Shown: one piece after another, positions 1 to 64,000 of the stretch | How the letters are laid out: each line of letters opens with the position of its first letter | Numbering within the stretch: the stretch's first letter is position 1 | Virus record (IMG/VR): IMGVR_UViG_3300043466_003828 | Coordinates: 1,036 to 65,035 of that record | Length of the DNA stretch: 64,000 nt | Source of the DNA: a virus | Lineage: Duplodnaviria; Caudoviricetes | Direction: 5' to 3' (one strand) | Position numbers and translations under genes: made by a program | The notes under the pieces: generated by a model | Databases searched by the model: none | Told to the model about the DNA's origin: nothing | What the model saw: only the letters and a program-made list of their open reading frames with translations

Positions 1-209
1 GTAAGAGCGGCACTACGTATCTCAATGGTACGGTAAAGACCAAGGATGGTCAGGAAATCAAGTTACTTATCTTCAGTAACTCCAACAAAACAGACGGCTC
101 TAATCAGCCAGACTACAGGGTTTATTTCGATAATCCAATTGGATCGAATGCAGGCTCTGAAACCCCAAAGGCAGCTAAGAGCAATAAGTCAGACGAGATC
201 CCCTTCTAA
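1..209 (+). CDS. Partial ORF (5' truncated), DUF736-like/SSB-like protein with acidic C-terminal tail
   Basis: Open frame from base 3: KSGTTYLNGTV...NQPDYRVYF...KSDEIPF*. PDYRV motif and an SSB-type DEIPF tail. Confidence 0.6.
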   Translation, partial: KSGTTYLNGTVKTKDGQEIKLLIFSNSNKTDGSNQPDYRVYFDNPIGSNAGSETPKAAKSNKSDEIPF

Positions 210-212
210 GTT

Positions 213-1301
213 GTGAGTATTGCCCTACATTTACCTCTTAACTCAACTTCGTTAGGGCAGGTTTCGTATTCCATCCTGCGAGAAATTTACTCTCGCGGGA
301 TGGATGCTGTCCTTTTCCCTATTGGGGAAATAGATATATCTTCGCAAAAGATAGACCAAAATTTTGCGGATTGGATTAAAAATGCCGCTACTGATGCGGT
401 AAAAAAACACGATAGAAAAAATCCCATATTCAAGTTATGGCATATCCAAGGCAGCTTGGAAAGCTTTTCTGAAAAACAAGTTCTTCTTAGTTTTTACGAA
501 CTAGACTCTCCCACGCCAACAGAAATAAATATTGTAAAAAATAACTCAAGCGTATTACTTTCTAGTAATTATTCTGTCAATATATTCAATAATATGGGGC
601 TTGACAATGTAAAGTTTGTTCCATTAGCATTTGATGATACTCATTTTAATTTAATACCTAAAGATAACGCAACTGGAGACATTCAGTTTGGAATGTTCGG
701 AAAACTTGAGCCAAGCAGAAAACGGCACTTGAAAATTCTAACTTCTTGGGTTAAGAAGTATGGAAACAGACCGGGATACATGCTGAATTGTAATGTATTT
801 AATAGATTTCTTGATCCGAATATTCAGTCAAAGATTATTATGGAAGCCTTAAATGGCAATAGATATTGGAATGTAAATTTCCTTCCTCATATGGAAAGCA
901 ATGCTACATACAATAAGTTTATAAATAACAATGATATTGCTATCGCAATGAGCGGCGGCGAAGGTTGGGGGCTTCCAGAATTCCAAAGCGTAGCACTTGG
1001 AAAGCACTGCGTGGGATTGAATGCCCATGCCTATAAAGATTGGATGAACGAAAAAAATGCTATTTTAATTAATCCAAGTAGCAAAATCCCAGTTTATGAC
1101 AATATGTTCTTTAGACAAGGAGCAGAAACAAATCAAGGAAATATCTTTGACTGGAATGAAGAAGAATTTATTAGCGGCCTTGAGCAAGCAGAAAAAAGAT
1201 TTAAAGAGAACCCTGTAAACACAGAAGGCTTAAAACTAAGAGAACAGTTTACTTACAAAAAGACCGTAGACTCAATACTTCAAATAATGAATTCTTTATG
1301 A
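213..1301 (+). CDS. GT-B (GT4-like) glycosyltransferase
   Basis: GTG start. FGKLEPSRKRH, and SGGEGWGLPEFQSVALGK resembling the GT4 E-x7-E donor motif. Confidence 0.8.
   Translation: MSIALHLPLNSTSLGQVSYSILREIYSRGMDAVLFPIGEIDISSQKIDQNFADWIKNAATDAVKKHDRKNPIFKLWHIQGSLESFSEKQVLLSFYELDSPTPTEINIVKNNSSVLLSSNYSVNIFNNMGLDNVKFVPLAFDDTHFNLIPKDNATGDIQFGMFGKLEPSRKRHLKILTSWVKKYGNRPGYMLNCNVFNRFLDPNIQSKIIMEALNGNRYWNVNFLPHMESNATYNKFINNNDIAIAMSGGEGWGLPEFQSVALGKHCVGLNAHAYKDWMNEKNAILINPSSKIPVYDNMFFRQGAETNQGNIFDWNEEEFISGLEQAEKRFKENPVNTEGLKLREQFTYKKTVDSILQIMNSL
270..304 (+). other. 14-bp GC-rich hairpin inside the glycosyltransferase coding sequence
   Basis: TCCATCCTGCGAGA-aatttac-TCTCGCGGGATGGA: 13 Watson-Crick pairs plus one G-U pair. 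Confidence 0.55.
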
Positions 1302-1462
1302 CAACTGATGATAAAAATTTTAAAGATCTAGAACTAATTAAATCCGCCGCAAAGTCTCTAGAGCAGATAACATTTAAAGATGGCACTTCTTATTTTAGAA
1401 TGCCGAATGGACAACTAGTTAGGTCGTCTAAACGCGCATATATAATTAGAAAAGAAAAATAA
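1298..1462 (+). CDS. Small hypothetical protein (54 aa, not in ORF track)
   Basis: ATGA overlap with the upstream stop. MTTDDKNF...YFRMPNGQLVRSS...KEK* fills the gap. Confidence 0.6.
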   Translation: MTTDDKNFKDLELIKSAAKSLEQITFKDGTSYFRMPNGQLVRSSKRAYIIRKEK

Positions 1463-1466
1463 AGCC

Positions 1467-1784
1467 GTGGCAATATACGTATTCGAAAATCCAAATACTG
1501 GAGAGACAATAGAGTTGTCTTTTGGCATGAATGATAAAAAATCATATATTGACCAGAATGGCGTAGAATGGGAGCGTGTATATTTCCCCACATTGTTTGC
1601 ATTTGATACAAAAATAGACCCACATGACTCAAAAGCCTTTGTTAAAAAGACGGATAAAGCTGGAACAATTGGTGACATCATGGACTTGTCTAAAGAGATG
1701 AGCGAAAGGCGTGGCGGTAAAAAAAATGACCCAGTAAAGAAAGAATTCTCTAAAGACTGGAAAAAACGCAGAAAAATGAACTAG
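1467..1784 (+). CDS. FmdB-like regulatory protein (zinc-ribbon cysteines absent)
   Basis: MAIYVFENPNTGETIE follows the FmdB N-terminal pattern (MPxYxYxC..CG) without the Cys residues. Confidence 0.5.
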   Translation: MAIYVFENPNTGETIELSFGMNDKKSYIDQNGVEWERVYFPTLFAFDTKIDPHDSKAFVKKTDKAGTIGDIMDLSKEMSERRGGKKNDPVKKEFSKDWKKRRKMN

Positions 1785-1891
1785 TACAATCAAATAATCA
1801 AATTATTGCCTTAAAAAAGCACTTCTTGATTTTTTTATTTTCAAATTAATCATTATGTTGTAATATACTACTACAACCATTTAGAAGAACT

Positions 1892-2863
1892 ATGATATTT
1901 GAAGAACAGATTTCCAGAAAACCAAACACCTACCCTTGGACAGAAGAATATATCGAGGCAATGCATAATGGATTTTGGACTGATAAAGAATTTAGTTTTA
2001 AATCCGACGTTCAACAATTCAAGGTCAACCTCTCTGATCAAGAGAGGGAAATCATAATTCGCACACTGTCAGCTATTGGCCAAATAGAGGTTGCAGTTAA
2101 AACCTTTTGGGCAAAGTTAGGAGAGAATTTACCCCATCCATCGCTCCAAGATCTTGGATATGTTATGGCCAATGTTGAAGTTATTCACAATAATGCTTAC
2201 GAAAGACTTATTTCAGTTCTTGGGCTAGAAAACGTTTTTGAAGAAAATCTTAAACTAGACTGGATACAGGGTAGAGTTAACTATCTTAGAAAATATACAC
2301 ACAGATTCTATAAAGACTCAAAAAAACAGTACTTATATGCACTAATACTTTTTACTCTTTTTGTGGAAAATGTATCTTTATTTAGTCAGTTTTATGTTAT
2401 AAACTGGTTTGCGCGCTTCAAGAATGTACTTAAAGATACCGATCAACAAGTTAAATATACTAGAAATGAAGAAAACTTACATGCCTTGGTAGGCATTAAA
2501 ATAATCAACACTATCAGAAAGGAATATCCAGAACTATTTGATGCCGAACTAGAAAATAAAATTCTACTTGAAGCGGGAGAAGCATTTAAATCAGAAAGCA
2601 AGATTGTAGACTGGATGGTAAATGGAATAAAAGAGGAAGGCCTTGATGCAAATATTTTAAAAGAATTTATTAAAAATCGTATAAATGAATCCCTTTCTCA
2701 AATTGGATTTAGAAAAGCCTTCGAAGTCAACAATGAACTACTTAAATCAACAAAGTGGTTTGAGGAAGAGCTTCTTGGTAATAATATGACTGACTTTTTT
2801 CACTCCAGACCCGTAGAGTATTCTAAGAAAAATCAGTCCTTTAACGAAGATGACTTGTTTTAG
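1892..2863 (+). CDS. nrdB: Ribonucleotide reductase beta subunit, class Id-like
   Basis: FWTDKEF, QIEVAVK, EVIHNNAY, ENVSLFSQF, EENLH, DFFHSRPVEY. Confidence 0.95.
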   Translation: MIFEEQISRKPNTYPWTEEYIEAMHNGFWTDKEFSFKSDVQQFKVNLSDQEREIIIRTLSAIGQIEVAVKTFWAKLGENLPHPSLQDLGYVMANVEVIHNNAYERLISVLGLENVFEENLKLDWIQGRVNYLRKYTHRFYKDSKKQYLYALILFTLFVENVSLFSQFYVINWFARFKNVLKDTDQQVKYTRNEENLHALVGIKIINTIRKEYPELFDAELENKILLEAGEAFKSESKIVDWMVNGIKEEGLDANILKEFIKNRINESLSQIGFRKAFEVNNELLKSTKWFEEELLGNNMTDFFHSRPVEYSKKNQSFNEDDLF

Positions 2864-2892
2864 TATTCAAAAATTTGTATCCTTACAAAAGC

Positions 2893-4554
2893 ATGACAAC
2901 TGAAACTGATAGTAATATTTACTGGTTAAATAAAGACTCTAGAAAATTCCTTCAAAGAGGATATCTTCTAGAAGATGAAACAGCAGAGCAAAGAATTAAT
3001 GATATAGCAAAAACTGCTGAAAAAATTTTAGGTCAAAAAGGTTTTGCAAAAAAATTTGAAGATTACATGCATAGAGGTTTTTATTCCCTCGCCTCACCAA
3101 TTTGGTCTAATTTTGGTCGTAAGCGCGGATTGCCAATTTCATGCTTTGGATCTTTTGTGCCAGACACAATGGAAGGCATTATGGAAAAGGTTGCCGAAGT
3201 AGCCGTGATGACCAAGCATGGAGGTGGAACCAGCGCTTATTTTGGGAAATTAAGAAACAGGGGAGCGAATATTTCTTCTGGAGGAGAGTCAACCGGATCT
3301 GTGCATTTCATGGAATTATTTGACAAACTAATGAATGTAGTTTCTCAAGGCAATGTACGTCGTGGCTCTTTTGCGTCATACCTACCAATAGATCATGGGG
3401 ACATAGAAGAGTTTTTAAAGATAAAATCCGAAGGTAATGAAATTCAAGATCTCTCTATTGGCGTTACCATTTCTGATGAGTGGATGAAATCAATGGTAGA
3501 TGGCGATAAAGAAAAGCGTAGAATATGGGGACTAGTTCTAAAAAAGCGCTTTGAATCTGGATATCCATATTTATTCTTTACTGACAACGTAAATAAACAA
3601 GCGCCGCAAGTTTACAAGGATAAAAAACTTAAGATTAATCACTCCAATCTTTGTAGTGAAATAATGCTTCCTAATTCTGAAGACGAATCTTTTGTGTGCG
3701 ACCTTTCATCAATGAACCTTGAAAGGTGGGAAGATTGGAAAGATACAGATGCGGTAGAAACAATGGTATTTTTCTTAGATGCAGTTATGACAGAGTTCAT
3801 AACCAAAACTGAAGGAGTAAAGTTTATGGAAGCTCCTAGAAAATTTGCAGTTCGTCATCGCGCATTGGGGCTTGGAGTTCTTGGTTGGCATTCACTGCTA
3901 CAATCACAAATGATACCATTTGAATCAATGGAGGCAAAAATTCTTAATAATACTATTTGGAAAACCATTAGACAGAAAGCAGACAAGGCTAGTGGAGAAC
4001 TGGCAACGCTTTTTGGAGAGCCAGAAGTTCTAAAGGGGTATGGTCGTAGAAATACAACCACGCTTGCCGTAGCACCCACAACTTCAAGTTCATTCATTCT
4101 TGGCCAAGTGTCACCAAGCATTGAACCATTAAATAGTAATTATTATGTAAAAGATCTTGCAAAGGGAAAATTTTCCTACAAGAATCCATATCTTAAAAAA
4201 CTATTAAAAGAAAAAAATCAAAATACAGATGAAGTTTGGAAGTCTATATTAATTAATTCTGGTTCAGTACAACATTTAGATTTTCTTTCTCAAAATGAAA
4301 AAGATACATTTAAAACTTTCGAAGAAACCTCACAGCGAGAAATTATTATACAGGCGGCAAGCCGTCAAAAACACATAGATCAAGGACAGAGTCTTAACCT
4401 AATGATTCCAGCTGGCACCCCACCTAAACTGGTTAACGAGCTTATTATTTTTGCTTGGGAGCAGGGTATTAAAAGCCTTTATTACCAGAGGTCTACAAAC
4501 CCAGCCCAAACTCTAGCAAGATCTATAATGTCCTGTAAGAGTTGTGAAGCATAA
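2893..4554 (+). CDS. nrdA: Ribonucleotide reductase alpha subunit, compact, no ATP-cone
   Basis: PISCF, QGNVRRG, SNLCSEI, CDLSS, VAPTTSSS, LYYQRS and C-terminal CKSCEA. The ATG at 2893 is preferred over the TTG at 2875. Confidence 0.95.
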   Translation: MTTETDSNIYWLNKDSRKFLQRGYLLEDETAEQRINDIAKTAEKILGQKGFAKKFEDYMHRGFYSLASPIWSNFGRKRGLPISCFGSFVPDTMEGIMEKVAEVAVMTKHGGGTSAYFGKLRNRGANISSGGESTGSVHFMELFDKLMNVVSQGNVRRGSFASYLPIDHGDIEEFLKIKSEGNEIQDLSIGVTISDEWMKSMVDGDKEKRRIWGLVLKKRFESGYPYLFFTDNVNKQAPQVYKDKKLKINHSNLCSEIMLPNSEDESFVCDLSSMNLERWEDWKDTDAVETMVFFLDAVMTEFITKTEGVKFMEAPRKFAVRHRALGLGVLGWHSLLQSQMIPFESMEAKILNNTIWKTIRQKADKASGELATLFGEPEVLKGYGRRNTTTLAVAPTTSSSFILGQVSPSIEPLNSNYYVKDLAKGKFSYKNPYLKKLLKEKNQNTDEVWKSILINSGSVQHLDFLSQNEKDTFKTFEETSQREIIIQAASRQKHIDQGQSLNLMIPAGTPPKLVNELIIFAWEQGIKSLYYQRSTNPAQTLARSIMSCKSCEA

Positions 4555-4571
4555 CAATTTAATGCCAGCAT

Positions 4572-4940
4572 ATGGACTATAATGACAGCGATACTGTTAA
4601 TATTGACGAATTAATAGAAAAAAAGCTTTTTGATAACCTTAAATGGTCAATGTTGCTATTTGTATTTAACCAAGTTTGCGATAATGTTGCTAACGATGGA
4701 GAAGATAATAAAATAAGCACACAAAAGCTATTCTTTAAGGAATGGAAGAAGTTTGTTATAACTAATATGGTTCAGGATGATCTGAATACCATTAACAAAA
4801 CCTTGAACTCTCCACTTAATATGTTTTTTTCAGTTCTTCAAAACAAGGGAGACGAAATTAAAACAACAGAAGAGTACCAAGAGAAGTATAATAAAATTAT
4901 TAAAAAAATCGAAAAAGAATTTAATGAAAACTTTGAATAA
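4572..4940 (+). CDS. Hypothetical protein
   Basis: 122-aa ORF in operon context. Confidence 0.6.
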   Translation: MDYNDSDTVNIDELIEKKLFDNLKWSMLLFVFNQVCDNVANDGEDNKISTQKLFFKEWKKFVITNMVQDDLNTINKTLNSPLNMFFSVLQNKGDEIKTTEEYQEKYNKIIKKIEKEFNENFE

Positions 4941-4985
4941 GTTTATAATTATTAGAATTACATTAAACCAAAAATTATAATTTGC

Positions 4986-6050
4986 ATGAGCAAAAAAGTA
5001 GTAGTAACAGGCATTACCGGGCAAGATGGAAGTTATATGGTAGATTTCTTGCTTAAGAATACAGATTATATAATATATGGAATGGTGAGGAGAGCTTCCA
5101 CTCTAAACACTACCAATATTTCCCAATTTTTAACAAACGATAGGTTTAAATTAATAACTGGAGATTTATCTGATGGGCAATCTATAGCCAATATTGTTAG
5201 TGAAGTTGTTCCAGACTATTTCATTAATTTAGCCGCACAAAGCTTTGTAGGCAGCAGTTGGCAAATTCCAGAGCAAACTTTTGATGTTGGTGCAATGGGC
5301 GTATTGCGTTGCCTAGAAGCAATTAGAAAATACGCGCCAAATTGCAGGTTCTATAACGCTGGATCCAGTGAAGAGCTTGGTAATGTAGATTATTACCCAC
5401 AGGATGATAAACATCCCTTGAAGCCAAGAAGTCCATATGGAGCCGCGAAAGCTGCCGCAAGGCACCTTGTTAAGGTTTACAGGGAAAGTTATGATTTGTA
5501 TGCAATACAGGGACTATTGTATAATCATGAATCGCAACGCCGTGGAGAAGAATTTGTTACTAGAAAGATTACAAAGGGTGTTGCTAGAATTTTAAAATGC
5601 ATTAAAAATAATGAAAAGTTTGAGCCTATACATTTGGGCAATATAGATGCAAAACGCGATTGGAGCCACGCAATGGATTTTGTAGAGGGTATCTGGTTAA
5701 TGCTAAATCAGAGCGAACCAAGGGAATATATTCTATCGTCAGGAGAAACGCACTCTGTTAGGGAGTTCGTATCACTTGCGTTTAAAGCAGCTGGCATAGA
5801 AGGAAATTGGAATTTCGTTAATGGAAACGAGCCCATAAATGAAGAATTTTTAACAACCGACGGCGACTCTGTCGCAACTTTAGTAAAAATCAATCCAGAA
5901 TTTTACAGGCCCGCAGAGGTAGACCTATTATTGGGTGACTCAACTCCAGCCAGAAAAGAATTAAACTGGACTCCTAGGATTTCTTTTACAGATCTTGTAA
6001 AATTAATGGTAGAAAACGATTTAAATCTTGAAAACTGTGTAAATATATAA
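4986..6050 (+). CDS. gmd: GDP-mannose 4,6-dehydratase
   Basis: TGITGQDGSY, NLAAQSFV, PRSPYGAAK, NHESQRRGEEFVTRKI, RDWSHA, RPAEVDLLLGD. Confidence 0.95.
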   Translation: MSKKVVVTGITGQDGSYMVDFLLKNTDYIIYGMVRRASTLNTTNISQFLTNDRFKLITGDLSDGQSIANIVSEVVPDYFINLAAQSFVGSSWQIPEQTFDVGAMGVLRCLEAIRKYAPNCRFYNAGSSEELGNVDYYPQDDKHPLKPRSPYGAAKAAARHLVKVYRESYDLYAIQGLLYNHESQRRGEEFVTRKITKGVARILKCIKNNEKFEPIHLGNIDAKRDWSHAMDFVEGIWLMLNQSEPREYILSSGETHSVREFVSLAFKAAGIEGNWNFVNGNEPINEEFLTTDGDSVATLVKINPEFYRPAEVDLLLGDSTPARKELNWTPRISFTDLVKLMVENDLNLENCVNI

Positions 6051-6059
6051 TATATTCCT

Positions 6060-6245
6060 ATGAATGGAGAAGAAAAACTCAGTAATTGTAAATTCCGCTC
6101 ACAGGACGAGCAGGAAAGAGTTATTACAAGGTGTTCTTGCAGGGGTGGAAATTACACAGACAAAGGATTCATCTGTGAAAAAAGAGAAATCTTCAAAGTC
6201 ACGCAAGAAGTCTGTCAAGACTGCGGCGAATACGAGCCTAAATAA
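6060..6245 (+). CDS. Small Cys-rich protein
   Basis: 61 aa with 6 Cys (CKFR, CSC, ICE, CQDC), directly after a GTGTAAATA motif. Confidence 0.55.
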   Translation: MNGEEKLSNCKFRSQDEQERVITRCSCRGGNYTDKGFICEKREIFKVTQEVCQDCGEYEPK

Positions 6246-6582
6246 AAGAAACTTTGTTTTAAGATTTTTAAAATCTGATGCCAAGATTATTTGGCCTAGA
6301 GAGATGAAGATAGTTAATTCTCTCTTAAAAATATTCCCAAATGAAATATTTTGGGAATCATTGACTTTGAGGTTTCAATTAAATAGCCTTTGTTGGTTCC
6401 TATCCGATGAGGGAAGAAGGCTACTAAATATAGAGTATAAGAAATTCATTTTTGAACCAGAAAAGCCGCAGAGTTTCATTATAGAAAATAATAATATTGA
6501 ATTTAAGGGAAAAATAGGTGAAACTGTACAAGCACCTATAACAGTGCGAGAATTTTTAAATTTATGGCAAAAGAAGAAATAA
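6064..6582 (+). CDS. Hypothetical protein (true start uncertain)
   Basis: 172-aa ORF whose N-terminal third overlaps 6060-6245 in another frame. Its 3' end overlaps the recA-like gene. Confidence 0.55.
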   Translation: MEKKNSVIVNSAHRTSRKELLQGVLAGVEITQTKDSSVKKEKSSKSRKKSVKTAANTSLNKRNFVLRFLKSDAKIIWPREMKIVNSLLKIFPNEIFWESLTLRFQLNSLCWFLSDEGRRLLNIEYKKFIFEPEKPQSFIIENNNIEFKGKIGETVQAPITVREFLNLWQKKK

Positions 6583-7664
6583 AATCAAACTCCAGTCAAT
6601 CAGTACTATCGTCCTTCCTAAAGAGCACAAAAGGTGAACATTATAACTTTGAAGATGAAAAGATTTTCAATGTATCTACCGGATCTCTTCTTTTAGATTC
6701 CGAGATGGGTGGGTCTTTGGAGGTTCCAGCGATCTTGCGCTTTACTGGAGTAAGCGGAGGTGGAAAAACTAGCTCGGCTCTTCTTATTATGAAGAATTTC
6801 CTAGATACGGTTCCCAAGGGAAAGGGTTTTCTAGTAAAGGCGGAAGGTAGGCTTAATTCCAATGTAAAGAACGTGTCTGGAGTAAAGTTTGTAGATAAGG
6901 CTGAGGATTGGGTTGACGGAACCTGCTTCGTATTACGCACAAATATTTATGAGAATGTTGCTAGTATTATTCTAGAACTTATTAAAAATAATCCAGATGA
7001 TTCAAGGTATTATTTTCTAATTGATAGCATGGATGCTCTTATCGCTAAGAACGATGCGGCAAAAGGTTTTGAAGACAGTCAAAAGGTTGCCGCTGGTGCG
7101 GTTATTAGCTCGCATTTTCTTAAGATGATCATGTTACCATTGTCAACTTTTGGTCATGTTTGCGCCCTAATTTCACAAGTTCGTTCGAATGTTCAAATTA
7201 ATCCTTATGCGAAAACAGATCCAAAGCTTACAAACAGTTCTGGTGGTAACGCTTTACAGCATTATGCGGATTGGATTTTTGAATTCCAGCCTAGATACAA
7301 AGCAGATCAAATAGTAGAAGATGGAAAAATAATCGGCCATTGGGCAAAAATAGTTCTCCGTAAAACTACTAATGAAAAAGAAGGAACAGAAATATTATAC
7401 CCAATTCGTCATGGCAGAACAGGAGGAAATAGCATCTGGATTGAGTATGAAGTATCTGACATGTTAATTCAATGGGGATTTGCAAAAAAGTCTGGCGCAT
7501 GGATCAATCTTGACTCCAAGCTCGTAGACGAAGTTTCGAAAGAAACTGGTCAAGCAGTGCCAAGTACAATACAAGGAATGGAAAAACTAAGAACCTTTTT
7601 AGAAGAAAATAAAGAAATCTGTCTTTACTTATTTAATAAGTTTAAAGGGGCGCTAGCAAAGTGA
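6564..7664 (+). CDS. recA: RecA/UvsX-like recombinase
   Basis: STGSLLLD, Walker A GVSGGGKT, IDSMDAL, ISQVR, SGGNALQHY, KSGAW. Confidence 0.85.
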   Translation: MAKEEIKSNSSQSVLSSFLKSTKGEHYNFEDEKIFNVSTGSLLLDSEMGGSLEVPAILRFTGVSGGGKTSSALLIMKNFLDTVPKGKGFLVKAEGRLNSNVKNVSGVKFVDKAEDWVDGTCFVLRTNIYENVASIILELIKNNPDDSRYYFLIDSMDALIAKNDAAKGFEDSQKVAAGAVISSHFLKMIMLPLSTFGHVCALISQVRSNVQINPYAKTDPKLTNSSGGNALQHYADWIFEFQPRYKADQIVEDGKIIGHWAKIVLRKTTNEKEGTEILYPIRHGRTGGNSIWIEYEVSDMLIQWGFAKKSGAWINLDSKLVDEVSKETGQAVPSTIQGMEKLRTFLEENKEICLYLFNKFKGALAK

Positions 7665-8614
7665 AGATAGCAGTTAGATTGGAGGGTGGACTAGGCGACC
7701 ATTTGCTTGCAAATCGATTTGTTCATGCAATCAAAGAAAAATATCCAAATAGTAAAATACACGCATTTTCCGACACGGAGGGAAATTCACGCTCAATTGA
7801 ATTACTGCAACAGTTATTTCCTTCAAAATATGATATTATATCTACATGCGAAAAAAGAAAAAATCAAAATTTTGAAATTAAAACCCCATTCGGGGTTGAA
7901 AACTATCCTGCATATATAACAAATTTACCAGACCGTTCTTTATTAGAAATAAATTCGTGCGATAAATTTTATGATTTGCATATTGATAGTTTAAATTGGT
8001 TAAATTATGATTTTGATTGGTTAAGATATTACTACTTTTTTCCTAAACCAGAAATTGAACTAGTATCCCCATACAAATCGGGATATATAATGGCCCATCT
8101 ATATTCAAGACCAGATTCTCCGTATAATTTAGAGCAATGGTACACAATACAGCTTTTATCAAAACTATCAGAAAACAATAAAATTGTAGTGGTGACGCAA
8201 AACCAGCATAAAGACTATTACTCGGAACTTTTTAATAATAAAAATATAATTATTAATACAGCAGATAGCGTTATTGAAATATGTAGAATAGCACAAGGCT
8301 GCAGCTGTTTTATTGGTATTGATAGTGGCATTAGATATATTCCATATTATTTCTCTAAACCAGTTTTTGTTTTTTCAAAATATTGTCAAGAATATGGATC
8401 TGTAGGATATTCACATTTAATAAGATGGTTAATTTTTCCTAAAATGGTTTTGCCAATGCATTTTAATATTGATATCGTAAAAAAAATGATATATCATTCT
8501 ATTAATAACCCAGCCAACATATTGTTTCCGGAGCTACTAGAAAATTCTAATCTCTATACAGTAAATAGATTTGCGTACAATAGGACAACTAATAATGATA
8601 GCCTTAATCAATAA
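7661..8614 (+). CDS. GT9-like glycosyltransferase
   Basis: N-terminal EGGLGDHLL and C-terminal FIGIDSGIRY. Confidence 0.7.
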   Translation: MKIAVRLEGGLGDHLLANRFVHAIKEKYPNSKIHAFSDTEGNSRSIELLQQLFPSKYDIISTCEKRKNQNFEIKTPFGVENYPAYITNLPDRSLLEINSCDKFYDLHIDSLNWLNYDFDWLRYYYFFPKPEIELVSPYKSGYIMAHLYSRPDSPYNLEQWYTIQLLSKLSENNKIVVVTQNQHKDYYSELFNNKNIIINTADSVIEICRIAQGCSCFIGIDSGIRYIPYYFSKPVFVFSKYCQEYGSVGYSHLIRWLIFPKMVLPMHFNIDIVKKMIYHSINNPANILFPELLENSNLYTVNRFAYNRTTNNDSLNQ

Positions 8615-9311
8615 CGCACAAGGAATAGGGGATAAAATACAATTCTCATCTCTTCCGGAAATTATATTTCACAATACAAATAGAAAAGTTATAGATTATA
8701 ATAATTGTTGGGTATTTGACCACAATCCTTACGTTATTAGGGGTAATCATGATTACGATAAAATCATAAATCCTTGGGATATATCTCATTCATATAAGGC
8801 AGATTATTATCTCTCTATTTCTGAAAGATTTTTTAAAAACAGCGAGTTTTCAGATTTTAAAATAACTTTAAGACATCCTAGATTATATAAGTTTGAAGAT
8901 ATAAAAATTATACCCAATAGAGTAGTTATTCATACAACAGGCAAAAGTGAGGGAGGGCAAATTAATGACGAGGTACTCCATCATATTAAAAATACTTATT
9001 CAAATTTCGAGATTATTCAAATAGGTGGTTTAGATGACAAGCCAACAGAATTTATAAATAAATTAGGATTGAGTCTCTGGGAGACTACTGAAATTATTGC
9101 CAGCTCGTCTATTTTTATAGGGGTAAACAGCGGTATGATGAATATTGCAAACTGTTACCCAAGAATAAATAGAAAAATAATATTAAATAGAGATGATTTA
9201 GATACCATATCGCCACTCAATCCAAATACCGGATGGCTTGATTATAATGTTCAATATTTCAATCAAACACAATTTGATATCGGTACTACATACTCATTTT
9301 TAAAACTATGA
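8595..9311 (+). CDS. GT9-like glycosyltransferase
   Basis: QGIGDKIQFS, FDHNPYV, IIQIG, FIGVNSGMMNIA. ATG 8595 is the likely start. Confidence 0.7.
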   Translation: MIALINNAQGIGDKIQFSSLPEIIFHNTNRKVIDYNNCWVFDHNPYVIRGNHDYDKIINPWDISHSYKADYYLSISERFFKNSEFSDFKITLRHPRLYKFEDIKIIPNRVVIHTTGKSEGGQINDEVLHHIKNTYSNFEIIQIGGLDDKPTEFINKLGLSLWETTEIIASSSIFIGVNSGMMNIANCYPRINRKIILNRDDLDTISPLNPNTGWLDYNVQYFNQTQFDIGTTYSFLKL

Positions 9312-10123
9312 TAATAGATTGCTTCACATTCTGGAAAGAGCTAGATATTTTAGAAATAAGGCTCAACGAACTATATTCCACTGTTGATTATTTTGTGCTC
9401 GTGGAAGCCACCCACACACAAAGTCTGCAGCCAAAGCCATTATATTTTGAAGAAAATAAACAAAAGTTTTCTAAGTTTCTAGACAAGATTATACATATAA
9501 AGGTAGAAAATACCGTAGATATTTCTCAATATCCTTGGGCCTTCGAGAACTATCAAAGATCCTGTATATCCCAAGGCTTAAATCGGCTTAATCTTGATGA
9601 CAATGATATTGTCCTTATTTCGGATGTTGATGAGATACCGAGCGCAAACGCACTTAAAAATTACCTACCAAATCTAAATGAAATTTTATGCTTTGGAATG
9701 ACATACAATGTTTATTATTTAAATTTAATCATGAGACATAAAGTGTGGACTGGCACCGTGGCAACAAAATGGAAATTTGCCAAACAAATAGACCCACACC
9801 CCCTTATTAAGGTAAGAGACAGGCTTCCTCAAAGTTTAATAATACCAAATACCGGATGGCATTTGGGGTACCAAGGTGGAGAAGAGATAATCTTTGAAAA
9901 ATATTTTTCATGTATAGAGCCATTTAATAAAAACGACATTCCGTCGAAAGAACTGTTTTCACAAGTATTTAAAGAATATGCCAGAAATGGTGGATGTTTT
10001 ATTTTCTGTGACAACTTATCTCGCAAAGATTTGACGCTAGATCAAATAGAAATTAAGTCTGGAAACTTACCAGATTTTATTATAAACAATCAAGATAAAT
10101 TTAAATCTTATTTACTATCATGA
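9308..10123 (+). CDS. GT17-like N-acetylglucosaminyltransferase
   Basis: DCFTFWKELDILEIRLNEL, VDYFVLVEA, ENYQR, SDVDEIP, GWHLGY. Confidence 0.85.
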   Translation: MIIDCFTFWKELDILEIRLNELYSTVDYFVLVEATHTQSLQPKPLYFEENKQKFSKFLDKIIHIKVENTVDISQYPWAFENYQRSCISQGLNRLNLDDNDIVLISDVDEIPSANALKNYLPNLNEILCFGMTYNVYYLNLIMRHKVWTGTVATKWKFAKQIDPHPLIKVRDRLPQSLIIPNTGWHLGYQGGEEIIFEKYFSCIEPFNKNDIPSKELFSQVFKEYARNGGCFIFCDNLSRKDLTLDQIEIKSGNLPDFIINNQDKFKSYLLS

Positions 10124-11094
10124 GAATCGGACTAATTGGTTTTGGCTATTGGGGGCCAAATGTAGCAAAAAACCTATGCTTAATAGAAGATATTAGCTTT
10201 AATGTCATTGTGGATAAAGAGAAAAAAAATAGAGAAAAAGCTAAAAAACTTTTTCCTAATATAAATATACACCAAGATATGAAAGACGCATTGCAACATG
10301 CGGATGCCTTCATAATTGCAACACCCATTGAATCCCACTTTCCAATTGCGAGATTTTTACTAGAAAACCAGAAGCATGTTTTAATTCAAAAACCGATGGC
10401 ACATTCTGAAGAATGCTGTTCTATATTGAACTCTATTGCTAAAAATAATAAATTGATACTAATGGTAGCACATACATTTTTATTTTCGCCATCAATACGA
10501 AAAATAAAAAAAGATATAGAAAATAAGGAATATGGTAATTTAAATTATATATCATCTTGTCGAGTAAACCTTGGGTTATTTCAGCGACATCATAACGTTA
10601 TATGGGATTTAGCTCCACACGATTTCAGCATAATACGATACCTCTATAATCGAAAACCCAAATATATTTCAGCAATCGGCCAATCACATACTCCATCAAA
10701 ACTAATAGATTGTGCAAATATTACAATTGGTTATGACACTAATTTTCTAGCCATGATCAATATCAACTGGCTATCTGCGATTAAAATTAGAGATATTGTT
10801 ATTGGTGGAGATAAAAAAATGGCACTATACGACGACAGCTCATTAGAAAAAGTTAAAATCTATGATTCTGGAGTAGAATATAATAATGATGTTTTTACAT
10901 ATCGAAAGGGAGATATTTATATTCCTAAACTAGAAGAAAAAGAATCTATTTATTTTGAATGTTTGGAATTTATAAACTCAATTAAAAAGAAAAAACAACC
11001 AATTTCAAATGGACTTTTTGGACAAGAAGTGGTAAAAATGATTGAAGCAACAAACGAATCTATCAAAAAAAACGGTCAACCAATCTATTTATGA
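10120..11094 (+). CDS. Gfo/Idh/MocA oxidoreductase (WbpB/WlbA-like NDP-sugar 3-dehydrogenase)
   Basis: GLIGFGYWG, IATP, HVLIQKP, DLAPHD. Confidence 0.85.
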   Translation: MRIGLIGFGYWGPNVAKNLCLIEDISFNVIVDKEKKNREKAKKLFPNINIHQDMKDALQHADAFIIATPIESHFPIARFLLENQKHVLIQKPMAHSEECCSILNSIAKNNKLILMVAHTFLFSPSIRKIKKDIENKEYGNLNYISSCRVNLGLFQRHHNVIWDLAPHDFSIIRYLYNRKPKYISAIGQSHTPSKLIDCANITIGYDTNFLAMININWLSAIKIRDIVIGGDKKMALYDDSSLEKVKIYDSGVEYNNDVFTYRKGDIYIPKLEEKESIYFECLEFINSIKKKKQPISNGLFGQEVVKMIEATNESIKKNGQPIYL

Positions 11095-11534
11095 AAAACG
11101 TCTCTTTAGGAAAAAATGTCACAATACATCCATATACAAATATATATGGATGCCATATAGGAGATAATACAGCCGTGGGGCCATTTGTCGAAATACAAAG
11201 TAATGTTAAAATTGGCAAAAACTGCAAAATACAGTCGCATTCTTTTATTTGCGAAGGCGTTAAAATAAAAGATAATTGTTTTGTTGGTCACGGAGTAATA
11301 TTTTGCAATGATAAATTACCAAGAGCAACAGTTAATGGTAAGTTAAAAAGCAAAGATGACTGGACTCTAGACGAAACCATAGTTCAAAATGGCGCATCAA
11401 TAGGAAGCAACTCTACAATATTGGGCGGCATTACAATTGGCCAAAATTCACTAATCGGCGCAGGAAGCGTTGTTACTAAAAATATTCCATCCAATCAAAT
11501 TTGGGCGGGTAATCCAGCTAAATTTATAAAATAA
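11091..11534 (+). CDS. Hexapeptide-repeat N-acetyltransferase (WbpD/WlbB-like)
   Basis: Hexapeptide repeats, CKIQSHSFICEGV, NDKLPRA, IGAGSVVTK, AGNPAK. Confidence 0.85.
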   Translation: MKNVSLGKNVTIHPYTNIYGCHIGDNTAVGPFVEIQSNVKIGKNCKIQSHSFICEGVKIKDNCFVGHGVIFCNDKLPRATVNGKLKSKDDWTLDETIVQNGASIGSNSTILGGITIGQNSLIGAGSVVTKNIPSNQIWAGNPAKFIK

Positions 11535-11535
11535 T

Positions 11536-12630
11536 ATGAAAGTTAATTTTTTTGACTTAAATCCAATAAACTCACTAATTAAAGATGAGGTTATAAAAAA
11601 AATATCCACATTAATTGACTCCAGCTCCTTTATTGATGGCAATGCGGTAAAAAATTTTGAGCAAGAATTCGCAGATTTTTGTGGAGCTAAATATTGTGTT
11701 TGTGTGAACAATGGCACCAGTGCGCTTCATCTGGCATTAAAAAGTATTGGTAAAAATTTATCAACAAACAAAGTTGCAACTCCGCCGAATTCATTTTTTG
11801 CAACATCTGCCGCAATAAAATACTGCAACATAGACCCACTATTCATAGATACCAATGATAGTCAAAACATTGATACGAAAAAGTTATCTGAACAAATAAA
11901 TGAATATGATGGAGTTCTGCCTGTTAGTTTATATGGAAACCCTTGTGACCTATCATCAATAGACAGTCTAGCAAAAAATAATAAGAAGTTTGTTATTCAC
12001 GATGCCTGTCAAGCACACGGAGCTAAACATAATGGTGAAAATATTTGTAACTATTCAGACGCTACATGCTTTAGCTTTTATCCATCAAAAAACCTTGGAA
12101 CCTTTGGAGAGGGCGGGGCTATATTAACCAACAATCAATCGCTATATGAAGAGCTGGTTCAATTAAAAAATCATGGGCAAAAAACAAGATATTATCATGA
12201 TATAATTGGCTATAACTATAGAATGAACGAGATTCAGGCAGAGGTTCTCTCTGTTAAATTAAAATATCTAAACGAATGGACTGATGAAAGAATAACCATA
12301 GCCAATAGATATAGAAAGAATCTATCGTCTAATTCTAAAATTAGACTTTTAAATGTAAACAGCAACGATAAATGCGTATATCACCTATTTCCAATCTTCA
12401 CGGAATACAAACAGGATTTAATCAATTTATTTAATAAAGCAAATATTCAATACGGCTTTCATTATCCCGTCCCCATATACGACCAAAAACCCTTTGAATA
12501 TCTAAATCTGAACAAAAAACTGTTTCCAAAAACCGAAAGCTCAAAAAATGAGCAAATCAGTCTTCCTCTTTACGTGGGAATGACAAATGATGAGATTGAC
12601 TATGTTAGCGAAGTGGTTAATAGGTTATAG
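11536..12630 (+). CDS. DegT/DnrJ/EryC1/StrS aminotransferase (WbpE/WlbC-like)
   Basis: NGTSALHLAL, DACQAHGA, SFYPSKNLG (catalytic Lys), GYNYRMNEIQA. Confidence 0.9.
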   Translation: MKVNFFDLNPINSLIKDEVIKKISTLIDSSSFIDGNAVKNFEQEFADFCGAKYCVCVNNGTSALHLALKSIGKNLSTNKVATPPNSFFATSAAIKYCNIDPLFIDTNDSQNIDTKKLSEQINEYDGVLPVSLYGNPCDLSSIDSLAKNNKKFVIHDACQAHGAKHNGENICNYSDATCFSFYPSKNLGTFGEGGAILTNNQSLYEELVQLKNHGQKTRYYHDIIGYNYRMNEIQAEVLSVKLKYLNEWTDERITIANRYRKNLSSNSKIRLLNVNSNDKCVYHLFPIFTEYKQDLINLFNKANIQYGFHYPVPIYDQKPFEYLNLNKKLFPKTESSKNEQISLPLYVGMTNDEIDYVSEVVNRL

Positions 12631-12657
12631 GTTTTTTTATTATTATCAATTATTTAT

Positions 12658-13521
12658 ATGAAAATATGGGGAACTAGATTCAGTCTAATTGGTGATATTA
12701 TAATGTCCTTGCCAATACTAGAGTATATTCACGAGCAGTATGGAGAATACTATTCGTATTTTTGCGTGGCACAAAAATGCCAACAGGCTATACCATTATT
12801 TCTTAATCAGCCATTGATTAATGAAATTAAAATAAGCGATCATTATGAAGATTTAGGCGATCTTGATAGAGAAATTATTTCTAAATGTGATTTAGCGCTC
12901 AACGTCAAGCCATCCGTTCCATTCGAGAAAAGTGGAATGCAAGACTGGTACAATTATAGGTCTTGTGTTGAAGAAGTCGCATTGATGGCCGGGTTTGATC
13001 CACATAACTTTACGAATAGGGTTCCAAAATTAATACAATACTGGGAAGATGATATAATCGCAAAAGATGACTCAAAACGTATTGTTATATGGCCATTTGC
13101 TGGATATGGGCAAGGAACACAAAGAAGCCCATCGGCAAGTTGGTGGCAAAAATGTGTTCATATATTAATAAATGACTTTAATTATAAAATAATTCATGCG
13201 GGGGTAGACTCTGAGCCCACAATAATAGATCACCCCAATTATACAAGAATTACATCCTTATCGTTTTTTAAGCAAATTCAAGAATCACTTAAATGCGATA
13301 TGGCAATAGGAACAGATTCTGGGTCGATGTGGGTTATTGGCGCATATTCCAAAATACCACAAATTAACCTATTAACAAACTGGTTTTTTTATCATCACAC
13401 GAATCCGCTAGCACTTGCTCCGGCTGGCAATAAAACTATTAATTTATTTGCACCAAACGGTTGTGATAACATTAGTATAAACGAATTAATACAAAAAATA
13501 AATGAAAATATTTGCATATAA
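12658..13521 (+). CDS. GT9-like glycosyltransferase
   Basis: SLIGDIIMSLP, WPFAGYG, IGTDSGSMWV. Confidence 0.7.
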   Translation: MKIWGTRFSLIGDIIMSLPILEYIHEQYGEYYSYFCVAQKCQQAIPLFLNQPLINEIKISDHYEDLGDLDREIISKCDLALNVKPSVPFEKSGMQDWYNYRSCVEEVALMAGFDPHNFTNRVPKLIQYWEDDIIAKDDSKRIVIWPFAGYGQGTQRSPSASWWQKCVHILINDFNYKIIHAGVDSEPTIIDHPNYTRITSLSFFKQIQESLKCDMAIGTDSGSMWVIGAYSKIPQINLLTNWFFYHHTNPLALAPAGNKTINLFAPNGCDNISINELIQKINENICI

Positions 13522-14521
13522 CGCACAATTAAACGATACTAAAGAATTTGGATCATTCACGGTTGTAGCGAGAAAATTAAACGAACAATTTAAAAAACTA
13601 AACGTATTAGGAGAAGAGAGCGATCCAGATACATTTGTTATTTTTCCCGAAGTTTTTGCTACAGAAAAAAGATGGAACAAACAAATTCCGCTTTTGGCTT
13701 GTGAATATAGCCTATCACCACAGATAGTTATTGATAAATTAAAAGCCTATAATCCACAAGTTTTGGCAATAAGTGATTTTGCAAAGAAAAACCTAATAAA
13801 TTCTGGATATGAAAAAGTAGAAACTGTTCACTTGGGCACCGACCCAGATACATGGCATAGAACTAAGCATGAAAAATTTCCTACATTTACATACTTAACT
13901 GTAAATAGTAGCAATGACCGAAGTGGATTTGAAAAACTCTTACCTGCATTTATTGAATTTAGCAAAGATAAAAATGTTAATCTAATAATTAAAGATGGGC
14001 AAAACAGCAGTTTTGAAAACTATATTAAATCATTAAATAATACAAATATAATATATATAGGGGGCATACTAGCTGAGGAGAAGCTACGAGAGCTATATAA
14101 TAGGTGTCATATATTTATATATGCAAACAATACCACTTCTTTTGGGATGAATATTTTAGACGCCGCATTATGCGAAATACCTATTATAGCCACATTAGGA
14201 TCCGCAGTAAAAGAATTTTTACCAGAATGGACACAACCCATCAAGATAAAAACCGAAATAAAAAAACTTGACGCACAATCCATACGGGAGTGGAATTCAA
14301 TTGGTATAAATAGTTTTCCAGAAAGTTTTTTATCAATATTTGGAGGAGATATATATGCAGAAAGGGTCATACAACAAGATATCTTTAACTCTCTAGAGTT
14401 TTCTTTTAAAAACTATCAGGACTATTGTATAATTTCTAAACAGTATAGAGATTTTGTTTTAGCGAATTATACTTGGGAAATTTGCGCAAAAAACATAGTC
14501 AATAAACTATCAAATTTATGA
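13502..14521 (+). CDS. GT4-like glycosyltransferase
   Basis: AISDFAK, VHLGTD, LRELYNRCHIF, SFGMNILDAALC, YTWE. Confidence 0.75.
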   Translation: MKIFAYNAQLNDTKEFGSFTVVARKLNEQFKKLNVLGEESDPDTFVIFPEVFATEKRWNKQIPLLACEYSLSPQIVIDKLKAYNPQVLAISDFAKKNLINSGYEKVETVHLGTDPDTWHRTKHEKFPTFTYLTVNSSNDRSGFEKLLPAFIEFSKDKNVNLIIKDGQNSSFENYIKSLNNTNIIYIGGILAEEKLRELYNRCHIFIYANNTTSFGMNILDAALCEIPIIATLGSAVKEFLPEWTQPIKIKTEIKKLDAQSIREWNSIGINSFPESFLSIFGGDIYAERVIQQDIFNSLEFSFKNYQDYCIISKQYRDFVLANYTWEICAKNIVNKLSNL

Positions 14522-14862
14522 TAAATCTTCAAGTAGACGAGGCCTATGCATTTGATTATCTTTCAATAATGGAAGTAAAAAAGAACCTTGCGCCCTCGCC
14601 ATTAAGGGCAGAAGGGTACGAAAAATGTCTTAATTTCCTGCGCGGTCAGGTATCAGATATCGATGCAATACTTTCCTCCCAAGAGTATAAAAAACTTTAT
14701 GAATCAAATGTTTATACGTTTGGTCTAGTAGATAAGGCAAGAAACAACCAACATGTATCAGCTAAAGAAGTAGATGATGCAAACATGGAAAGATTCCACT
14801 GTAAGCAAGCTTTGCAAAAATCATTTTTCTCTACAAACCTTGTAGAGACTAAGATACTATAA
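14518..14862 (+). CDS. Hypothetical protein in glycosylation cluster
   Basis: 114 aa, translationally coupled. VDEAYAFDYLSI motif. Confidence 0.6.
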   Translation: MINLQVDEAYAFDYLSIMEVKKNLAPSPLRAEGYEKCLNFLRGQVSDIDAILSSQEYKKLYESNVYTFGLVDKARNNQHVSAKEVDDANMERFHCKQALQKSFFSTNLVETKIL

Positions 14863-14864
14863 AT

Positions 14865-16037
14865 ATGAAATGGTTCTTAAATATAAATAACTTCTCAATA
14901 TTTGATAAAATCAAAATTTGCTTATTTTTACTAAACCCTAAAAATAGGTGGACTCAAGATAATCAAGTTAAGTTATTTGAGAAAAAGTTTGCGAAATTTG
15001 TTGGATCTAAGTATGCAGTATTTGTCTCTAGCGGATCAACGGCGAATACCTTAATCGCGCAATATTACAAAAGTATACAGAAAAATAATAATAAAAATAT
15101 CATAGTACTACCTTCTACTACATGGCAGACATCATGTGCGCCTTGGGTTCAGGCTGGTTTCGAGCCACATTTTATAGATATATCTATGACAGATTTTAGT
15201 ATAGATAAGATTAAACTTGAAGAATACGTTAAGAATAACCATGAAAAAATTGCCTGCATTTTCCCTACTTCTTTGATTGGATATGTTCCAGATATGCAGT
15301 TTTATTTAAATTTAAAAAACACATATAATGTTAAGATAGCCTTTGATAACTGCGAGAATACTCTCGGAACCTATAACAATAATAACATTTCTTCATTTTT
15401 TACTTCATCTACTTCTACGTATTTTGGGCATCAAGTTCAATCAATAGAAGGCGGATTTATTTTTACAAATTCAGATAAGGAATACCATTTTTATCTAATG
15501 AATAGAAACCACGGAATGACAAGAAGTCTTTCTGTATATGGAATTGATAATAGTAAATATATAAATAAAAAAGTTGACTCGCTATTTGATTTTTATTCTC
15601 TAGGAAATAATTTCAGAAATACAGACTTAAATGCATTTATTGGGCAATTAGATTTTAATAGAATTAATTTTTACACAACAAAAAGAAAAGAACTTTATTC
15701 TTACTTTAATCTAGATCCTACAAAATTTTACCTACCAAATCCAAATAGAAATAATGTAACTTCAGATGTTCCATTTTGCTTTCCCATAATTATAAAGGAC
15801 TCCAATACAGAGTTATTCAATAAAGCTCTGGAATTATGTAAAAAAAATGGTATTGAATATCGTCCAATCATTTCCGGATATTTAGGATATCAAACTTGTT
15901 ATAAAAAATTCTTTAAGTCCCAAAAGGACTATCCTAATTCTATCTATATCCATAAACATGGGTTTTATGTTGGCTTGCATTCCGGCGTAACAAAACAACA
16001 AATCATTAATTTTGTAGATAAATTAAACAATTTGTGA
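14865..16037 (+). CDS. PLP-dependent DegT-family enzyme, ColD-like (GDP-4-keto-6-deoxymannose 3-dehydratase type)
   Basis: VSSGSTAN, DNCE, STYFGHQVQSIEGG (no Lys in the Schiff-base loop), RNHGMTR, EYRPIISG. Confidence 0.75.
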   Translation: MKWFLNINNFSIFDKIKICLFLLNPKNRWTQDNQVKLFEKKFAKFVGSKYAVFVSSGSTANTLIAQYYKSIQKNNNKNIIVLPSTTWQTSCAPWVQAGFEPHFIDISMTDFSIDKIKLEEYVKNNHEKIACIFPTSLIGYVPDMQFYLNLKNTYNVKIAFDNCENTLGTYNNNNISSFFTSSTSTYFGHQVQSIEGGFIFTNSDKEYHFYLMNRNHGMTRSLSVYGIDNSKYINKKVDSLFDFYSLGNNFRNTDLNAFIGQLDFNRINFYTTKRKELYSYFNLDPTKFYLPNPNRNNVTSDVPFCFPIIIKDSNTELFNKALELCKKNGIEYRPIISGYLGYQTCYKKFFKSQKDYPNSIYIHKHGFYVGLHSGVTKQQIINFVDKLNNL

Positions 16038-16049
16038 TATAGTAAACAC

Positions 16050-16787
16050 ATGATAGAGAGGATTAAAAATTTACTAACGCCATATTATATAAATGATTTA
16101 AAAAGATATGGTGGAAATTCTGATGGGGGCTATATATTAAGCGAGTCTTTACTTAATAATTCTAATATCATATACTCTTATGGAGTTGGGCCAGAGGAGC
16201 ATTATATTAATTTTGACAAGCATATGTCGTTTTTAAATAAAAAGGTTTATTTATACGATGCATCAATAAATGGCCTTTGGGGAAATGATCCAAATTTCAT
16301 CTTTAAAAAAGAGTATGTTAACTCTAAAAACATACTAACCCATATAAGTGAGAATGGGCACTCCTCTGAAACGGAAATGGTTCTTAAAATGGATATTGAA
16401 GGAAATGAATTTGAAACTATTATTAATAGCGAATCAACACTGTTTAAATATTTTAATCAAATTACCATTGAAGTTCATGATATATTAAATTCACATGACG
16501 AAGCAAATTTGGTTATCAACAATGACAACGAAGAAAAAAGATGGCTCAATAAGATCAACTTGTTTGAAAAATTAAATACCTACTATAAATTAGTTCATAT
16601 TCATGGCAATAATTATTCTAGAGCAAAAACTAACGGAATTTGCGATGTAGTTGAATTAACTTACATTAGAAATGATACATTTAATAATGATCTGGAAATT
16701 TCAAAATTACAATGTCCAATTCCAGACTTAGATTTTCCCAATAACCCATACGATAATGATGTACAAATGAACTGGTGGATTAAATGA
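16050..16787 (+). CDS. FkbM/Methyltransf_22-like SAM methyltransferase
   Basis: RYGGNSDGGY, YSYGVG, LKMDIEGNE, IEVH, HIHGNN, ELTY. Confidence 0.8.
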   Translation: MIERIKNLLTPYYINDLKRYGGNSDGGYILSESLLNNSNIIYSYGVGPEEHYINFDKHMSFLNKKVYLYDASINGLWGNDPNFIFKKEYVNSKNILTHISENGHSSETEMVLKMDIEGNEFETIINSESTLFKYFNQITIEVHDILNSHDEANLVINNDNEEKRWLNKINLFEKLNTYYKLVHIHGNNYSRAKTNGICDVVELTYIRNDTFNNDLEISKLQCPIPDLDFPNNPYDNDVQMNWWIK

Positions 16788-17200
16788 AATTCAAAAATAT
16801 ATACGGCAGGGAAGTTAATAAAAACATTATTCCCTATATAGTTAACTGGCAAAAAAAGGTTGGCAGTAATGCACAGACTAATGTCAAAAAATTCTTTGCT
16901 CAATACTGGGCTGGTCACATAGTTTGTGAAGAGTTTCCAGTACTGGGAAGCAAGATGAGATGTGATCTCATTAATTTTACAAAAAAAATTGCCATAGAGA
17001 CACATGGTCAACAGCACGATAAATTCGTACCATTCTTCCACAAGAATAGGACAAACTTTAAAAATAGCTTTAAACGAGACTTGGTCAAGCACAATTGGCT
17101 TGAACTTAATGGCTTTAAAGTAATTGAAATATTTGACAACGAAATCAAGCACTTGACCCCAGATTGGGTCAAAGAAAAATTTGGAATAGAAATAATTTAA
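16784..17200 (+). CDS. PD-(D/E)XK/Vsr-like (DUF559-type) nuclease
   Basis: EEFPV, RCDL, IAIETHGQQH, RDLVK. Confidence 0.65.
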   Translation: MKFKNIYGREVNKNIIPYIVNWQKKVGSNAQTNVKKFFAQYWAGHIVCEEFPVLGSKMRCDLINFTKKIAIETHGQQHDKFVPFFHKNRTNFKNSFKRDLVKHNWLELNGFKVIEIFDNEIKHLTPDWVKEKFGIEII

Positions 17201-17236
17201 TTTACATACGGATAAATATACTCTATCATTGAAGGT

Positions 17237-17845
17237 ATGAGTATTTTTTATATAGGTATAGGAGGAGTTGCGAGATCTGGCAAGGACAGTTTTGCTAACA
17301 ATCTTCTAGATATTTTAAAAGAAAACAATTTTAATGCAATTAAAAGCTCGCTAGCAGAGCCCTTGAAGCACGATTGCAAAGAATTTATTTCATCTAAACT
17401 TGGTCTCGATGTCTGGACGGACAAAACAGAAGAAAAGGCTATTTTTAGAGAGATGTTGGTATGGTATGGAAAAGTCAAAAGACAACAATCAGAAGGCCAA
17501 TATTGGACAAATCTTCTAACAAAAAGAGTCGAAATGGCCGCTCCAGAGATCTGTATTGTTCCAGATGTGAGATACCTCCAATATCCAGAAGACGAGGTTT
17601 TTTGGCTGAAAAACAAGATGAATGGAATTCTTATTCATATAGAAAGAAAAGACATCAATGGAGACATTGTTCCGCCAGCAAATATGGACGAATCAATTAA
17701 TGATAAATTAATTAAAGACAATGCTGATTACTCTGTAGTCTGGCCCACATATGCTCCAGATGATCTTTCTAGTCTTGCCAACGAAGTAAAAAAGGTTTAC
17801 CATGAGTTTATAGAAAAAAATATATATGCAGCAAAAAATTCGTAG
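17237..17845 (+). CDS. Deoxynucleoside monophosphate kinase
   Basis: GGVARSGKDS, LAEPLK, PDVRY..E, HIER. Confidence 0.8.
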   Translation: MSIFYIGIGGVARSGKDSFANNLLDILKENNFNAIKSSLAEPLKHDCKEFISSKLGLDVWTDKTEEKAIFREMLVWYGKVKRQQSEGQYWTNLLTKRVEMAAPEICIVPDVRYLQYPEDEVFWLKNKMNGILIHIERKDINGDIVPPANMDESINDKLIKDNADYSVVWPTYAPDDLSSLANEVKKVYHEFIEKNIYAAKNS

Positions 17846-19313
17846 CGTTAATGTAGAAAAACACGTACTTGCGGGCTTTATTAAGCATCCAAAGGTATAC
17901 CACGATGTTTCTCATTTTATAAATGAGCAGGATTTCACTAATGGGCATAAGACTATTTTTAGTGTCGTCAAAAATCAGATCATGCATAACCAGCCATTGG
18001 ATGCGGTGATCCTGTCAGAAAAGATTAAAAATCTAGGCATTACATTTAACAAACAGGATTTCAATATCTTTGACTACATTGAAGGGTTGTCATTTATCAA
18101 AATCAGCGAAAAGTCTCTTTTAGAAGCATGCAAGGAGCTTAAGACAGTCACTATTCGTAGGGAAATTTTTGAAACATCGTCACAAATCCAAGAGGCAATG
18201 TTAAATTCTGGAGATCAGAATCCAGATCAAATTATCAGTTTGGCGGATAAGATGTACAATGATAAGATAAGTGCATATGATCTAGATGTAAAGCCAGAAG
18301 ACTTGTTTGCAAATATCGAGCAACTAATCGAGGAAAGAGCAAACGCTCCAGTAGCCGAACTCGGATACATGACCCCCTACAAGCAATTTAATCAAATGTA
18401 TGGTGGATTAAGGCCCGGCGAACTCTACGCTTGGGTATCTAGGCCAAAGCACGGTAAAAGCACTATCCTAAACGACATCGCAACCAAGTCTACTGTTATT
18501 AATCCTAACATGCGCGCATTGATTCTTGATACGGAAATGCAGACTAATGTCATGAAGTTTCGTATCGCCAGCAGTATAACTGGTATACCAATGTGGTATC
18601 TAGAAACTGGTAATTTTAAAAACAATAAAGAACTATTGGCAAGATGGAACAGCAAGAAGACAGAGCTTTCCCTAATTCAAGGAAGAGTTAATCATATGCA
18701 GGTAGCTGGAAAACCAGTTCAAGAAATTGAATCTATTATCCAAAGGTGGTATTTAAGTGAAGTTGGTCGGGGCAATCCAGCTATGGTTGTTTATGACTAT
18801 ATCAAACTAACTGGCGAAACCGGAGATAAAAACAAACAAGAATATCAATTAATTGGCGACAAGGTAGACTCTTTGAAAAATCTATCAGTTAGATTAAATA
18901 TTCCATTATTAACGGCTTGTCAGCTAAATAGAAATGCCGAAAACGGGGCAGATGACAGTTCCGCTATTTCTCAGAGTGATCGCTTGCAATGGTTCGCCGC
19001 ATACGTTGGAATCTTTAGAAGGAAAACCTTAGAAGAACAAGCCGAGGATGGTATTCAGTATGGCACACACAAAATGATTGAACTTGCGGCCAGATATCAA
19101 GGCAAAAACGCTCATGGGCACAGCGACCTGATTAAGGTCAAAGATGGAAACCAGTTCAAGTATAAAAAGAATTTCATTTCATTTAATGTAAATAATTTCG
19201 ATGTACAAGAGAAGGGAACCTTGCAGGACATTGTAGATTCAAAGTCTGGCGTAAAGGTTGATATTTTTGATCGGGATTATAAAGAGGACGATGACAATGG
19301 GGAATTACTATGA
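17826..19313 (+). CDS. dnaB: Replicative DNA helicase
   Basis: N-terminal EKHVLAG..DF..HKTIF, Walker A RPKHGKST, DTEM, YDYIK, QLNR. Confidence 0.9.
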   Translation: MQQKIRSVNVEKHVLAGFIKHPKVYHDVSHFINEQDFTNGHKTIFSVVKNQIMHNQPLDAVILSEKIKNLGITFNKQDFNIFDYIEGLSFIKISEKSLLEACKELKTVTIRREIFETSSQIQEAMLNSGDQNPDQIISLADKMYNDKISAYDLDVKPEDLFANIEQLIEERANAPVAELGYMTPYKQFNQMYGGLRPGELYAWVSRPKHGKSTILNDIATKSTVINPNMRALILDTEMQTNVMKFRIASSITGIPMWYLETGNFKNNKELLARWNSKKTELSLIQGRVNHMQVAGKPVQEIESIIQRWYLSEVGRGNPAMVVYDYIKLTGETGDKNKQEYQLIGDKVDSLKNLSVRLNIPLLTACQLNRNAENGADDSSAISQSDRLQWFAAYVGIFRRKTLEEQAEDGIQYGTHKMIELAARYQGKNAHGHSDLIKVKDGNQFKYKKNFISFNVNNFDVQEKGTLQDIVDSKSGVKVDIFDRDYKEDDDNGELL

Positions 19314-20212
19314 ACCTAGTCGAGTTGCTCAAAAACGCTGGCTGTAAACCCAAGAGTCATGGTACATATTTAACATGTACGGCAAAATATCGTGGCGGAG
19401 ATGATCCAACTTCCGTAGCGGTTTATCTTCAGACAAATACTGTTCATGACTTTGTTACTAGTAAAACAATGTCGCTTGAGGAGTTCTTGAAAAAGACTCT
19501 AAACTTAAAGTCACATGAGCAATTAGATAAAATAATCAATGGAACGAAAGAATACTATTCTTCTTGCTTTTCCACTGTAGACAACGATGATCCGTTTAGC
19601 AAAACAGTAAAATATTACTCAAGTGATGATATGTTATCATTAAAAGACGAACATTCCTACTGGAATGGCAGAGGCATAAGTAGCGAAATCTTAAAAACAT
19701 TTCAGAGTGGAACATGCTATACTGGCAAAATGAAGAATAGGTATGTTTTCCCAATTTTTAATTCTCGAAAAAAAATAGAAGGGTTTTCTGGTAGAGATGT
19801 TTCCGGAGCTTCTAAAATCAAGTGGAAGCACATTGGTAAAAAAAATGATTGGGCATATCCATTGGTTTTTAGTCATAAATATATAACAGATAAAAATGAA
19901 ATAATATTAACTGAAAGCATAGGGGACATGCTATCACTGTGGAGATCTGGTATAAAAAACACAGGAATAACATTTGGCACTGATATAGGAACTGGTTTAA
20001 TAAAAGCAATATTGCGTCTAGATCCAAAAAGTATTATCATTGCAACTAATAATGATCAAAATCAAGCAGGACAAAATGCGGCAAAGGGGATCAAAACAAA
20101 ACTAATGGAGTTTTTTGACGATAACCAAATCAAAATTGCACATCCTATTAAAAATGATTTTGGCGAACAAGACGATGAAGAAAATTTACTTTGGTACAAT
20201 AATTTAAAATAA
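19310..20212 (+). CDS. dnaG: DNA primase (TOPRIM), degenerate zinc finger
   Basis: YWNGRGIS, RYVFPI, GFSGR, KWKH, LTESIGD, ATNND. Confidence 0.8.
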   Translation: MNLVELLKNAGCKPKSHGTYLTCTAKYRGGDDPTSVAVYLQTNTVHDFVTSKTMSLEEFLKKTLNLKSHEQLDKIINGTKEYYSSCFSTVDNDDPFSKTVKYYSSDDMLSLKDEHSYWNGRGISSEILKTFQSGTCYTGKMKNRYVFPIFNSRKKIEGFSGRDVSGASKIKWKHIGKKNDWAYPLVFSHKYITDKNEIILTESIGDMLSLWRSGIKNTGITFGTDIGTGLIKAILRLDPKSIIIATNNDQNQAGQNAAKGIKTKLMEFFDDNQIKIAHPIKNDFGEQDDEENLLWYNNLK

Positions 20213-20213
20213 T

Positions 20214-20699
20214 ATGAACTGGACAGAATACTACATGCGCCACCAATATCTGGCGTCCGAAAAAAGCAAAGACCCAAGTACCAAGATTGGTGCCGTATTG
20301 GTTCGTGGTGATAATATTGTATCTATTGGCTACAATGGTTTTCCAAGAGGAATTAATGATTCTCCGGAAAGACTTAATAACAGAGAAGAAAAGTATTTCT
20401 ATGTTGTACATGCTGAATCCAACGCAATTTTAAATGCGGCAAGAAACGGCATCGCAACAAAAGGTGCCATACTTTACACCTCTGGTATGCCATGTAATGA
20501 GTGTGCTAAAGCCATCATTCAGGCCGGGGTGCAAACTGTTTATCTTCACAAACAGTATCCTAGCCTATCACATGGCAAATGGTCAAAGTCTGTAAGCAAG
20601 GCCCAAGAAATGTTTTATGAGGCTGGAGTATTTGTCACAGAATTAGACCAGCAACTTAATATTAACTGCATTATTAATGGAGAAACAGTCAGCGTATGA
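20214..20699 (+). CDS. dCMP deaminase
   Basis: SKDPSTKIGAV, GYNGFPRG, HAESNA, PCNECAK. Confidence 0.9.
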   Translation: MNWTEYYMRHQYLASEKSKDPSTKIGAVLVRGDNIVSIGYNGFPRGINDSPERLNNREEKYFYVVHAESNAILNAARNGIATKGAILYTSGMPCNECAKAIIQAGVQTVYLHKQYPSLSHGKWSKSVSKAQEMFYEAGVFVTELDQQLNINCIINGETVSV

Positions 20700-21697
20700 G
20701 CGAAGAACTTGTAAGACTATCTGCTAGCCGAATTAAAACTTTGCAGTCATGCAGTTGGAGCTACTATGCAAACTATGTACTAAAATTACCTCAGACAAAT
20801 AATTCTGGAGCAATGCGTGGAACCATTGCACACTTAATATTTGAAACCCTGTCCAATTCAAGGCATCACAAATATGTAAAAAAAATTGTTAAAAAGAACA
20901 CGTGCGAAGCAGTTCCCAGTGTGTGGCGTTTAATATTTAAAACTGCAAAAAAAATCGGCCTAGATTTAGACGAGATGGTTAAACCATTGAAAAAAGAGCC
21001 AGAAATTACTAATTTAAAGTGCATAGATGAAATGATTCTAGTTGGATTAGAATTTGATTTCATGGATATTAATGGCTTTATTGGCAGTGAGTGGGCATTT
21101 GACATCGTGAATGAAAGCCCAAAGTATCGTATAGTTGGATTCGTAGATAGATTAGTAAAAGAAAAGGATGGAAGATTAACGGTTAGAGATTATAAAAGTA
21201 GTAAAAAGCCATTTGATGCAGAAGAGCTTGAAAGCAATCTTCAAAGCATGATGTACACACTTGCGCTAAAGAAGAAGTACCCAAATGAATACAAAGAAAT
21301 CGTTGCGAAGTTTCTCTTTTTAAGATACCCAAAGGATCCAGAAAAATCCTCTCCAGTTTTTTCTGATATAGAGCTAGAGGGGTTCGAGCATTATCTCGAA
21401 CATATATCAAAATATTTACAGAACTTTAACGATGAACATGCAAAAACTAATTTTGCAAAGCATGACTTTAGTAAGAAGTGGATGTGTAAAACAAAATCTG
21501 GCTGGAAATGCCCATACTTGGAGCCAATATCCTACAAGGTTTTAGTTGATAAAGATAAAAAAATAATTAAATCAGTGTTCGCAACGCAAGAAATAGATCC
21601 AGAAGATATTAAAGAAGGATTCACGATTGAAAACCGTGAATACTCAGGATGTCCAGCTTGGGAAGTCAAAAAGCAGAAAGATGCATTTGACTTTTAA
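20696..21697 (+). CDS. PD-(D/E)XK nuclease (RecB/AddB/Cas4-like)
   Basis: LSASRI..C, GTIAH, GFVDRL, DYKSSK, QSMMY, C-terminal Cys cluster. Confidence 0.85.
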   Translation: MSEELVRLSASRIKTLQSCSWSYYANYVLKLPQTNNSGAMRGTIAHLIFETLSNSRHHKYVKKIVKKNTCEAVPSVWRLIFKTAKKIGLDLDEMVKPLKKEPEITNLKCIDEMILVGLEFDFMDINGFIGSEWAFDIVNESPKYRIVGFVDRLVKEKDGRLTVRDYKSSKKPFDAEELESNLQSMMYTLALKKKYPNEYKEIVAKFLFLRYPKDPEKSSPVFSDIELEGFEHYLEHISKYLQNFNDEHAKTNFAKHDFSKKWMCKTKSGWKCPYLEPISYKVLVDKDKKIIKSVFATQEIDPEDIKEGFTIENREYSGCPAWEVKKQKDAFDF

Positions 21698-21721
21698 ATA
21701 AAATACTGGTAACATCAGAGT

Positions 21722-22282
21722 ATGCAATATATCTGCGTAAATCAAATCAACGAACATGGTCTTAGGAAGTTTCGCCAAGAATTTTGGAATATAGATAGAA
21801 ATACAGATCAGCCAATCATACCAATAGTTATTGATTGTTATGGTGGTGAAGTATATTCAGTATTGGGGATGGTGAGCATTATAAAAAGCACTGAGAAGCA
21901 GGTTTGCACTATAGTTGACTCCAAAGCCATGAGTGCCGCCGCCATCTTGTTAAGCTGTGGAACCAAGGGCTTGAGATTCGCAAGTGAATATGCTCATATC
22001 ATGGTACATGAAGTGCTAACTGGAACTGGACAAACGAAAGTGAGTGATGTCAATATTGATACAAATCACGCACTCGCTTTAAATAAGCAGTTATTTTCAA
22101 TTCTCGACAAGAACTGCGGCAAGACAAGCGGCTTCTTCTACAAGGCTGTAGAGAGCAACAAGAATAGCAATCTATACCTAAACGCCAAACAGGCAAAGAA
22201 ATATGGCATTATTGATCACATCGACAGCCCAAGGCTAAACATCTCCAGAGAATATTCAATATCTACTTTAACCAATCAGTAA
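21722..22282 (+). CDS. clpP: ClpP-like protease subunit
   Basis: IDCYGGEVY, AMSAAAILL (Ser), IMVHE (His), AKKYGIIDHI. Confidence 0.8.
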   Translation: MQYICVNQINEHGLRKFRQEFWNIDRNTDQPIIPIVIDCYGGEVYSVLGMVSIIKSTEKQVCTIVDSKAMSAAAILLSCGTKGLRFASEYAHIMVHEVLTGTGQTKVSDVNIDTNHALALNKQLFSILDKNCGKTSGFFYKAVESNKNSNLYLNAKQAKKYGIIDHIDSPRLNISREYSISTLTNQ

Positions 22283-23029
22283 ATGATTCCAATATTCAGA
22301 TCCAATTATTCGTTGACCTCGATCCTTACCTTGGACAAGGCAACCAATATAAATGAAAGAAAGAAAAATCGTGCAGATTCTATTTTTGACATTTGTAATG
22401 ATCAGGGTCTTGAAGACGTATTTATTGCTGATAATAATTTAAGTGGAATGGTAGAGGCTTATGAAAACGCCTCTAGCGCTGGTTTAAACTTGCGCTATGG
22501 ATTCAGAGTCAGCGTCTGCAATAACATTGAAGATAAAACAGACGCATCCACACAAACAGAAGGCAAATTAATTATCTTCGCCAAGAAGGAAAACTTTACA
22601 GACTTGGTTAAACTTCACAATGTCGCCAATACTGTTGGCAGTTTCAATGGTAAACCTAGGCTTGATTATAATATTCTAAAAAAGAATTGGAGCAAGAATC
22701 TATTAATGTTAATACCATTTTATGATTCATTTATATTCAATAATTTATTGCATGGCCATTGCTGCATTCCAGATATTGATTTTGCAAATCCTTACATTTC
22801 AATAGAAAATAATAACTTGCCATTTGACAATACTATTAAGAAACAAATACAATCAAATATAAAATACGATCAGATTGAAAGCAAAACTATCTACTATAAG
22901 AACAGGTCTGATTTTAATGCTTATATGACTTATAGATGTATTTTAAATAGAACAAACTTTCAAAAGCCAGAATTGGCCCACTTTGGAAGCAGGGAATTCT
23001 GTATGGAGGCAATAAACAATGCAAGATAA
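22283..23029 (+). CDS. DNA polymerase III alpha N-terminal PHP-domain fragment
   Basis: FRSNYSLTSILT, ADNNLSG, LRYGFR, IIFAK align with the DnaE PHP domain, with metal-binding His residues lost. Confidence 0.7.
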   Translation: MIPIFRSNYSLTSILTLDKATNINERKKNRADSIFDICNDQGLEDVFIADNNLSGMVEAYENASSAGLNLRYGFRVSVCNNIEDKTDASTQTEGKLIIFAKKENFTDLVKLHNVANTVGSFNGKPRLDYNILKKNWSKNLLMLIPFYDSFIFNNLLHGHCCIPDIDFANPYISIENNNLPFDNTIKKQIQSNIKYDQIESKTIYYKNRSDFNAYMTYRCILNRTNFQKPELAHFGSREFCMEAINNAR

Positions 23030-23651
23030 TCTTTTACGTTTTCAGAAAAAGCAAAAGTATTTGGTCTTTGATCTGGAAACCGAATCATTAAATCTTGCTA
23101 ACTCTAGACCTTGGCAAATTTCTTGGTTAATTGCAGAGGGCAATAAAATCATTAAAAATGAAGATAGGTTCGTTTATTGGGACGACCTAAAAATGTCTGA
23201 TGGTGCTGCAAAGATAACGCGCTTCGATAGAGCCGCTTGGGCTAAAAAAGCAGAAGATCCTAAAAAGGTTGTTACTGATTTTGATAAATATCTTTATAAT
23301 AAAGATTATATAATTATTGGCGCAAACCTACTTGGTTTCGATGTTTATCAACACAATAACTTAAGAAGGGCAGTAGGACTAGAGACAGATTATTCTTATG
23401 TAGATAGAATTCTTGATGTACAATCAATACAAAAGAGTATATACTTGGGTATTAAATCAATACCAGAAGATCGTTCTGGTTGGAATTTCCAAATGCAAAA
23501 CTTTAGACAGCGAGGACTCAAAACATCGGTAAAACATCTTTCTAGCGTATATGAAATACCATACGATGAAAATCGTGCGCACGATGCTATTTACGATAAC
23601 GAGCTAGTGTTTTCTATTTTTAAAAAACAAATTTTTTCAATTGAAGTATGA
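23019..23651 (+). CDS. DEDDh 3'-5' exonuclease (DnaQ/epsilon-like)
   Basis: FDLETE, GFDV, AHDAIYD. Confidence 0.85.
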   Translation: MQDNLLRFQKKQKYLVFDLETESLNLANSRPWQISWLIAEGNKIIKNEDRFVYWDDLKMSDGAAKITRFDRAAWAKKAEDPKKVVTDFDKYLYNKDYIIIGANLLGFDVYQHNNLRRAVGLETDYSYVDRILDVQSIQKSIYLGIKSIPEDRSGWNFQMQNFRQRGLKTSVKHLSSVYEIPYDENRAHDAIYDNELVFSIFKKQIFSIEV

Positions 23652-26185
23652 GCGATAAATTTCTTAAAGAATTCGGCACAATAAAGATTGACAACGTAAA
23701 CCTTGTCCGTCTTCCTAGTATTAATCTTACCGATGAGGAAAAGACAGTTATTAAAAAATCTGTAACTAATAATGACGAGTTTTTACAACAATTAATTAAT
23801 AAGGGCTGGGTGTCTTTTAGGGATAAGGTAGACAAGACTCTGTGGCCTACATATATCGAAAGACTGCAAGAGGAGTTCTCTATTGTTCAGGAACTTGGAT
23901 TCGTTGATTATTTTCTATTGGTTTGGAGAGTAATTAACAAGGCCAGACAAATGGGAGCGTTCATTGATTGGGGTCGTGGAAGTGCCGCTGGTAGTTTGAT
24001 ATTCTTTTTAATTGGAGTAACAGGAGTTGATCCAATAGATAAGAAACTATTCTTTACAAGATTCATTTCCAAGGTAAGAGCAAAAAAAGAAATTATTGAC
24101 GGTGTAACATATATACAAGGAGATTTGGCACCAGATGTTGATATTAACTTGGGCGGGGTTAGAGAAGAAATAATCGAATGGTTAAAATCATGTTATCCTA
24201 ATAAGGTTGCCAAGATTTCAGCCCTATCAACATTCTCTGGCAAGATTCTAGTTAAAGATGTTTTTAAGATAATAAATGAGGCAACAGAAGAAATGGCGTC
24301 CGATCTTGCGGATACGATTGGCAAGGCCTTTGGAGTAGTTGAAGATATTGAAGATTCCTACAATAATAGCGAAAAATTTAAAGAATGGGCGGACGCATAT
24401 CCAGAGTCTTATGGCATAGCGTTAAAATTACGTGACCTAATCCGTGGAAAATCCACACATGCAAGTGGGTACTTTATTTCATATTATCCATTAAATGAAT
24501 TTATTCCTATTGAGCTAAATAAGGAAGGAGAAACAAGCATTTCATACGAAATGAATACAGCGGCAAAGTTTGGTATTAAACTAGATCTGCTTGGTTTAAC
24601 AAGTAATGAAATTATTAAGGATATCTTTGAGAACATTCCCGAAACAATTAACGATATCGATCTTGATACAAATATCGACGTTTATAAACATTTACAGAGT
24701 GATAACTTAAAGCCATATGGCCTTTATCAAATTAGTGCTGATTGCGCATATCGTGTTTGTCAGAAAATTAAACCAGCAAATATTCAAGAGCTTAGTGACG
24801 TAAACGCCATAGCAAGGCCCGGCGCTTTGGCCTATGAGGACAAGTATGTTTGTATGTCCGGTGAGCCACCGCATGAAAAATTAAGAGAAGTGTTCGCGGA
24901 AAGTAGAAACCTACCTCTATATCAAGAGCAACTTATTCAAAGCCTTGTTGCAGTAGGGTTTTCTGCAGATGAAGGAGAAATTATTCGTCGAGTTATTGGA
25001 AAAAAGAAAAGAGACGAAATGCCAAAATGGAAAGACAAGGTTTTTGAAACGTGCAAAAATAATGGTTTTGGCGAACAGGTCGCGGAAGCGATTTGGAAAG
25101 TTTGCAGTGATTCGGCAGATTATTCATTTAATAAGTCACATTCAATGGCCACGGCCTATCTTGGTGCACTTACGGTCTATCTTAAATATAAATATCCATT
25201 ACAATTTTTTACGGCATGCCTAAATGCTAGTCAAAGGCTTCCAGAACCAATGGAGGAAATCAGAAAAATACAACAAGAGTTGCCATATTTTAAAATTAAG
25301 CTACTGCCACCACACTTGCTTAAGTCTGATATGAAATTCACGATTGATGGAAACAATATTCGTTATGGATTAAGTGCAATCAAGGGAGTTTCAGATAGCG
25401 CCATGGAAAAATTAATTAAATTCCGTGGGGAGTATGACAGCAAGGTAGATTGTTTTGTTGCGGCAAAACAGGCCGGACTAAATATTGGCGTACTATCTTC
25501 ATTAATACAGGCCGGAGCTTTGGACGAACTGGATACAAAAAGAACAAGACTTGTTCTTGAGGCACAAACTTACAATCTATTAACAGATCGTGAAAAACGT
25601 CTAGTTAAAGATATACATGATCAGACTGAAAATAAAGACGTTCTTTCAATTATAAAGTTTTTGAATGAAAAAGCCCAAATCAAAGACAGTAGGTTCGAAA
25701 CCATTAAGGGCAAGTACAATACTTACAAAGACATCTATACTCTAAATAGCAGAAATGAAGAGGTTACAAACTACTTCTACGAACGTAACTGCCTAGGTTT
25801 TAGCTACAGTCAGAACTTAACAAAGCTTTTTAAAAAGAAAAACGCTGAATTTAATACGGTTGAATACATCAAAGAGAATAAGAAAGAAAACGATAGAGTG
25901 CTTATAGTCGGACAAGTGCTTGAATGCAAACAGTCCAAATCCAAGAATGGTAATAAATTCTATAAAGCGGTAGTTGCAGATGACACGGGAACAATTACTT
26001 GTTTACTATTTGATGGCAAGCAAGGCTTGTTAGATGAGTGCAAGCATGACAATGGTGGAATACTACCAGAAGAGGATGATATTGTTGCTATAAAGGGTAG
26101 ATTTAAGGGTAACGATGCGATTTTCGCAGACAAGATAATAAAGCAAGACTGTAAAATATATAAGAACATGCGTGACTTGAAATAA
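23648..26185 (+). CDS. dnaE: DNA polymerase III alpha catalytic core
   Basis: GRGSAAGSL, PDVDI, HASG, KLDLLGL, YQEQ, YSFNKSHS, YLKYKYP, GLSAIKGV, C-terminal OB fold. Confidence 0.95.
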   Translation: MSDKFLKEFGTIKIDNVNLVRLPSINLTDEEKTVIKKSVTNNDEFLQQLINKGWVSFRDKVDKTLWPTYIERLQEEFSIVQELGFVDYFLLVWRVINKARQMGAFIDWGRGSAAGSLIFFLIGVTGVDPIDKKLFFTRFISKVRAKKEIIDGVTYIQGDLAPDVDINLGGVREEIIEWLKSCYPNKVAKISALSTFSGKILVKDVFKIINEATEEMASDLADTIGKAFGVVEDIEDSYNNSEKFKEWADAYPESYGIALKLRDLIRGKSTHASGYFISYYPLNEFIPIELNKEGETSISYEMNTAAKFGIKLDLLGLTSNEIIKDIFENIPETINDIDLDTNIDVYKHLQSDNLKPYGLYQISADCAYRVCQKIKPANIQELSDVNAIARPGALAYEDKYVCMSGEPPHEKLREVFAESRNLPLYQEQLIQSLVAVGFSADEGEIIRRVIGKKKRDEMPKWKDKVFETCKNNGFGEQVAEAIWKVCSDSADYSFNKSHSMATAYLGALTVYLKYKYPLQFFTACLNASQRLPEPMEEIRKIQQELPYFKIKLLPPHLLKSDMKFTIDGNNIRYGLSAIKGVSDSAMEKLIKFRGEYDSKVDCFVAAKQAGLNIGVLSSLIQAGALDELDTKRTRLVLEAQTYNLLTDREKRLVKDIHDQTENKDVLSIIKFLNEKAQIKDSRFETIKGKYNTYKDIYTLNSRNEEVTNYFYERNCLGFSYSQNLTKLFKKKNAEFNTVEYIKENKKENDRVLIVGQVLECKQSKSKNGNKFYKAVVADDTGTITCLLFDGKQGLLDECKHDNGGILPEEDDIVAIKGRFKGNDAIFADKIIKQDCKIYKNMRDLK

Positions 26186-26238
26186 ATATTGATTTTTTTT
26201 AATTAAAAGTGTAATAATATATTACAAGACAATTATAT

Positions 26239-26631
26239 ATGAAGATCAATACAGAAATCAAGGCGTCCGAAGCAACTGGAGCGTTTTGCGCTACATTACT
26301 AAACGCTGCTACTGTAGCTCATATATTACATTTTCAGACCCGCAGTTTTTCACATCACGAGGCTTTAGGTGATTTATACGAAGGGTTGCCAGATTTTATA
26401 GATTCAATCGTTGAGGCATTTCAGGGAAAGACACAGTCTTTACTTCAATTTCCAGCACAATCAGTAACTACTCCAGCCAATGCCTTAGATTTTGTTATTT
26501 CACTAAACAGTTACTTATCATCCAATAGATATGTAGCATTCTCTGATAAGGACACAGAAATTCAGAATATTATAGATGAAATCGTAGTTCTCTTAGAGAA
26601 AACCATTTACAAATTAACATTCCTAGCCTAA
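26239..26631 (+). CDS. Ferritin/Dps-like four-helix protein
   Basis: HILHFQT.SFSHHEALGDLYE..IDSIVEAFQG and NIIDEI..IYKLTFL. Confidence 0.7.
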   Translation: MKINTEIKASEATGAFCATLLNAATVAHILHFQTRSFSHHEALGDLYEGLPDFIDSIVEAFQGKTQSLLQFPAQSVTTPANALDFVISLNSYLSSNRYVAFSDKDTEIQNIIDEIVVLLEKTIYKLTFLA

Positions 26632-26638
26632 TAACCTT

Positions 26639-27475
26639 ATGCCACTACCAAAACCCAAAAATCAAGAAAAACGTTCGGAATTTGTATCTCGTTGTATTGG
26701 CGATGACCAAACAGCAAAAGACTTTCCAGATCAGAAGCAAAGAATTGCTATTTGCTATACACAGTGGGAATCTGCAAAGAAAGAGGCAACTGCCATAGTA
26801 GGTAGTGGAGATAACGAAGTCTTGTTTTCCGCCCAAAAAACTTATGGCGGCAAAAAGCGTAGCGAATTAAAGAATAGCGATTTTCTTTACCCAAATGAAA
26901 GAAGCTTTCCTATCGTAACGCCAGCCGACGTTCAAGATGCCGTTAGTAGCTTTGGGCGCAGTAAAGGCAAAGATTATAATGATTTTAAGCGTAGGCTAGT
27001 AAAAAGAGTAAGATCAAAGGGTGCTAACTTTGTAAAAGCACTACCACAGTCTATTAAGGACGAATATAAAATCAAAGCATCGGAAGATAGTATTGAGGAC
27101 TATCAAAGCGAATTCTTTGGCATGTCATTATCCTCATTAAAATCAATTAAATCTAGGGTTGATGCTATTTTGGCCGCAGTAGAAGTTGACGAAAATGTTA
27201 AGTACAACCTAACAGAACCTTGGTTACAGGGAAAGATTGCTGTTATTGATGACAATCTTAAGGGTGTTGCTGATTACATACTATTTACGGATGAATCCGA
27301 GGAAAGCGAAAGCGAATCTGAATCTGAAACAGAAAATGACGACATGATGGATACAGAAGATTCGAATGAAATGGAAAACGAGTCCGAAGAAGAGACCGAG
27401 AACGAGTCGGAAGAAGACACTGAAGATGAAACAGAAGACCAAATGGGAAGTTCTCTTGGCATAAGCAATCTATAA
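26639..27475 (+). CDS. Modular probable internal head protein with acidic tail
   Basis: Short modules (PLPKP..FVSRC..QRIAICY; KRSELKNSDF..RSFPI; EPWLQGKI) followed by an E/D/S-rich tail. Confidence 0.55.
   Translation: MPLPKPKNQEKRSEFVSRCIGDDQTAKDFPDQKQRIAICYTQWESAKKEATAIVGSGDNEVLFSAQKTYGGKKRSELKNSDFLYPNERSFPIVTPADVQDAVSSFGRSKGKDYNDFKRRLVKRVRSKGANFVKALPQSIKDEYKIKASEDSIEDYQSEFFGMSLSSLKSIKSRVDAILAAVEVDENVKYNLTEPWLQGKIAVIDDNLKGVADYILFTDESEESESESESETENDDMMDTEDSNEMENESEEETENESEEDTEDETEDQMGSSLGISNL
27374..27421 (+). repeat. Two imperfect 24-bp tandem repeats encoding ENESEEET/ENESEEDT
   Basis: gaaaacgagtccgaagaagagacc followed by gagaacgagtcggaagaagacact. Confidence 0.6.
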
Positions 27476-27487
27476 TCATTACTAATA

Positions 27488-28084
27488 ATGAGCATTAAAT
27501 CGCAAATCCATAATAAAGAATTAATATTTGTTGTTAGTTTTTGCGATGATTGCGAGGAAAATTTTAGTAACGATCTAGCTGCAGAAGAGCTTACTGCTGA
27601 TAATCTTTATATTCCAGAAGAGAGCGAGTACGTAAGCAGGGAAGAAATTGCTTTTGACGAAGCAAGTATTCTTGAATATGACATTGCAAAAGAAAGGCCC
27701 GGACTTTGGGAAAATATAAGACGTAAGAAAAAAAGGGAAGGCAAAAATTATAAACCAGCTAAAGTTGGAGATAAAGACCGTCCTTCTCCAGATGCTTGGA
27801 AAAAAGCTCAGGGTGCCGAATATCAAGGTCAAAAGGTCACATTAAACAGGCCATTCAGAACTCCAAAAGGCCCAAAAAAATTTGCAGTATATACCAAAAA
27901 CCAAGGTGGCAATGTTGTTATTGTAAGATTTGGTGATCCAAATATGGAAATCAAGCGCGACAATCCTCAGCGTAGAAAAAATTTTAGATCAAGACATAAT
28001 TGCAATAACCCCGGCCCAAAATGGAAGGCAAGGTATTGGTCTTGCCAGTGGTCTTGGTCTCCTAACAAAGGCGTTGGGGCATAA
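27488..28084 (+). CDS. DUF6321-like basic-domain protein, probable internal virion protein
   Basis: GLWENIRRK module, then AEYQGQKVTLNRP..KKFAVY..VRFGDPNM..NFRSRHNC..ARYWSC. Confidence 0.65.
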   Translation: MSIKSQIHNKELIFVVSFCDDCEENFSNDLAAEELTADNLYIPEESEYVSREEIAFDEASILEYDIAKERPGLWENIRRKKKREGKNYKPAKVGDKDRPSPDAWKKAQGAEYQGQKVTLNRPFRTPKGPKKFAVYTKNQGGNVVIVRFGDPNMEIKRDNPQRRKNFRSRHNCNNPGPKWKARYWSCQWSWSPNKGVGA

Positions 28085-28126
28085 TATAGATTGACATAGT
28101 ATTAATTTTGTTTTATACTTAACAGT

Positions 28127-28411
28127 ATGAATGCATTATGGACAATTGAAGGATGTGACTGGCAGGAACATTTGGTTGCGCCAATAGATTCGAACCCTAT
28201 AGAAATAGCAACTAGAGCGTTAGAATCCATACTTGATAATAATATGTATGACAACGAACTCTCCCTTGGTATGATCATAATGATCACGCATGATAAGATG
28301 AAATCCATAGACGAAACATTTGTTTGCTACATGCCCACGATTTTGGCAAATGCAGGATATTACACTGAATCCGATAACCTTCAGAAAAAGATTGACCTAG
28401 TTCTAAAATAG
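28127..28411 (+). CDS. Hypothetical protein
   Basis: 94-aa ORF after a TTGACA-17-TATACT promoter. Confidence 0.65.
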   Translation: MNALWTIEGCDWQEHLVAPIDSNPIEIATRALESILDNNMYDNELSLGMIIMITHDKMKSIDETFVCYMPTILANAGYYTESDNLQKKIDLVLK

Positions 28412-28426
28412 CAATATTCTTATCTC

Positions 28427-28681
28427 ATGAAAACAATTACCGTATTGGCGCTCATGAGTCTTGCAAACCTTGCTATTGCTTCTGACATCAAACCAACAGA
28501 ATATAGACAGGTTACAATTATTGGTATTGGTAACAACTCTTTTAATGCTTGTAACGATGCAAATAATAGGGCGTTTAATAGTAAAAAAGTTTTTGTAGGA
28601 ACTCCTAATGTAGATCTTCGGCCCCTACCGAACGGTGGCTATATCTCTATTATTACTAGAACAGAAAAAGTAACACATTGA
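28427..28681 (+). CDS. Hypothetical protein with signal peptide
   Basis: MKTITVLALMSLANLAIA looks like a Sec signal peptide. Confidence 0.55.
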   Translation: MKTITVLALMSLANLAIASDIKPTEYRQVTIIGIGNNSFNACNDANNRAFNSKKVFVGTPNVDLRPLPNGGYISIITRTEKVTH

Positions 28682-28682
28682 T

Positions 28683-29936
28683 ATGTTGGAACTCTTGAGC
28701 TTTAACGAGTATCAGAAAATTCTAAACTCCTTAGTAAATCATCATGCAGTTTTTTATCAATTTTGGAGGTTAGTAAAACCTAGATATTGTAAAACAATAG
28801 ACACTGCTTGCGTTAGTTTCAATAATGATGGTAAATGCGTAGACTTTTTAATTAATAAAGATTTTTGGGATTCGATCTCCGAAGAGAAAAAACAATTTGT
28901 TATTTGTCATGAATGCATGCATGTAATTAATTCGCACGGCAAACGCATTGCCAAAAAGTTTGATCAATATGCCGAACAAGCAAATTGCGCTATGGATATT
29001 GTGGTAAATGAATCACTGATAAAGTATTTTGGCTTTAATAAAACGTCGATAGATCCCAAGAATGAATACGCTTGGTTTGATTCTTTTTTTAAAGATAGAA
29101 ATGACATTGTAAAAAACAATAGTTTTGAATATTATTTAAATAAAATTATAGAAGAAAATATAGAAGTGCCACAGGATTCGCGGTCTTATGTAAATAAACA
29201 TACTGGGCTTAATATCCCTAATAAATTTGCACAAGAAATAATAAATGCTCTTTCAGATGAGGAAGCAGAGGTTCTTAAAAACATTGCCGAACGAGCCGAA
29301 AATGGTAAAAAAGAAGATTCAAATGATAAAATCGCCGGAAGTGGTACTGGAGATTTGATTAAAACCTTGGACAAGAAACCCATGAAAAAGAAAAGCAAAT
29401 GGGAATCTATTATTAAAAAGTTTGTTAAAAGTTTTGGGAAAGAAGAAACAGATGAATCTCACTGGCTAGTAAGAGATCGCAGAATGCACAACTTAAGCTC
29501 AAGCATATTTCTACCATCCGAAATAGAATGTGAAGTAAGGAAAACAAATAAAGAGAAAATTAAAACTTATTTCTTTATGGACACTAGCGGTTCTTGCGAA
29601 GGGTTGGCTCAACGTTTTTTTAATGCGGCCAAAAGCATTGACCCTAATAAATTTGATGTAGAATATTACTGTTTTGATACTCAAGTATTTAAGGTAGATA
29701 TTAAAAAAAATAAACTATTTGGCTTTGGTGGCACTAGCTTTAAATGTATAAGTGATTTTGTATATAAACAAAAGAATGCAAATCCTTATGTTTGGGTATT
29801 GACAGATGGTTGGGGAGACTATCCCCCCATACCTGATAAAGAACAAGAAAAGTGGAGTTGGTTTTTAACTAAAGATAATTGCCAAAGATACATTCCGAGA
29901 GGGTGTAAAACATATCTTTTAGAAAATTTTGAGTAG
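28683..29936 (+). CDS. HExxH metallopeptidase-VWA domain protein (DUF2201-like)
   Basis: TACV, ICHECMH, ANCAMDIVVN, MIDAS motif DTSGS, GGTSF, LTDG. Confidence 0.85.
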   Translation: MLELLSFNEYQKILNSLVNHHAVFYQFWRLVKPRYCKTIDTACVSFNNDGKCVDFLINKDFWDSISEEKKQFVICHECMHVINSHGKRIAKKFDQYAEQANCAMDIVVNESLIKYFGFNKTSIDPKNEYAWFDSFFKDRNDIVKNNSFEYYLNKIIEENIEVPQDSRSYVNKHTGLNIPNKFAQEIINALSDEEAEVLKNIAERAENGKKEDSNDKIAGSGTGDLIKTLDKKPMKKKSKWESIIKKFVKSFGKEETDESHWLVRDRRMHNLSSSIFLPSEIECEVRKTNKEKIKTYFFMDTSGSCEGLAQRFFNAAKSIDPNKFDVEYYCFDTQVFKVDIKKNKLFGFGGTSFKCISDFVYKQKNANPYVWVLTDGWGDYPPIPDKEQEKWSWFLTKDNCQRYIPRGCKTYLLENFE

Positions 29937-29970
29937 ACATATCATTCAAGATGTGATATATTGATTAGTA

Positions 29971-31005
29971 ATGAATCAATCATTTGAACAAATTGAGAAA
30001 AAACTTGTACAGTATTTAAAATTGGGCAAAAATGTCTTATTAGAAGGAAAGCATGGAACTGGCAAGACGAGTCTTATTCAGAAAGTTTTTCAAGAAAACT
30101 GTAAAAATTGGTTGTATTTTTCTGGATCGACTTTAGATCCTTGGGTTGATTTTGTTGGCATACCAAAAGAAACAAAAAAGAACGGAGAGAGTGTACTTTC
30201 CTTTGTTTTGCCGGAAAAGATGACAGACGATTCTATCGAGGCTATATTTATAGATGAGTATAACCGTAGTCACAAAAAAATCCGTAATGCAACAATGGAG
30301 TTGATTCAATTTAAAAGCATTAATGGTAGAAAGTTTCCCAATTTAAAAGTAGTTTGGGGCGCCATCAATCCAAGTGACGATGAAGATGAGAGTTACGATG
30401 TAGAAACATTAGATCCAGCACAATCTGATCGTTTTCAAGTTCATATTAAAATACCATATATTCCAGACTTTCAATATTTTGAAAATAAATTTGGTAAAAA
30501 AATGGCAATTGCGGCAATAGAATGGTGGGACGGTCTACCAAAAGAAGCCAAGCAACTCGTGTCTCCTAGAAGGCTAGATTATGCCTTGGAGATTTACAAT
30601 GAAGGTGGCGATATCTTTGACGTTCTAAAAGAACAAACAAACCCAACAAAACTATTGGTTACATTACAGGTTGGAAGTTTAGAGGGAAAGATCAAGCAGC
30701 TTTTTGAAGAAAAAAATGGCAAGGAAACAAGAGAGTTTTTTACAAATGAAAACAACTTTCAAGGAGCATTGCCTATTATTAAAAGAAATAAAGATTACTT
30801 GAAGTTTTTCTTGCCACTAATTAATAACGAACGCTTGGCCGCAGTATTTTTTTCTGATGATAAGTCTCAAAAATATATACTAGAAAACTCGCAAATGTTT
30901 AAAGATGCCCTAGAAGAAATATCAAAACTAAAAGCGATAGACCCAGTAGTTTTATCCAAGATAAACCACTCGCTTAAAAAAATTGGCAACGTACAGTATT
31001 TTTAG
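29971..31005 (+). CDS. MoxR/AAA_5-like ATPase
   Basis: GKHGTGKT, IFIDEYNR, AINP, LDPAQSDRF, SPRR. Confidence 0.85.
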   Translation: MNQSFEQIEKKLVQYLKLGKNVLLEGKHGTGKTSLIQKVFQENCKNWLYFSGSTLDPWVDFVGIPKETKKNGESVLSFVLPEKMTDDSIEAIFIDEYNRSHKKIRNATMELIQFKSINGRKFPNLKVVWGAINPSDDEDESYDVETLDPAQSDRFQVHIKIPYIPDFQYFENKFGKKMAIAAIEWWDGLPKEAKQLVSPRRLDYALEIYNEGGDIFDVLKEQTNPTKLLVTLQVGSLEGKIKQLFEEKNGKETREFFTNENNFQGALPIIKRNKDYLKFFLPLINNERLAAVFFSDDKSQKYILENSQMFKDALEEISKLKAIDPVVLSKINHSLKKIGNVQYF

Positions 31006-31214
31006 AAATTTAAAATATTTCTAAAGAAAGACCAAACCGCCAAACCAGTGAGTCCATAAGAACCTATCATTGCCGCACCAACCGTAGCGCCAATGGCTAC
31101 ATATAATAAAGTGAATAAAAGAGCAATTATACTTAATATAAGTAATAAATCAAAAACTGTACAAATAGCCCTGATTTTTCTCCTTTTGCTAATTGCTGTA
31201 ATATTTTTTTGCAT
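31002..31214 (-). CDS. Small membrane protein with two hydrophobic segments
   Basis: Basic N-terminus followed by two hydrophobic stretches. Confidence 0.5.
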   Translation of the reverse strand: MQKNITAISKRRKIRAICTVFDLLLILSIIALLFTLLYVAIGATVGAAMIGSYGLTGLAVWSFFRNILNF

Positions 31215-31218
31215 TTTA

Positions 31219-31545
31219 TTAATTTTTTATTTGTTCAGCAAGACGCAATAAGACTGCGGCGGTTTTTTCTAAGTCTCTAATTCTGTTGTCAATAACCTGC
31301 AATTGGGCAGTTTGGGTGGCATCTATTTGGTTTTTAATCTCTAATTGCGCTAATACTAACTCAATTTTTTGAACCCTTGCATCCATGCGCTCAAATTGCG
31401 CTCTGCTGGTATAGTTCTGTTGCAAATACAAATTTGCCGCCATAAAGGCCAAAACAGAAATTTTCCATATATTATCTACTGAAAAGATACCATCTAACTT
31501 TGATTTTTTGACAAAATCATTAGCACTTGAGGGGTGGGTAGGCAT
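31219..31545 (-). CDS. Membrane-anchored coiled-coil protein (holin-like architecture)
   Basis: One hydrophobic helix (ISVLAFMAANLYL) then heptad repeats. Late-type motif upstream. Confidence 0.5.
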   Translation of the reverse strand: MPTHPSSANDFVKKSKLDGIFSVDNIWKISVLAFMAANLYLQQNYTSRAQFERMDARVQKIELVLAQLEIKNQIDATQTAQLQVIDNRIRDLEKTAAVLLRLAEQIKN

Positions 31546-31681
31546 ATATATATTTACATTTAAATAAAACCAATTAACAATTTAATTGTACTTTTTATTA
31601 AAAATTACTGAATAATCCACAACATATAGAAGAATAACTATATTATTGCTTTATCTTTAAATAAAGAGCATATATATAAAT

Positions 31682-32200
31682 ATGCACTATCAAAACAAAG
31701 TCAAGGAATTCATGAAGGTTTTTGGTCAAGATTGTCCTGATATCCCAACAATTCCAGATATAAATACTAGAATTTTAAGAGTAAAGCTTCTTTTGGAAGA
31801 GGTATTAGAACTTGCGGAGGCAAGCGGGGTAGAGATAATTGATACATTTAATGCGCCGCTAGACACAAGCTCTATCAAAACTAATAAAATTAAATTCAAA
31901 GAAATTGAAAATTCCGCCACATCCTTAGTTGGAGTGGCTGATGCGATTGCGGATATTTCCTACGTTAATTACGGCGCGGCAAATGCCTATGGAATAAACA
32001 TAGAGCCAATCGAAGAAGAGGTTCACAGATCAAATATGACCAAGTTATTCTCCTTAGATGAAATAAGCAAGCTGGATCAGAATAATTTTAAAATCACCAA
32101 GATTAGCGACAACCAGTTTTTAGTCAAGGCGCTTGACGGCAAAGTACAAAAAAGCCCAAGTTATTCCTCAGCTAACATAGATATTCTATTAAACAAGTAA
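31682..32200 (+). CDS. MazG-like NTP pyrophosphohydrolase
   Basis: VKEFMKVFGQ, LLLEEVLEL, ADAIADISYV, VHRSNMTK, DGKVQK. Confidence 0.85.
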   Translation: MHYQNKVKEFMKVFGQDCPDIPTIPDINTRILRVKLLLEEVLELAEASGVEIIDTFNAPLDTSSIKTNKIKFKEIENSATSLVGVADAIADISYVNYGAANAYGINIEPIEEEVHRSNMTKLFSLDEISKLDQNNFKITKISDNQFLVKALDGKVQKSPSYSSANIDILLNK

Positions 32201-32219
32201 CTAATATTATAAAAACTTA

Positions 32220-32864
32220 ATGAAAGTAGAACTTTTAAACCATTTTGGTGACGATTTAATGATAGCTAACATTGCTAGGGTGTCTTATGATAAAGAAAGT
32301 GCAGAACTATCGGAAAAAGATGAGAAATTAATTAAATTTTTAGCAGAGCACAAACATACTTCACCATTTAGACATGCACAGCTTCAATTTAGAATTCAAT
32401 GCCCTATATTCGTAGAGCGACAATTGTTTACGCATCAAATAGGCTGGGCTAGAAATAGTATTTCTGGTAGATATGTGGACTTTTCTGATTCATACGATGT
32501 ACCAACTAAGCTAAGATACCAATCTAAAAGCAGTAAGCAGGGTAGTGATGGAGAGTTATCCGATACAGATAATAAGTATTTTCAAGAAAAAATACAAAAT
32601 ATAATTAACATTTCCAAAGACCTGTACAAGGAAATGAGTGATTTTGGAATTGCCAAGGAACTTTGCAGAGTTCATTTACCATTAGCCCTAGAGACAAAAT
32701 TTATTTGGACTGGTAGTTTTCAAGCATTTATACATCTTTGCTCGTTGCGTTTAAAAAACGACACGCAAAAAGAAACCAGAGAAATAGTAACAGAAATGCT
32801 TATACTTACTAAGCTTATTAAAGGAAACCCATTTAAATACTCTATTCTAGCATTTAATTTATGA
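32220..32864 (+). CDS. thyX: Flavin-dependent thymidylate synthase
   Basis: ARVSY, HTSPFRH, RQLFTHQ, NSISGRY, AKELCR..LP, LRL...TQKETR. Confidence 0.9.
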   Translation: MKVELLNHFGDDLMIANIARVSYDKESAELSEKDEKLIKFLAEHKHTSPFRHAQLQFRIQCPIFVERQLFTHQIGWARNSISGRYVDFSDSYDVPTKLRYQSKSSKQGSDGELSDTDNKYFQEKIQNIINISKDLYKEMSDFGIAKELCRVHLPLALETKFIWTGSFQAFIHLCSLRLKNDTQKETREIVTEMLILTKLIKGNPFKYSILAFNL

Positions 32865-32876
32865 TTTATTTCACCA

Positions 32877-33422
32877 TTATTTACAGAACTGCAAGTTCCC
32901 AAGCGTAGACTTACCAAGGGTCTGTGGTCTTTTATTTAAATAGTCACTTGGGTTACTGCAAGCATTGTGTGCCACAGTACCTGTAATTCCTATACACATT
33001 TTAACTTCAACACATTTCTTACTAGACTCGAAGTCACTAGCCTCAAAAACTTGTCGATCATTAAGCAAATCTTGAAGGCTTTTATTGTTGTCTTTAAAAC
33101 CTTTTGCAAGATACCACCATTCTTCATTTAATAATTTGTATAACACGTTAGGATATTTACCTCCCGGTTGATTGCTTTCAAACAAAAGGCTGATAGCAGT
33201 TTTTTCTGTTTCAGAAAGTTGTCCTAAACGACCACTAAGCGATAGGTTTACAGGAGAATCGAGACTAAGAGTCTCTATAGCTGTTTCTATATCCTCTACC
33301 CAAGTTACTTCAACTTTTGGCACTTCACCTTCCACTCCCCTAAAGGGAATTGGGGTTGCTACCGATTTATAATGAAATTGAAACGAACCGCAAAGATTTA
33401 AACTGTATGTACATTGTGTCAT
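32877..33422 (-). CDS. Hypothetical protein
   Basis: 181-aa ORF at the end of the minus-strand structural operon. Confidence 0.55.
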   Translation of the reverse strand: MTQCTYSLNLCGSFQFHYKSVATPIPFRGVEGEVPKVEVTWVEDIETAIETLSLDSPVNLSLSGRLGQLSETEKTAISLLFESNQPGGKYPNVLYKLLNEEWWYLAKGFKDNNKSLQDLLNDRQVFEASDFESSKKCVEVKMCIGITGTVAHNACSNPSDYLNKRPQTLGKSTLGNLQFCK

Positions 33423-33439
33423 ATTTTTTATATATATTT

Positions 33440-35908
33440 TTAAGCAAAGCTCACAAATCCAGTTTCTATAGAAGTGGAAGTTAAATTTTTCAATAAGTAC
33501 TTTTGACTTTCAATATCTTTAGTGGCTTTTAAAAAGGCTAGACCCATTGAAGAATCCTCGGAAGCGGCCAGCCCATATGCATAACCACTATATTCTGTTA
33601 AAAATAGATTATCTATTATAAATGATAATTCTCCAGTAATTGATGATGGTATACCTCCAGACGCGAACCCACCAGAAGCAAAATTATTACTATATAAATA
33701 ACTTATGCCAGTGTTATATACAACAAGATCCGTGTGACTATTATAATATCCACCAGTGCTTAAAATTGAAATAGAATATGGGGTTCCACTTGGAATTAAA
33801 CCATTCCATACGTTACCAGAATTTACATTGCCATACTTATTTCCATATAATCTGTAAAAACTAGTACCAGTTAAATTTATAGATTGTTTTAAATAATCAT
33901 TAAATCCAGTTATTGCCAAGCCAGAACCAAAAGATATCCTCATGCCACTTGGAATGGCATTTTGCCTATTGTAACTCGTAACACCAGAATACGTGCCCTC
34001 ACCATAACTTGCGCTATAAGTTTTGCCGCTAACTACGTCATGATCAGATATAAATACTATTCTTTCGCCGCTACCAATACCAGTTTTTACGCATAGTACG
34101 CCATCTACTGCTCCAGAACAAAACCCATAATAATTATTTGGATATATATAAGCGCCAAAATCTAGTGCTCCATAGTTTTGAGAATTAATGTTATTAAATT
34201 GAGTAAGTAAATTAGAACTAAATAAGTTAAATACTTTTACCTTTCTTCGATTGTCAATATTATCAAATATATTATTACTATATATTTGCTCTACAACGCA
34301 GGCACGATTTCCAGAAGCACTAAGTATTGCCTTAAATGATAAATTATTATCACCAGTCACCGAACCTGAAATATCATAACCTAATTGCTGCCAATCTGGA
34401 TCTTGATATTTAAAAACTATAAATGGGTTTTGATTGGTGTTTATATCTGCAGCAACAATTGACAATTCTGCGCCACCAATTGACAATAAATCTCCATTTC
34501 TATTAAGCGAGATTCCACCAAAACCGAAAGTGCCACTAACTTTTTGTCCATAAATTGTTTTTCCTAACTGTTCCCAGTCAGATTGCAATTCATTATATTT
34601 AAATATTTTTAAAGCACCTGCAGCTGCTTTTCCAGTTTGTATTGTTATATCTGCCCCCGGATAGCTTATAGCTATTATATCACCAGAACCATTCATAGAT
34701 ATCGAAGTGCCACAGTACTCATTCTTTTTACCATAGAAAGTTTCACCCAAGTCTACCCATCTAGACCCCTTGTATTCATACGCTTTAGCATAGCCATCTT
34801 GCGGCAAAGAGTCTTGCAAAGAATACATTGACGAAAGTGGAGATGACACTATGATTCTGTCACCAATTGAATTAATAGCAGTTAAAAAAGTAGATTGAGC
34901 GTTTACTGCCCCTGTTATCACTTGACCTAATCTAACCCATTGATTGTTACCACTAAATTCATAAACACTGGCCTCTTGAGCAATACCACTCAAAAGATTA
35001 CTTGGGAAACCAGCTACAAAGCGATTACCAGACTCATTTAATGACACCGAAACTCCGCGATACTCGCTAGGAATTTGTCCAGAAATTGTTTGACCTATTT
35101 GATTCCAAGTATTTCCACTATAATTATACACTCTTACTGCACTAAAATTATTAATTCCACTTAAATTATTATAATTAGTACCTATCACTACTCTATCACC
35201 AGCACCATTCAGTGAAACAGTATTATTAGCAATAGATATCTCAAAAGGATTTCTTCCAGTAAAGAATTGCTGCCCAATAACTACCCCATCTATCTGCATA
35301 ATATCCATCGAATATACGAAACTCCTACCTCCAACTTTATTATCAATTGCATTACCCAAACGAGACCACTGCGCTCCACTATACTGGAAAATTTCTACTC
35401 TTTGGGTAGAATTAGGAGAATCACCACTGATGTTGCACACTGCAGCCACTCTGGATCCATCAGCATTGATTGATACACATTCAAATTCCACATCACGTAT
35501 ACCACTATTCAAAAAAATATCTTGATTTATTTTTTCTATAGCCTGTCTTTTTGTTACGTCCCAAGAACCATTATCATCATCCGTTGTTTTTAAGGAATTT
35601 GGTATCACAAATTTCTGATACTCACCATATTGCACTTCTGGCCCATACACGTATTCAGAAGAGTATAGAATATTAGAGCTATCTTGATTTAAAACAGAAA
35701 AAGCATAACCAGAGCTTGTTTCTACTAGAGAAATACTGGGAGTTGCCACGCCTTCATTGTCTATTAACTTGATTGAGTTTTTATTGCTAGCAAAATTTAA
35801 ATTATTATCGAAATAATTAGAATCAGAAAATAATTTAAGACCCTTTAATGCCGAAAGATATAAAGAATCTCCTAATTTTTTGTAAATTGTTTCTGTATTT
35901 AATGACAT
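33440..35908 (-). CDS. Putative virion surface protein with beta-propeller (FG-GAP-like) repeats
   Basis: Repeats of W.(Q/R)LG..I.G and S(L/I)N..G..(V/I), plus many SG/TG dipeptides. Confidence 0.7.
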   Translation of the reverse strand: MSLNTETIYKKLGDSLYLSALKGLKLFSDSNYFDNNLNFASNKNSIKLIDNEGVATPSISLVETSSGYAFSVLNQDSSNILYSSEYVYGPEVQYGEYQKFVIPNSLKTTDDDNGSWDVTKRQAIEKINQDIFLNSGIRDVEFECVSINADGSRVAAVCNISGDSPNSTQRVEIFQYSGAQWSRLGNAIDNKVGGRSFVYSMDIMQIDGVVIGQQFFTGRNPFEISIANNTVSLNGAGDRVVIGTNYNNLSGINNFSAVRVYNYSGNTWNQIGQTISGQIPSEYRGVSVSLNESGNRFVAGFPSNLLSGIAQEASVYEFSGNNQWVRLGQVITGAVNAQSTFLTAINSIGDRIIVSSPLSSMYSLQDSLPQDGYAKAYEYKGSRWVDLGETFYGKKNEYCGTSISMNGSGDIIAISYPGADITIQTGKAAAGALKIFKYNELQSDWEQLGKTIYGQKVSGTFGFGGISLNRNGDLLSIGGAELSIVAADINTNQNPFIVFKYQDPDWQQLGYDISGSVTGDNNLSFKAILSASGNRACVVEQIYSNNIFDNIDNRRKVKVFNLFSSNLLTQFNNINSQNYGALDFGAYIYPNNYYGFCSGAVDGVLCVKTGIGSGERIVFISDHDVVSGKTYSASYGEGTYSGVTSYNRQNAIPSGMRISFGSGLAITGFNDYLKQSINLTGTSFYRLYGNKYGNVNSGNVWNGLIPSGTPYSISILSTGGYYNSHTDLVVYNTGISYLYSNNFASGGFASGGIPSSITGELSFIIDNLFLTEYSGYAYGLAASEDSSMGLAFLKATKDIESQKYLLKNLTSTSIETGFVSFA

Positions 35909-35927
35909 ATTATTAAAATGTTAATTA

Positions 35928-36890
35928 TTACCAAGTGATAATACCAATCCCTCCAGCTTCCGATTCGTTGATGCCAGTAATTGGTTGACTAGTTTTTGGA
36001 GTGGATAACACGGAATAGAACATCTCGGCGTTGGAGTTGGCCCTGTTAACTACTATTTCCCAAAGATTTGGATCTGGGAAGTCTTTATAAACAGAACCCT
36101 CAAAATCTGGATTTAAACTCGTGGCCCATTCTGGTGCTGTTCCAGAGAATTGAACTGTTCCAGTAAGTGCAGGTAATCCAAGATGAGGGTACAGGTCTTC
36201 AACCCCACTAAAGAATACACTCACCACGTTTGGATAGACTACAGGCGTTGGCGTAGGTGGTGGCACTGCTATTGAAACTACTCCACTATTTAAAGGATTT
36301 AGCTCAAACTGTTCACCATATAAAGAAAATTTATGTCTTGCATCTATTTCAATTTTATTGTTTACATCCCTAACTCGTGATGAGTAAGTGTATAAATTAA
36401 AATTTCTTCCAGATCCTTTTGCCACGCCTAATAAAGCATTTACCCCAGCGCCAGTTAAAACTACCATTTCCGAGAAATAACCAGATGGCAGATCGGCATT
36501 TTGCCCAGTAGAATATTCATACCCATTATATTGAACTGACTGCCACAAGTCATTATATCCTAACTTTTTTAATTCATTTTTATCGTAAATAAAATTACCT
36601 GTTTCATTTGTAGCAACCAATTGGTTTTCAGTAGAAAGAATACCACTAAACGCTTGCTCACTATCAAAAAATGCTTGCTTGGATGTATATCTGCTAAAAC
36701 TAGGATATTTTACTATTATCGTTGGCGGTGCTTCTAATTGATTTGGGTCGTTATAAATTGATAACGATGGAACATTTTCAGCAGATGCGGAAAATACGTT
36801 ACTAAAGGAAGCTGCCTCAATTTTAGAAAACCTATTTAATAAATAGGATATTTTTGACTTTCCTGCTTGCTTGTTATTGTTGATATTCAT
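35928..36890 (-). CDS. Putative structural protein with Pro/Thr linker
   Basis: PPPTPTP linker, SG/TG-rich, in the structural operon. Confidence 0.55.
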   Translation of the reverse strand: MNINNNKQAGKSKISYLLNRFSKIEAASFSNVFSASAENVPSLSIYNDPNQLEAPPTIIVKYPSFSRYTSKQAFFDSEQAFSGILSTENQLVATNETGNFIYDKNELKKLGYNDLWQSVQYNGYEYSTGQNADLPSGYFSEMVVLTGAGVNALLGVAKGSGRNFNLYTYSSRVRDVNNKIEIDARHKFSLYGEQFELNPLNSGVVSIAVPPPTPTPVVYPNVVSVFFSGVEDLYPHLGLPALTGTVQFSGTAPEWATSLNPDFEGSVYKDFPDPNLWEIVVNRANSNAEMFYSVLSTPKTSQPITGINESEAGGIGIITW

Positions 36891-37447
36891 TATAGGTCAA
36901 TTTTTACAAGCGCATAACCATCTGTACCGACGGTGCTTAAAAATTTTCCAATTACAATAATACCATCCGTAGCAATTTTTCCATCGTTACCAGCGTATGC
37001 TGCGTCACCAACGTCTGGAAGGCCACCACCAGCACCACGGTCAGTAGTGTCAATATCATTTATTAAAACTAGTCCCTTTGTTAAAATTGGAACTGCCTGA
37101 TGTGGTAGCACGGCATCCATCTCGGCTAACTTTCTTTGATTAAAAATAAGCGGCTCGCCATTTTCATCCAACTCTCTTACGTCTTTTAATAAGATTCCCA
37201 TTGGTGCCGGAACTGTATTGTAAAGAGCGGTTGTCGTAACGTCTGCTACCACATCAAACCTAGCTGACAAGGAATTAGCAACTGGAGAAATATTTGTTGC
37301 ACTTTGAGAAACACCGCCATCCGTATTTTTCCAAGTGAATACAGGCGTTACCAATGTTCCCTTATTTACCGGAGACTGTCCAGAATACGAATATAGATTT
37401 ATAACATCATGTTCACTGTAGTCACGAAATGGTTTTAAATTTGGCAT
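36890..37447 (-). CDS. Putative capsid decoration/cement-like protein
   Basis: GILL.DV, AVPILTKG, GDAAY..DGKI, IGKFLS..DGYALVKIDL resemble head decoration proteins. Confidence 0.55.
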   Translation of the reverse strand: MPNLKPFRDYSEHDVINLYSYSGQSPVNKGTLVTPVFTWKNTDGGVSQSATNISPVANSLSARFDVVADVTTTALYNTVPAPMGILLKDVRELDENGEPLIFNQRKLAEMDAVLPHQAVPILTKGLVLINDIDTTDRGAGGGLPDVGDAAYAGNDGKIATDGIIVIGKFLSTVGTDGYALVKIDL

Positions 37448-37525
37448 AAAATCGAATAGTTATAAAGTATTTTACACTTTTTTATGGATTATTATCTAAT
37501 AATGGTTAAAATATTTTAACAACAC

Positions 37526-37963
37526 ATGACAATGGAAGACGAGCAGTTGGAGTTAGTTAACAATTTAATTGTAAATATTTTATTTTGTGCTACCCCAAAA
37601 TCTCCTGTTACTATTAGTAGAAATAAGAAAATTATAAAAAACGCATTTTATAATATATTTGGCTTATACATAAAAAATACTAGCCAATACGTAGTTTTTG
37701 TTAAGATATTCACTATTTCTAGCAGAAAATATAGCAATAATTCACATGTTAATATGAAACATAATGATACACTTGTTTTCGATACAAAAGAACAAGTTTT
37801 CTCCTATCTTTCCAGTTTTATAGCTGATATCGAAGAACACGAACGTTTTTTAAACGAAGATATCGTAAATAATGACAATATTACTGGCGCAAAGGCGGTC
37901 TTTTTAATGACCGAATGGCAAAAAATTATAACAGATTACTTTAATAAAAAAAGCAATTGGTGA
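37526..37963 (+). CDS. Hypothetical protein
   Basis: 145-aa ORF. Confidence 0.5.
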   Translation: MTMEDEQLELVNNLIVNILFCATPKSPVTISRNKKIIKNAFYNIFGLYIKNTSQYVVFVKIFTISSRKYSNNSHVNMKHNDTLVFDTKEQVFSYLSSFIADIEEHERFLNEDIVNNDNITGAKAVFLMTEWQKIITDYFNKKSNW

Positions 37964-37966
37964 AAA

Positions 37967-38311
37967 CTAGTTCTGCAAGCTAGCGTAACCCCAAATATTA
38001 TTACCACTTACGTTACTGTAAAGTCTAATGTGGCTTACTGGAGAATCCATAAACGCGGCTGGTGCATAACCAGAACTAACACTAGTAAACTCATATAAAT
38101 CAACACCTTCTGCAACGCCACCAATATCAAAAACTGGCGACCCACTTAAGGCTGTTCTTGTTTGAAGGTCAACAGGAACGATTCCGGTTCTGTTACCATA
38201 CACAACAAGCATAATATTTCTAGCAGCTGCAACGTTAACCCACTCACCAGTAAAAGGAGTGGCCTGTCCTGTTGCTAAACTTACTGTTCCGATAAATGAA
38301 GAAGCTGGCAT
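37967..38311 (-). CDS. Small putative virion protein
   Basis: Beta-rich. 6 of its 12 Gly lie in [ST]G. GTGTAATA motif just upstream. Confidence 0.55.
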   Translation of the reverse strand: MPASSFIGTVSLATGQATPFTGEWVNVAAARNIMLVVYGNRTGIVPVDLQTRTALSGSPVFDIGGVAEGVDLYEFTSVSSGYAPAAFMDSPVSHIRLYSNVSGNNIWGYASLQN

Positions 38312-38364
38312 ATATAAATATTACACACGATTTTGAAATTTACCTATAAATTCATATAATTTAT

Positions 38365-39576
38365 ATGAAAAAAGAAAATAATACTATTTTCATACAGATA
38401 GCCTCATATAGAGATCCAGAACTGCTTCCTACAATAAGAGATTGTATTAATAAGGCAAAATATCCAAATAATTTAACATTTGGAATTTGCTGGCAGAGAG
38501 ATGAGAGCGAATCATTAGAAGAATTTCAACAAGATAGCAGATTTAAAATCATAGATGTTCCTTGGAATGAAAGCAGGGGAGCGTGTTGGGCTAGAAGTTT
38601 AGTACAAAAACTTTGGAATGGCGAAAAATACACAATGCAGTTAGATTCTCATCACAGGTTTTTACAAGATTGGGATGTGGAACTTATTGAAATGATGAAA
38701 ATGACAGGATCAAAAAAACCAATTATTACATCATACGTTGGTATGTATAAACCAAGCACAAACGAACTTGTCAATATAGAACCATATAAAATGGTTGCGC
38801 AGCGATTTAATAGGGATGGACTAGTTTTATTTCTTCCGAATGTAATACCAAAATGGCAAAACTTATCTTCTCCAATTCCGGCTCGTTTTATAAGTGGACA
38901 TTTTTATTTTACCCTAGGCGAACATTGTATAGAGTGCAAATATGATCCCAACTTATATTTTCATGGAGAAGAAATCTCTTTAAGCGTACGATCCTATACA
39001 TCAGGATATGACTTATTTCATCCACATAAGACAATAATTTGGCACGAATACACTAGAGAGGGAAGAACAAAACATTGGGACGATTTTAACAATGAAAATC
39101 AAAAAATAGGAAAAATAAAAAATCAATGGTGGGAGACGGACGTTTTAAGTAAAAAAAGAGTTAGAAATTTATTTGGCCAAGAAGACAATCAAATAGACTC
39201 AGCAGAGTATGGATTTGGCGACACAAGAACTTTTAGCGATTATGAATTTTATGCTGGAATTCATTTTAAAAATCAAAAAGTTCATCCAGAGACCTTAGCT
39301 GGAAAAGATCCACCAATTAACGACGCTTCCGACTGGTTTAATATCGAAGAAAAATCTTATAACTTTAGTTTAGATATACCAAAAACAGATAATTTTAAAT
39401 TTATTTATATAGGAATTGAAGATATTAATGGAAAGCAAATATACAGAACAGATTTGAAAGAATATAAACCAAAAATAACATTAGAGTTTAAATCTTTCTC
39501 TGAGCCATACAAATGGATATATTGGCCAGTTGACAATAATGACAATTGGCATAACAGAAAAGATACTATCTTATGA
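38365..39576 (+). CDS. GT60-like (Skp1-type) polypeptide N-acetylglucosaminyltransferase
   Basis: TIFIQIASYRDPEL..TI, GACWARS, QLDSHHRF..WD, YDPNLYFHGEE, WHEY. Confidence 0.85.
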   Translation: MKKENNTIFIQIASYRDPELLPTIRDCINKAKYPNNLTFGICWQRDESESLEEFQQDSRFKIIDVPWNESRGACWARSLVQKLWNGEKYTMQLDSHHRFLQDWDVELIEMMKMTGSKKPIITSYVGMYKPSTNELVNIEPYKMVAQRFNRDGLVLFLPNVIPKWQNLSSPIPARFISGHFYFTLGEHCIECKYDPNLYFHGEEISLSVRSYTSGYDLFHPHKTIIWHEYTREGRTKHWDDFNNENQKIGKIKNQWWETDVLSKKRVRNLFGQEDNQIDSAEYGFGDTRTFSDYEFYAGIHFKNQKVHPETLAGKDPPINDASDWFNIEEKSYNFSLDIPKTDNFKFIYIGIEDINGKQIYRTDLKEYKPKITLEFKSFSEPYKWIYWPVDNNDNWHNRKDTIL

Positions 39577-39992
39577 AAAAAATTACCGCACAAAAAATAT
39601 TGAGAAATATATGTGTGGATTATTCTATAAAAATACGTTTTCAAAAAAAATTAAAAAACGATACGGGGGCAGTAGTCGATGGATTGTGTTCAATTTCTCC
39701 AGAAAAACGGGTTATTTATATTAATAAAAGCTTTTGTAATAATAGAATGGCCTCTGCCGTATTTCACGAGCTTGGACACATGTATTGCATGGATCATGGT
39801 ATATGGAAAAAATTTCACGAAGAAACCGTTTCACCAGAAATTGCTTTTAAAGTGGAAAATTGGATAGAATGGTGGGCAAAAAAAGAATGGGACTCAAGAA
39901 AGATGAGAAAATTATTCGGCCATTACAGTTTCTCCTATTCCAAATCAAGAGAAAAAGAAATATTGCGGTGGTTGAAAAAGCATTACAATTAA
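39573..39992 (+). CDS. HExxH zinc metallopeptidase-like protein (ImmA/IrrE-like)
   Basis: VIYIN followed by VFHELGH and a downstream E. Confidence 0.6.
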   Translation: MKKITAQKILRNICVDYSIKIRFQKKLKNDTGAVVDGLCSISPEKRVIYINKSFCNNRMASAVFHELGHMYCMDHGIWKKFHEETVSPEIAFKVENWIEWWAKKEWDSRKMRKLFGHYSFSYSKSREKEILRWLKKHYN

Positions 39993-40034
39993 AATTGTGT
40001 TGACTTTTTATAAAATTTTAATGATCATCAATAA

Positions 40035-40820
40035 ATGCGAAGCGTTATTGCAATAGGAGACATTCACAACCATTGGGTTGAGGCAGAGGCTATTGCATCG
40101 AAGTATGATGATACTCATACCATTGTCTTTACTGGAGATTATTTTGACAACTTCGGTGACTCCGCCATTGACGCAGATCAGACTGCTCGTTGGCTAAAGA
40201 CATCACTAGGTAAATCTAATCGAATTCATTTGATGGGTAATCATGACATTAATTATTCCTATTTTAACTTGAGACATGGTTCTAGAATTGGTGATCAGAT
40301 TTATATTTGCTCTGGTTATAGTCCGGCCAAGGACGATGCTATTAATAGGATCATGTCTAATGAAGATTGGGATAAGATTAAGTTTGGTCATAAAGAGAAT
40401 GGTTTCTGGTTCTCTCATGCTGGGTTCCATCCTTTTTGGTTCTCTAGCCCTCCTTATGGAATGGATGATGAAATCATTGAGATTAAGCTTAAGAAGATTC
40501 AGAAGGCTATTCAGGACAGAGAGTTCAGTAATGAGCTTGGTGCTGCTGGAAAGTGTAGAGGTGGAATGAATCGAGTGGGGGGATTGATTTGGAGAGATCA
40601 TGTAAGAGAGTCTTATGCTGGTTCTTATTGGAATGACCAGTCTGGTATTAAGCAAGTATGTGGTCATACTCCTATGATAAATGGCATTGATATTGAAGAG
40701 ACTCGAAATAAGGGACTCTGTATTGATATTGATTGTGGATTGTCTCAGGTGCTTGAAATCCTAGAAGATGGTACCTATAATATTATTGACACTGGACTTC
40801 AGAACTTTTATAAAAAATAA
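40035..40820 (+). CDS. Calcineurin-like metallophosphoesterase
   Basis: GDIH, GDYFD, GNHD, SHAG, GHT, IDCG. Confidence 0.9.
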   Translation: MRSVIAIGDIHNHWVEAEAIASKYDDTHTIVFTGDYFDNFGDSAIDADQTARWLKTSLGKSNRIHLMGNHDINYSYFNLRHGSRIGDQIYICSGYSPAKDDAINRIMSNEDWDKIKFGHKENGFWFSHAGFHPFWFSSPPYGMDDEIIEIKLKKIQKAIQDREFSNELGAAGKCRGGMNRVGGLIWRDHVRESYAGSYWNDQSGIKQVCGHTPMINGIDIEETRNKGLCIDIDCGLSQVLEILEDGTYNIIDTGLQNFYKK

Positions 40821-40835
40821 TAAGCTAAACAAATC

Positions 40836-41030
40836 ATGAAAACTATTAGACTAGAAGTTGAATTGACATATAATAATAATATTATGCATGAAGATGATTC
40901 AGATGGTATTGAATGGTTTTATAGAGATGTTCTAGGAAAAGTATGTGAAGATGGGTCTCCTAATCTAATATTACATTCTAATGAACTAGGTGATGAGGTT
41001 GGTGTTATTAATGTATTAAAGATTTTATGA
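40836..41030 (+). CDS. Hypothetical protein
   Basis: 64-aa ORF. Confidence 0.6.
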   Translation: MKTIRLEVELTYNNNIMHEDDSDGIEWFYRDVLGKVCEDGSPNLILHSNELGDEVGVINVLKIL

Positions 41031-41419
41031 AGAAGATACTAAAACCAAAACAACATGAACAAGCTGTTTACTTTTCTGACTTTACAGGTCAGCCCTTTGG
41101 GGGTCTTTATCATCCTCCTGTAGAGCTGAAGATGACATTTAACTATGGATCAAATTATGATGGGTCTGATATTACTTTACATTTGTCTCATAAGGATATA
41201 GAACCTATTTTAGATCTTATTCAATCTAAACTTAATCCTGATTATAAAAAAGATCTCAGACAAACATTAGATTATAATAATGAAGAATTAGATATGGCGG
41301 CAGATTCAAGAGACCCAATGATGTATGAATATTATATCTCTTGCAATAGTCTTATTAGGAAACTTTTAGGTCCAGTAGATTCGACTGATTTTATTTCTGA
41401 AGATAGAGATAGAGGATGA
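41027..41419 (+). CDS. Hypothetical protein
   Basis: 130 aa, ATGA-coupled to the upstream gene. Confidence 0.65.
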   Translation: MKKILKPKQHEQAVYFSDFTGQPFGGLYHPPVELKMTFNYGSNYDGSDITLHLSHKDIEPILDLIQSKLNPDYKKDLRQTLDYNNEELDMAADSRDPMMYEYYISCNSLIRKLLGPVDSTDFISEDRDRG

Positions 41420-41544
41420 AATGGTTTAAAAGATTTCTCTATATAACTAGTGGTAAATCATGGAGAACAAGATTTTATTTTCTTAGCTGTGCCTATATGC
41501 CTTGGTTAATCCATAGAGTAATTTGGAGAGGATATAAAGAATAA
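41416..41544 (+). CDS. Small basic/aromatic peptide (42 aa, not in ORF track)
   Basis: ATGA-coupled. MKWFKRFLYITSGKSWRTRFYF... Confidence 0.5.
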   Translation: MKWFKRFLYITSGKSWRTRFYFLSCAYMPWLIHRVIWRGYKE

Positions 41545-41546
41545 GC

Positions 41547-41575
41547 TTGACTAATCCTTTAAGAATCTCTATTAT
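41547..41575 (+). promoter_or_regulatory. Leaderless sigma70-type promoter
   Basis: TTGACT-17-TATTAT, then 6 nt to ATG 41582. Confidence 0.7.
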
Positions 41576-41581
41576 AGACAG

Positions 41582-42004
41582 ATGAACAGGGAAATTATCT
41601 GCTTTGACTTTGACTACACTTTAGCCATTGAAGAAGTGTCTGGAGGGTGGATTGCTGTAGGTACAGGTGTTCTAAAGCCTATTCAAAAGATTGTTGATAT
41701 GGTTCTAGAGAAGGATAGAGAAGGATTTGATTGTCATATTGTAACTTTTAGAAAGGAAGAAGATATCCCAGAAGTAGAAGAGTTTGTAAAGAAGCACAAT
41801 TTGCCTATTAAGGGTATTCACAGTACATCAGGAAGATCAAAGATTCCTATTCTAAAGAAGCTCAATTGTACTTTGATGATTGATGATCAGGTAGAAGTCT
41901 GTACAGCTTGTATAATGAATGATATTCCCTGTTTACTTGTTGATCATGGATTCTCAGGAACAAATAATGTTGTCGCAGATAGAATGGATAAAATCAAAGT
42001 TTAG
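41582..42004 (+). CDS. HAD-superfamily hydrolase
   Basis: FDFDYTL, IVTFR, SK, MIDD. Confidence 0.8.
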   Translation: MNREIICFDFDYTLAIEEVSGGWIAVGTGVLKPIQKIVDMVLEKDREGFDCHIVTFRKEEDIPEVEEFVKKHNLPIKGIHSTSGRSKIPILKKLNCTLMIDDQVEVCTACIMNDIPCLLVDHGFSGTNNVVADRMDKIKV

Positions 42005-42041
42005 GCTTGAAGTGTCCTAAAAATACCTATATTATAAAGGC

Positions 42042-42233
42042 ATGAAGAACAAGGAGCAGATCGAAGAAGTGATGCATAAAATTATTAAGATGAAGGAAGA
42101 ACTTAAAGGTCTTTATAGTACTCTTGAAACTGTGCTCATTTGTAATGATTACAAATACCAACCATCTCTTGGTACATATGACACTGATGAGAATATAGAT
42201 AAAAAGATGAATGAAATTTTAGATACAGTTTAG
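42042..42233 (+). CDS. Hypothetical protein
   Basis: 63 aa, bracketed by the 25-bp direct repeats. Confidence 0.65.
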   Translation: MKNKEQIEEVMHKIIKMKEELKGLYSTLETVLICNDYKYQPSLGTYDTDENIDKKMNEILDTV

Positions 42234-42270
42234 GCTTGAAGTGTCCTAAAAGTTCCTATAGACTATATAT

Positions 42271-42528
42271 ATGGCCAAGAACATCTGGAAAGAAGCAATT
42301 ATTGAGGAGATGATGACTACTGGCATCTACACTGAAGAGTGGGCAAAGGATCCTAAGAAAGCTTTACATCATCTTGCCTGTTGGTATACTGAGTGTGGAA
42401 TGCATTTTGCTAAAGAAGAGAGATGGCATAAGAGCTTTAGGAGGATGTGGATTAGTCTTTGGTATAGTACACCATTTCCTTATTGGTACTGGAGAATGAA
42501 GTATAGAAATAACCAGCCACCCTTTTAA
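42271..42528 (+). CDS. Hypothetical Trp-rich protein
   Basis: 85 aa after a promoter repeat. Confidence 0.65.
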   Translation: MAKNIWKEAIIEEMMTTGIYTEEWAKDPKKALHHLACWYTECGMHFAKEERWHKSFRRMWISLWYSTPFPYWYWRMKYRNNQPPF

Positions 42529-42529
42529 T

Positions 42530-42823
42530 ATGAATTGCCCTTATGACTATGATGACCCAGAGTTTAGACTCGAATGGTTTGAAGACAGGCTAGAAAAAGT
42601 AGAACTAGAAAGAGATGCTCTGTGGGTTAAGACTCAAGAGGATGAGAGGATTATAAATGATCTGAATGATGCTGTAACTGAAAAGAAAAGGCAGATAGAT
42701 GAAGCTATTGAACTAGTTAAAGAACTAATGCCTTTTGCTACATTTGATTTAGATACTGATAGGTTTGGTTTGATTACAGAACTTCAGACTAGGTTTGAAG
42801 AATTGATACTTGAAGTGTCCTAA
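42530..42823 (+). CDS. Hypothetical acidic coiled-coil protein
   Basis: 97 aa. Its stop lies inside the next promoter repeat. Confidence 0.65.
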   Translation: MNCPYDYDDPEFRLEWFEDRLEKVELERDALWVKTQEDERIINDLNDAVTEKKRQIDEAIELVKELMPFATFDLDTDRFGLITELQTRFEELILEVS

Positions 42824-42846
42824 AAATTCCTATAGCATATAAGAGT

Positions 42847-43080
42847 ATGAAAGTATTACCAAATCTCAAAGCTGTTTGTGATGGATGTATCTCAGAAAGA
42901 GAGATACTAAAAGCAATGCCTGAAGATCTTGTTCCTGTTTGGGAGAAGTATATGAGAGGTAAAACAGTTCAAGAAATTGGATTTGATGATTGGGGTGTAC
43001 CAGAGAGTGATTATGAATCATTTAGGAGGCATATTATTAATCATTGTTTGAAGCATATGTCTGAAGAAGAAAAGGCTTGA
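42847..43080 (+). CDS. Hypothetical protein
   Basis: 77 aa after a promoter repeat. Confidence 0.65.
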   Translation: MKVLPNLKAVCDGCISEREILKAMPEDLVPVWEKYMRGKTVQEIGFDDWGVPESDYESFRRHIINHCLKHMSEEEKA

Positions 43081-43111
43081 AGTGTCCTAAAGAATCATAT
43101 AGACTAAGAGT

Positions 43112-43774
43112 ATGAAGAATAACAAAAAGGAATATAAGAAGGTGACTATAACCTTTGATGAAAGGCATTTGCCAGTGATCAATAGAGCATTAGAATGTTA
43201 CATGAGACTTCGTAGTGGTCAGATTGTTATGGCTATGGATGAAGTCTATTCTGATAAGCAGTCTAAGATGTTAAAGGATAAGAACTATCATCACTATGAT
43301 GATAACAAGGCTATTGAAACCTTTATTAGATCTGTGTACTTTAAAGACCTTGATAGTCCTAATGCAGCTTGGGGAATTGGTCAGTATGGACATGGTGGTG
43401 AAGAAGCCTATATGATATCAAAGACTCTTAGGCAGTATATGGCTTATGAGAGAAATGATGGTTATTCTGGTTCTGGAAGAGACTTTGATACAACTTGGGG
43501 TTCTTATTCAGATGTTCCTAATCCAGTTGTAGAAGGTTTTAGTACTAGGAAATTCTTTGAGGCTCCTAAAAGTTTGCAAAAGAAACTTTATTTATTGGTT
43601 TATAATGGAGCTTATAAAGAAGCTTTTGTTCTCATTGATAAAAAGTGGAAGACCTTACCTAGAGGTGACAAGTATGAGATTGGAATTGAAAAAGAATATG
43701 ATGGTGATAATATGCCAGTATCAATTGTTGGCGTATGGGTAACAGCACCAAGAAAGAAAGAGGAGGGCTGGTAA
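43112..43774 (+). CDS. Hypothetical protein
   Basis: 220 aa after a promoter repeat. Confidence 0.7.
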   Translation: MKNNKKEYKKVTITFDERHLPVINRALECYMRLRSGQIVMAMDEVYSDKQSKMLKDKNYHHYDDNKAIETFIRSVYFKDLDSPNAAWGIGQYGHGGEEAYMISKTLRQYMAYERNDGYSGSGRDFDTTWGSYSDVPNPVVEGFSTRKFFEAPKSLQKKLYLLVYNGAYKEAFVLIDKKWKTLPRGDKYEIGIEKEYDGDNMPVSIVGVWVTAPRKKEEGW

Positions 43775-43775
43775 T

Positions 43776-43886
43776 ATGATAAACCTTTGGCATAAATTCA
43801 TAGATTGGAAGAGAGATTATTTTGATGTATATGAGATTGCTGAAAAGAAGATGGGTGATGCAAATGATGAGGGGATGATTGATTAA
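43776..43886 (+). CDS. Small peptide (36 aa, not in ORF track)
   Basis: MINLWHKFIDWKRDYF...MID* fills the gap exactly. Confidence 0.45.
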   Translation: MINLWHKFIDWKRDYFDVYEIAEKKMGDANDEGMID

Positions 43887-43887
43887 T

Positions 43888-44169
43888 ATGCCTCCTTATA
43901 TACATAAACCATCGAAAGAAGTTGTTGGTGCATCAAAGAGAGCAGCTATTAGAGAAGCTCTTTTAGAACTCTTAATCAAAGAGAAGAAAGCAAATATTAC
44001 TATTAAATGTGGACTCAGAGTATTGGATCAGGTTCTTCTTATGCCAGAATGTATGAGAACTATTGATGAAGCATTTCTAGAAATTGCTGGTTGTGTAATT
44101 CAAGTAAAAATAGACTTTGAATTAGATCCTTGGAAAGTAGTGTATGAGGATGAAGTAATTTTTAATTGA
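43888..44169 (+). CDS. Hypothetical protein
   Basis: ATG 43888 (MPPYIH) preferred over the TTG start. Confidence 0.6.
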   Translation: MPPYIHKPSKEVVGASKRAAIREALLELLIKEKKANITIKCGLRVLDQVLLMPECMRTIDEAFLEIAGCVIQVKIDFELDPWKVVYEDEVIFN

Positions 44170-44206
44170 CACCTCCTCCTAAAGCATATAGAATAAGATT
44201 ATGAAT
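44164..44206 (+). promoter_or_regulatory. Leaderless promoter repeat, copy 1 (copy 2 at 50761-50803)
   Basis: aaTTGACAcctcctcctaaagcataTAGAATaagattATG. Confidence 0.8.
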
Positions 44207-44491
44207 GAGCCAAAGTATACAATTGTTTACGATGAGATGTCCTGCTATGATTGGGGATACTCTATTAATGGTGTATGGAGAAGTGGAGAAGTGGATGAAG
44301 GTGTCAAACAACCTGAAGAAGATGACGAGCTTCTTGACTATCTTCTTCTAAAACTAAAAGAAGGAATCAAGGATGGTACTTGTTCATTTATGAATCTTGT
44401 AGAATGCTTTCAATCAGATGATACAGAATTTGCAAAACATTCCTGTGATGATTGTGGTCATTCTGGACACAGAACAACTTGGAAGATTTAA
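44201..44491 (+). CDS. Hypothetical acidic protein with C-terminal CxxC
   Basis: 96 aa, CDDCGH. Confidence 0.65.
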   Translation: MNEPKYTIVYDEMSCYDWGYSINGVWRSGEVDEGVKQPEEDDELLDYLLLKLKEGIKDGTCSFMNLVECFQSDDTEFAKHSCDDCGHSGHRTTWKI

Positions 44492-44494
44492 ATT

Positions 44495-44722
44495 ATGAAG
44501 GTTAAACAGCTAATTGAAATGCTACAGAAGTTTGATCCAGAACTACCTGTATTTGTAGATGGTTATGAAGGGGGTTATGATACACCTCAATTACCTTTTC
44601 AATCACCTATGAAGCTAAATGTTCATGATTATGAAAATGAATGGTATTATGGAATACATGAACTTCATAGAATATCTGATATAGTGAAAGCAGATTGTGA
44701 AGCTGTAATAATTTCAAGGTAA
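44495..44722 (+). CDS. Hypothetical phage protein
   Basis: MKVKQLIEMLQKFDPELPV..GYEGG, a common small phage protein pattern. Confidence 0.7.
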   Translation: MKVKQLIEMLQKFDPELPVFVDGYEGGYDTPQLPFQSPMKLNVHDYENEWYYGIHELHRISDIVKADCEAVIISR

Positions 44723-44765
44723 TCCTCTTGCCTTATTATAAAATTTCTTATATACTTTATAGATT

Positions 44766-45431
44766 ATGAAGGAATTGTTTTACAAGCCTGTAAAAATTTC
44801 AAGTACAGATCATGATGTTCTGTTTTGGGGATGTATGCACTATGGTCACGATCCAAAGTGGGATGTTCCTATTTGGAAGACCAGAGGATACAATAGTTCC
44901 TTTGAACACGATGAGGGATTAATTCGTAATTGGAACAAGAAAGCTAGCGCAAGCACTATTGGGTTTCTTCTTGGCGATACGATCTTTGGTCATAATGCTG
45001 ATGAAAGATTGATTAGCCTTTTCCGTAGATTAGACTTTAAGGAATTATACATTTTACCCGGCAACCACCAAGCTGGTTATAAACAACTGATTGAAAGGGC
45101 GCAGGATAACATCCTTCTGCCTTCTGCTTCTGAATACAAGCAAGTTCATTTTGTTCCAAATTATTTGGAGACTGTAGTAAATGGACAAGCTATTGTAATG
45201 AGTCATTATCCTATTCTATCTTGGAATGGAGCAGGAAAGGGAGCATATCATATTTTTGCCCATGTACATGGTAATCTTAACAGATCAGAGCTTGGTAGGA
45301 TGTATCTAAAGACAGGACTAAACTATGAAGTATCTGTTGAGAATTGCCCAAGTCCTATTACCTTTGGGGAACTAAGGGCTGAGATGAGAAAGAAAGTGCA
45401 AAGCTGTCCAGATCATCATAATGAAGCTTGA
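44766..45431 (+). CDS. Calcineurin-like metallophosphoesterase (variant GCMH motif)
   Basis: GCMHYGH, HDEGLI.NWN, LGD, GNH, SHYP, HVHG. Confidence 0.8.
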   Translation: MKELFYKPVKISSTDHDVLFWGCMHYGHDPKWDVPIWKTRGYNSSFEHDEGLIRNWNKKASASTIGFLLGDTIFGHNADERLISLFRRLDFKELYILPGNHQAGYKQLIERAQDNILLPSASEYKQVHFVPNYLETVVNGQAIVMSHYPILSWNGAGKGAYHIFAHVHGNLNRSELGRMYLKTGLNYEVSVENCPSPITFGELRAEMRKKVQSCPDHHNEA

Positions 45432-45462
45432 CATTATTACTAAAATATACTATTATTAAATA

Positions 45463-45837
45463 ATGAAATATCAAATTCGCAAAGCTGAACAATACACTGT
45501 ATGGCAAGCAACTGAAGTTGCAAATCTTGATCCAGAAGACTTTAAGAATCTTGAAGAAAATCCATACGCAGGGGATTCTGAAGAGGAGTTCCTAAAGTAT
45601 ATTGCTGAATTTATAAATACCTGCCGTTGGGATGGATTCCCTAGTGATCTTAATAGTGCCGCTACTAAAGAGCTTGATAAGATGGTAGAGAATGTTAACT
45701 GGACAGAGTATCATAACTCCTCATTTGATGGAGAGGAATCTTGGTACGAAATCGGAGAGGCAGACGAATCATATCGTAAGAGTGGAGGATTTAATTCCCG
45801 CTTTGATACCATTCAAAATACAAACACCGATTGGTAA
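45463..45837 (+). CDS. Hypothetical acidic protein
   Basis: 124 aa after TTGACA-17-TATTAT-6-ATG. Confidence 0.65.
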   Translation: MKYQIRKAEQYTVWQATEVANLDPEDFKNLEENPYAGDSEEEFLKYIAEFINTCRWDGFPSDLNSAATKELDKMVENVNWTEYHNSSFDGEESWYEIGEADESYRKSGGFNSRFDTIQNTNTDW

Positions 45838-46394
45838 TGCAAACAAAATGCTATCTTGATATGGATGGCGTTTTGGCCAACCTGTTTGATTTTATTTCTA
45901 TTAAAATTCTTGGCAAGGAATACAAAGCAATTGAAACGCCCGAAGAAAAGTTAAAACTAAAAAAAATTTGGACTGATAAAGACTTATTTATCGAAAAACT
46001 AGGAAAGCCAGCTGATTTATTCATAAATCTTAGTCCATATAGTACTAACGATGTGCTAATAAATAAAGTAATAGAAAAGTTTAATGGTTTTTATATTTGT
46101 TCGTCTCCAGCGAAAATGTTTCCAGATGAATGCATACTTGGAAAACTGCGATGGATAGGTCAACACATTATCCCTAAATATTCCACTTATTTTAAGGGAG
46201 CGGTTTTTCCAAGGCAAAAGTCAGAATATGCCATGAATGAAGATAGGTCTAAGAATATTTTGATAGACGACTATCAGCCTTACATAGATAGCTGGGAAGC
46301 TGCCGGGGGCATTCCAATTAAATTACAAAGCTCATTACACGATAGTCAAAGCATTTTAAAACTTCTTGAGGAAGAATTTAAAAATATTAATTGA
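45837..46394 (+). CDS. HAD-family 5'(3')-deoxyribonucleotidase-like protein
   Basis: YLDMDGVL, CSSP, GKLRW, ILIDD, WEAAGG. Confidence 0.8.
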   Translation: MQTKCYLDMDGVLANLFDFISIKILGKEYKAIETPEEKLKLKKIWTDKDLFIEKLGKPADLFINLSPYSTNDVLINKVIEKFNGFYICSSPAKMFPDECILGKLRWIGQHIIPKYSTYFKGAVFPRQKSEYAMNEDRSKNILIDDYQPYIDSWEAAGGIPIKLQSSLHDSQSILKLLEEEFKNIN

Positions 46395-46425
46395 CATTAA
46401 TGTAAATATTAATAATAATAAAATT

Positions 46426-47058
46426 ATGGGCATGTTTGATACTATACTAGCAAAAAGAAAACTTCCACTCACAAAGGAAATCAAGAAGGCTTTTCCTGAT
46501 ACCGATTGGGCTCAGGAAAGTTTTCAAACGAAGTCATTAGACAATACAATGACCACTTATACCATTAAAGGTACTGGTCTTTATTGGTCTAAGGTAGAAG
46601 GAGAGTATGTCAGGACAATGACAGAAGAGGAAGAGAAGAAGGCCAAAAAGAGTAGGAAGTGGGTATGGCCTTATGAATTTGTTGAATATAGTCGGAAGAC
46701 TGTAAACGTTCCATTTCATGGAACTATTAACTTTTATTCCTATAAGGAAGACAAGGATAATAATACTTGGGACATAGAGTTCGATGCACTTTTTAATACT
46801 GGTAAGCTTGTGAGCATTAAGCTCGTGAAGGGCGAGATCTCAACCACAGCGGAAGAAAACGCCGCTAGAGACAAGGAGTGGCGGGATAGACTAGATGCCC
46901 ATGAAAACCATCCTTGGACAAAGACTAAGAAGATTCTGAATAAGATTACTTTTGGCTATTGGACAAAGTTCTGGAGTAGCTATGTATCTAGAGGTCTTTA
47001 CTGGATTTCCCAAAAGACGCAAAAGCTTCAGCTTTGGGTTATTCGAACGCTCGCTTAA
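46426..47058 (+). CDS. Hypothetical phage protein (MGMFD family)
   Basis: MGMFDT..FQTKSL. Start reassigned to ATG 46426 from promoter spacing. Confidence 0.7.
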   Translation: MGMFDTILAKRKLPLTKEIKKAFPDTDWAQESFQTKSLDNTMTTYTIKGTGLYWSKVEGEYVRTMTEEEEKKAKKSRKWVWPYEFVEYSRKTVNVPFHGTINFYSYKEDKDNNTWDIEFDALFNTGKLVSIKLVKGEISTTAEENAARDKEWRDRLDAHENHPWTKTKKILNKITFGYWTKFWSSYVSRGLYWISQKTQKLQLWVIRTLA

Positions 47059-47059
47059 C

Positions 47060-47164
47060 ATGAGAGGGGACTATATTCCTTTATTGTCATGGCTTTCTGC
47101 TATGTTGATAGGCATGGTGATTTGGTTTTATTTAATTAAATTTATATGGCTCATTTTTGCTTAA
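47060..47164 (+). CDS. Small membrane peptide
   Basis: 34-aa hydrophobic ORF from ATG 47060. Confidence 0.45.
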   Translation: MRGDYIPLLSWLSAMLIGMVIWFYLIKFIWLIFA

Positions 47165-47763
47165 ACGCCCCTGTCTCTCAGCATATTTATGGCTATGTTG
47201 ATAAAGCGATACTTCATGGAAGCCTTACTCCACAGCACGAATACGAACCTTGCATTATATTTGGCATAACATCCATCCCATCACGGGCTTTACATTTTTC
47301 AATATTGTGCGAGTCAGGAGCGCAGTGGGCAAGAATACCAATTCATATGTTAAGGCATGAAAAGCCAACCTACTCCTTATCAAAAACACATGATCTGAGT
47401 AATTTGCAAATGTGGGATAATCATGGTTGGGATTTTAGCGTTGTTCACTATGACTTCTTGAGAGAAATGGGCTGTGAGTATATCAACAAAGATAATATTA
47501 AAATACCAGCACGTTATTGGTTTACTTTAGATCATACGGACAATGGTTATTCGCAATACCCATCACAACATAAATGTTATCATTTATTGTTACTGGAAGA
47601 TGGTAGCGGCCAAATAGCCGCACAACCAAATAATAGAATTTTATGGAAAGAACATTCGTTTGTCAAGAATGTGGATAAAATAACTTATAAAACAATGTCT
47701 CCAAAAACTTGGCATTGTGAGACGGGTAAAAACGCAGACGAAACATCGTTTACAAATAACTAA
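47146..47763 (+). CDS. Hypothetical phage protein
   Basis: 205 aa. GAQWARIPIH, YWFTLD, GQIAAQPNNRILW. Confidence 0.7.
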   Translation: MAHFCLNAPVSQHIYGYVDKAILHGSLTPQHEYEPCIIFGITSIPSRALHFSILCESGAQWARIPIHMLRHEKPTYSLSKTHDLSNLQMWDNHGWDFSVVHYDFLREMGCEYINKDNIKIPARYWFTLDHTDNGYSQYPSQHKCYHLLLLEDGSGQIAAQPNNRILWKEHSFVKNVDKITYKTMSPKTWHCETGKNADETSFTNN

Positions 47764-47770
47764 TTTATAT

Positions 47771-48055
47771 ATGAACAAAACTAGGGTAAACAATGAAGTG
47801 TATGTAGACATTTCTAAACCCCTGAGTAAAAAAACAAAAAAGCTCCTTAGAAACGCAAAACCCGCAAAAAAACATTTTTGTTATAATTTGTTTAATAAAA
47901 AGATCAGCATCGGGCTTTGGGAGATTCCAGATACAAAATATAAGAATTATCCAAAACTTAGCTTTGCAAACTTTAAATCATATGCAAAAATAGGAATTTC
48001 TTGGAAGAAGAACCTGTTTGAGATTGTTTGGAATAAGAAAACCCGTTCTTATTAA
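47771..48055 (+). CDS. Hypothetical basic protein
   Basis: ATG 47771 is the likely start. Confidence 0.5.
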   Translation: MNKTRVNNEVYVDISKPLSKKTKKLLRNAKPAKKHFCYNLFNKKISIGLWEIPDTKYKNYPKLSFANFKSYAKIGISWKKNLFEIVWNKKTRSY

Positions 48056-48107
48056 AGAACGGATTTATTTTCTTGACATGCACTACTAAAGTATGTAGAA
48101 TCATATA

Positions 48108-48734
48108 ATGAAAAATGTTTTCATCATTGCAGATCTTCACTTCGGAGACCCTGATATGTGCAACCTGTTAAAAGCAGATGGCCACCCTATGCGACCATTT
48201 AATAGCGTAGAGGAGCATGATGCTACACTGATTGAAAACTGGAACAAGGTTGTTACTGACCCAAGCGATAAGGTTTATGTTCTTGGTGACGTAGCACAGA
48301 AAAGGAAAGACATTGAAAACTTTGGCAAACTCAATGGGAAAAAGATCCTTATCAAGGGCAATCATGATATCTATGAGATGAAAGAGTATGCGAAGTATTT
48401 CAAAGATATTCGTGCAACTCATAGGTTGGAGAATGGTATTCTTATGAGTCATATTCCGGTTCATCCCGGCACTTTTGGCAAAGCACATAAGGTAAATGTA
48501 CATGGTCACATTCATGATAAGAGGATAATGATGCCAGCACCATTTTATCCAGACGGTATGTTAAAGGTTCCAGATCCCAAGTATTTCTGCGTATCTTGTG
48601 AACATATTAACTATACCCCTATGGAACTTGGTGCCATAGAGATAGAAGTCTTCGGATTTGAAAACCGTGCAAAGACCTTGGAGGAACTTGCGACACAGGC
48701 ACAGGAACTTAATATGGGATATGAATTAAAATGA
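48108..48734 (+). CDS. Calcineurin-like metallophosphoesterase
   Basis: ADLHFG, NWNKVV, LGDV, GNHD, SHIPVH, VHGHIH. Confidence 0.9.
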   Translation: MKNVFIIADLHFGDPDMCNLLKADGHPMRPFNSVEEHDATLIENWNKVVTDPSDKVYVLGDVAQKRKDIENFGKLNGKKILIKGNHDIYEMKEYAKYFKDIRATHRLENGILMSHIPVHPGTFGKAHKVNVHGHIHDKRIMMPAPFYPDGMLKVPDPKYFCVSCEHINYTPMELGAIEIEVFGFENRAKTLEELATQAQELNMGYELK

Positions 48735-49105
48735 ACAATCATCAAAAAATTGTAGAACTAAACAAGATTTGGTATGATCTTATAACTTGCGAGTACCATA
48801 AGGACAGGGATTGTCATTTCTATATCATAACTGATTACCAGTATGGTGAGAAGGTTGTTTATACTGTTCAACACGTTGGGTATATTAATCATCGTTATGA
48901 TGATACTGACTGGGAGACGATAGCAGAAGCTGAAATAGAACTTATTAAGGTTTTGTCTGAATGCATATTAAATGAAGTTGAATGGTACTTAGAACATTAC
49001 GGAGACCCAAATTGGGATCAGCATGCAAGATATAATAATAAAGAGCTTGAAAGTATAAAGCAAGCTGTACTTGATATAAAATCTAATGTAAAAGCAGAAA
49101 GGTAA
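48731..49105 (+). CDS. Hypothetical protein
   Basis: 124 aa, HKDRDCHFYI. Confidence 0.65.
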   Translation: MNNHQKIVELNKIWYDLITCEYHKDRDCHFYIITDYQYGEKVVYTVQHVGYINHRYDDTDWETIAEAEIELIKVLSECILNEVEWYLEHYGDPNWDQHARYNNKELESIKQAVLDIKSNVKAER

Positions 49106-49112
49106 ATAGTAT

Positions 49113-49382
49113 ATGGTCTTAAAAGATATTGTAAGGGAAGTCTCAGGGTCTATCATGTCCCTATGCTGCTTAATAGGTTCAATGCCTCAGATTTATAAAA
49201 TCCTTAAGACAAAGCATTCAGCTGACCTTGCGCCAGCTTCTATTCTTATTTCTTTTACTTGTGCTGTGTCAGGTATGGTCTATATATTGACTGGCACATA
49301 CTCTTTTTGGTTGTTTTTAAATTGTATAAATGGTGTAATATTATCAACAATCTTATTTTTCTGTTGGTACAAATACAAATAA
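49113..49382 (+). CDS. SemiSWEET/PQ-loop family small transporter
   Basis: 89 aa with three hydrophobic helices. MPQIYKILKTKHSADL PQ-loop signature and Asn in TM3. Confidence 0.75.
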   Translation: MVLKDIVREVSGSIMSLCCLIGSMPQIYKILKTKHSADLAPASILISFTCAVSGMVYILTGTYSFWLFLNCINGVILSTILFFCWYKYK

Positions 49383-49390
49383 ATAATAGT

Positions 49391-49594
49391 ATGCAACATA
49401 ATGATATCCATGTTATTGGCCATGCTGCTATAGGCCTATTAGCATTTGGAATGCTTATGTTCTTCTGGATGATCTTGAAAGGAGTTAAGAAGGTAAAGAA
49501 GAAAGGTAGAAAAGCAGTGAAAAGAACTACTAGATTCGATTTATATCTGGAGGAACTAGAAAATTTTAAGAAAAACTGGTTTTATGATATTTAA
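49391..49594 (+). CDS. Small membrane protein with basic tail
   Basis: ATG 49391, one transmembrane segment, then a K-rich segment. Confidence 0.55.
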   Translation: MQHNDIHVIGHAAIGLLAFGMLMFFWMILKGVKKVKKKGRKAVKRTTRFDLYLEELENFKKNWFYDI

Positions 49595-49874
49595 AAATAA
49601 ATTTATATACAAACTTATAATAATACTGTCTTTAGTGACACTTGGAACTTTAAGTGGCTATGAAAAGCCAGAATTTAAACTGATTGATTATCTTGATTCT
49701 TTCCATAATAGTGGAGATGTTATAGAGGACATGAATAGGTTGCAATCCAAGTATCATCTCAGGGTATCCAAGAAGAGAGATTGGCAATTAGGTGGAATTA
49801 TTATTAGAGACTTTAAGTTTCATGGGGGCAATCAACCTATTGTTACTCAGACTGGATTAATGTTTGCATTTTAA
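49584..49874 (+). CDS. Hypothetical protein with N-terminal hydrophobic segment
   Basis: 96 aa. Confidence 0.5.
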   Translation: MIFKNKFIYKLIIILSLVTLGTLSGYEKPEFKLIDYLDSFHNSGDVIEDMNRLQSKYHLRVSKKRDWQLGGIIIRDFKFHGGNQPIVTQTGLMFAF

Positions 49875-49911
49875 TCTTGACAGGTTTACCATATATTTAT
49901 ACCATATTGGT

Positions 49912-50307
49912 ATGTACAATTGGTTTAACTATTCTAGAGTGAAGAAGCAACTTGAGAGTCAACTGGCTGAAAATGCGGCTCTTAGAGAAGAAAATAAAAA
50001 TCTAGAAGATATCCTCAAGTCTATTGAGCAGGATGGAACAGAAGAGCATAATAATGCAATAAAGCTTAGGCAGGAGAATGCAAAGCTTAAGGATGAGATT
50101 GCTAAGTGGGAAAAGTCTTGGGAAGAAGCAGCATCTGATTTAGCTTTGAGAGTAATAAAGCTCGAAAAACAAATAGAAGAGCTTAAAATTGTAAATATAA
50201 CTAATCCATATAGTGCTATGAAACCTGATGGTACACTTAAAGCTATTAATTGTGTAGGACATATACCTACAAATGGGTATGTGCCATCAAATCAAGATGC
50301 ATTTTAA
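49912..50307 (+). CDS. Coiled-coil hypothetical protein
   Basis: Start reassigned to ATG 49912 after TTGACA-17-TACCAT-6. Heptad repeats. Confidence 0.65.
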   Translation: MYNWFNYSRVKKQLESQLAENAALREENKNLEDILKSIEQDGTEEHNNAIKLRQENAKLKDEIAKWEKSWEEAASDLALRVIKLEKQIEELKIVNITNPYSAMKPDGTLKAINCVGHIPTNGYVPSNQDAF

Positions 50308-50313
50308 AATATT

Positions 50314-50544
50314 ATGCCTAAAGCCACAATACAATATAATCTCCCAGAGGAGCAAAGTGAATTTGATCTAGCAAATAATGCTTCGAAGTATTATTCTGTT
50401 CTATGGGACTTGGATCAATATCTTAGAAACTTTGTCAAGTATCCATCTGATAGAGAAGATCCAATTCTTACTGATACTATGGCTAAGGTAAGAGGTGAGC
50501 TTTGGAGACTCATGAATGAACACAACCTAAATTTAGACCAATGA
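50314..50544 (+). CDS. Hypothetical phage protein
   Basis: MPKATIQYNLPEEQSEF..LWDLDQYLR, a common phage pattern. Confidence 0.7.
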   Translation: MPKATIQYNLPEEQSEFDLANNASKYYSVLWDLDQYLRNFVKYPSDREDPILTDTMAKVRGELWRLMNEHNLNLDQ

Positions 50545-50750
50545 AACCAGAATGGGAATTTAGAAATGATAGTGAAGGTAATCTTGACGAGATTGTTGCA
50601 GAAGATGTCCAGTTCTTCCATCTAGAAAGAATGGATAATGGCCATTGGTGGCTTGGCGTAACTCTTCAAGATGGTTCTAGGATTTCGGCCAATCTTATTT
50701 CAGATCTTAATAAAAGAATTAATTGTGTAGCACATAAAGAAGAACCTTAA
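50541..50750 (+). CDS. Hypothetical protein
   Basis: 69 aa. LDEIVA..HLERMD..WWLG. Confidence 0.6.
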   Translation: MKPEWEFRNDSEGNLDEIVAEDVQFFHLERMDNGHWWLGVTLQDGSRISANLISDLNKRINCVAHKEEP

Positions 50751-50760
50751 AATGTTTGAA

Positions 50761-50803
50761 AATTGACACCTCCTCCTAAAAGATATAGAATAAGATTATG
50801 AAT
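50761..50803 (+). promoter_or_regulatory. Leaderless promoter repeat, copy 2
   Basis: 41 of 43 bp identical to 44164-44206. Confidence 0.8.
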
Positions 50804-51148
50804 AAAGAACTTTTTGAAGAAATTATCCTAAAGCTTCAGCTAATGCATGAAAAGGGTCGAAAGCTCTATGAACTTGGAATTGATCTGCTGGAATATACAG
50901 AATCATATGAAAGGATTATTGATGTCCTTTTGAAAGCTCATTTCAATGATGATCAGATTGGATGGATTGATTGGTATCTTTATGAAAGACCATCTTTGAC
51001 AGAGAGAGGAAAGTCAAACAAAGCTTATAAGACAGTTGGGAAGAAGAAAGTAGAAATCTGTCACACTATTGATTCTTTGTGGGAGACTATTCAGGAATAT
51101 ACCCCTCAAGCAGAATGGGATAAAAGGTGGCCGGGTAGAAACAAATGA
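50798..51148 (+). CDS. Hypothetical protein
   Basis: 116 aa, WIDWYLYE. Confidence 0.65.
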   Translation: MNKELFEEIILKLQLMHEKGRKLYELGIDLLEYTESYERIIDVLLKAHFNDDQIGWIDWYLYERPSLTERGKSNKAYKTVGKKKVEICHTIDSLWETIQEYTPQAEWDKRWPGRNK

Positions 51149-51264
51149 TTAAAGCTTTAACAACTTGTATAATCCTAGTATGCTTTTGTATACTTGAAGG
51201 TTGGTTTACATCTAATCTTATAAAGGTTCTTGCTTATAACGAAGTTATTCTAAATGACAATTAA
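51145..51264 (+). CDS. Small hydrophobic peptide (39 aa, not in ORF track)
   Basis: ATGA-coupled and fills the gap. Confidence 0.4.
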   Translation: MIKALTTCIILVCFCILEGWFTSNLIKVLAYNEVILNDN

Positions 51265-51808
51265 ACCTACAGTAATTTGGTTAACAGGCCTATCTGGTTC
51301 TGGAAAGACTTCCATTGCCGAGGCCCTTAACAATAAGCTTAAAGCGAATGGAATTAGATCAGGAGTAGCAGATAGTGATACTCTAAGACTTGATACTAAA
51401 ACACTTGTTGGGTTTGATATAGAAGGCAGATGGGTAGCTGTTAATAGAATGATCTATGCTGTTAAGAATATGATTGAATTCCAAAAGGCAGAAGTTGTTA
51501 TTGTTGCTAGTATTTCTCCTCTTATAGAGATGAGAAAACAAGCTAGGCATATTCTTACAAATTATTCAAACGCTAATTTTATTGAAGTATTCGTTGATAC
51601 GTCTATTGAGATTTGTGAACAAAGAGATGTTAAAGGTCTCTATAAAAAATTTCGAGATGGTCTGATTAAAAATATGTCTGGAATTGATTCTCCATATGAA
51701 GCAGATGCAAATGTAGAAGTTTGGCTTCCATATAAAAATCCATATACTGGAGAATTGACAGTTGACAACGCCGTAAAGATTATTTACAATGCTATTTATC
51801 AATTATGA
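51254..51808 (+). CDS. cysC: Adenylyl-sulfate (APS) kinase
   Basis: IWLTGLSGSGKTSIA, ASISP, EVFVDT..ICEQRDVKGLY, GIDSPYE. Confidence 0.9.
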   Translation: MTIKPTVIWLTGLSGSGKTSIAEALNNKLKANGIRSGVADSDTLRLDTKTLVGFDIEGRWVAVNRMIYAVKNMIEFQKAEVVIVASISPLIEMRKQARHILTNYSNANFIEVFVDTSIEICEQRDVKGLYKKFRDGLIKNMSGIDSPYEADANVEVWLPYKNPYTGELTVDNAVKIIYNAIYQL

Positions 51809-52179
51809 TAAAGAAAGTATTACAACCAACTAACGACGCTTTCGTTCAGTTTACCGAAGAAGAACTTGAGTCTATTGGCGCAGGACCGGGCACAAAGTTT
51901 AGTGTTAAACTTCATGATGATGGGTCTGTTGAGCTTCGACCTTATGTAAAAATGGAAGTTGACATTGAGAACTGGTCTAGAGAAGTCCTTGAACTAATAA
52001 TTAAAGAATCATGCGAACGAGATGTTTCAGTGAATGATGTTATTATTGATTTTATAAAAGAATCAATTAATAAAGAAGATATTAGTGCAGAAAACAAGGA
52101 AATTTTTGAGGGCAATTTACAGGCCGCATCGTTGGATCCAAATTTCACAAATCAAGACACCAGCGTTGTTAAATATTAA
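51805..52179 (+). CDS. AbrB/MazE-like DNA-binding domain protein
   Basis: FVQFTEEELESIGAGPGTKF...DGSVELRP. Confidence 0.6.
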   Translation: MIKKVLQPTNDAFVQFTEEELESIGAGPGTKFSVKLHDDGSVELRPYVKMEVDIENWSREVLELIIKESCERDVSVNDVIIDFIKESINKEDISAENKEIFEGNLQAASLDPNFTNQDTSVVKY

Positions 52180-52194
52180 TTATTAAATAATTTT

Positions 52195-52785
52195 GTGAAC
52201 GACAAGCTAAGGAAAGAAACGGTTTTAGTATTGAACCGCAATTGGCAAGCTATTCATGTTAAAAGCCCTACCGAGGCGATTACAATGATGTACGCTGAAA
52301 ACGCCACTGGTCTTGACATAAGAGGAGAAGACAATATGGTTCCATTAAAATGGGCGGATTGGATTCAATTACCCATTGAAAACGAAACGGACGACTATAT
52401 TCAAAGTATTCGTGGCAATATTAAAATACCAAAGGTAATTGTTCTTTGTCATTATAATTTAGTTCCTAGAAAGCGGCCAAAATTTTCCGCTAAAGCCATA
52501 TGGGAAAGAGACATGGGAACTTGCCAGTATACTGGGCAAAAGTTAATCCCAAATGATGCAAATATTGACCATGTAATTCCAAAATCTCGTGGCGGAAAAA
52601 CCGATTGGTCTAACTGTGTACTCACGCATAAAGATATTAATGCAAAAAAAGCAGACAGGACGCCAGAAGAAGCTGGGCTACGCTTGATCAAGCGGCCACA
52701 AGATCCTAAAGAATTACCCTCTACTTTTTATATTAAAAATAAACACAAGGTTAAAGAATGGGAACTATTCTTAAATTGGAATTGA
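52195..52785 (+). CDS. HNH endonuclease
   Basis: VLVLN, IWERD..CQYTG, IDHVIPKSRGG..WSNCV...NAKKADRTPEEAG. Confidence 0.9.
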   Translation: MNDKLRKETVLVLNRNWQAIHVKSPTEAITMMYAENATGLDIRGEDNMVPLKWADWIQLPIENETDDYIQSIRGNIKIPKVIVLCHYNLVPRKRPKFSAKAIWERDMGTCQYTGQKLIPNDANIDHVIPKSRGGKTDWSNCVLTHKDINAKKADRTPEEAGLRLIKRPQDPKELPSTFYIKNKHKVKEWELFLNWN

Positions 52786-52816
52786 CATACAATACATATA
52801 CTGTTATCATATATTT

Positions 52817-53566
52817 ATGAATGCGAAAATTATTAAAACCCTAACTAAAAGATTAGAGGGCTCAAAAATCTTACCCTATATAAAGGTTAATAGTGTGGAT
52901 GATTATTTTAATTTGCCAAGTTCAGAACGCGAAAGGTGGGGTCTTTATAGACGGCCATTTGCATTGCCATGTGAATGGCTAGAAACTCGAATGGGCAAAA
53001 AGAGCGGCGACCTAAAGCCAGAGAAGAGGGGCTGGGCTTCTTGGCGTGAACAAATTAAGCGCGAATATCCTGTTCAGTGGTTCCTACGTGAATGGTGTTT
53101 TAGTTACGAAAATCCAATCTATGCCTTTATTAAAGGCGTATACTTTGATTATACGGAAAAGAAATATGCAATAAAGCGTTTTATTAAACCTTTTTATCCA
53201 CGCTTTCGCAAGTCAATGCCACGGCATAAATATATTGATGTATGCGAAGCTCTGAAGAGAGTCAATTTTGCACTTATTTTAGATTTTTGGCACGATGAAA
53301 TGAGTAGTGGAACTGTTGACTGGGAAGATAACGCCCAGCATAAAAATTTCTATAAGCGGGTAGAGGCACTAGTTAAATATATTGAAGTTGAACGTCCTGC
53401 ACTAGAAAAGAAGGCCGACGACGCGCTCACGTTAGCGACCAATAAAAAGACTGGAACATATGAACAACGTTATTCAAAATACAATGCAATAGAAGCAAAG
53501 ATTGCACAAAAAGATACGGATCTTTTAGTATGGGCTATGCAAAATCGTGAGATGTTTTGGACGTAA
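52817..53566 (+). CDS. Hypothetical protein
   Basis: 249 aa after TTGACA-17-TATCAT-6-ATG. Confidence 0.7.
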   Translation: MNAKIIKTLTKRLEGSKILPYIKVNSVDDYFNLPSSERERWGLYRRPFALPCEWLETRMGKKSGDLKPEKRGWASWREQIKREYPVQWFLREWCFSYENPIYAFIKGVYFDYTEKKYAIKRFIKPFYPRFRKSMPRHKYIDVCEALKRVNFALILDFWHDEMSSGTVDWEDNAQHKNFYKRVEALVKYIEVERPALEKKADDALTLATNKKTGTYEQRYSKYNAIEAKIAQKDTDLLVWAMQNREMFWT

Positions 53567-53570
53567 TACC

Positions 53571-54584
53571 ATGAGTAATGTTCTATTAATAGAAAGTTGC
53601 GAAAAAAAGACTATAGAAGAAAACTTTTCTAATACTTCCATAGTACATGTAAGAAATTCGCTAATCTTGAAGAAAGAACTTGGCTATGAGCTAGTTACAC
53701 ATATGTCACAAATTCCCAATGCCCTAGAGAAACAATGGGATCATATCGTTTGTTGCTATGCCTCCCCTTATATGAAATATAAAGCATACATGGATATTAT
53801 TGATAATAATCCTAATGCAAAACTGTGGTTTCTAGTAAATGATTACGATTTAGAGGATAATGTATTATTGCGAAATGTGGTAAAGAAATACCATAAAAAG
53901 TATAATGTTATTTGTAATACCGAAAGATCTGGATACCGCCATTGGATTTTGGGCAAGAAGCTTGAAGAAAAAAAGTTGAATGATTGGATTGATGAGTGGC
54001 ACGTTGCAAATTTAAATTGTTTAATTTTTAATTATAAAAACAATATCGAACAGCCTTTAGCAAATAAAAGTAATTGTATATATTTTGGAACGCCTAGAAA
54101 GCATAGGTATAAGGACATGGTGGCCTTTAATGGCATCGAAGATTACTACATATCCTCTTCGGCAAAAAACCAGCTAAAATACACAAACGCCGGGATTGAG
54201 GCTCAGTATATAGATAAACTCGACTGGACTACTGGCAATGAAACCTTGAATGAATATAAATACTCAATATATTTTGAAGACGTTCATACGCATAATGTAT
54301 ATTCCGGATTAGCGAATAGGTTCTACGAATGCCTAATGTGTGATGTGGTTTTGTTTTTTGACGCTAAATGCGAAAAAACAGTTCAGAAAGCAAGAGATCA
54401 CGGCTATAAAATTAGCGATTTTCTACTAGTCAAAGATGCCAAAGATTTAAATTCTAAAATGCAATTAATGAATAAAAATCACGAGATGTATTTAGAAGTA
54501 CTCGGCGCGCAAAGAGAGAATATAGACGTTGCCCTAGTAGATAGGAACATCTGTTTGGATAAAATTAATACTATTCTTTCCTAA
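53571..54584 (+). CDS. T4 beta-glucosyltransferase-like GT-B enzyme (putative DNA glycosyltransferase)
   Basis: KLWFLVND, CIYFGTPR..HR, IYFED, ANRFYECLMCDVVLFFD and LLVKDAKDL parallel recalled T4 BGT motifs in order. ATG 53571. Confidence 0.6.
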   Translation: MSNVLLIESCEKKTIEENFSNTSIVHVRNSLILKKELGYELVTHMSQIPNALEKQWDHIVCCYASPYMKYKAYMDIIDNNPNAKLWFLVNDYDLEDNVLLRNVVKKYHKKYNVICNTERSGYRHWILGKKLEEKKLNDWIDEWHVANLNCLIFNYKNNIEQPLANKSNCIYFGTPRKHRYKDMVAFNGIEDYYISSSAKNQLKYTNAGIEAQYIDKLDWTTGNETLNEYKYSIYFEDVHTHNVYSGLANRFYECLMCDVVLFFDAKCEKTVQKARDHGYKISDFLLVKDAKDLNSKMQLMNKNHEMYLEVLGAQRENIDVALVDRNICLDKINTILS

Positions 54585-54591
54585 AGCGTGT

Positions 54592-54831
54592 TTAGTATAA
54601 CTTGTTTTTAATAAAATTTACTGCTTCAATAAAATTAATAATTTTAGAATCGGAAATGCGATTTTCATTAATCTTATTTACTAAAGTAATATCACCTAGT
54701 GGATCTAAATAAAAACTTAAATGAAATGCATTTTCTGAAAAGTTAATTGTAATTTCTTGTTTTTTAAATAAATTTGTACCAATTTCCTCGAACCCTAGTG
54801 ATATTATATAATTATAAATAATTTCGTTCAT
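54592..54831 (-). CDS. Hypothetical protein
   Basis: 79 aa at the end of the minus-strand operon. Confidence 0.45.
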   Translation of the reverse strand: MNEIIYNYIISLGFEEIGTNLFKKQEITINFSENAFHLSFYLDPLGDITLVNKINENRISDSKIINFIEAVNFIKNKLY

Positions 54832-54839
54832 AAACTTGA

Positions 54840-57800
54840 TTACACTCCAAATCCTTTAAAATTCTTATCTAAATTTCCGCTATAATCCATTGCGGCAGTT
54901 GAGCATCTAAAATCTGGATGACGAAGATTTGAAAATAGTCCATGAAAATAAATTCGGTCGTTATTAAACGAGGCGTCGTAAACAAACATATTTGCAGAAC
55001 TTGATGATGTACCAAGCTCTTGATTATTCTGGAATGCAAATGTTTGGTTATCTATCACAAAATCATAATTAGTAAGATTATTTCCAGTTATTTTATCTTT
55101 TAAAGTAATAAAAGAATTTTGTGGAGAGGGCGAATTCATATGCCTATATTCCAACATGTCACCAAACTCCCCCACAGTTATTAACTCATCTCCATATGTC
55201 TTTATGTCCCATATTTGACCGGGGAACTGGTCTCCAAAACCAAATGGTGGACGTTCTCTAAATACGCTATTTGGGCCAGCCCCCCCATAATTTCTAATTA
55301 TATTACCACTTGTTAAACCTACTAAAAATACGCCTCTAGGACTATTACTATCTCCAGAACCTCCTACTGATACAAGGTCTCCTCCTACAAATAAACCACT
55401 TGGATGAAGATGTAAAGCTGTAATTCCGTCAGTACCAAGAACATTTCTAGTATTATACCAATAAGAAGTATTTACAGTATATCCAGAGAAAGGTCTGAAT
55501 GTTGTTAAGTGTGCAGCTGTATTTGTATCAAATGCAGCTACTCCTACATATGCACTAACTGGCGCCGCTCCAAATTGTGATGTTGTTCCAGCTGTGTATA
55601 TAGTATTTCCAGTAATAGCCATTTTTCTTAACACTCCATTAAGAATGCTTGGATTATATGACTCTAAAGCACCGCCAGAAGCCGCCGAAACGTCAAATCT
55701 GCAAATTCTGTTTCTACTCAAACCACTTACCGTAGTGAAGTCACCACAAGCAAACATCTTATTACCACTAAACTGTAAATCCCAAACATCAGCATTCATA
55801 TTTGGGTTCCAGCTATCTAACGTATTATCATTAAGATTAATTCTAGCAATTCTATTCCTTGCTGTTCCAAGTACAGATGTAAATGTTCCGCCAATATAAA
55901 GAAAATTATCTCTTCTTTTTATTGCAAAAACACTATTATTAACATTATAATCAATCCCTGAAATTCTCTGGTTATTTAAATCAAACCATGCCACTCTATT
56001 TCTTGTAACTGTTGACTCATTACTTGTTGTCGGAGACATATTTTGAACAAGTGTAAATTGTCCACCGATATACATAAATCCAGATTCCAAGAAACTAGAC
56101 AATATACCGCCATTCCGAGTACAACGTGGCGCTCCATTATTAATATTACCAGTAATAAGATTTCCAGAATCTAAGTTATAAGCAAGTTGATTTGCATAAG
56201 GCCTAAAATTTTCATTTCCAACTGATATACCCAAACTATTAAATGTTCCGTTGATATATGCATTATTATTATATATTTCTATAGTTCTACCAGCGCCTAC
56301 CTGATTAAGCATTAAACTCAAAACAGGGGTATCTAAAAGAGTGCCACTTTGAATACTGAACATCGCCATGCCGCCCCTTCTTTCTCCAGCATGCGCAAAA
56401 CTTCCACAAACTAAAACTCCAGATGGGGTTACCCTGATATTTGTAGGTTCTCTAGGTAATTTTGGATCCCATGCTAATAATCCAGTGTTATTTAAATTAA
56501 TTGCCGCGCCGAAGTTTCTTTCTTGACCCAAGACTCTTCTAAATGCCCCACCTATATACAATGTATTAGTACTTGTATCAATATCCATTGCCTTAACTTC
56601 ACGATCAAGGTTTAAATTAAAATTTGTAATTGCATTATTTTGCAAGTCTAAACAGAATAATCCATTTCTAATCAAACCGCTTACTGTACCAAAAGTGCCA
56701 CCAACATAGAGTCTGTCATTCTGTCTGCGCATGCACGAAATAACGGAATTAGAACTTGGCCCGGTTTTATTAGAATTAAAGCCAAAATTTTGAACTATTT
56801 CAAAATTTGTTCCATATCTCACTTGATTAGTATTTATATCAATACCAGCAAAAGACCTAATTCTATTTGGAACCGAACCAGAAACAAAATTTCCACCCAT
56901 AAATAGAACATTACCGCTTTTTTCTAAACATAAAATGTCGGTGTTAACGCCAAGATCAACATTGAAATTTGTAGTTAACCCACCAGTTCTCAAGTCTACA
57001 ATCGCCACAGAATTTCTAATACCCGTAGTAAGTGTTGGCGAGTTTAGGCTATTGAATCTACCACCAATTGCCAAAGTATTATCTCCAGTATCTAAGTGCA
57101 TAGACCAAATCCCCTGCGCAAGATTATTTGACGAATAATTACTTGTTGGCGCGCTAACCATTTGAATATTTGGATTCCAGTCTAGAATTCTATTTGTATT
57201 CAGATCTACAGCAAAAGCATTATTTCTTTTTATTTTTTCAATAAATCCACCATGACTTCTTCCAAAAATTAGCATGTTATTACCACGTTTTTGATAAGAA
57301 TCAAATAAAAATCCATTACTTCCATGATAGTAACTATTACCACCACAACCTTGACTTAATCCAGTGTGTATTGTCAGACCACTCACATTGTCTATAATGT
57401 AAGGTGGATTTACAGGATTATGATCATTTGCTATTAATGTTGGATTTGATGTTGAGTTATTAACTCTATATGTCCAAAGTCTGGACTGGTCAACCCTCAA
57501 ATCCACAATAACCTTATTTCCAAACTCATTTACATATCCGCACAACACCTGAGGTAAAATGGAATTTGGCCTGAATCCAGTCATTATTATTCCATTTTCA
57601 TAACCAACTCTACATAAAAATTGGTAATTGCCACCAGTTCCGCCTACGTTTGTAAAATCTCCACCAATGTAAAGGCCGCTTACACCGGTATTCATTGATC
57701 TAACAATTCCATTTAAGTTAGGATTAAATGGTAATAAAGTCATATCCGGAAATGTAACTGCGGCAATTCTATTCCTAGTAACCCCACCAACTGTGGTAAA

Positions 57801-58694
57801 AGTTCCATTAAAGTAAATTTTATTACCAGAACGTATCATGCTATAAATTTCACCATTTGGGCCAGCCGCAGAAGTAAATCCAGTAATTGCTGTACCGCTA
57901 ACATAATCTAAACAAACTATGCGGTTCCAACTCCCACCCGCCGCTGTTGTGAAATTTCCACAAACCCAAACGCCAGTTCTATTAGGATAAAAATTTCCAG
58001 TATCTACAAAATAATCGTTAGAATTTGAATTAGTGCTCGTGCTATTTGAAAAATTTTGAAACCAAGTTCTATCTGGAATTAAAGACCATCTATAATTATT
58101 TGCTGGATTTACTTCTAAGTTCATTTTAACTATAGATTGAGGATACAAACCAAATCCATAGTTACCACCATTAATGACACTATTGCCATTAAATACTTGA
58201 ATATTATTTCCATTGTGTTGGAAAAGAATTCCAGAACCAACCCATTTTAGTAGTCTAGTTGCGTTACCGCCTCCCAAACTCATCCCCAGTCCCGTATTAA
58301 CACCAGAAGGGGTAATTTGTATAAAACCCTCTCTACCACCAAGCATATTTGCTGGGGAAGTAGATATGGATCCATCTGGACGACAAACTTGCGAAATATT
58401 ATTAAAATTTCTAAAATTGCCACAAAAATACTTATTTCCATATGGATCCACTTCATAACCTACCTTGGTATAACCAATGCTATCTCCATAAATTTTAGCA
58501 TCTACATTTGCAGGATATATATTTAAATTTGGATCTATCTCAGCGAAAGGAGAGTAAACTTGGCAAAGCGAGTTAAAATTGCCTCCAAAATATAAAACAT
58601 TACCACTAATAGCTGATGCCAAAACTGGCCCATTTGGATATAAAAAGTTTTTTTCGTTAGTATCCTTATCTAAATTTGAAAACGGGAAAAACAT
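54840..58694 (-). CDS. Large multi-beta-propeller virion surface/receptor-binding protein
   Basis: Many (L/M)Y(I/V)GG.F blades with RN.IA and W(N/D)P motifs. SG/TG-rich. Confidence 0.75.
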   Translation of the reverse strand: MFFPFSNLDKDTNEKNFLYPNGPVLASAISGNVLYFGGNFNSLCQVYSPFAEIDPNLNIYPANVDAKIYGDSIGYTKVGYEVDPYGNKYFCGNFRNFNNISQVCRPDGSISTSPANMLGGREGFIQITPSGVNTGLGMSLGGGNATRLLKWVGSGILFQHNGNNIQVFNGNSVINGGNYGFGLYPQSIVKMNLEVNPANNYRWSLIPDRTWFQNFSNSTSTNSNSNDYFVDTGNFYPNRTGVWVCGNFTTAAGGSWNRIVCLDYVSGTAITGFTSAAGPNGEIYSMIRSGNKIYFNGTFTTVGGVTRNRIAAVTFPDMTLLPFNPNLNGIVRSMNTGVSGLYIGGDFTNVGGTGGNYQFLCRVGYENGIIMTGFRPNSILPQVLCGYVNEFGNKVIVDLRVDQSRLWTYRVNNSTSNPTLIANDHNPVNPPYIIDNVSGLTIHTGLSQGCGGNSYYHGSNGFLFDSYQKRGNNMLIFGRSHGGFIEKIKRNNAFAVDLNTNRILDWNPNIQMVSAPTSNYSSNNLAQGIWSMHLDTGDNTLAIGGRFNSLNSPTLTTGIRNSVAIVDLRTGGLTTNFNVDLGVNTDILCLEKSGNVLFMGGNFVSGSVPNRIRSFAGIDINTNQVRYGTNFEIVQNFGFNSNKTGPSSNSVISCMRRQNDRLYVGGTFGTVSGLIRNGLFCLDLQNNAITNFNLNLDREVKAMDIDTSTNTLYIGGAFRRVLGQERNFGAAINLNNTGLLAWDPKLPREPTNIRVTPSGVLVCGSFAHAGERRGGMAMFSIQSGTLLDTPVLSLMLNQVGAGRTIEIYNNNAYINGTFNSLGISVGNENFRPYANQLAYNLDSGNLITGNINNGAPRCTRNGGILSSFLESGFMYIGGQFTLVQNMSPTTSNESTVTRNRVAWFDLNNQRISGIDYNVNNSVFAIKRRDNFLYIGGTFTSVLGTARNRIARINLNDNTLDSWNPNMNADVWDLQFSGNKMFACGDFTTVSGLSRNRICRFDVSAASGGALESYNPSILNGVLRKMAITGNTIYTAGTTSQFGAAPVSAYVGVAAFDTNTAAHLTTFRPFSGYTVNTSYWYNTRNVLGTDGITALHLHPSGLFVGGDLVSVGGSGDSNSPRGVFLVGLTSGNIIRNYGGAGPNSVFRERPPFGFGDQFPGQIWDIKTYGDELITVGEFGDMLEYRHMNSPSPQNSFITLKDKITGNNLTNYDFVIDNQTFAFQNNQELGTSSSSANMFVYDASFNNDRIYFHGLFSNLRHPDFRCSTAAMDYSGNLDKNFKGFGV

Positions 58695-58696
58695 AT

Positions 58697-59707
58697 TTAG
58701 TTACTGAAGTCTTTAACATAAGTTGAATAAAAATTTGAACCAATTCTTAGTACTGTATAAATATCAACCCTGCTTTGTTGTAAAGTTAATGAAGGAGTTA
58801 CGCCGCCTGGGAACTTATATGCAAAATTAAATGCCATATTGTTGCTTCCACTAGGACTTTGTTGAATTTCAATAATAATACTATCTCCATTAACCATATT
58901 AATAGGCGCGTTTAGCGTTGCCGTGGCCCCAGCAACTCCAGTTAAAACATATTCAAAAACCCGTGCTTCATTTGCGTCTGGAGTAAAATTATTTCCAGTA
59001 AAAGATCTTATGTTTCTTAGAAAATAAACAGGTTGGCCACTAACTTGGGGCGTAGTCGTAAAGTTTTTAAGGCCACTGACTGTTTGATTACCTGTAGTAA
59101 ACATTATGTTACTAGATGAAGAATTTACATAGCCGCTTAGGTTGTTAATGTTAGTTTGTAGCGTAGAACCAGTAGAAGCGAGGTTGGCTGGAGTAGCCGC
59201 TTCACCACTTAAAACAACGCCTGTTTCGTTAACTAATAAACGCTGATTTGTTCTCCATTGGCCAGATAAAACTCTATCTGTCCAAACAAGAGTGGCATCG
59301 CTTAACCCTGTCGGACTTGCCGTATTACCCGCTGTTAGGTATCCTTTTTTAGTGATAAAACCTCCAGCACCAAAAACAATGCCGTATCCATAAGGAGATG
59401 GGGCCGTTCCTGCCCTATATATAACAGTCGATCCATTACCAGACTCTATAAATATTTTAGTACCTAAATCCGTTGCAAAAACTCCCGCGTTACCTAAATT
59501 TATAGTTTTACTACCTTCCGTATTTGTTATTGTGAGTGGGGTTGAATTGCCGCTTAAAACAGTTGCCCCAAGAAAAGTTTTATTTCCAGTGATGGTTTGA
59601 TCACCAGTCGTAAAAACAACTGATCCCGTAACTGGGACTGGTAGGTAACCAGTCAACTGAGACTTTAAAGCATACCTACATAAATCATCATAATTAGGTA
59701 GTGGCAT
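58697..59707 (-). CDS. Tail fibre-like protein
   Basis: Repeated FTTG(D/N)QT(I/V)(T/S)G.K.F fibre motif and a C-terminal beta-sandwich (YKFPGG..PSLT..DIYT). Confidence 0.7.
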   Translation of the reverse strand: MPLPNYDDLCRYALKSQLTGYLPVPVTGSVVFTTGDQTITGNKTFLGATVLSGNSTPLTITNTEGSKTINLGNAGVFATDLGTKIFIESGNGSTVIYRAGTAPSPYGYGIVFGAGGFITKKGYLTAGNTASPTGLSDATLVWTDRVLSGQWRTNQRLLVNETGVVLSGEAATPANLASTGSTLQTNINNLSGYVNSSSSNIMFTTGNQTVSGLKNFTTTPQVSGQPVYFLRNIRSFTGNNFTPDANEARVFEYVLTGVAGATATLNAPINMVNGDSIIIEIQQSPSGSNNMAFNFAYKFPGGVTPSLTLQQSRVDIYTVLRIGSNFYSTYVKDFSN

Positions 59708-59720
59708 AAAAAAGAAAAGT

Positions 59721-60998
59721 TTATCTACTTATTTCTTCCCAGTCCATTGTTGCCAATATTTTAGCTGGACTGCCTCCAGTAGCCGTGCCAGCGGATATAA
59801 CTAGTGTTAATTCTTGAGCGGCTCCAGTGAGGCCATTACGTTCTAGCTGAAATTTAAAAAGAGCTTCCTTTAAAATATCAAGCGTTGGATTGGCCTGATT
59901 AGTTTGACTAATAAATCCTGCCGCTAAAATTCTACCACCAGAAAGAGTTGTTGCATCCATTTTATATTCTACAGCAGAATTATTGCCAGCACTTAACCAA
60001 GTGCCACTGCCGCCACTAGTGGTAGCATTTGCAACTACTTTCCATTTAAAGTTGCCACTTGATACTGGTAAGATGCTCAGCGCAGTAAGAATTACAATAG
60101 CATCCAATCTGCTTGATTTTAGTCTAATAGTAATTACAGGATAATCAGTATTAGTTGTGGTTATTAATTCATAAGGAACAGTTACATCCTGACCAATTGC
60201 CTGTTGTAACCCCCTTAATTCATAGCCACCTTCTGAAATCACAGACGAACACACTTGCTTTAATGTACTTGGCCCACTAGTGGCAGATGTGTTTATTATT
60301 TCATATCTCAATGGCAATGAAGCAGTAGTGATATAGGTCGAATCAATAATATTCGCATGATGAAAAGTATGACAAACAATAAATTTACCATTAATAATAA
60401 ATCCCATACGCACTGATCCAAGACCAAGCCATTCAACGTCCATCCATAAAATTTGCGCCTTACTTATATCTAGTGTTAATCCAGAAGCTCCCTTTCCATC
60501 TAATTTATCCCCATTCCAATTTGATTTTAATACCCTTGTTTCAGTGGCCGGAGAGCCGTTTATCAAACTACGCTCTACAAAATTTAAATTATTACCATCT
60601 AACTCTAGATACATGCCATTGTCTTGGCCAAAATAACCCACTCTTTGTCTTAAACCAGTTTTTGCTGGCGACATAACGAATGTGTTGAAAATCAATAAAG
60701 ATTTGCCCGGCTGATAAGAGAAAACTTTTGTTGTCTCTTTGGTCACAAAAGATCCAGAAGCGTTGGTTACCCTCATCTCAACCAGTCCTTGATTTTGATT
60801 GAAAACACCACTACCACTAACACCACTAGCAATAGACCAAAGATTGTTATCAGCATATCTATGAGAGGAATCAAATAGAGTTAATGGCTGGGCTACTCTT
60901 AAACGACCAAATGCATCTACTGCGCCATCTGGATAACCAGCTATATTAACATAATTGGGATTAGAGGTTTGAAAATACGTTTCGACTCTATTGATCAT
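59721..60998 (-). CDS. Putative virion structural protein (lectin/jelly-roll-like)
   Basis: DAFGRLRV, YQPGKS, WNGDKLDG, EWLGLG.VR, SVISEGG. Confidence 0.7.
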   Translation of the reverse strand: MINRVETYFQTSNPNYVNIAGYPDGAVDAFGRLRVAQPLTLFDSSHRYADNNLWSIASGVSGSGVFNQNQGLVEMRVTNASGSFVTKETTKVFSYQPGKSLLIFNTFVMSPAKTGLRQRVGYFGQDNGMYLELDGNNLNFVERSLINGSPATETRVLKSNWNGDKLDGKGASGLTLDISKAQILWMDVEWLGLGSVRMGFIINGKFIVCHTFHHANIIDSTYITTASLPLRYEIINTSATSGPSTLKQVCSSVISEGGYELRGLQQAIGQDVTVPYELITTTNTDYPVITIRLKSSRLDAIVILTALSILPVSSGNFKWKVVANATTSGGSGTWLSAGNNSAVEYKMDATTLSGGRILAAGFISQTNQANPTLDILKEALFKFQLERNGLTGAAQELTLVISAGTATGGSPAKILATMDWEEISR

Positions 60999-61002
60999 AC
61001 AG

Positions 61003-61012
61003 TATATTACAC
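61003..61012 (-). promoter_or_regulatory. Putative late-promoter motif GTGTAATATA
   Basis: Just upstream of the ATG of 60998(-). The same motif recurs before other structural genes. Confidence 0.6.
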
Positions 61013-61081
61013 AGTTTTTAGAAAAAATTAATTTTTAAAAAAATACTTGCTTAACTGTAAAAATAGGATTACTATGGACGA

Positions 61082-61597
61082 ATGAAGAACACTGAAAAAA
61101 CACAGAAACTTGGCTGGCTACAGGCGGGAGATACGTTTGAAATCCCTTCTCTGAAAGACTTGATGCGAAATTTGAAGGTTTTGTCTACAAACGAGTCGAG
61201 CACTTCTGTACAGGGAGATCGTCGTGACAGCGTTAACGACGAGTGGAGAAGTTTCAGGTTCCCAATTTCAAACGATGTAAATGTGATCGTTGTTGAAAGA
61301 AATCCGATTAAAGAGACAGTTGACGAAAACGGTTCGAAAAAAATCGAGGAAAAACAGGTTGAGACAAAGGCCACGAAGCGCGGCAGGGGTAGACCATCAA
61401 ATCACGTGAAGTCACTAAACGAAATGAGTGGAACCTCTGGAGAGTTTACAGTTAATGATATTGTTTCCAAGAATGGCGTTAAAGAGTATCAGGCGCACAA
61501 TTTAGTGAGGAGTGCCCTTAAGCAAGGCAAGGTGACGGTGGTGAAGGAAATCTCTGGTGGCAGGGGAAAGCCGAGGAAGGTTTATCGTCTAGCTTAA
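61082..61597 (+). CDS. DNA-binding protein with AT-hook and C-terminal winged helix
   Basis: KRGRGRP AT-hook, FTVNDI helix region and GRGKPRKVY wing. Promoter TTGCTT-17-TACTAT-6-ATG. Confidence 0.65.
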   Translation: MKNTEKTQKLGWLQAGDTFEIPSLKDLMRNLKVLSTNESSTSVQGDRRDSVNDEWRSFRFPISNDVNVIVVERNPIKETVDENGSKKIEEKQVETKATKRGRGRPSNHVKSLNEMSGTSGEFTVNDIVSKNGVKEYQAHNLVRSALKQGKVTVVKEISGGRGKPRKVYRLA

Positions 61598-61611
61598 TTA
61601 ATTAAATTAAT

Positions 61612-62031
61612 ATGGAATATAAATATACTCCAGAAAACATAACCTCGTTGGATAAAAATGAGGTTTTTGTTTTTGGTAGTAACCTTGCTGGAATTCATGG
61701 GGCCGGTGCCGCAAAACTTGCCCATACTAATTTTGGCGCAATATATGGAAAGGGAAATGGCATTCAAGGACAATCCTACGCCATTCCAACAAAAGACTTT
61801 GCAATAGAAACACTTGAGTATACTAATATTGAAAAACATGTTCAAGACTTTATTACTTTTGCCAGAGAAAATCCTAAAAAAATCTTTCTAGTTACTCTAA
61901 TTGGTTGCGGATTGGCTGGATATAACCCAAAAGATATCGCGCCATTATTTTACTCTGTTCCATTGAATGTAATTTTACCAAAAGAATTCGCCAGCGATGC
62001 CTACAACAAGAGATTCTTTAATGAAGATTAA
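61612..62031 (+). CDS. Macro-domain-like phage protein (A1S_2505-like)
   Basis: EVFVFGSNLAGIHGAGAA, GQSYAIPT, VTLIGCGLAG. Confidence 0.75.
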   Translation: MEYKYTPENITSLDKNEVFVFGSNLAGIHGAGAAKLAHTNFGAIYGKGNGIQGQSYAIPTKDFAIETLEYTNIEKHVQDFITFARENPKKIFLVTLIGCGLAGYNPKDIAPLFYSVPLNVILPKEFASDAYNKRFFNED

Positions 62032-62707
62032 ATATAAACTAAAAAATATTGGTGAGAATATTTTTCTCTGCACAATAAATAATCATTACGATCTTTGCAT
62101 GACGTTTTGTCGTAGTCAAGAGTTTTACGAATCGCCATACAAAGCAATTCGAGGCAAAAATTTTAAACTTTTAGACTTTATGAGCCTTTACGCAAAGGAT
62201 AGTGAAGATGGGGTTTTCACATACCCGGCGGATTGGGTTGGATTTAATATACCAAGCAATGTTTTGGAAAATCTTTACTATAATCCTATTCAAGATATTA
62301 ATGATTATGATCATACTGTAAAAGAAATACTGACCAAAATCGGTAAAAATCTAAAAACCAAGGATAAGCGTTACTATTTAATTGCCGCTGTGCCCAACGA
62401 TATTGAAACAATTTCACACGAAATTGCACATGCATTATACAATCTAAATAAAAACTATAAAAAAGACATGGATGCCCTGACAGATAGCATACCAAAACCA
62501 ATATACGTTAAACTTTTAGACACTCTTTTTGCCCTTGGCTATTGCAAACAAGTAGCTAAAGATGAAATTCAAGCTTATTTTTCGAATGATTCTTACATGT
62601 TTAATGACAATTTAAAACTCAAGGACAGAAAAAAACTTAAGAAATTTGAGTTACAGTATAAAAGCATATATAATAAATACAAAACCAGTCTTAAAATAAA
62701 GATTTAA
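62021..62707 (+). CDS. HExxH-motif hypothetical protein
   Basis: FCRSQEFYESP, WVGFNIP, ISHEIAHALY, DEIQAY. ATG 62021 is the likely start. Confidence 0.65.
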   Translation: MKIKYKLKNIGENIFLCTINNHYDLCMTFCRSQEFYESPYKAIRGKNFKLLDFMSLYAKDSEDGVFTYPADWVGFNIPSNVLENLYYNPIQDINDYDHTVKEILTKIGKNLKTKDKRYYLIAAVPNDIETISHEIAHALYNLNKNYKKDMDALTDSIPKPIYVKLLDTLFALGYCKQVAKDEIQAYFSNDSYMFNDNLKLKDRKKLKKFELQYKSIYNKYKTSLKIKI

Positions 62708-62790
62708 TGAGCAGTGGAGGAATTGGTAAACTCGGAGGTCTTTGGAACCTCTGTCGTAAGACGCTGAACGTTCAAGTCGTTCCTGCTCAG
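62708..62790 (+). tRNA. tRNA-Gln(TTG) with long variable arm
   Basis: Acceptor TGAGCAG/CTGCTCA, discriminator G, anticodon arm GAGGT-CTTTGGA-ACCTC, 14-nt variable region with a GTAA-capped stem, T arm GAACG-TTCAAGT-CGTTC. CCA not encoded. Confidence 0.85.
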
Positions 62791-62837
62791 CTTTATATTT
62801 TTATTCATATTATGAAAATTAATGTGTATTAATTAAT

Positions 62838-63038
62838 ATGACTACCGCTTCAAATAACAGCGTTGAAAAATGGAGTGGTTTTTATAAAACATCAGACGAA
62901 GCACAGGCATCTCTTGAAAAACAAGTTAAAACGATGGCTTTAAAAAAATTAATTATTTCTGCCAAAAAGGAACTCATATTGCAGAATAAAAATCCGATGC
63001 TTTTGTATAAATTTACAGTGGTTACCGCCGTTAAATAG
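62838..63038 (+). CDS. Hypothetical protein
   Basis: 66 aa preceded by a GTGTATTA motif. Confidence 0.5.
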   Translation: MTTASNNSVEKWSGFYKTSDEAQASLEKQVKTMALKKLIISAKKELILQNKNPMLLYKFTVVTAVK

Positions 63039-63099
63039 TTTAGCGATTTTTCTCATAAAAATTGCTTTACTTTTTTTATTTTTATGTGTAAATACCTGA

Positions 63100-63816
63100 G
63101 TGAAAACATACAAACCATCATATATAGACCAATTATCTAAAGAGGAGTTTGGTAATATAATTAAGCAATGCTTTTCTCGTAAGGAGTTTTTTATCAAAGT
63201 AAATATGAGGTTAAGTGGCGCCTCATGTAAAATACTTAATCGTCGCATTGTAGAAGATAATATAGACATTTCTCACTTTAAAAGTCCTAGTCTCTTAAGA
63301 AAAAATAATGGAGAAGTTCCTTTGCATGAACTTTTAGTAAATAATTCTAGATACGTAAGTTCTAGTAGTTTAAAAATAAAAATAATTAAAGCTGGATTAA
63401 TTGAATACAAATGCCTAATTTGTGGCAATAATGGCAATCATTTAGGAAAACCCTTAGTACTACAATTAGACCACATTAATGGAGAGAGAAATGATAACCG
63501 AATAGAAAATTTAAGAATATTATGTCCTAATTGCCATACACAAACAGAAACTTTTTGCGGGAAACATAAGAAAAAAAGAGAAAAAATTCCAAGCTATTGT
63601 GGTAAATGTGGGAGTGTTAAATATAAAAAAGCAACTAATTGTAAAAAATGCGCTGTTTATCCCGGTAAAATAAATTGGCCAGATAAATCCGCCTTAATTT
63701 TAATGCTGAAAAACTACCCAATGACAAAAATTGGTAAAATCTTAGGAGTTAGTGATAACGCGATAAGGAAACATTGTATAAAAAATAATATTGACTATAA
63801 GGTAAAAAATATCTAA
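63100..63816 (+). CDS. HNH homing endonuclease between tRNA genes
   Basis: CLICG, LQLDHING..DNRIENLRILCPNCH, extra CxxC pairs and a C-terminal HTH (GVSDNAIRK). Confidence 0.9.
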   Translation: MKTYKPSYIDQLSKEEFGNIIKQCFSRKEFFIKVNMRLSGASCKILNRRIVEDNIDISHFKSPSLLRKNNGEVPLHELLVNNSRYVSSSSLKIKIIKAGLIEYKCLICGNNGNHLGKPLVLQLDHINGERNDNRIENLRILCPNCHTQTETFCGKHKKKREKIPSYCGKCGSVKYKKATNCKKCAVYPGKINWPDKSALILMLKNYPMTKIGKILGVSDNAIRKHCIKNNIDYKVKNI

Positions 63817-63829
63817 TATATTACATATA

Positions 63830-63908
63830 GCGCGATTTGGATAGCGGCGATTCCACCAGATTTACATTCTGGTTTTCATCGGGGGTTCGAGTCCCTCATC
63901 GCGTACCA
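63830..63908 (+). tRNA. tRNA-Val(TAC)
   Basis: Acceptor GCGCGAT/ATCGCGT, A73 and encoded CCA, anticodon arm CCAGA-TTTACAT-TCTGG, T arm GGGGG-TTCGAGT-CCCTC, 8-nt variable region. Confidence 0.85.
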
Positions 63909-63917
63909 ATTTTAATT

Positions 63918-64000
63918 ATGAACGCACATATCAAGGCTATTATTAAGTGTAAGAATAATAAGGAGTTTCCTTTTGATTCAGTAGTTGTTATAAAAGAAGA
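63918..64000 (+). CDS. Partial ORF (3' truncated)
   Basis: ATG after the tRNA, open to the window end. Confidence 0.4.
   Translation, partial: MNAHIKAIIKCKNNKEFPFDSVVVIKE

Follow-up and report, generated by a model that had tools for sequence, protein, structure and literature searches.

An excess of Ser/Thr-Gly dipeptides in fibre-like proteins of an aquatic phage lineage, independent of a neighbouring GT60-like glycosyltransferase gene

The 64,000-nucleotide stretch of phage DNA analysed here (the window) appears to hold two separate things side by side: a lineage trait, the abundance of Ser-Gly and Thr-Gly dipeptides ([ST]G) in fibre-like proteins, which is unrelated to GT60, and a GT60-like enzyme that likely acts on (Thr-Pro)n linkers. 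We lean, if modestly, towards this reading as a whole. Within it, the [ST]G excess is a trait of distal-tail and fibre-like proteins in a broad aquatic phage lineage that includes this contig, and it is independent of the GT60-like gene.

Results

The [ST]G excess in the fibre-like proteins is real. The hand counts of the original prediction (18 of 37 Gly preceded by Ser or Thr and 8 reversed G[ST] in the 336-aa protein; 6 of 12 Gly in the 114-aa protein) were reproduced exactly by direct recount, and its coordinates agree with the ORFs found (Table 1). When expected numbers and z were derived from 2000 composition-preserving shuffles per protein, the excess survived: of the seven fibre-like proteins on the minus strand, five carried about twice the expected [ST]G (z 3.0 to 5.8), whereas G[ST] was not in excess in any of the seven (z -0.8 to 0.2). 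The pooled observed-to-expected ratio (o/e) over these proteins was 2.14 for SG, 1.73 for TG, 0.77 for DG and 0.76 for NG; in the 81 remaining ORFs of the window it was 1.33 for SG and 1.30 for TG. That the cytoplasmic enzymes lack the excess was broadly right, except for two plus-strand ORFs at z of about 4, an APS kinase with a P-loop (51254-51808) and the ORF at 41582-42004. Since both AGY and TCN Ser codons precede Gly, the signal lies at the protein level and is not a DNA word.

Table 1. Features of the window, with observed and shuffle-expected [ST]G
Feature	Position	Strand	[ST]G observed/expected (z)	Matches
362-aa putative GT-B-like protein	213..1301	+		weak PF00534, E 0.006
Nucleotide-sugar and glycosyltransferase cluster	4986..16787	+		Pfam matches
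822-aa protein, central FG-GAP_2-like beta-propeller	33440..35908	-	36/15.7 (5.8)	PF14312 in homologues
320-aa [ST]G-rich protein, PPPTPTP at residues ~209-218	35928..36890	-	11/3.8 (4.1)
185-aa cement/decoration-like protein, not [ST]G-rich	36890..37447	-	1/2.4 (no excess)	weak Phage_cement, E 0.002
114-aa [ST]G-rich protein, divergent from GT60-like gene	37967..38311	-	6/2.2 (3.0)
403-aa GT60-like soluble GT-A glycosyltransferase	38365..39576	+		PF11397, E 6.2e-71; phrog_24687, E 1e-109
1284-aa [ST]G-rich beta-propeller protein (DUF5122 repeats)	54840..58694	-	39/23.3 (3.7)	PF17164, phrog_5490
336-aa fibre-like protein, BppL_N baseplate-attachment motif	58697..59707	-	18/8.3 (4.0)	PF18338, E 2e-9
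425-aa conserved virion structural protein, mild [ST]G excess	59721..60998	-	13/7.5 (2.3)	phrog_1645, E 2e-137

The genes at 33440-38311 would encode virion proteins, judging by the weak cement match and by likeness to post-tape-measure tail proteins of relatives. The 185-aa protein is a paralogue of a head-module gene in the relatives G002 and G003, and the 114-aa protein is weakly similar (28 to 30%) to a domain of a 714-aa post-tape-measure tail protein of G001 and G002; all six of its [ST]G sites are conserved in the G002 orthologue (75% identity). A 60% identical homologue of the 1284-aa protein adjoins a GT9-like module in L196, L197 and L201. The family of the 425-aa protein, phrog_1645, comprises 177 phage records, mostly cyanophages, and its mild excess is common to the whole family, with similar values for homologues in 77 loci.

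In the AF2 model of the 822-aa protein, confident for residues ~125-565 only, the confident part holds 17 [ST]G sites, 13 of them in inter-strand loops, three on the final residue of a strand and one at a helix end. Distant FG-GAP_2 homologues of this propeller are enriched in [ND]G, not in [ST]G. Where 30 such homologues keep the Gly of a window [ST]G site (317 aligned sites), the residue before it at these turns was Asp in 86, Asn in 60, Ser in 59 and Thr in 23. The [ST]G sites lie at beta-turns between strands, positions at which out-of-lineage relatives have Asp/Asn-Gly. In three pairs of about 52% identity, [ST]G was retained at 34/41, 32/44 and 14/17 sites, other Ser/Thr hydroxyls at 26/65, 40/71 and 15/31, and other Gly at 9/16, 22/34 and 10/15. 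The Ser/Thr and Gly of a site appear to be kept or lost as a unit, and the trait to be conserved by selection.

The excess is not generic to phage fibres: T4 fibres gp34, gp35, gp36, gp37, gp12 and wac showed none (o/e 0.56 to 1.30), and the distant propeller relatives use [DN]G. In the enriched sets, 41 to 48% of Gly were preceded by Ser or Thr, against 14 to 18% in control sets, a percentage somewhat inflated because the enriched sets were picked by z. Thr was enriched equally with Ser before Gly in these proteins and every other residue was depleted; [ND]G stood below expectation (o/e 0.64 to 0.77), with 604 [ND]G remaining in set B, and Gly preceded by Ser/Thr or Asn/Asp reached 51 to 57%, against 33% in T4 fibres. 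Both effects were missing (o/e 1.00 and 1.02) from large ORFs (at least 450 aa) elsewhere in the same phages, the tape measure, large terminase and head-module genes among them.

The comparison suggested in the original prediction, between relatives that have GT60 and relatives that lack it, does not bear out [ST]G as a sequon for the GT60-like enzyme. G003, which is estimated complete and has no PF11397, carries 11 ORFs at z of at least 3 (3.2 to 6.6), nine of them longer than 200 aa. In G001, GT60 is reduced to a stump of about 40 codons and the trait is retained, the flanking proteins being 97 to 100% identical to those of G002, where GT60 is present. Conversely, G017 has GT60, yet only one of its ORFs above 300 aa shows an excess. 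Pooled [ST]G o/e was 1.26 and median best z 2.68 in 79 GT60 loci, versus 1.23 and 2.33 in control loci; an ORF at z of at least 4, mostly of one 737-aa family, occurred in 19/79 GT60 loci versus 4/77 control loci. Within the [ST]G-rich lineage, GT60 was found in 1 of the 35 records searched. Because many records are fragmentary, not every absence is certain; G003, G056 and G086 are complete by estimate. A second phage lineage has its GT60 gene amid large PKD/SprB proteins that show a modest [ST]G excess. As none of the relatives compared is truly GT-free, [ST]G could still be used by some other enzyme.

Phages of the lineage with the excess mostly have a GT9-like gene next to their fibre genes. 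In G001, G002 and G003, this gene (PF01075, E 2.4e-14) and its 640-aa partner adjoin fibre genes rich in [ST]G. Of 78 loci where a GT9-like homologue was found, 54 had an ORF at z of at least 4, versus 4/77 control loci; median best z was 6.45 and the highest about 15. As two subclades retain the pair without the excess, common descent may be all that links the two. One protein of G046 reaches z 3.7 in the absence of a GT9-like gene; the contigs G069, G070 and G071 (54 to 81% complete) have no [ST]G-rich proteins except ORFs of 138 and 851 aa (z 3 to 4), and the tree shows at least 10 state changes. The GT9-like profile matches WaaF over only about 100 residues (E 1.6e-6) and does not match TibC; the likeness to GT9 is confined to the C-terminal nucleotide-sugar half.

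The GT9/GT17/GT4 cluster described earlier stands as regards its GT17-like and GT4-like genes, found by Pfam, but GT9 is undetectable in the window; relatives carry one just past the position equivalent to the contig end. The cluster also holds genes for GDP-mannose 4,6-dehydratase, a GFO/IDH/MocA oxidoreductase, a hexapeptide acetyltransferase, a DegT aminotransferase, a second DegT and an FkbM-type methyltransferase, with a RecA-like gene interspersed. The 362-aa protein has homologues in 22 loci, GT9-like loci among them, and is syntenic with G002; in relatives, its homologue lies about 4 kb from the 640-aa/GT9-like pair and the [ST]G-rich fibre genes. By this gene order, the pair and the fibre genes would fall beyond the left end of the contig.

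The GT60-like identity of the 38365-39576 product was confirmed by its PF11397 match, in which profile positions 45-94 are unmatched. D94-S95-H96 is invariant in the 27 sequences aligned, residues ~330-402 form a small C-terminal beta domain, and no hydrophobic segment was found in the protein. With its AF2 model (pLDDT 79.5), polypeptide GalNAc-transferases made up all 31 PDB matches listed to rank 43 (E 1.4e-11 to 1.1e-8), at 11 to 15% identity, whole-chain TM-scores of 0.44 to 0.51 and rmsd of 12 to 15 Å; L. monocytogenes RmlT first appeared at rank 44 among the matches listed. This supports a GT-A enzyme of the GT60/PF11397 type with a model like those of polypeptide O-glycosyltransferases. 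PF11397 is the Pfam family of the CAZy GT60 polypeptide alpha-GlcNAc-transferases (Dictyostelium Gnt1/GnT2, Trypanosoma cruzi pp-GlcNAcT), and GT27 enzymes use a DxH metal motif. The phage enzyme shares with GT60 the strong profile match, the GT-A fold and the DxH motif, but is soluble, has no membrane anchor, carries a C-terminal beta domain of about 75 residues and has a putative donor, acceptor and linkage; neither Skp1 nor a prolyl-hydroxylase partner was noted. Members of GT27 (human GalNAc-T1/T2/T4 and others) are its best structural matches listed and have the same Asp-x-His motif type; unlike them, it has no normal-sized ricin-type lectin domain.

Thr-Pro linkers lie close to GT60 genes. 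By a PT-rich-segment criterion, ORF calling and control sets all defined by this analysis, and in the best 80 of at least 590 GT60 loci, PT-rich segments were present in 59/80 (26.8 per 100 kb), versus 7/75 (0.61) and 7/78 (0.71) comparison loci; within the 30-40% GC band the numbers were still 47/64 versus 7/47 and 7/57. The nearest PT gene was less than 500 bp from GT60 in 35 of the 59 PT-bearing loci, and 53/110 PT genes lay within 1 kb of it. A PT gene within 2 kb accompanied 18 of 33 GT60 clusters (75% identity), the neighbours forming 15 unrelated groups; 59/60 were on the GT60 strand. G002, whose GT60 is whole, carries a TP linker in its 1495-aa fibre, whereas G001, with the stump, has none. 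No PT-rich segment occurred within 10 kb of GT60 in 21/80 loci or in the G002 locus. The GT60-like gene of the window is flanked by the 114-aa [ST]G-rich gene, on the opposite strand, and by a small gene for a peptidase-like protein, and the window has no PT-rich segment by the criterion used: the PPPTPTP of the 320-aa protein, its only Pro-Thr stretch near the GT60-like gene, falls below it. Three of ten GT60-adjacent PT proteins had a Pfam domain (InlB B-repeat-like, ConA-like lectin, PA14), and their place in the virion is putative. Because GT60 is adjacent to and co-oriented with (Thr-Pro)n linker genes, these linkers are the likelier acceptor. Such Thr/Pro-rich mucin-like sequences are acceptors of the type used by eukaryotic mucin-type GT60 members.

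Discussion

The leading reading of the Ser/Thr preference would be a lineage-specific choice of turn residue, the live alternative being a sequon for an enzyme other than GT60. Asn-Gly is prone to deamidation and Asp-Gly to isomerisation. An unmodified turn motif, favoured by the lineage for the sake of folding or of durability, as in sparing long-lived extracellular fibres these labile pairs, is a serious possibility that we rate somewhat below even. It would account for sites at inter-strand turns where homologues use Asp/Asn-Gly, for the lowered [ND]G, and for a trait that follows descent and is tracked cleanly by no enzyme. However, the [ND]G depletion is mild, the [ST]G rise exceeds simple replacement, other large ORFs of the same phages show neither effect, and Thr, no classic turn former, is enriched as much as Ser. 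This equality, the depletion of other residues and the presence of the excess in unrelated folds suit a sequon no less than a plain turn preference. The best candidate for its enzyme would be the GT9-like protein with its partner, in a hyper-glycosylation of turn Ser/Thr resembling that by autotransporter heptosyltransferases, which we consider rather unlikely. Its position beside [ST]G-rich fibre genes, the frequency of high-z ORFs in its loci, the conservation of sites as units and the replacement of Asp/Asn argue for it, as does TibA Ser-313, which is heptosylated by TibC and lies in NSGG (PMC4358343). As with TibC and Aah, which act on beta-helical adhesins, a GT9-type gene stands beside very large beta-rich adhesin-like proteins with candidate Ser sites. 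In contrast, TibC modified Ser and not Thr (PMC4358343), whereas Thr is as frequent as Ser at the phage sites; the partial WaaF match without TibC, the two subclades, G046, and Ag43 of E. coli K-12, which has no [ST]G excess, also count against it.

That the GT60-like enzyme itself starts a glycan at [ST]G on the neighbouring virion proteins is very improbable. The divergent adjacency to the 114-aa gene, the polypeptide-transferase-like fold, the PKD/SprB neighbours in the second lineage and the 19 GT60 loci with a high-z ORF speak for it, but G003 and G001 have the trait without an intact GT60, G017 shows the opposite, and neither the lineage records nor the pooled ratios connect the two. Of the proposed O-glycosylation system, the polypeptide-transferase-like enzyme therefore stands and its link to [ST]G falls. 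The enzyme might instead act off the virion, on a host protein, the cell envelope or phage DNA, which we regard as unlikely. In the window, its gene runs in the same direction as genes that look early or metabolic; in XacN1 and RAS14 it lies beside a carbamoyltransferase, near DNA polymerase and RNase H; and GT60-like proteins are highly conserved (63 to 78% identity across thousands of variants). Phage GT-A enzymes that glycosylate DNA exist, but those described in the source have R...DDD...EDY/F and resemble JGT and TarP (bioRxiv 10.1101/2023.12.21.572611), whereas the GT60-like enzyme has DSH and resembles GT27. Moreover, no TET/JBP or hydroxymethylase gene was present among the window ORFs scanned, many small ORFs lying outside the scan, and PT-linker genes, lying so close to GT60 and on its strand, point to a protein encoded by the phage as acceptor.

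Under the reading that we favour, the 38365-39576 gene, which phages carry only sporadically, would encode a soluble GT-A enzyme resembling the polypeptide transferases of GT60 and GT27. We infer that glycosylation occurs, and with it the acceptor and the donor sugar: the enzyme would most likely attach HexNAc to the Thr, or to Ser, of mucin-like (Thr-Pro)n linkers, not at [ST]G, and the linker-bearing acceptors would be adhesin- or fibre-like phage proteins. Virion glycosylation is reported for mycobacteriophages (Freeman et al. 2023, as cited in PMC12619734 and PMC12801897), where phage glycosyltransferases are proposed or shown to decorate the phages' own structural proteins, and glycans were shown experimentally on the C-terminal portions of capsid and tail-tube subunits. 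The putative system described here differs in having a GT60-type enzyme and, as candidate acceptors, Thr-Pro linkers of fibre- or adhesin-like proteins. Phage-encoded protein O-glycosylation by this enzyme is plausible.

The [ST]G Excess in the Minus-Strand Proteins of the Window

The hand counts of Ser-Gly and Thr-Gly dipeptides ([ST]G) from which the original prediction started proved exact on recount. When each of the seven minus-strand proteins of the window, most of which we infer to be virion proteins, was compared with 2000 composition-preserving shuffles of itself, [ST]G exceeded expectation in six of them (z 2.3 to 5.8), and the reversed dipeptide, G[ST], was in excess in none (z −0.8 to 0.2). 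The pooled observed/expected ratios (o/e) of the seven proteins were 2.14 for SG, 1.73 for TG, 0.77 for DG, and 0.76 for NG; those of the other 81 window ORFs, called mechanically as the longest non-overlapping frames, were 1.33 for SG and 1.30 for TG. The adenylylsulfate (APS) kinase has six [ST]G sites versus 1.3 expected, probably owing to its nucleotide-binding loop. The z-scores of the whole analysis derive from 300–2000 shuffles.

Both families of Ser codons precede Gly (AGT 131, TCT 127, AGC 53, TCA 36), indicating that the bias acts on the protein and ruling out an origin in DNA words. In the enriched proteins of the window and of its relatives G002 and G003, ACT accounted for 219 of 321 Thr codons ahead of Gly, as opposed to 379 of 971 at other places, and GGA was the favoured codon of the Gly that follows, which represents a codon-pair bias. 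Hydrophobic residues were favoured at positions −1 and +2/+3 around the sites, and charged residues were depleted. In protein pairs of ~52% identity, [ST]G was kept as a unit in 34/41, 32/44, and 14/17 aligned cases, while the hydroxyl of other Ser/Thr was retained in 26/65, 40/71, and 15/31 cases, and other Gly in 9/16, 22/34, and 10/15. Where an [ST]G site was lost, both residues were usually gone.

The excess is not a generic feature of fibres or β-turns, as is clear from T4 and from the FG-GAP_2 fold family. The o/e of [ST]G in T4 fibre and baseplate proteins was 0.56–1.67, with no z above 1.9 (gp34 1.02, gp37 1.12), and in large proteins from five other phage contigs it was 1.09. The sharpest control is the fold family of the 822-aa protein itself: 30 distant FG-GAP_2 homologues from metagenomes and bacteria (P0123–P0152; 26–37% identity over local alignments) were enriched in [ND]G, where z rose as high as 6.1, and frequently in G[ST], with no enrichment in [ST]G (z −2.0 to 3.5). 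Homologue controls were taken from IMG/VR contigs and metagenome proteins because searches among isolated phages were nearly empty: the region gave no match at the nucleotide level, tblastn with the 822-aa and 336-aa proteins found no isolated phage, and tblastn with the 1284-aa protein found two Leptospira phages only.

At 317 aligned window [ST]G sites whose Gly is kept in the FG-GAP_2 homologues, the homologues show D (86), N (60), S (59), or T (23), and at homologue [ND]G sites whose Gly is kept in the window, the window shows SG 128 and TG 18 times versus DG 25 and NG 16 times. In the AF2 model of the 822-aa protein, which is confident only at residues ~125–565, each of the 17 [ST]G sites of this range is predicted to occupy a turn, with 13 of them in loops between strands, 3 on the residue that closes a strand, and 1 where a short helix ends. 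This placement, together with the Asp/Asn-Gly of the homologues, indicates that the [ST]G glycines are the usual turn glycines of the fold, ahead of which the lineage has placed Ser or Thr. Plain swapping of N/D for S/T is insufficient to explain the excess, judged by a comparison whose enriched protein sets were picked by z.

The [ST]G Excess Is Independent of the GT60-like Gene

A search with the 822-aa protein retrieved two relatives whose genomes are complete and bear terminal repeats, namely G001 (140.5 kb) and G002 (154.4 kb), which share 66 and 65 of 84 window ORFs, respectively, at ~72% identity. G002 has an intact GT60 gene at the syntenic position (70% identical), whereas G001 retains, in a 59-codon frame, only its first ~40 codons, which are 82% identical to those of the window gene, and thus represents a natural knock-out in a syntenic complete genome. 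The three [ST]G-rich genes beside this site are 97%, 100%, and 100% identical between G001 and G002, and hence the loss of GT60 in G001 is a recent one that has been tolerated. Extreme [ST]G contents are seen, in G001 as in G002, in the products of genes that follow the tape-measure gene. Those of G002 include proteins of 1495 aa (96 sites versus 30 expected, z 14.8; 63% of 153 glycines), 1305 aa (68 versus 24, z 10.5), and 714 aa (42 versus 13.5, z 9.1), and G001 encodes one of 645 aa (57 versus 18, z 11.4). In the tape measure, the large terminase, and the products of neighbouring head-module genes, [ST]G was at or below expectation.

G003 (133.8 kb, with terminal repeats; 53–57 of 173 ORFs shared at ~39%) had no match to PF11397, the GT60 profile, and eleven of its ORFs reached z ≥ 3, for example those of 964 aa (51 versus 24, z 6.6), 611 aa (z 5.3), 759 aa (z 5.3), 1360 aa (z 4.3), and 2791 aa (z 4.3). 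G017 (116 kb, 55% complete) carries a GT60 gene (44% identical), and a 407-aa protein (6 versus 1.5, z 3.9) is the one outlier among its ORFs longer than 300 aa, all others having z values from −1.7 to 2.9. A match to PF11397 was obtained in 2 of the 49 records searched that have a homologue of the 425-aa structural protein and in 1 of 35 with the GT9-like gene described below, many of the records in either set being fragments. Across 79 GT60 loci (that of G002 excluded), the pooled [ST]G o/e was 1.26 and the median best z 2.68 per locus, compared with 1.23 and 2.33 in 77 control loci. The control loci of this analysis were picked via two other genes rather than randomly. An ORF at z ≥ 4 was present in 19/79 GT60 and 4/77 control loci, an excess due mostly to one 737-aa family.

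By the comparison of relatives with and without the gene, which the original prediction itself proposed, [ST]G is not tied to the GT60-like enzyme, as seen from G003, G001, G017, the 35 lineage records, and the 79 GT60 loci. The trait as such is real and strong; it extends through the whole lineage, sits at turns, is kept as a unit, and does not depend on GT60, so that trait and enzyme are two phenomena that happen to lie side by side.

The GT60-like Enzyme and Its Thr-Pro-Rich Neighbours

The product of the GT60-like gene matched PF11397 at E 6.2e-71 (240 bits, the curated cut-off being 21), the match falling into two parts at profile positions 1–44 and 95–350. The protein is soluble, with no hydrophobic stretch, and residues D94, S95, and H96, a DxD/DxH-type metal-binding motif, are invariant in 27 aligned relatives. 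Its AF2 model (mean pLDDT 79.5, pTM 0.74) has a predicted GT-A fold. The 31 PDB matches listed for the model down to rank 43 (E 1.4e-11 to 1.1e-8) were all polypeptide GalNAc-transferases, and RmlT of L. monocytogenes appeared first at rank 44. By sequence, the protein matched no solved GT27 chain at E ≤ 1, the PDB search giving one chance match. Despite the likeness in fold to GT27 polypeptide GalNAc-transferases, which end in a ricin-type lectin domain, the C-terminal domain of the window protein has only ~75 residues, which sets it apart from GT27. The motifs of DNA-glycosylating phage GT-A enzymes, as given in parts of the preprint of Pyle et al. (bioRxiv 10.1101/2023.12.21.572611), also differ from those of the GT60-like protein.

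The size of the family is considerable. In metagenomes, no fewer than 7271 protein clusters matched at E ≤ 1e-10 among the 8000 candidates scored, many of them 63–78% identical, and relatives are encoded in at least 590 stretches of IMG/VR. Isolated phages with such a gene were four only, all of them Xanthomonas or Stenotrophomonas jumbo phages. In one of these, XacN1 (L019, 213159–232505), a 765-aa carbamoyltransferase is encoded after the GT60 homologue, and a span of 9 kb also takes in a GT9-family gene and the terminal part of a 3313-aa protein, forming another GT60, GT9, and giant-protein neighbourhood. An 8.4-kb record labelled as a giant-virus MAG (L256) encodes a PF11397 relative 55% identical to the window enzyme; the family may cross between phages and protist viruses, or the bin may be mislabelled. 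The neighbours of GT60 differ wholly between lineages, which indicates that the gene moves as a cassette. PHROGs named 2 of 10 structural-module proteins of G002 and almost none of the lineage-2 GT60 neighbours.

The GT60 gene has one recurrent kind of companion, namely genes encoding (Thr-Pro)n or Thr-x-Thr-Pro runs. We defined a PT segment as a 10-residue window with at least three Pro, at least four Ser/Thr, and at least eight Pro, Ser, and Thr together. Such segments were present in 59 of the best 80 of at least 590 GT60 loci (373 segments, 26.8 per 100 kb), as opposed to 7/75 (0.61 per 100 kb) and 7/78 (0.71) loci of the control sets, where they were mostly weak. GT60 loci have a lower G+C content than the controls, but the contrast persisted within the 30–40% band (47/64 versus 7/47 and 7/57). 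The closest PT gene lay within 500 bp of GT60 in 35/59 loci and within 2 kb in 48/59, 53 of 110 PT genes were within 1 kb of GT60, and 59 of 60 near PT genes shared its strand. When GT60 proteins were collapsed at 75% identity into 33 clusters, a PT gene was present within 2 kb in 18 and within 10 kb in 23; the 18 neighbours fell into 15 groups without detectable mutual similarity. Of ten PT neighbours scanned, three had adhesin-type domains (InlB B-repeat-like, ConA-like lectin, and PA14), and seven had no domain. In G002, with its intact GT60, a TP linker lies near the N-terminus of the 1495-aa fibre; no PT segment was found in G001, with its GT60 stump.

The window itself has no segment of this definition and no PT gene beside the GT60-like gene, the sole nearby stretch being the PPPTPTP of the 320-aa protein at a distance of 1.5 kb. 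If the window phage resembles G002, its main fibres would lie in the unseen ~62% of its genome, CheckV completeness of the contig (of which the window covers 64,000 of 65,035 bases) being ~38%.

The activity typical of GT60, transfer of GlcNAc from UDP-GlcNAc to a polypeptide hydroxyl (Thr, Ser, or Hyp), is a putative one for the GT60-like enzyme, for which it is suggested by context, namely the Thr-Pro linker genes near 18 of 33 clusters. Among eukaryotes, the GT60 and GT27 enzymes that have been characterised use Thr/Pro-rich, mucin-like sequences as acceptors. Together with the adjacency of PT genes, this points to PT linkers as the acceptor of the GT60-like enzyme, and the gene neighbourhood suggests that its function is most likely the O-glycosylation of Thr-Pro linkers in adhesin- or fibre-like proteins of phages. 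The general idea of O-glycosylation of phage proteins in the original prediction is thus retained, while [ST]G as the sequon of GT60 is abandoned, since the two do not co-vary.

A GT9-like Gene beside [ST]G-Rich Fibre Genes

In G001, G002, and G003, a 390-aa GT9-like gene, preceded by a ~640-aa gene, adjoins the [ST]G-rich fibre genes. Its match to PF01075 (E 2.4e-14) covers profile positions 105–238 only, the C-terminal half; a profile of 28 homologues matched WaaF residues 241–345 (E 1.6e-6) and gave no match to TibC at E ≤ 1. ORF 213–1301 of the window corresponds to a conserved gene ~4 kb from this pair in the relatives, by analogy with which the pair would lie just past the left end of the contig.

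A single-protein search with the GT9-like protein found G001 and G002 only, and a scan built on an alignment added 78 loci that encode a homologue (26–51% identity). At least one ORF at z ≥ 4 was present within 10 kb in 54 of these 78 loci, compared with 4/77 control loci, and the median best z was 6.45 versus 2.33, one example being a 2916-aa protein with 144 sites versus 56 expected. In a tree of GT9-like proteins, the trait occurred in every major clade and was mostly absent in two subclades, with at least ten changes of state. Three records from the trait-poor part (G069, G070, and G071, fetched whole; 54–81% complete) encode large proteins without [ST]G excess, apart from one 138-aa and one 851-aa ORF at z 3–4. 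As trait-poor subclades retain the GT9-like gene, its co-occurrence with [ST]G may reflect common descent, and the gene is at best necessary, not sufficient, for the trait. A contrast of gene content between trait-bearing genomes and G069–G071, G017, and G046, in search of an enzyme that tracks the trait, pointed to no clear candidate, the trait-free contigs being partial and without the tail module.

In three loci (L100, L101, and L103) of phages whose sole link to the window is the 425-aa structural protein, a small protein of 181 aa (L100 4750-) has 17 [ST]G versus 2.7 expected (z 9–10). Record G041 of this case (41% complete) had no match to the GT9-like protein or PF11397.

Other Genes of the Window

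The G+C content of the window is 31–38%, and its features are listed in the table.

Features of the window and of related genomes
Feature	Position	Strand	Remarks
Conserved ORF	213–1301		
Ribonucleotide reductase		+	
Nucleotide-sugar/glycosyltransferase cluster		+	GDP-mannose 4,6-dehydratase, GT17-like, GFO/IDH/MocA oxidoreductase, hexapeptide acetyltransferase, two DegT aminotransferases, GT4-like, FkbM methyltransferase
Putative amino-sugar gene row	10120–12630	+	consecutive GFO/IDH/MocA oxidoreductase, hexapeptide acetyltransferase, DegT aminotransferase
DnaB, primase, dCMP deaminase, ClpP, PHP protein, exonuclease, Pol III alpha subunit		+	
Replicative polymerase genes	22283–26185	+	
Fibre-like island	33440–38311	−	
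Fibre-like island	54840–60998	−	
822-aa protein		−	FG-GAP_2-like propeller; island gene
Second cement-like copy	36890–37447	−	
GT60-like gene	38365–39576	+	403 aa
ThyX, MazG-like protein		+	
APS kinase	51254–51808	+	PF01583, E 2e-43
249-aa and 345-aa ORFs	52817–54584		
1284-aa protein		−	DUF5122 propeller; island gene
336-aa protein		−	BppL_N baseplate motif; island gene
425-aa protein	59721–60998	−	phrog_1645, 'virion structural protein'; common to many cyanophages and Puniceispirillum phage HMO-2011
Cement-like copies, G002	824–1381; 104060–104596		
GT60 stump, G001	L014 8341–8454 (G001 about 103175–103291)		

The 425-aa protein is 60–65% identical to those of the T4-like cyanophages S-RIM8, S-RIM12, and S-WAM2 and of the podovirus HMO-2011, whereas the remaining genome of the window (Pol III alpha, DnaB, ClpP) is unlike theirs; the protein looks like a widely exchanged virion module. 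A cement- or decoration-like protein has two copies per genome in the lineage, one in the head module and one elsewhere, the latter lying within the accessory fibre island in the window. The replicative polymerase appears to be divided into PHP-domain, exonuclease, and Pol III alpha genes, which are 92% identical to those of G001 and G002 and 40% to those of G003.

The putative amino-sugar genes stand in the order of the WbpB/WbpD/WbpE steps to 2,3-diacetamido sugars, which suggests that an unusual amino sugar is produced during infection. The product of APS kinase, PAPS, is the donor of sulfotransferases; no sulfotransferase was recognised near the kinase gene, and the 249-aa and 345-aa ORFs adjoining it had no Pfam match.

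Discussion

The [ST]G trait can be read in different ways. It could be a turn preference of this lineage without modification, with which the position of the sites in the modelled propeller agrees; the T4 and FG-GAP_2 proteins lack such a preference, and we advance this reading tentatively. Alternatively, [ST]G could be a sequon for an enzyme other than GT60. In support of that, Thr is enriched equally, and the trait is found across unrelated folds and confined to distal-tail proteins, but no gene cleanly tracks it, and we regard a sequon of this kind as the somewhat less likely of the two. For a link with the GT9-like gene, PMC4358343 offers what may by analogy be a lead: TibC heptosylates TibA at the Ser of NSGG and TSAA, with no Thr sites reported there. 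Ag43 of E. coli K-12, of the autotransporter type that such heptosyltransferases modify, has no [ST]G excess, although it is a weak control, as K-12 has no such enzyme.

A more far-reaching reading, which we consider improbable, is that aquatic tailed phages have two separate O-glycosylation systems acting on their own host-recognition apparatus, so that their fibres are sugar-coated. The GT60-like enzyme would decorate, in a mucin-type manner, the (Thr-Pro)n linkers encoded beside it, while the fibre-adjacent GT9-like/640-aa pair would hyper-glycosylate the [ST]G sites at turns, which make up to 63% of all Gly contexts in fibres of 1000–3000 residues. The nucleotide-sugar genes and APS kinase of the window would supply unusual, possibly sulfated, sugars.

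To our knowledge, a few mycobacteriophages are the only phages for which particle glycosylation has been established. Passages of PMC12619734 and PMC12801897 cite it for mycobacteriophage virions, the glycosylation passages of PMC12014285, on marine phage proteomics, concern animal viruses, and the available part of PMC13326640 holds no relevant passage. Our literature searches found no report of virion glycosylation for the lineage of the window and no paper on a GT60-type (PF11397) enzyme in phages, on Thr-Pro linkers with GT60, or on [ST]G in fibres.

The [ST]G trait, with 96 sites versus 30 expected in one fibre, is among the strongest dipeptide biases that we have met in a protein class. 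It takes the place of the Asp/Asn-Gly of related folds and is conserved as a unit. Be it a sequon or an adaptation in chemistry, it is the mark of selection acting on phage fibres, a pressure of which we found no description in searchable papers. If the GT60-like enzyme decorates Thr-Pro linkers, this very common family would be the sign of a mucin-type modification widespread among phage adhesins, with a bearing on host recognition, the stickiness of particles, and their persistence in water.

What the first reader, a model, noticed from the sequence alone, without database searches (positions are those of the whole stretch)
53571..54584. Distant T4 beta-glucosyltransferase-like enzyme suggesting glycosylated DNA outside T-even phages
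Seen, compared with the T4 BGT sequence as recalled: KLWFLVND vs KIYYLFTD (catalytic-base Asp position), CIYFGTPRKHR vs VIYGGSFRSGQR, ANRFYECLMCDVVLFFD vs TLRVWETMASDAVMLID, and LLVKDAKDL vs FYVNNRAEL. Order and length are similar. The gene sits among early/middle genes, away from the glycan cluster. Established: BGT glucosylates 5-hydroxymethylcytosine. No hydroxymethylase or TET/JBP gene is visible in this window. Inference: the phage hypermodifies its DNA, possibly on a different base or with a different sugar.
Basis: partly seen in the sequence, partly recalled or inferred. Interest (0 to 1): 0.7.

Follow-up and report, generated by a model that had tools for sequence, protein, structure and literature searches.

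The report
Stand-alone T4 BGT-like phage glycosyltransferase
An uncultured lake-water phage carries a true but very distant relative of the T4 enzyme that puts glucose on phage DNA, yet this phage and its complete relatives have no known way to make the modified base that enzyme needs, so what it sugar-coats is open.

Summary
ORF 53571-54584 (+, 337 aa) is a real, conserved gene. Its AlphaFold model (pLDDT 93.6) matches T4 beta-glucosyltransferase (BGT) best of 48,161 solved chains (Z 21.9), then T4 alpha-glucosyltransferase (Z 20.1), then generic GT-B enzymes (Z 17.6 or less). Profile-profile comparison with a BGT family alignment gives E 8.8e-16 over the full length. The BGT nucleotide-binding Arg/Asp/Arg-Glu residues are invariant, and the residue aligned with catalytic Asp100 is Asp or Glu in 146 of 146 relatives.

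None of 10 complete phage genomes carrying this enzyme encodes a ThyA-family hydroxymethylase, a TET/JBP dioxygenase or a C5-methyltransferase. In a clustering of nine of them, no other protein is shared by more than six. Apart from the catalytic acid, the BGT acceptor-domain signature residues I mapped are replaced.

The gene is phage-restricted and driven by a sigma-70-like early promoter. It usually sits in replication/recombination modules. It also occurs in cultured Cronobacter phage S13, which lacks gp42.

Best reading: a stand-alone, UDP-sugar-dependent inverting glycosyltransferase acting on an acceptor already present in the infected cell. DNA is the leading single candidate (about 40%) but is unproven.

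The parts
52782..52810 (+). sigma-70-like promoter (TTGACA-17-TATCAT, TG-extended) directly upstream of the two-gene unit
   Evidence: The pattern TTGACA-N17-TAnnAT occurs 8 times in the window against 0.34 expected. Seven are on the + strand within 44-53 kb, and six of those seven (all but 49877) end 5-7 bases before an ORF start.
52817..53566 (+). 249-aa ORF of unknown function, 4 bases upstream of the glycosyltransferase gene
   Evidence: It lies directly upstream of the enzyme gene in 4 other loci (L002, L003, L055, L071). No Pfam, PHROG or NCBIfam hit. Unrelated to the O-like initiator that sits upstream in small phages. Atlas neighbours are unnamed viral clusters.
53571..54584 (+). BGT-like glycosyltransferase gene (337 aa plus stop)
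53571..54065 (+). N-terminal (acceptor) Rossmann-like domain, residues 1-165
   Evidence: Model secondary structure. hhalign of the N-domain alone with the broad alignment: E 1.7e-5. With the narrow alignment: E 0.38.
53841..53843 (+). codon of Asp91, the proposed catalytic base (aligned with BGT Asp100)
   Evidence: Asp or Glu in 146 of 146 relatives. Aligned to D100. Codon checked.
54066..54581 (+). C-terminal (nucleotide-sugar) domain, residues 166-337
   Evidence: hhalign E 1e-11 against the BGT family. HMMER alignment to 1nzd.
54096..54107 (+). Arg176...Arg179 (GTPRKHR), aligned with BGT Arg191/Arg195
   Evidence: Invariant in 146 of 146. Aligned.
54276..54281 (+). Glu236-Asp237 (FED); Asp237 is aligned with BGT Asp258
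   Evidence: Invariant in 146 of 146. Aligned.
54318..54329 (+). Arg250...Glu253 (NRFYE), aligned with BGT Arg269/Glu272
   Evidence: Invariant in 146 of 146. Aligned.

Best explanation
The gene encodes an early-expressed, soluble, two-domain GT-B glycosyltransferase. It is a distant full-length homologue of T4 DNA beta-glucosyltransferase.

Shown: the fold; profile-level homology over both domains; strict conservation of the residues aligned with BGT R191, R195, D258, R269 and E272; an always-acidic residue (Asp91 here) aligned with BGT Asp100.

Inferred: it binds a host UDP-hexose in the C-domain. Asp91 acts as general base for a direct-displacement (inverting) transfer to a nucleophile held by the N-domain.

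It works alone. No hydroxymethylase, dioxygenase, methyltransferase or any other partner protein travels with it, so its acceptor must already exist in the infected cell. That acceptor is not phage-made 5hmC or 5hmU. The acceptor domain is strongly conserved across unrelated phage types, which points to a universal acceptor rather than a host-specific glycan.

My leading single candidate is DNA, the phage's own replicating DNA, at a group other than a hydroxymethyl. I put that at roughly 40%. It rests on kinship and on the gene's place in replication/recombination modules. The enzyme identity itself I hold at about 85%.
For: Fold and homology:
- AF2 model pLDDT 93.6, pTM 0.91.
- BGT entries take ranks 1-4 in Foldseek.
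- VIA-align: BGT Z 21.9, AGT Z 20.1, next chain 17.6, of 48,161 chains.
- hhalign: E 1e-11; E 8.8e-16 over 311 columns; N-domain alone E 1.7e-5.
- Controls: E 0.36 against the window's own GT4, E 0.038 against T4 AGT, E 1.9e-6 against the single T4 BGT sequence.
- Atlas: the nearest named clusters are PF09198 families.

Residues: R176, R179, E236, D237, R250 and E253 are invariant, and position 91 is D or E, in 146 of 146 sequences.

Stand-alone:
- ThyA family in 1 of 78 GT-bearing viral records and 0 of 10 complete ones.
- Tet_JBP and C5-methyltransferase in 0 of 10 complete ones.
- TGT and 2OG-FeII_Oxy_3 in 0 of 5.
- Complete P22-like G015: 14 Pfam families in 55 ORFs, none base-modifying. 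The same holds for G029 plus part of G013.
- The enzyme is the only cluster in 9 of 9 complete genomes; the next best is in 6 of 9.

DNA-side context:
- An O-like replication initiator lies directly upstream in 33 of 79 loci.
- A dCMP-deaminase-like gene abuts the enzyme gene in 18 loci.
- Clusters near the enzyme gene include YqaJ exonuclease, an ERF-like protein (named from my reading of its sequence, no search) and a Ref-type nuclease. Pfam scans of complete genomes also list ERF, Sak and RusA.
- A sigma-70-like early promoter lies at 52782-52810.

Distribution: 253 and 357 relatives in viral contigs, but only 3 loci, all in freshwater MAGs, in one genome each of 185,579 species.
Against: - No known DNA glycosyltransferase acts on a canonical base, and no route to a hydroxylated base is encoded.
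- The BGT-family N-domain invariants I mapped (N70, G73, G74) are replaced; Q137 was not mapped. In the C-domain G257, Y261 and T267 are replaced too.
- PF09198 is not matched at E<=10.
- The 146-sequence profile finds nothing in PDB by hmmsearch.
- With the narrow alignment the N-domain shows no signal.
- The high rank of BGT and AGT may partly reflect their compact size. I could not get residue-level superpositions or electrostatics from the model.
- Absence of Tet_JBP and DruA rests on searches whose control genomes gave no match over the cut-off.
- Partner detection used BLASTP only, and non-homologous lineage-specific partners remain possible. Examples: a GNAT-like gene two ORFs downstream in G013; phrog_3704 in 13 of 30 records.
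- The authors of bioRxiv 10.1101/2023.12.21.572611 regard GT hits without a neighbouring modification enzyme as less likely to act on DNA (section 9 read).
Confidence: 0.45

Rival explanations
1. The acceptor is not nucleic acid. The enzyme glycosylates a widely conserved host or phage protein, a metabolite or signalling nucleotide, or an envelope precursor, as a host-takeover or counter-defence moron.
For: It stands alone in 9 of 9 complete genomes and has moved between unrelated phage types: P22-like podoviruses, 140-154 kb DnaE-encoding phages and a T4-like phage. The acceptor-domain signature differs from BGT. About 65% of phage GT contigs mined in bioRxiv 10.1101/2023.12.21.572611 have no modification neighbour (section 9 read).
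Against: There is no positive evidence for any particular acceptor. The only characterised homologue acts on DNA. The gene sits in replication/recombination modules, not lysis, structural or lysogenic-conversion modules. No informative domain fusions were found.
Confidence: 0.38
2. It follows the classical T4-type logic. The phage does make 5hmC, 5hmU or 5hoC through an enzyme that my searches missed: a novel hydroxylase or hydroxymethylase, a ThyX variant, or a host enzyme. This protein then glycosylates that base.
For: There is full-length BGT homology with the catalytic acid kept. A ThyX is present in the window, in G001 and in G004. Many ORFs in these genomes have no family; for example only 14 Pfam families were found across 55 ORFs in G015. 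Earlier notes of this scan describe other BGT-like genes that do sit beside hydroxymethylases (leads only).
Against: ThyX is absent from the complete relative G002, and it is not among the Pfam families found in the small complete genomes scanned (G015, G029, part of G013). No protein other than the GT is common to more than 6 of 9 complete genomes. ThyA family is in 0 of 10 complete genomes. BGT's acceptor-side invariants are not conserved.
Confidence: 0.1
3. It is one step of a lineage-specific two-enzyme DNA modification. A GNAT/Mom-like or other acyl-transferring enzyme first installs a hydroxyl-bearing group, which the GT then glycosylates.
For: A GNAT-like ORF (phrog_1249, E 4e-6) lies two ORFs downstream of the GT in complete genome G013. 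In 18 loci a conserved 160-aa ORF of unknown family and a Zn-deaminase precede the GT. Earlier scan notes report BGT-like genes travelling with Mom-like enzymes in marine phages (lead only).
Against: Acetyltransf_1 was found in only 2 of 16 records, and DruA in 0 of 16 with a silent control. Neither was found in this window, G001 or G002. The 160-aa ORF has no Pfam or PHROG hit.
Confidence: 0.05
4. It is a degenerate or non-catalytic relic, or mainly a UDP-sugar hydrolase.
For: None directly. GT-B enzymes can hydrolyse their donor without an acceptor (general knowledge).
Against: Nine residues are invariant over 146 sequences, plus an always-acidic position 91. The N-domain motifs are strongly conserved. 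335 representative clusters match at E<=0.001.
Confidence: 0.02

Closest known systems
Phage T4 DNA beta-glucosyltransferase (b-gt; Pfam PF09198; CAZy GT63 as I recall it; PDB 1bgt, 1c3j, 1j39, 1nzd, 1qkj)
   Same: Similar size (337 vs 351 aa) and the same two-domain GT-B fold (Z 21.9, rmsd 3.1 A over 299 residues). Profile homology runs over the full length (E 8.8e-16). The acidic residue after strand 4 is aligned with D100. R191, R195, D258, R269 and E272 are matched by invariant residues. The C-terminal helical tail, including a conserved Gln, is shared. Both are early genes of lytic phages (T4 timing is from my knowledge).
   Different: Only 12-15% identity. PF09198 is not matched. BGT invariants N70, G73, G74, G257, Y261 and T267 are replaced, and the family has its own N-domain motifs (VHVRNS, YASPYMKY, ICNN, NLN). 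There is no gene 42-type hydroxymethylase or any partner. The acceptor is unknown.
GT-B DNA glycosyltransferases of metagenomic phages linked to C5-methyltransferase and 5mYOX/TET (GT53, GT66, GT94; bioRxiv 10.1101/2023.12.21.572611, passages and section 9 read)
   Same: Uncultured-phage enzymes whose models match T4 BGT at Foldseek E 1e-5 to 1e-7 (here 7.5e-8), with a proposed catalytic Asp overlapping D100.
   Different: Those enzymes sit in clusters with a methyltransferase, a dioxygenase and sugar-activating enzymes, and were shown to act on 5hmC. Here none of these is present in 10 complete genomes. I could not compare sequences directly, because none are in the text and supplements are closed.
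Phage T4 DNA alpha-glucosyltransferase (a-gt; PDB 1y6f, 1xv5)
   Same: Second-best structural match (Z 20.1, rmsd 3.9 A over 313 residues).
   Different: No sequence-profile similarity (E 0.23 and 0.038). It is a retaining enzyme (from my knowledge).
Hypothetical protein gp057 of T4-like Cronobacter phage S13 (also LPCS28 and Citrobacter phage Ci1)
   Same: A true family member: 28% identity over 225 residues, E 3e-20, with Glu at the position of Asp91. S13 also lacks a gp42-type enzyme: its single ThyA-family gene lies in the frd-td-nrdA arrangement.
   Different: Shorter N-terminus (283 aa). It sits between uvsY and uvsW in a 182-kb Straboviridae genome. Uncharacterised.
CgeB/YkvP-like Glyco_trans_1_2 (PF13524) and generic GT4 enzymes
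   Same: GT-B fold. There is a weak PF13524 hit on the C-domain (E 0.15), a domain that some BGT relatives also carry.
   Different: The hit is below Pfam's cut-off (12.5 vs 25 bits). Generic GT-B structures score Z 17.6 or less. There is no profile similarity to the window's own GT4 (E 0.36).

Membership tests
T4 beta-glucosyltransferase family (Pfam PF09198 / CAZy GT63) | Match to Pfam PF09198 (T4-Gluco-transf) at the gathering score | tested here: not met
   No PF09198 hit at E<=10 for P0001, whereas 42 of 42 BGT relatives carry it.
T4 beta-glucosyltransferase family (Pfam PF09198 / CAZy GT63) | GT-B two-Rossmann fold closest to BGT among solved structures | tested here: met
   Foldseek ranks 1-4 are BGT entries. 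VIA-align rank 1 of 48,161 chains, Z 21.9.
T4 beta-glucosyltransferase family (Pfam PF09198 / CAZy GT63) | Sequence homology detectable over both domains | tested here: met
   hhalign E 8.8e-16 over 311 columns. N-domain alone E 1.7e-5 with the 146-sequence alignment, but E 0.38 with the 38-sequence alignment. hmmsearch of A6 against PDB finds nothing.
T4 beta-glucosyltransferase family (Pfam PF09198 / CAZy GT63) | Catalytic base Asp100 | tested here: met
   Asp91 is aligned to D100. Position 91 is D in 68 and E in 78 of 146 sequences. This is by alignment only: no superposition and no assay.
T4 beta-glucosyltransferase family (Pfam PF09198 / CAZy GT63) | UDP-binding residues R191, R195, R269, E272 (roles recalled from the BGT structure papers) | tested here: met
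   Aligned with R176, R179, R250 and E253, all invariant in 146 of 146.
T4 beta-glucosyltransferase family (Pfam PF09198 / CAZy GT63) | Other family-invariant residues (N70, G73, G74, Q137, G257, Y261, T267) | tested here: not met
   In the alignments they face Y67, K69, Y70, E236, T240 and A248. Q137 was not mapped.
T4 beta-glucosyltransferase family (Pfam PF09198 / CAZy GT63) | Works on 5hmC supplied by a phage dCMP hydroxymethylase (gene 42 type) | tested here: not met
   PF00303 is present in 1 of 78 GT-bearing records and 0 of 10 complete ones.
T4 beta-glucosyltransferase family (Pfam PF09198 / CAZy GT63) | Transfers glucose from UDP-glucose to DNA | not testable with these tools
   Needs an enzyme assay or nucleoside LC-MS.
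MT/5mYOX-associated phage GT-B DNA glycosyltransferases (bioRxiv 10.1101/2023.12.21.572611) | Encoded beside a C5-cytosine methyltransferase and a TET/JBP-type dioxygenase | tested here: not met
   PF00145 and PF12851 are in 0 of 10 complete genomes. The PF12851 controls gave no match over the cut-off, so sensitivity is unproven.
MT/5mYOX-associated phage GT-B DNA glycosyltransferases (bioRxiv 10.1101/2023.12.21.572611) | Sequence kinship with GT53, GT66 or GT94 | not tested
Supplements are closed.
CgeB-like Glyco_trans_1_2 (PF13524) / generic GT4 | Match to PF13524 or PF00534 at the gathering score | tested here: not met
   PF13524 scores E 0.15, 12.5 bits against a cut-off of 25. hhalign against the window's GT4 gives E 0.36.
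T4 alpha-glucosyltransferase (GT72 as I recall) | Sequence homology to AGT | tested here: not met
   hhalign E 0.23 and 0.038. Only the fold is similar (Z 20.1).

The most novel reading that the evidence does not exclude
A single-enzyme DNA glycosylation system. A BGT-derived transferase would put a sugar directly on a canonical nucleobase (for example an exocyclic amine) or another native DNA group, with no hydroxymethyl precursor. It would play the role orphan DNA methyltransferases play in other phages, and it would be widespread in freshwater phages and present in a cultured T4-like Cronobacter phage.
Probability: 0.25. Interest if true: 0.85.

Novelty: new variant of a known kind. Interest (0 to 1): 0.55.

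Why it matters
Every phage DNA glycosylation described in the papers I read starts from a hydroxyl installed by a thymidylate-synthase homologue or a TET-type dioxygenase (PMC13326640 abstract; bioRxiv 10.1101/2023.12.21.572611).

Here a clear BGT relative keeps its catalytic machinery but has shed every such partner. It has rebuilt its acceptor domain and spread as a lone gene through unrelated phages of lake bacteria.

If it acts on DNA, it would define a precursor-free sugar modification. That would bear on restriction and CRISPR evasion, on sequencing bias in viromes, and on enzymatic DNA-labelling tools. If it does not act on DNA, it shows that the BGT scaffold has been turned to another universal target in infected cells.

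Either answer is reachable experimentally, because a family member exists in culturable phage S13.

Tried and rejected
- Single-sequence searches (Pfam, PHROGs, NCBIfam, PDB phmmer) gave nothing usable.
- hmmsearch of the 146-sequence profile against PDB gave no hit.
- A search for longer, fused forms found none. Extended family members carry no Pfam domain.
- Overall pI does not separate this family from the BGT family: medians 6.99 vs 6.4, both ranges wide.
- phrog_3704 protein (window 47146-47763), a frequent neighbour:
  - It lies near the GT in 23 of 79 loci, and in 13 of 30 records but only 4 of 9 complete genomes.
  - The model is weak (pLDDT 63.3) and has no Foldseek match at E<=0.001.
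  - I dropped it as an obligatory partner.
- The 249-aa upstream ORF is not a divergent O-like initiator and has only unnamed viral neighbours in the Atlas.
- The APS kinase three genes upstream is unique to this phage; it was a cluster of one among 81 sources and had no BLASTN match in G001. I rejected it as a partner.
- Mom/DruA-like lead from earlier notes: DruA in 0 of 16 records with a silent control, GNAT in 2 of 16.
- Sequencing runs holding the stretch are kept only as contigs, with no raw or nanopore reads. No read-level signal of modification could be sought, and read laying was not used.
- Literature searches for GT63, phage-encoded glycosyltransferase plus defence, and the S13-group phages found no study of this family. 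The roughly 25,000 GT contigs mined in bioRxiv 10.1101/2023.12.21.572611 may include it; their lists are in supplements I could not open.
- A BapA/Brig3 preprint (10.64898/2026.02.25.707755; abstract and passages read) proved irrelevant.
Full report
**The gene.**
- The window is bases 1036-65035 of a 65,035-base IMG/VR viral record estimated 38% complete.
- An ORF runs from a GTG at 53547, or an ATG at 53571, to a stop at 54584 on the + strand.
- The ATG form (337 aa, P0001) starts where homologues start. It follows the stop of the preceding 249-aa ORF by four bases.
- The single sequence has no significant hit in Pfam, PHROGs, NCBIfam or PDB. Pfam gives only PF13524 at E 0.15 and an unrelated PF16775 at E 0.022.
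- It is nevertheless a well-populated family:
  - 133 clusters at E<=0.001 in the word-indexed search, none with a Pfam domain and all 'hypothetical' where named.
  - 335 representatives in the exhaustive search, 190 of them below 1e-10.
  - 253 and 357 confirmed relatives in two scans of viral contigs.
- In one genome each of 185,579 prokaryote species, a pattern-limited scan found only three loci, all in freshwater MAGs.
- Among 50,697 phage records it occurs only in Cronobacter phages S13 and LPCS28 and Citrobacter phage Ci1.
- Twenty public runs under 18 study codes hold at least half of the sampled words of window 47000-56900. They are mostly lake-water metagenomes, and eight may be the source.

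**Is it like T4 BGT?**
- I fetched the real T4 b-gt and a-gt genes.
- Sequence evidence:
  - A 38-sequence family profile (A1) against all PDB sequences returns four sequences at E<=10. BGT entries score 0.007 and 0.022, and two unrelated acetyltransferases score 0.014-0.015. Taken alone this is marginal.
  - hhalign of A1 against the single BGT sequence gives E 5.8e-4.
  - Against a 24-sequence BGT-family alignment (A2) it gives probability 97.4% and E 1e-11, but only over the C-terminal domain. The N-domains alone give E 0.38.
  - Adding 108 more distant full-length relatives (146 sequences, Neff 5.7) changes this. Full-length alignment reaches 98.6%, E 8.8e-16 over 311 columns. The N-domain alone reaches 78.6%, E 1.7e-5 over 98 columns.
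- Controls with the same broad profile: the window's own GT4 gives E 0.36, T4 AGT E 0.038, and the single BGT sequence E 1.9e-6.
- One negative result: hmmsearch of that profile against PDB finds nothing at E<=10.
- Structure:
  - The AlphaFold model built on A1 is confident (pLDDT 93.6, pTM 0.91).
  - Foldseek ranks four BGT entries first (E 7.5e-8 to 5e-7, TM 0.64-0.69).
  - An exhaustive structural alignment against 48,161 chains ranks BGT first (Z 21.9, rmsd 3.1 A, 299 residues), T4 AGT second (Z 20.1) and generic GT-B enzymes from Z 17.6 down.
  - The language-model atlas puts PF09198 clusters next after the family's own unnamed viral clusters.

**Active site.**
- In the alignments, the residue pairs are (family residue to BGT residue): Y171 to Y186, G173 to G188, R176 to R191, R179 to R195, D237 to D258, R250 to R269, E253 to E272, and D264 to D283.
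- Across 146 sequences N149, Y171, R176, R179, S195, E236, D237, R250 and E253 never vary.
- Asp91 follows strand 4 of the model. It is aligned with the BGT catalytic base D100. This position is Asp in 68 and Glu in 78 of 146 sequences, never anything else. The catalytic role of D100 is cited in bioRxiv 10.1101/2023.12.21.572611 and recalled by me.
- The S13 homologue has Glu there.
- I therefore infer a UDP-sugar donor and an inverting, carboxylate-assisted transfer.
- The BGT-family N-domain invariants I mapped (N70, G73, G74) and the C-domain invariants G257, Y261 and T267 are not kept. Q137 was not mapped.
- The family has its own strongly conserved acceptor-side motifs: VHVRNS, YASPYMKY, ND/EY, ICNN and NLN.
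- So the donor half is BGT-like and the acceptor pocket is rebuilt.

**Is there a modified base to glycosylate?**
- Two complete relatives with terminal repeats, G001 (154,360 bases) and G002 (140,531 bases), carry 84-85% identical enzymes. G001 is syntenic with the window at about 70-92% nucleotide identity.
- ThyA-family genes (PF00303) cover dCMP and dUMP hydroxymethylases and 5-hydroxy-dCMP synthases (PMC13326640, abstract and section 25 read).
  - They were found in 0 of 1, 0 of 5, 1 of 48 and 0 of 27 GT-bearing records. That is 1 of 78 distinct records, and 0 of 10 that are at least 90% complete.
  - Five loci were not held and not searched.
  - The single positive scores E 7.6e-94, which looks to me like an ordinary thymidylate synthase.
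- Tet_JBP and C5-methyltransferase are in 0 of 10 complete genomes. The Tet_JBP controls gave no match over the cut-off, so its sensitivity is unproven.
- TGT and 2OG-FeII_Oxy_3 are in 0 of 5.
- A ThyX (TIGR02170, 132.6 bits against a cut-off of 87.9) is at 32220-32864 and also in G001 and G004, but not in complete G002.
- A complete 33.7-kb P22-like genome (G015) yields 14 Pfam families from 55 ORFs: portal, coat, terminase, YqaJ, ERF, DUF1376, endolysin and the like. None is a base-modifying enzyme.
- G029 and part of G013 yield 24 families from 71 ORFs. These include only a generic SAM methyltransferase and Lar.
- Clustering all ORFs of nine complete genomes by BLASTP shows the enzyme as the only cluster present in all nine. 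The next best clusters are in six (the last 531 bases of G002 were not included).
- Cultured phage S13 has a single ThyA-family gene, annotated thymidylate synthase, between frd and nrdA, and no gp42.
- The T4-type two-step pathway is therefore not encoded.

**Context.** Counts are over 79 sources in which the enzyme ORF was found, of 81 examined.
- The commonest neighbour is an O-like replication initiator (DUF1376; phrog_678 and phrog_6451). It lies directly upstream on the same strand in 33 loci.
- A dCMP-deaminase-like gene abuts the enzyme gene in 18 loci.
- Other clusters near the enzyme gene:
  - YqaJ exonuclease.
  - An ERF-like protein, named from my reading of its sequence, with no search behind it.
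  - A Ref-type nuclease.
  - phrog_3704, a protein of unknown function whose PHROG label is 'ferredoxin'. It is in 23 loci, in 13 of 30 records, and in 4 of 9 complete genomes.
- Pfam scans of complete genomes also list ERF, Sak and RusA.
- In the window's lineage the conserved upstream genes are an HNH endonuclease and a 249-aa protein of unknown function.
- The pattern TTGACA-N17-TAnnAT occurs 8 times in the window against 0.34 expected. Seven copies are on the + strand between 44 and 53 kb, and six of those seven end 5-7 bases before an ORF start. One, at 52782-52810, precedes the 249-aa ORF and the enzyme gene.
- The gene is therefore probably transcribed early by host polymerase. It ends the rightward block, facing leftward virion genes.

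**What it most likely does.**
- Shown: a conserved, phage-restricted, stand-alone BGT homologue with an intact donor site and catalytic acid.
- Inferred: a UDP-hexose donor, inverting chemistry, and an acceptor already present in the infected cell.
- The acceptor domain is conserved between phages of 35-49% G+C and very different architectures. That argues for a universal acceptor rather than a host-specific glycan.
- DNA is the best single candidate, at about 40%. It rests on kinship and on the gene's place in replication/recombination modules.
- Against DNA: no known DNA glycosyltransferase uses a canonical base, and the BGT acceptor signature is gone.
- Rivals:
  - A non-nucleic-acid acceptor, about 38% collectively.
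  - A missed hydroxymethylase, about 10%.
  - A lineage-specific GNAT-first pathway, about 5%. This was prompted by earlier scan notes and by a GNAT-like gene two ORFs downstream in G013, but GNAT was found in only 2 of 16 records.
  - A relic or mere hydrolase, about 2%.

**Relation to what is known.**
- BGT-like GT-B enzymes that glycosylate 5hmC in uncultured phages are already described. About 65% of some 25,000 mined phage GT contigs lacked a neighbouring modification enzyme (bioRxiv 10.1101/2023.12.21.572611; passages and section 9 read). So 'glycosylated DNA outside T-even phages' is not new.
- Specific to this work: this family is a true BGT homologue, and complete genomes show it has no partner at all.
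- I found no paper on the family. It may be in that preprint's supplementary lists, which I could not open.
- Earlier notes of this scan on another genome (e1-5873950) reached the same kind of conclusion independently. A later check there found that part of it fell, but I do not know which part.

**Verdict.** This is a new variant of a known kind, of moderate interest. It has a concrete experimental handle in phage S13.

Noticed in passing
window 51254-51808 (+): A phage-encoded adenylyl-sulfate (APS) kinase: Pfam PF01583 at E 2e-43, and TIGR00455 at 153.3 bits against a cut-off of 138.7. It is absent from the syntenic region of the complete relative G001, so it looks like a recent insertion. 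That hints at PAPS supply for a sulfation step.
   Followed up: partly
window 7661-16787 (+): A sugar-tailoring cluster: GT17-like transferase, GFO/IDH/MocA oxidoreductase, hexapeptide acyltransferase, two DegT-type aminotransferases and a GT4. By the logic of known pathways (recalled) it would make an acetamido sugar. The block has no nucleotide match in G001, so it is a variable cassette.
   Followed up: partly
window 38365-39576 (+): A 403-aa protein with a strong match to Pfam PF11397 'Glycosyltransferase (GlcNAc)' (E 6e-71). This is another soluble glycosyltransferase in the early region, and its acceptor is unknown.
   Followed up: no
window 32220-32864 (+): A flavin-dependent thymidylate synthase, ThyX (TIGR02170, E 1.4e-38). 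It is present in G001 and G004 but absent from the complete relative G002.
   Followed up: partly
window 44166-52810, + strand: Seven exact TTGACA-N17-TAnnAT sites. Six of them (all but the one at 49877) end 5-7 bases before an ORF start. With one more site on the - strand there are 8 in the window against 0.34 expected. This looks like a block of host-type early promoters.
   Followed up: partly
window 47146-47763 (+); also L040:1119-1751 and L076:13071-13721: A roughly 210-aa protein (phrog_3704, labelled 'ferredoxin', with no Pfam hit) that lies near the BGT-like gene in several different phage backgrounds (23 of 79 loci). The model is all-beta and only moderately confident (pLDDT 63.3), with no structural match at E<=0.001.
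   Followed up: yes
window 54840-58694 (-): A 1284-aa protein with DUF5122 beta-propeller repeats and a phrog_5490 match. It is followed by a BppL_N-containing protein and a virion structural protein, so it is probably a receptor-binding fibre. The region has no nucleotide match in G001.
   Followed up: no
L001:4644-5495 (Cronobacter phage S13 gp057): A cultured T4-like phage carries a member of this family between uvsY and uvsW. Its only ThyA-family gene is the td-like one, so it has no gp42. This makes it a tractable system for the open question.
   Followed up: partly
L064, L076 and related loci (e.g. L066:2182-2607): In 18 loci a Zn-dependent dCMP/cytidine deaminase-like gene overlaps or abuts the start of the BGT-like gene. 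It is preceded by a conserved 160-aa ORF with no family match. This could be a lineage-specific three-gene cassette.
   Followed up: partly
window 23648-26185 (+): The phage replicates with a DnaE-type DNA polymerase III alpha subunit (PF07733, PF17657, PF14579). It also carries a DnaB-like helicase, a PD-(D/E)XK nuclease and a ribonucleotide reductase.
   Followed up: no
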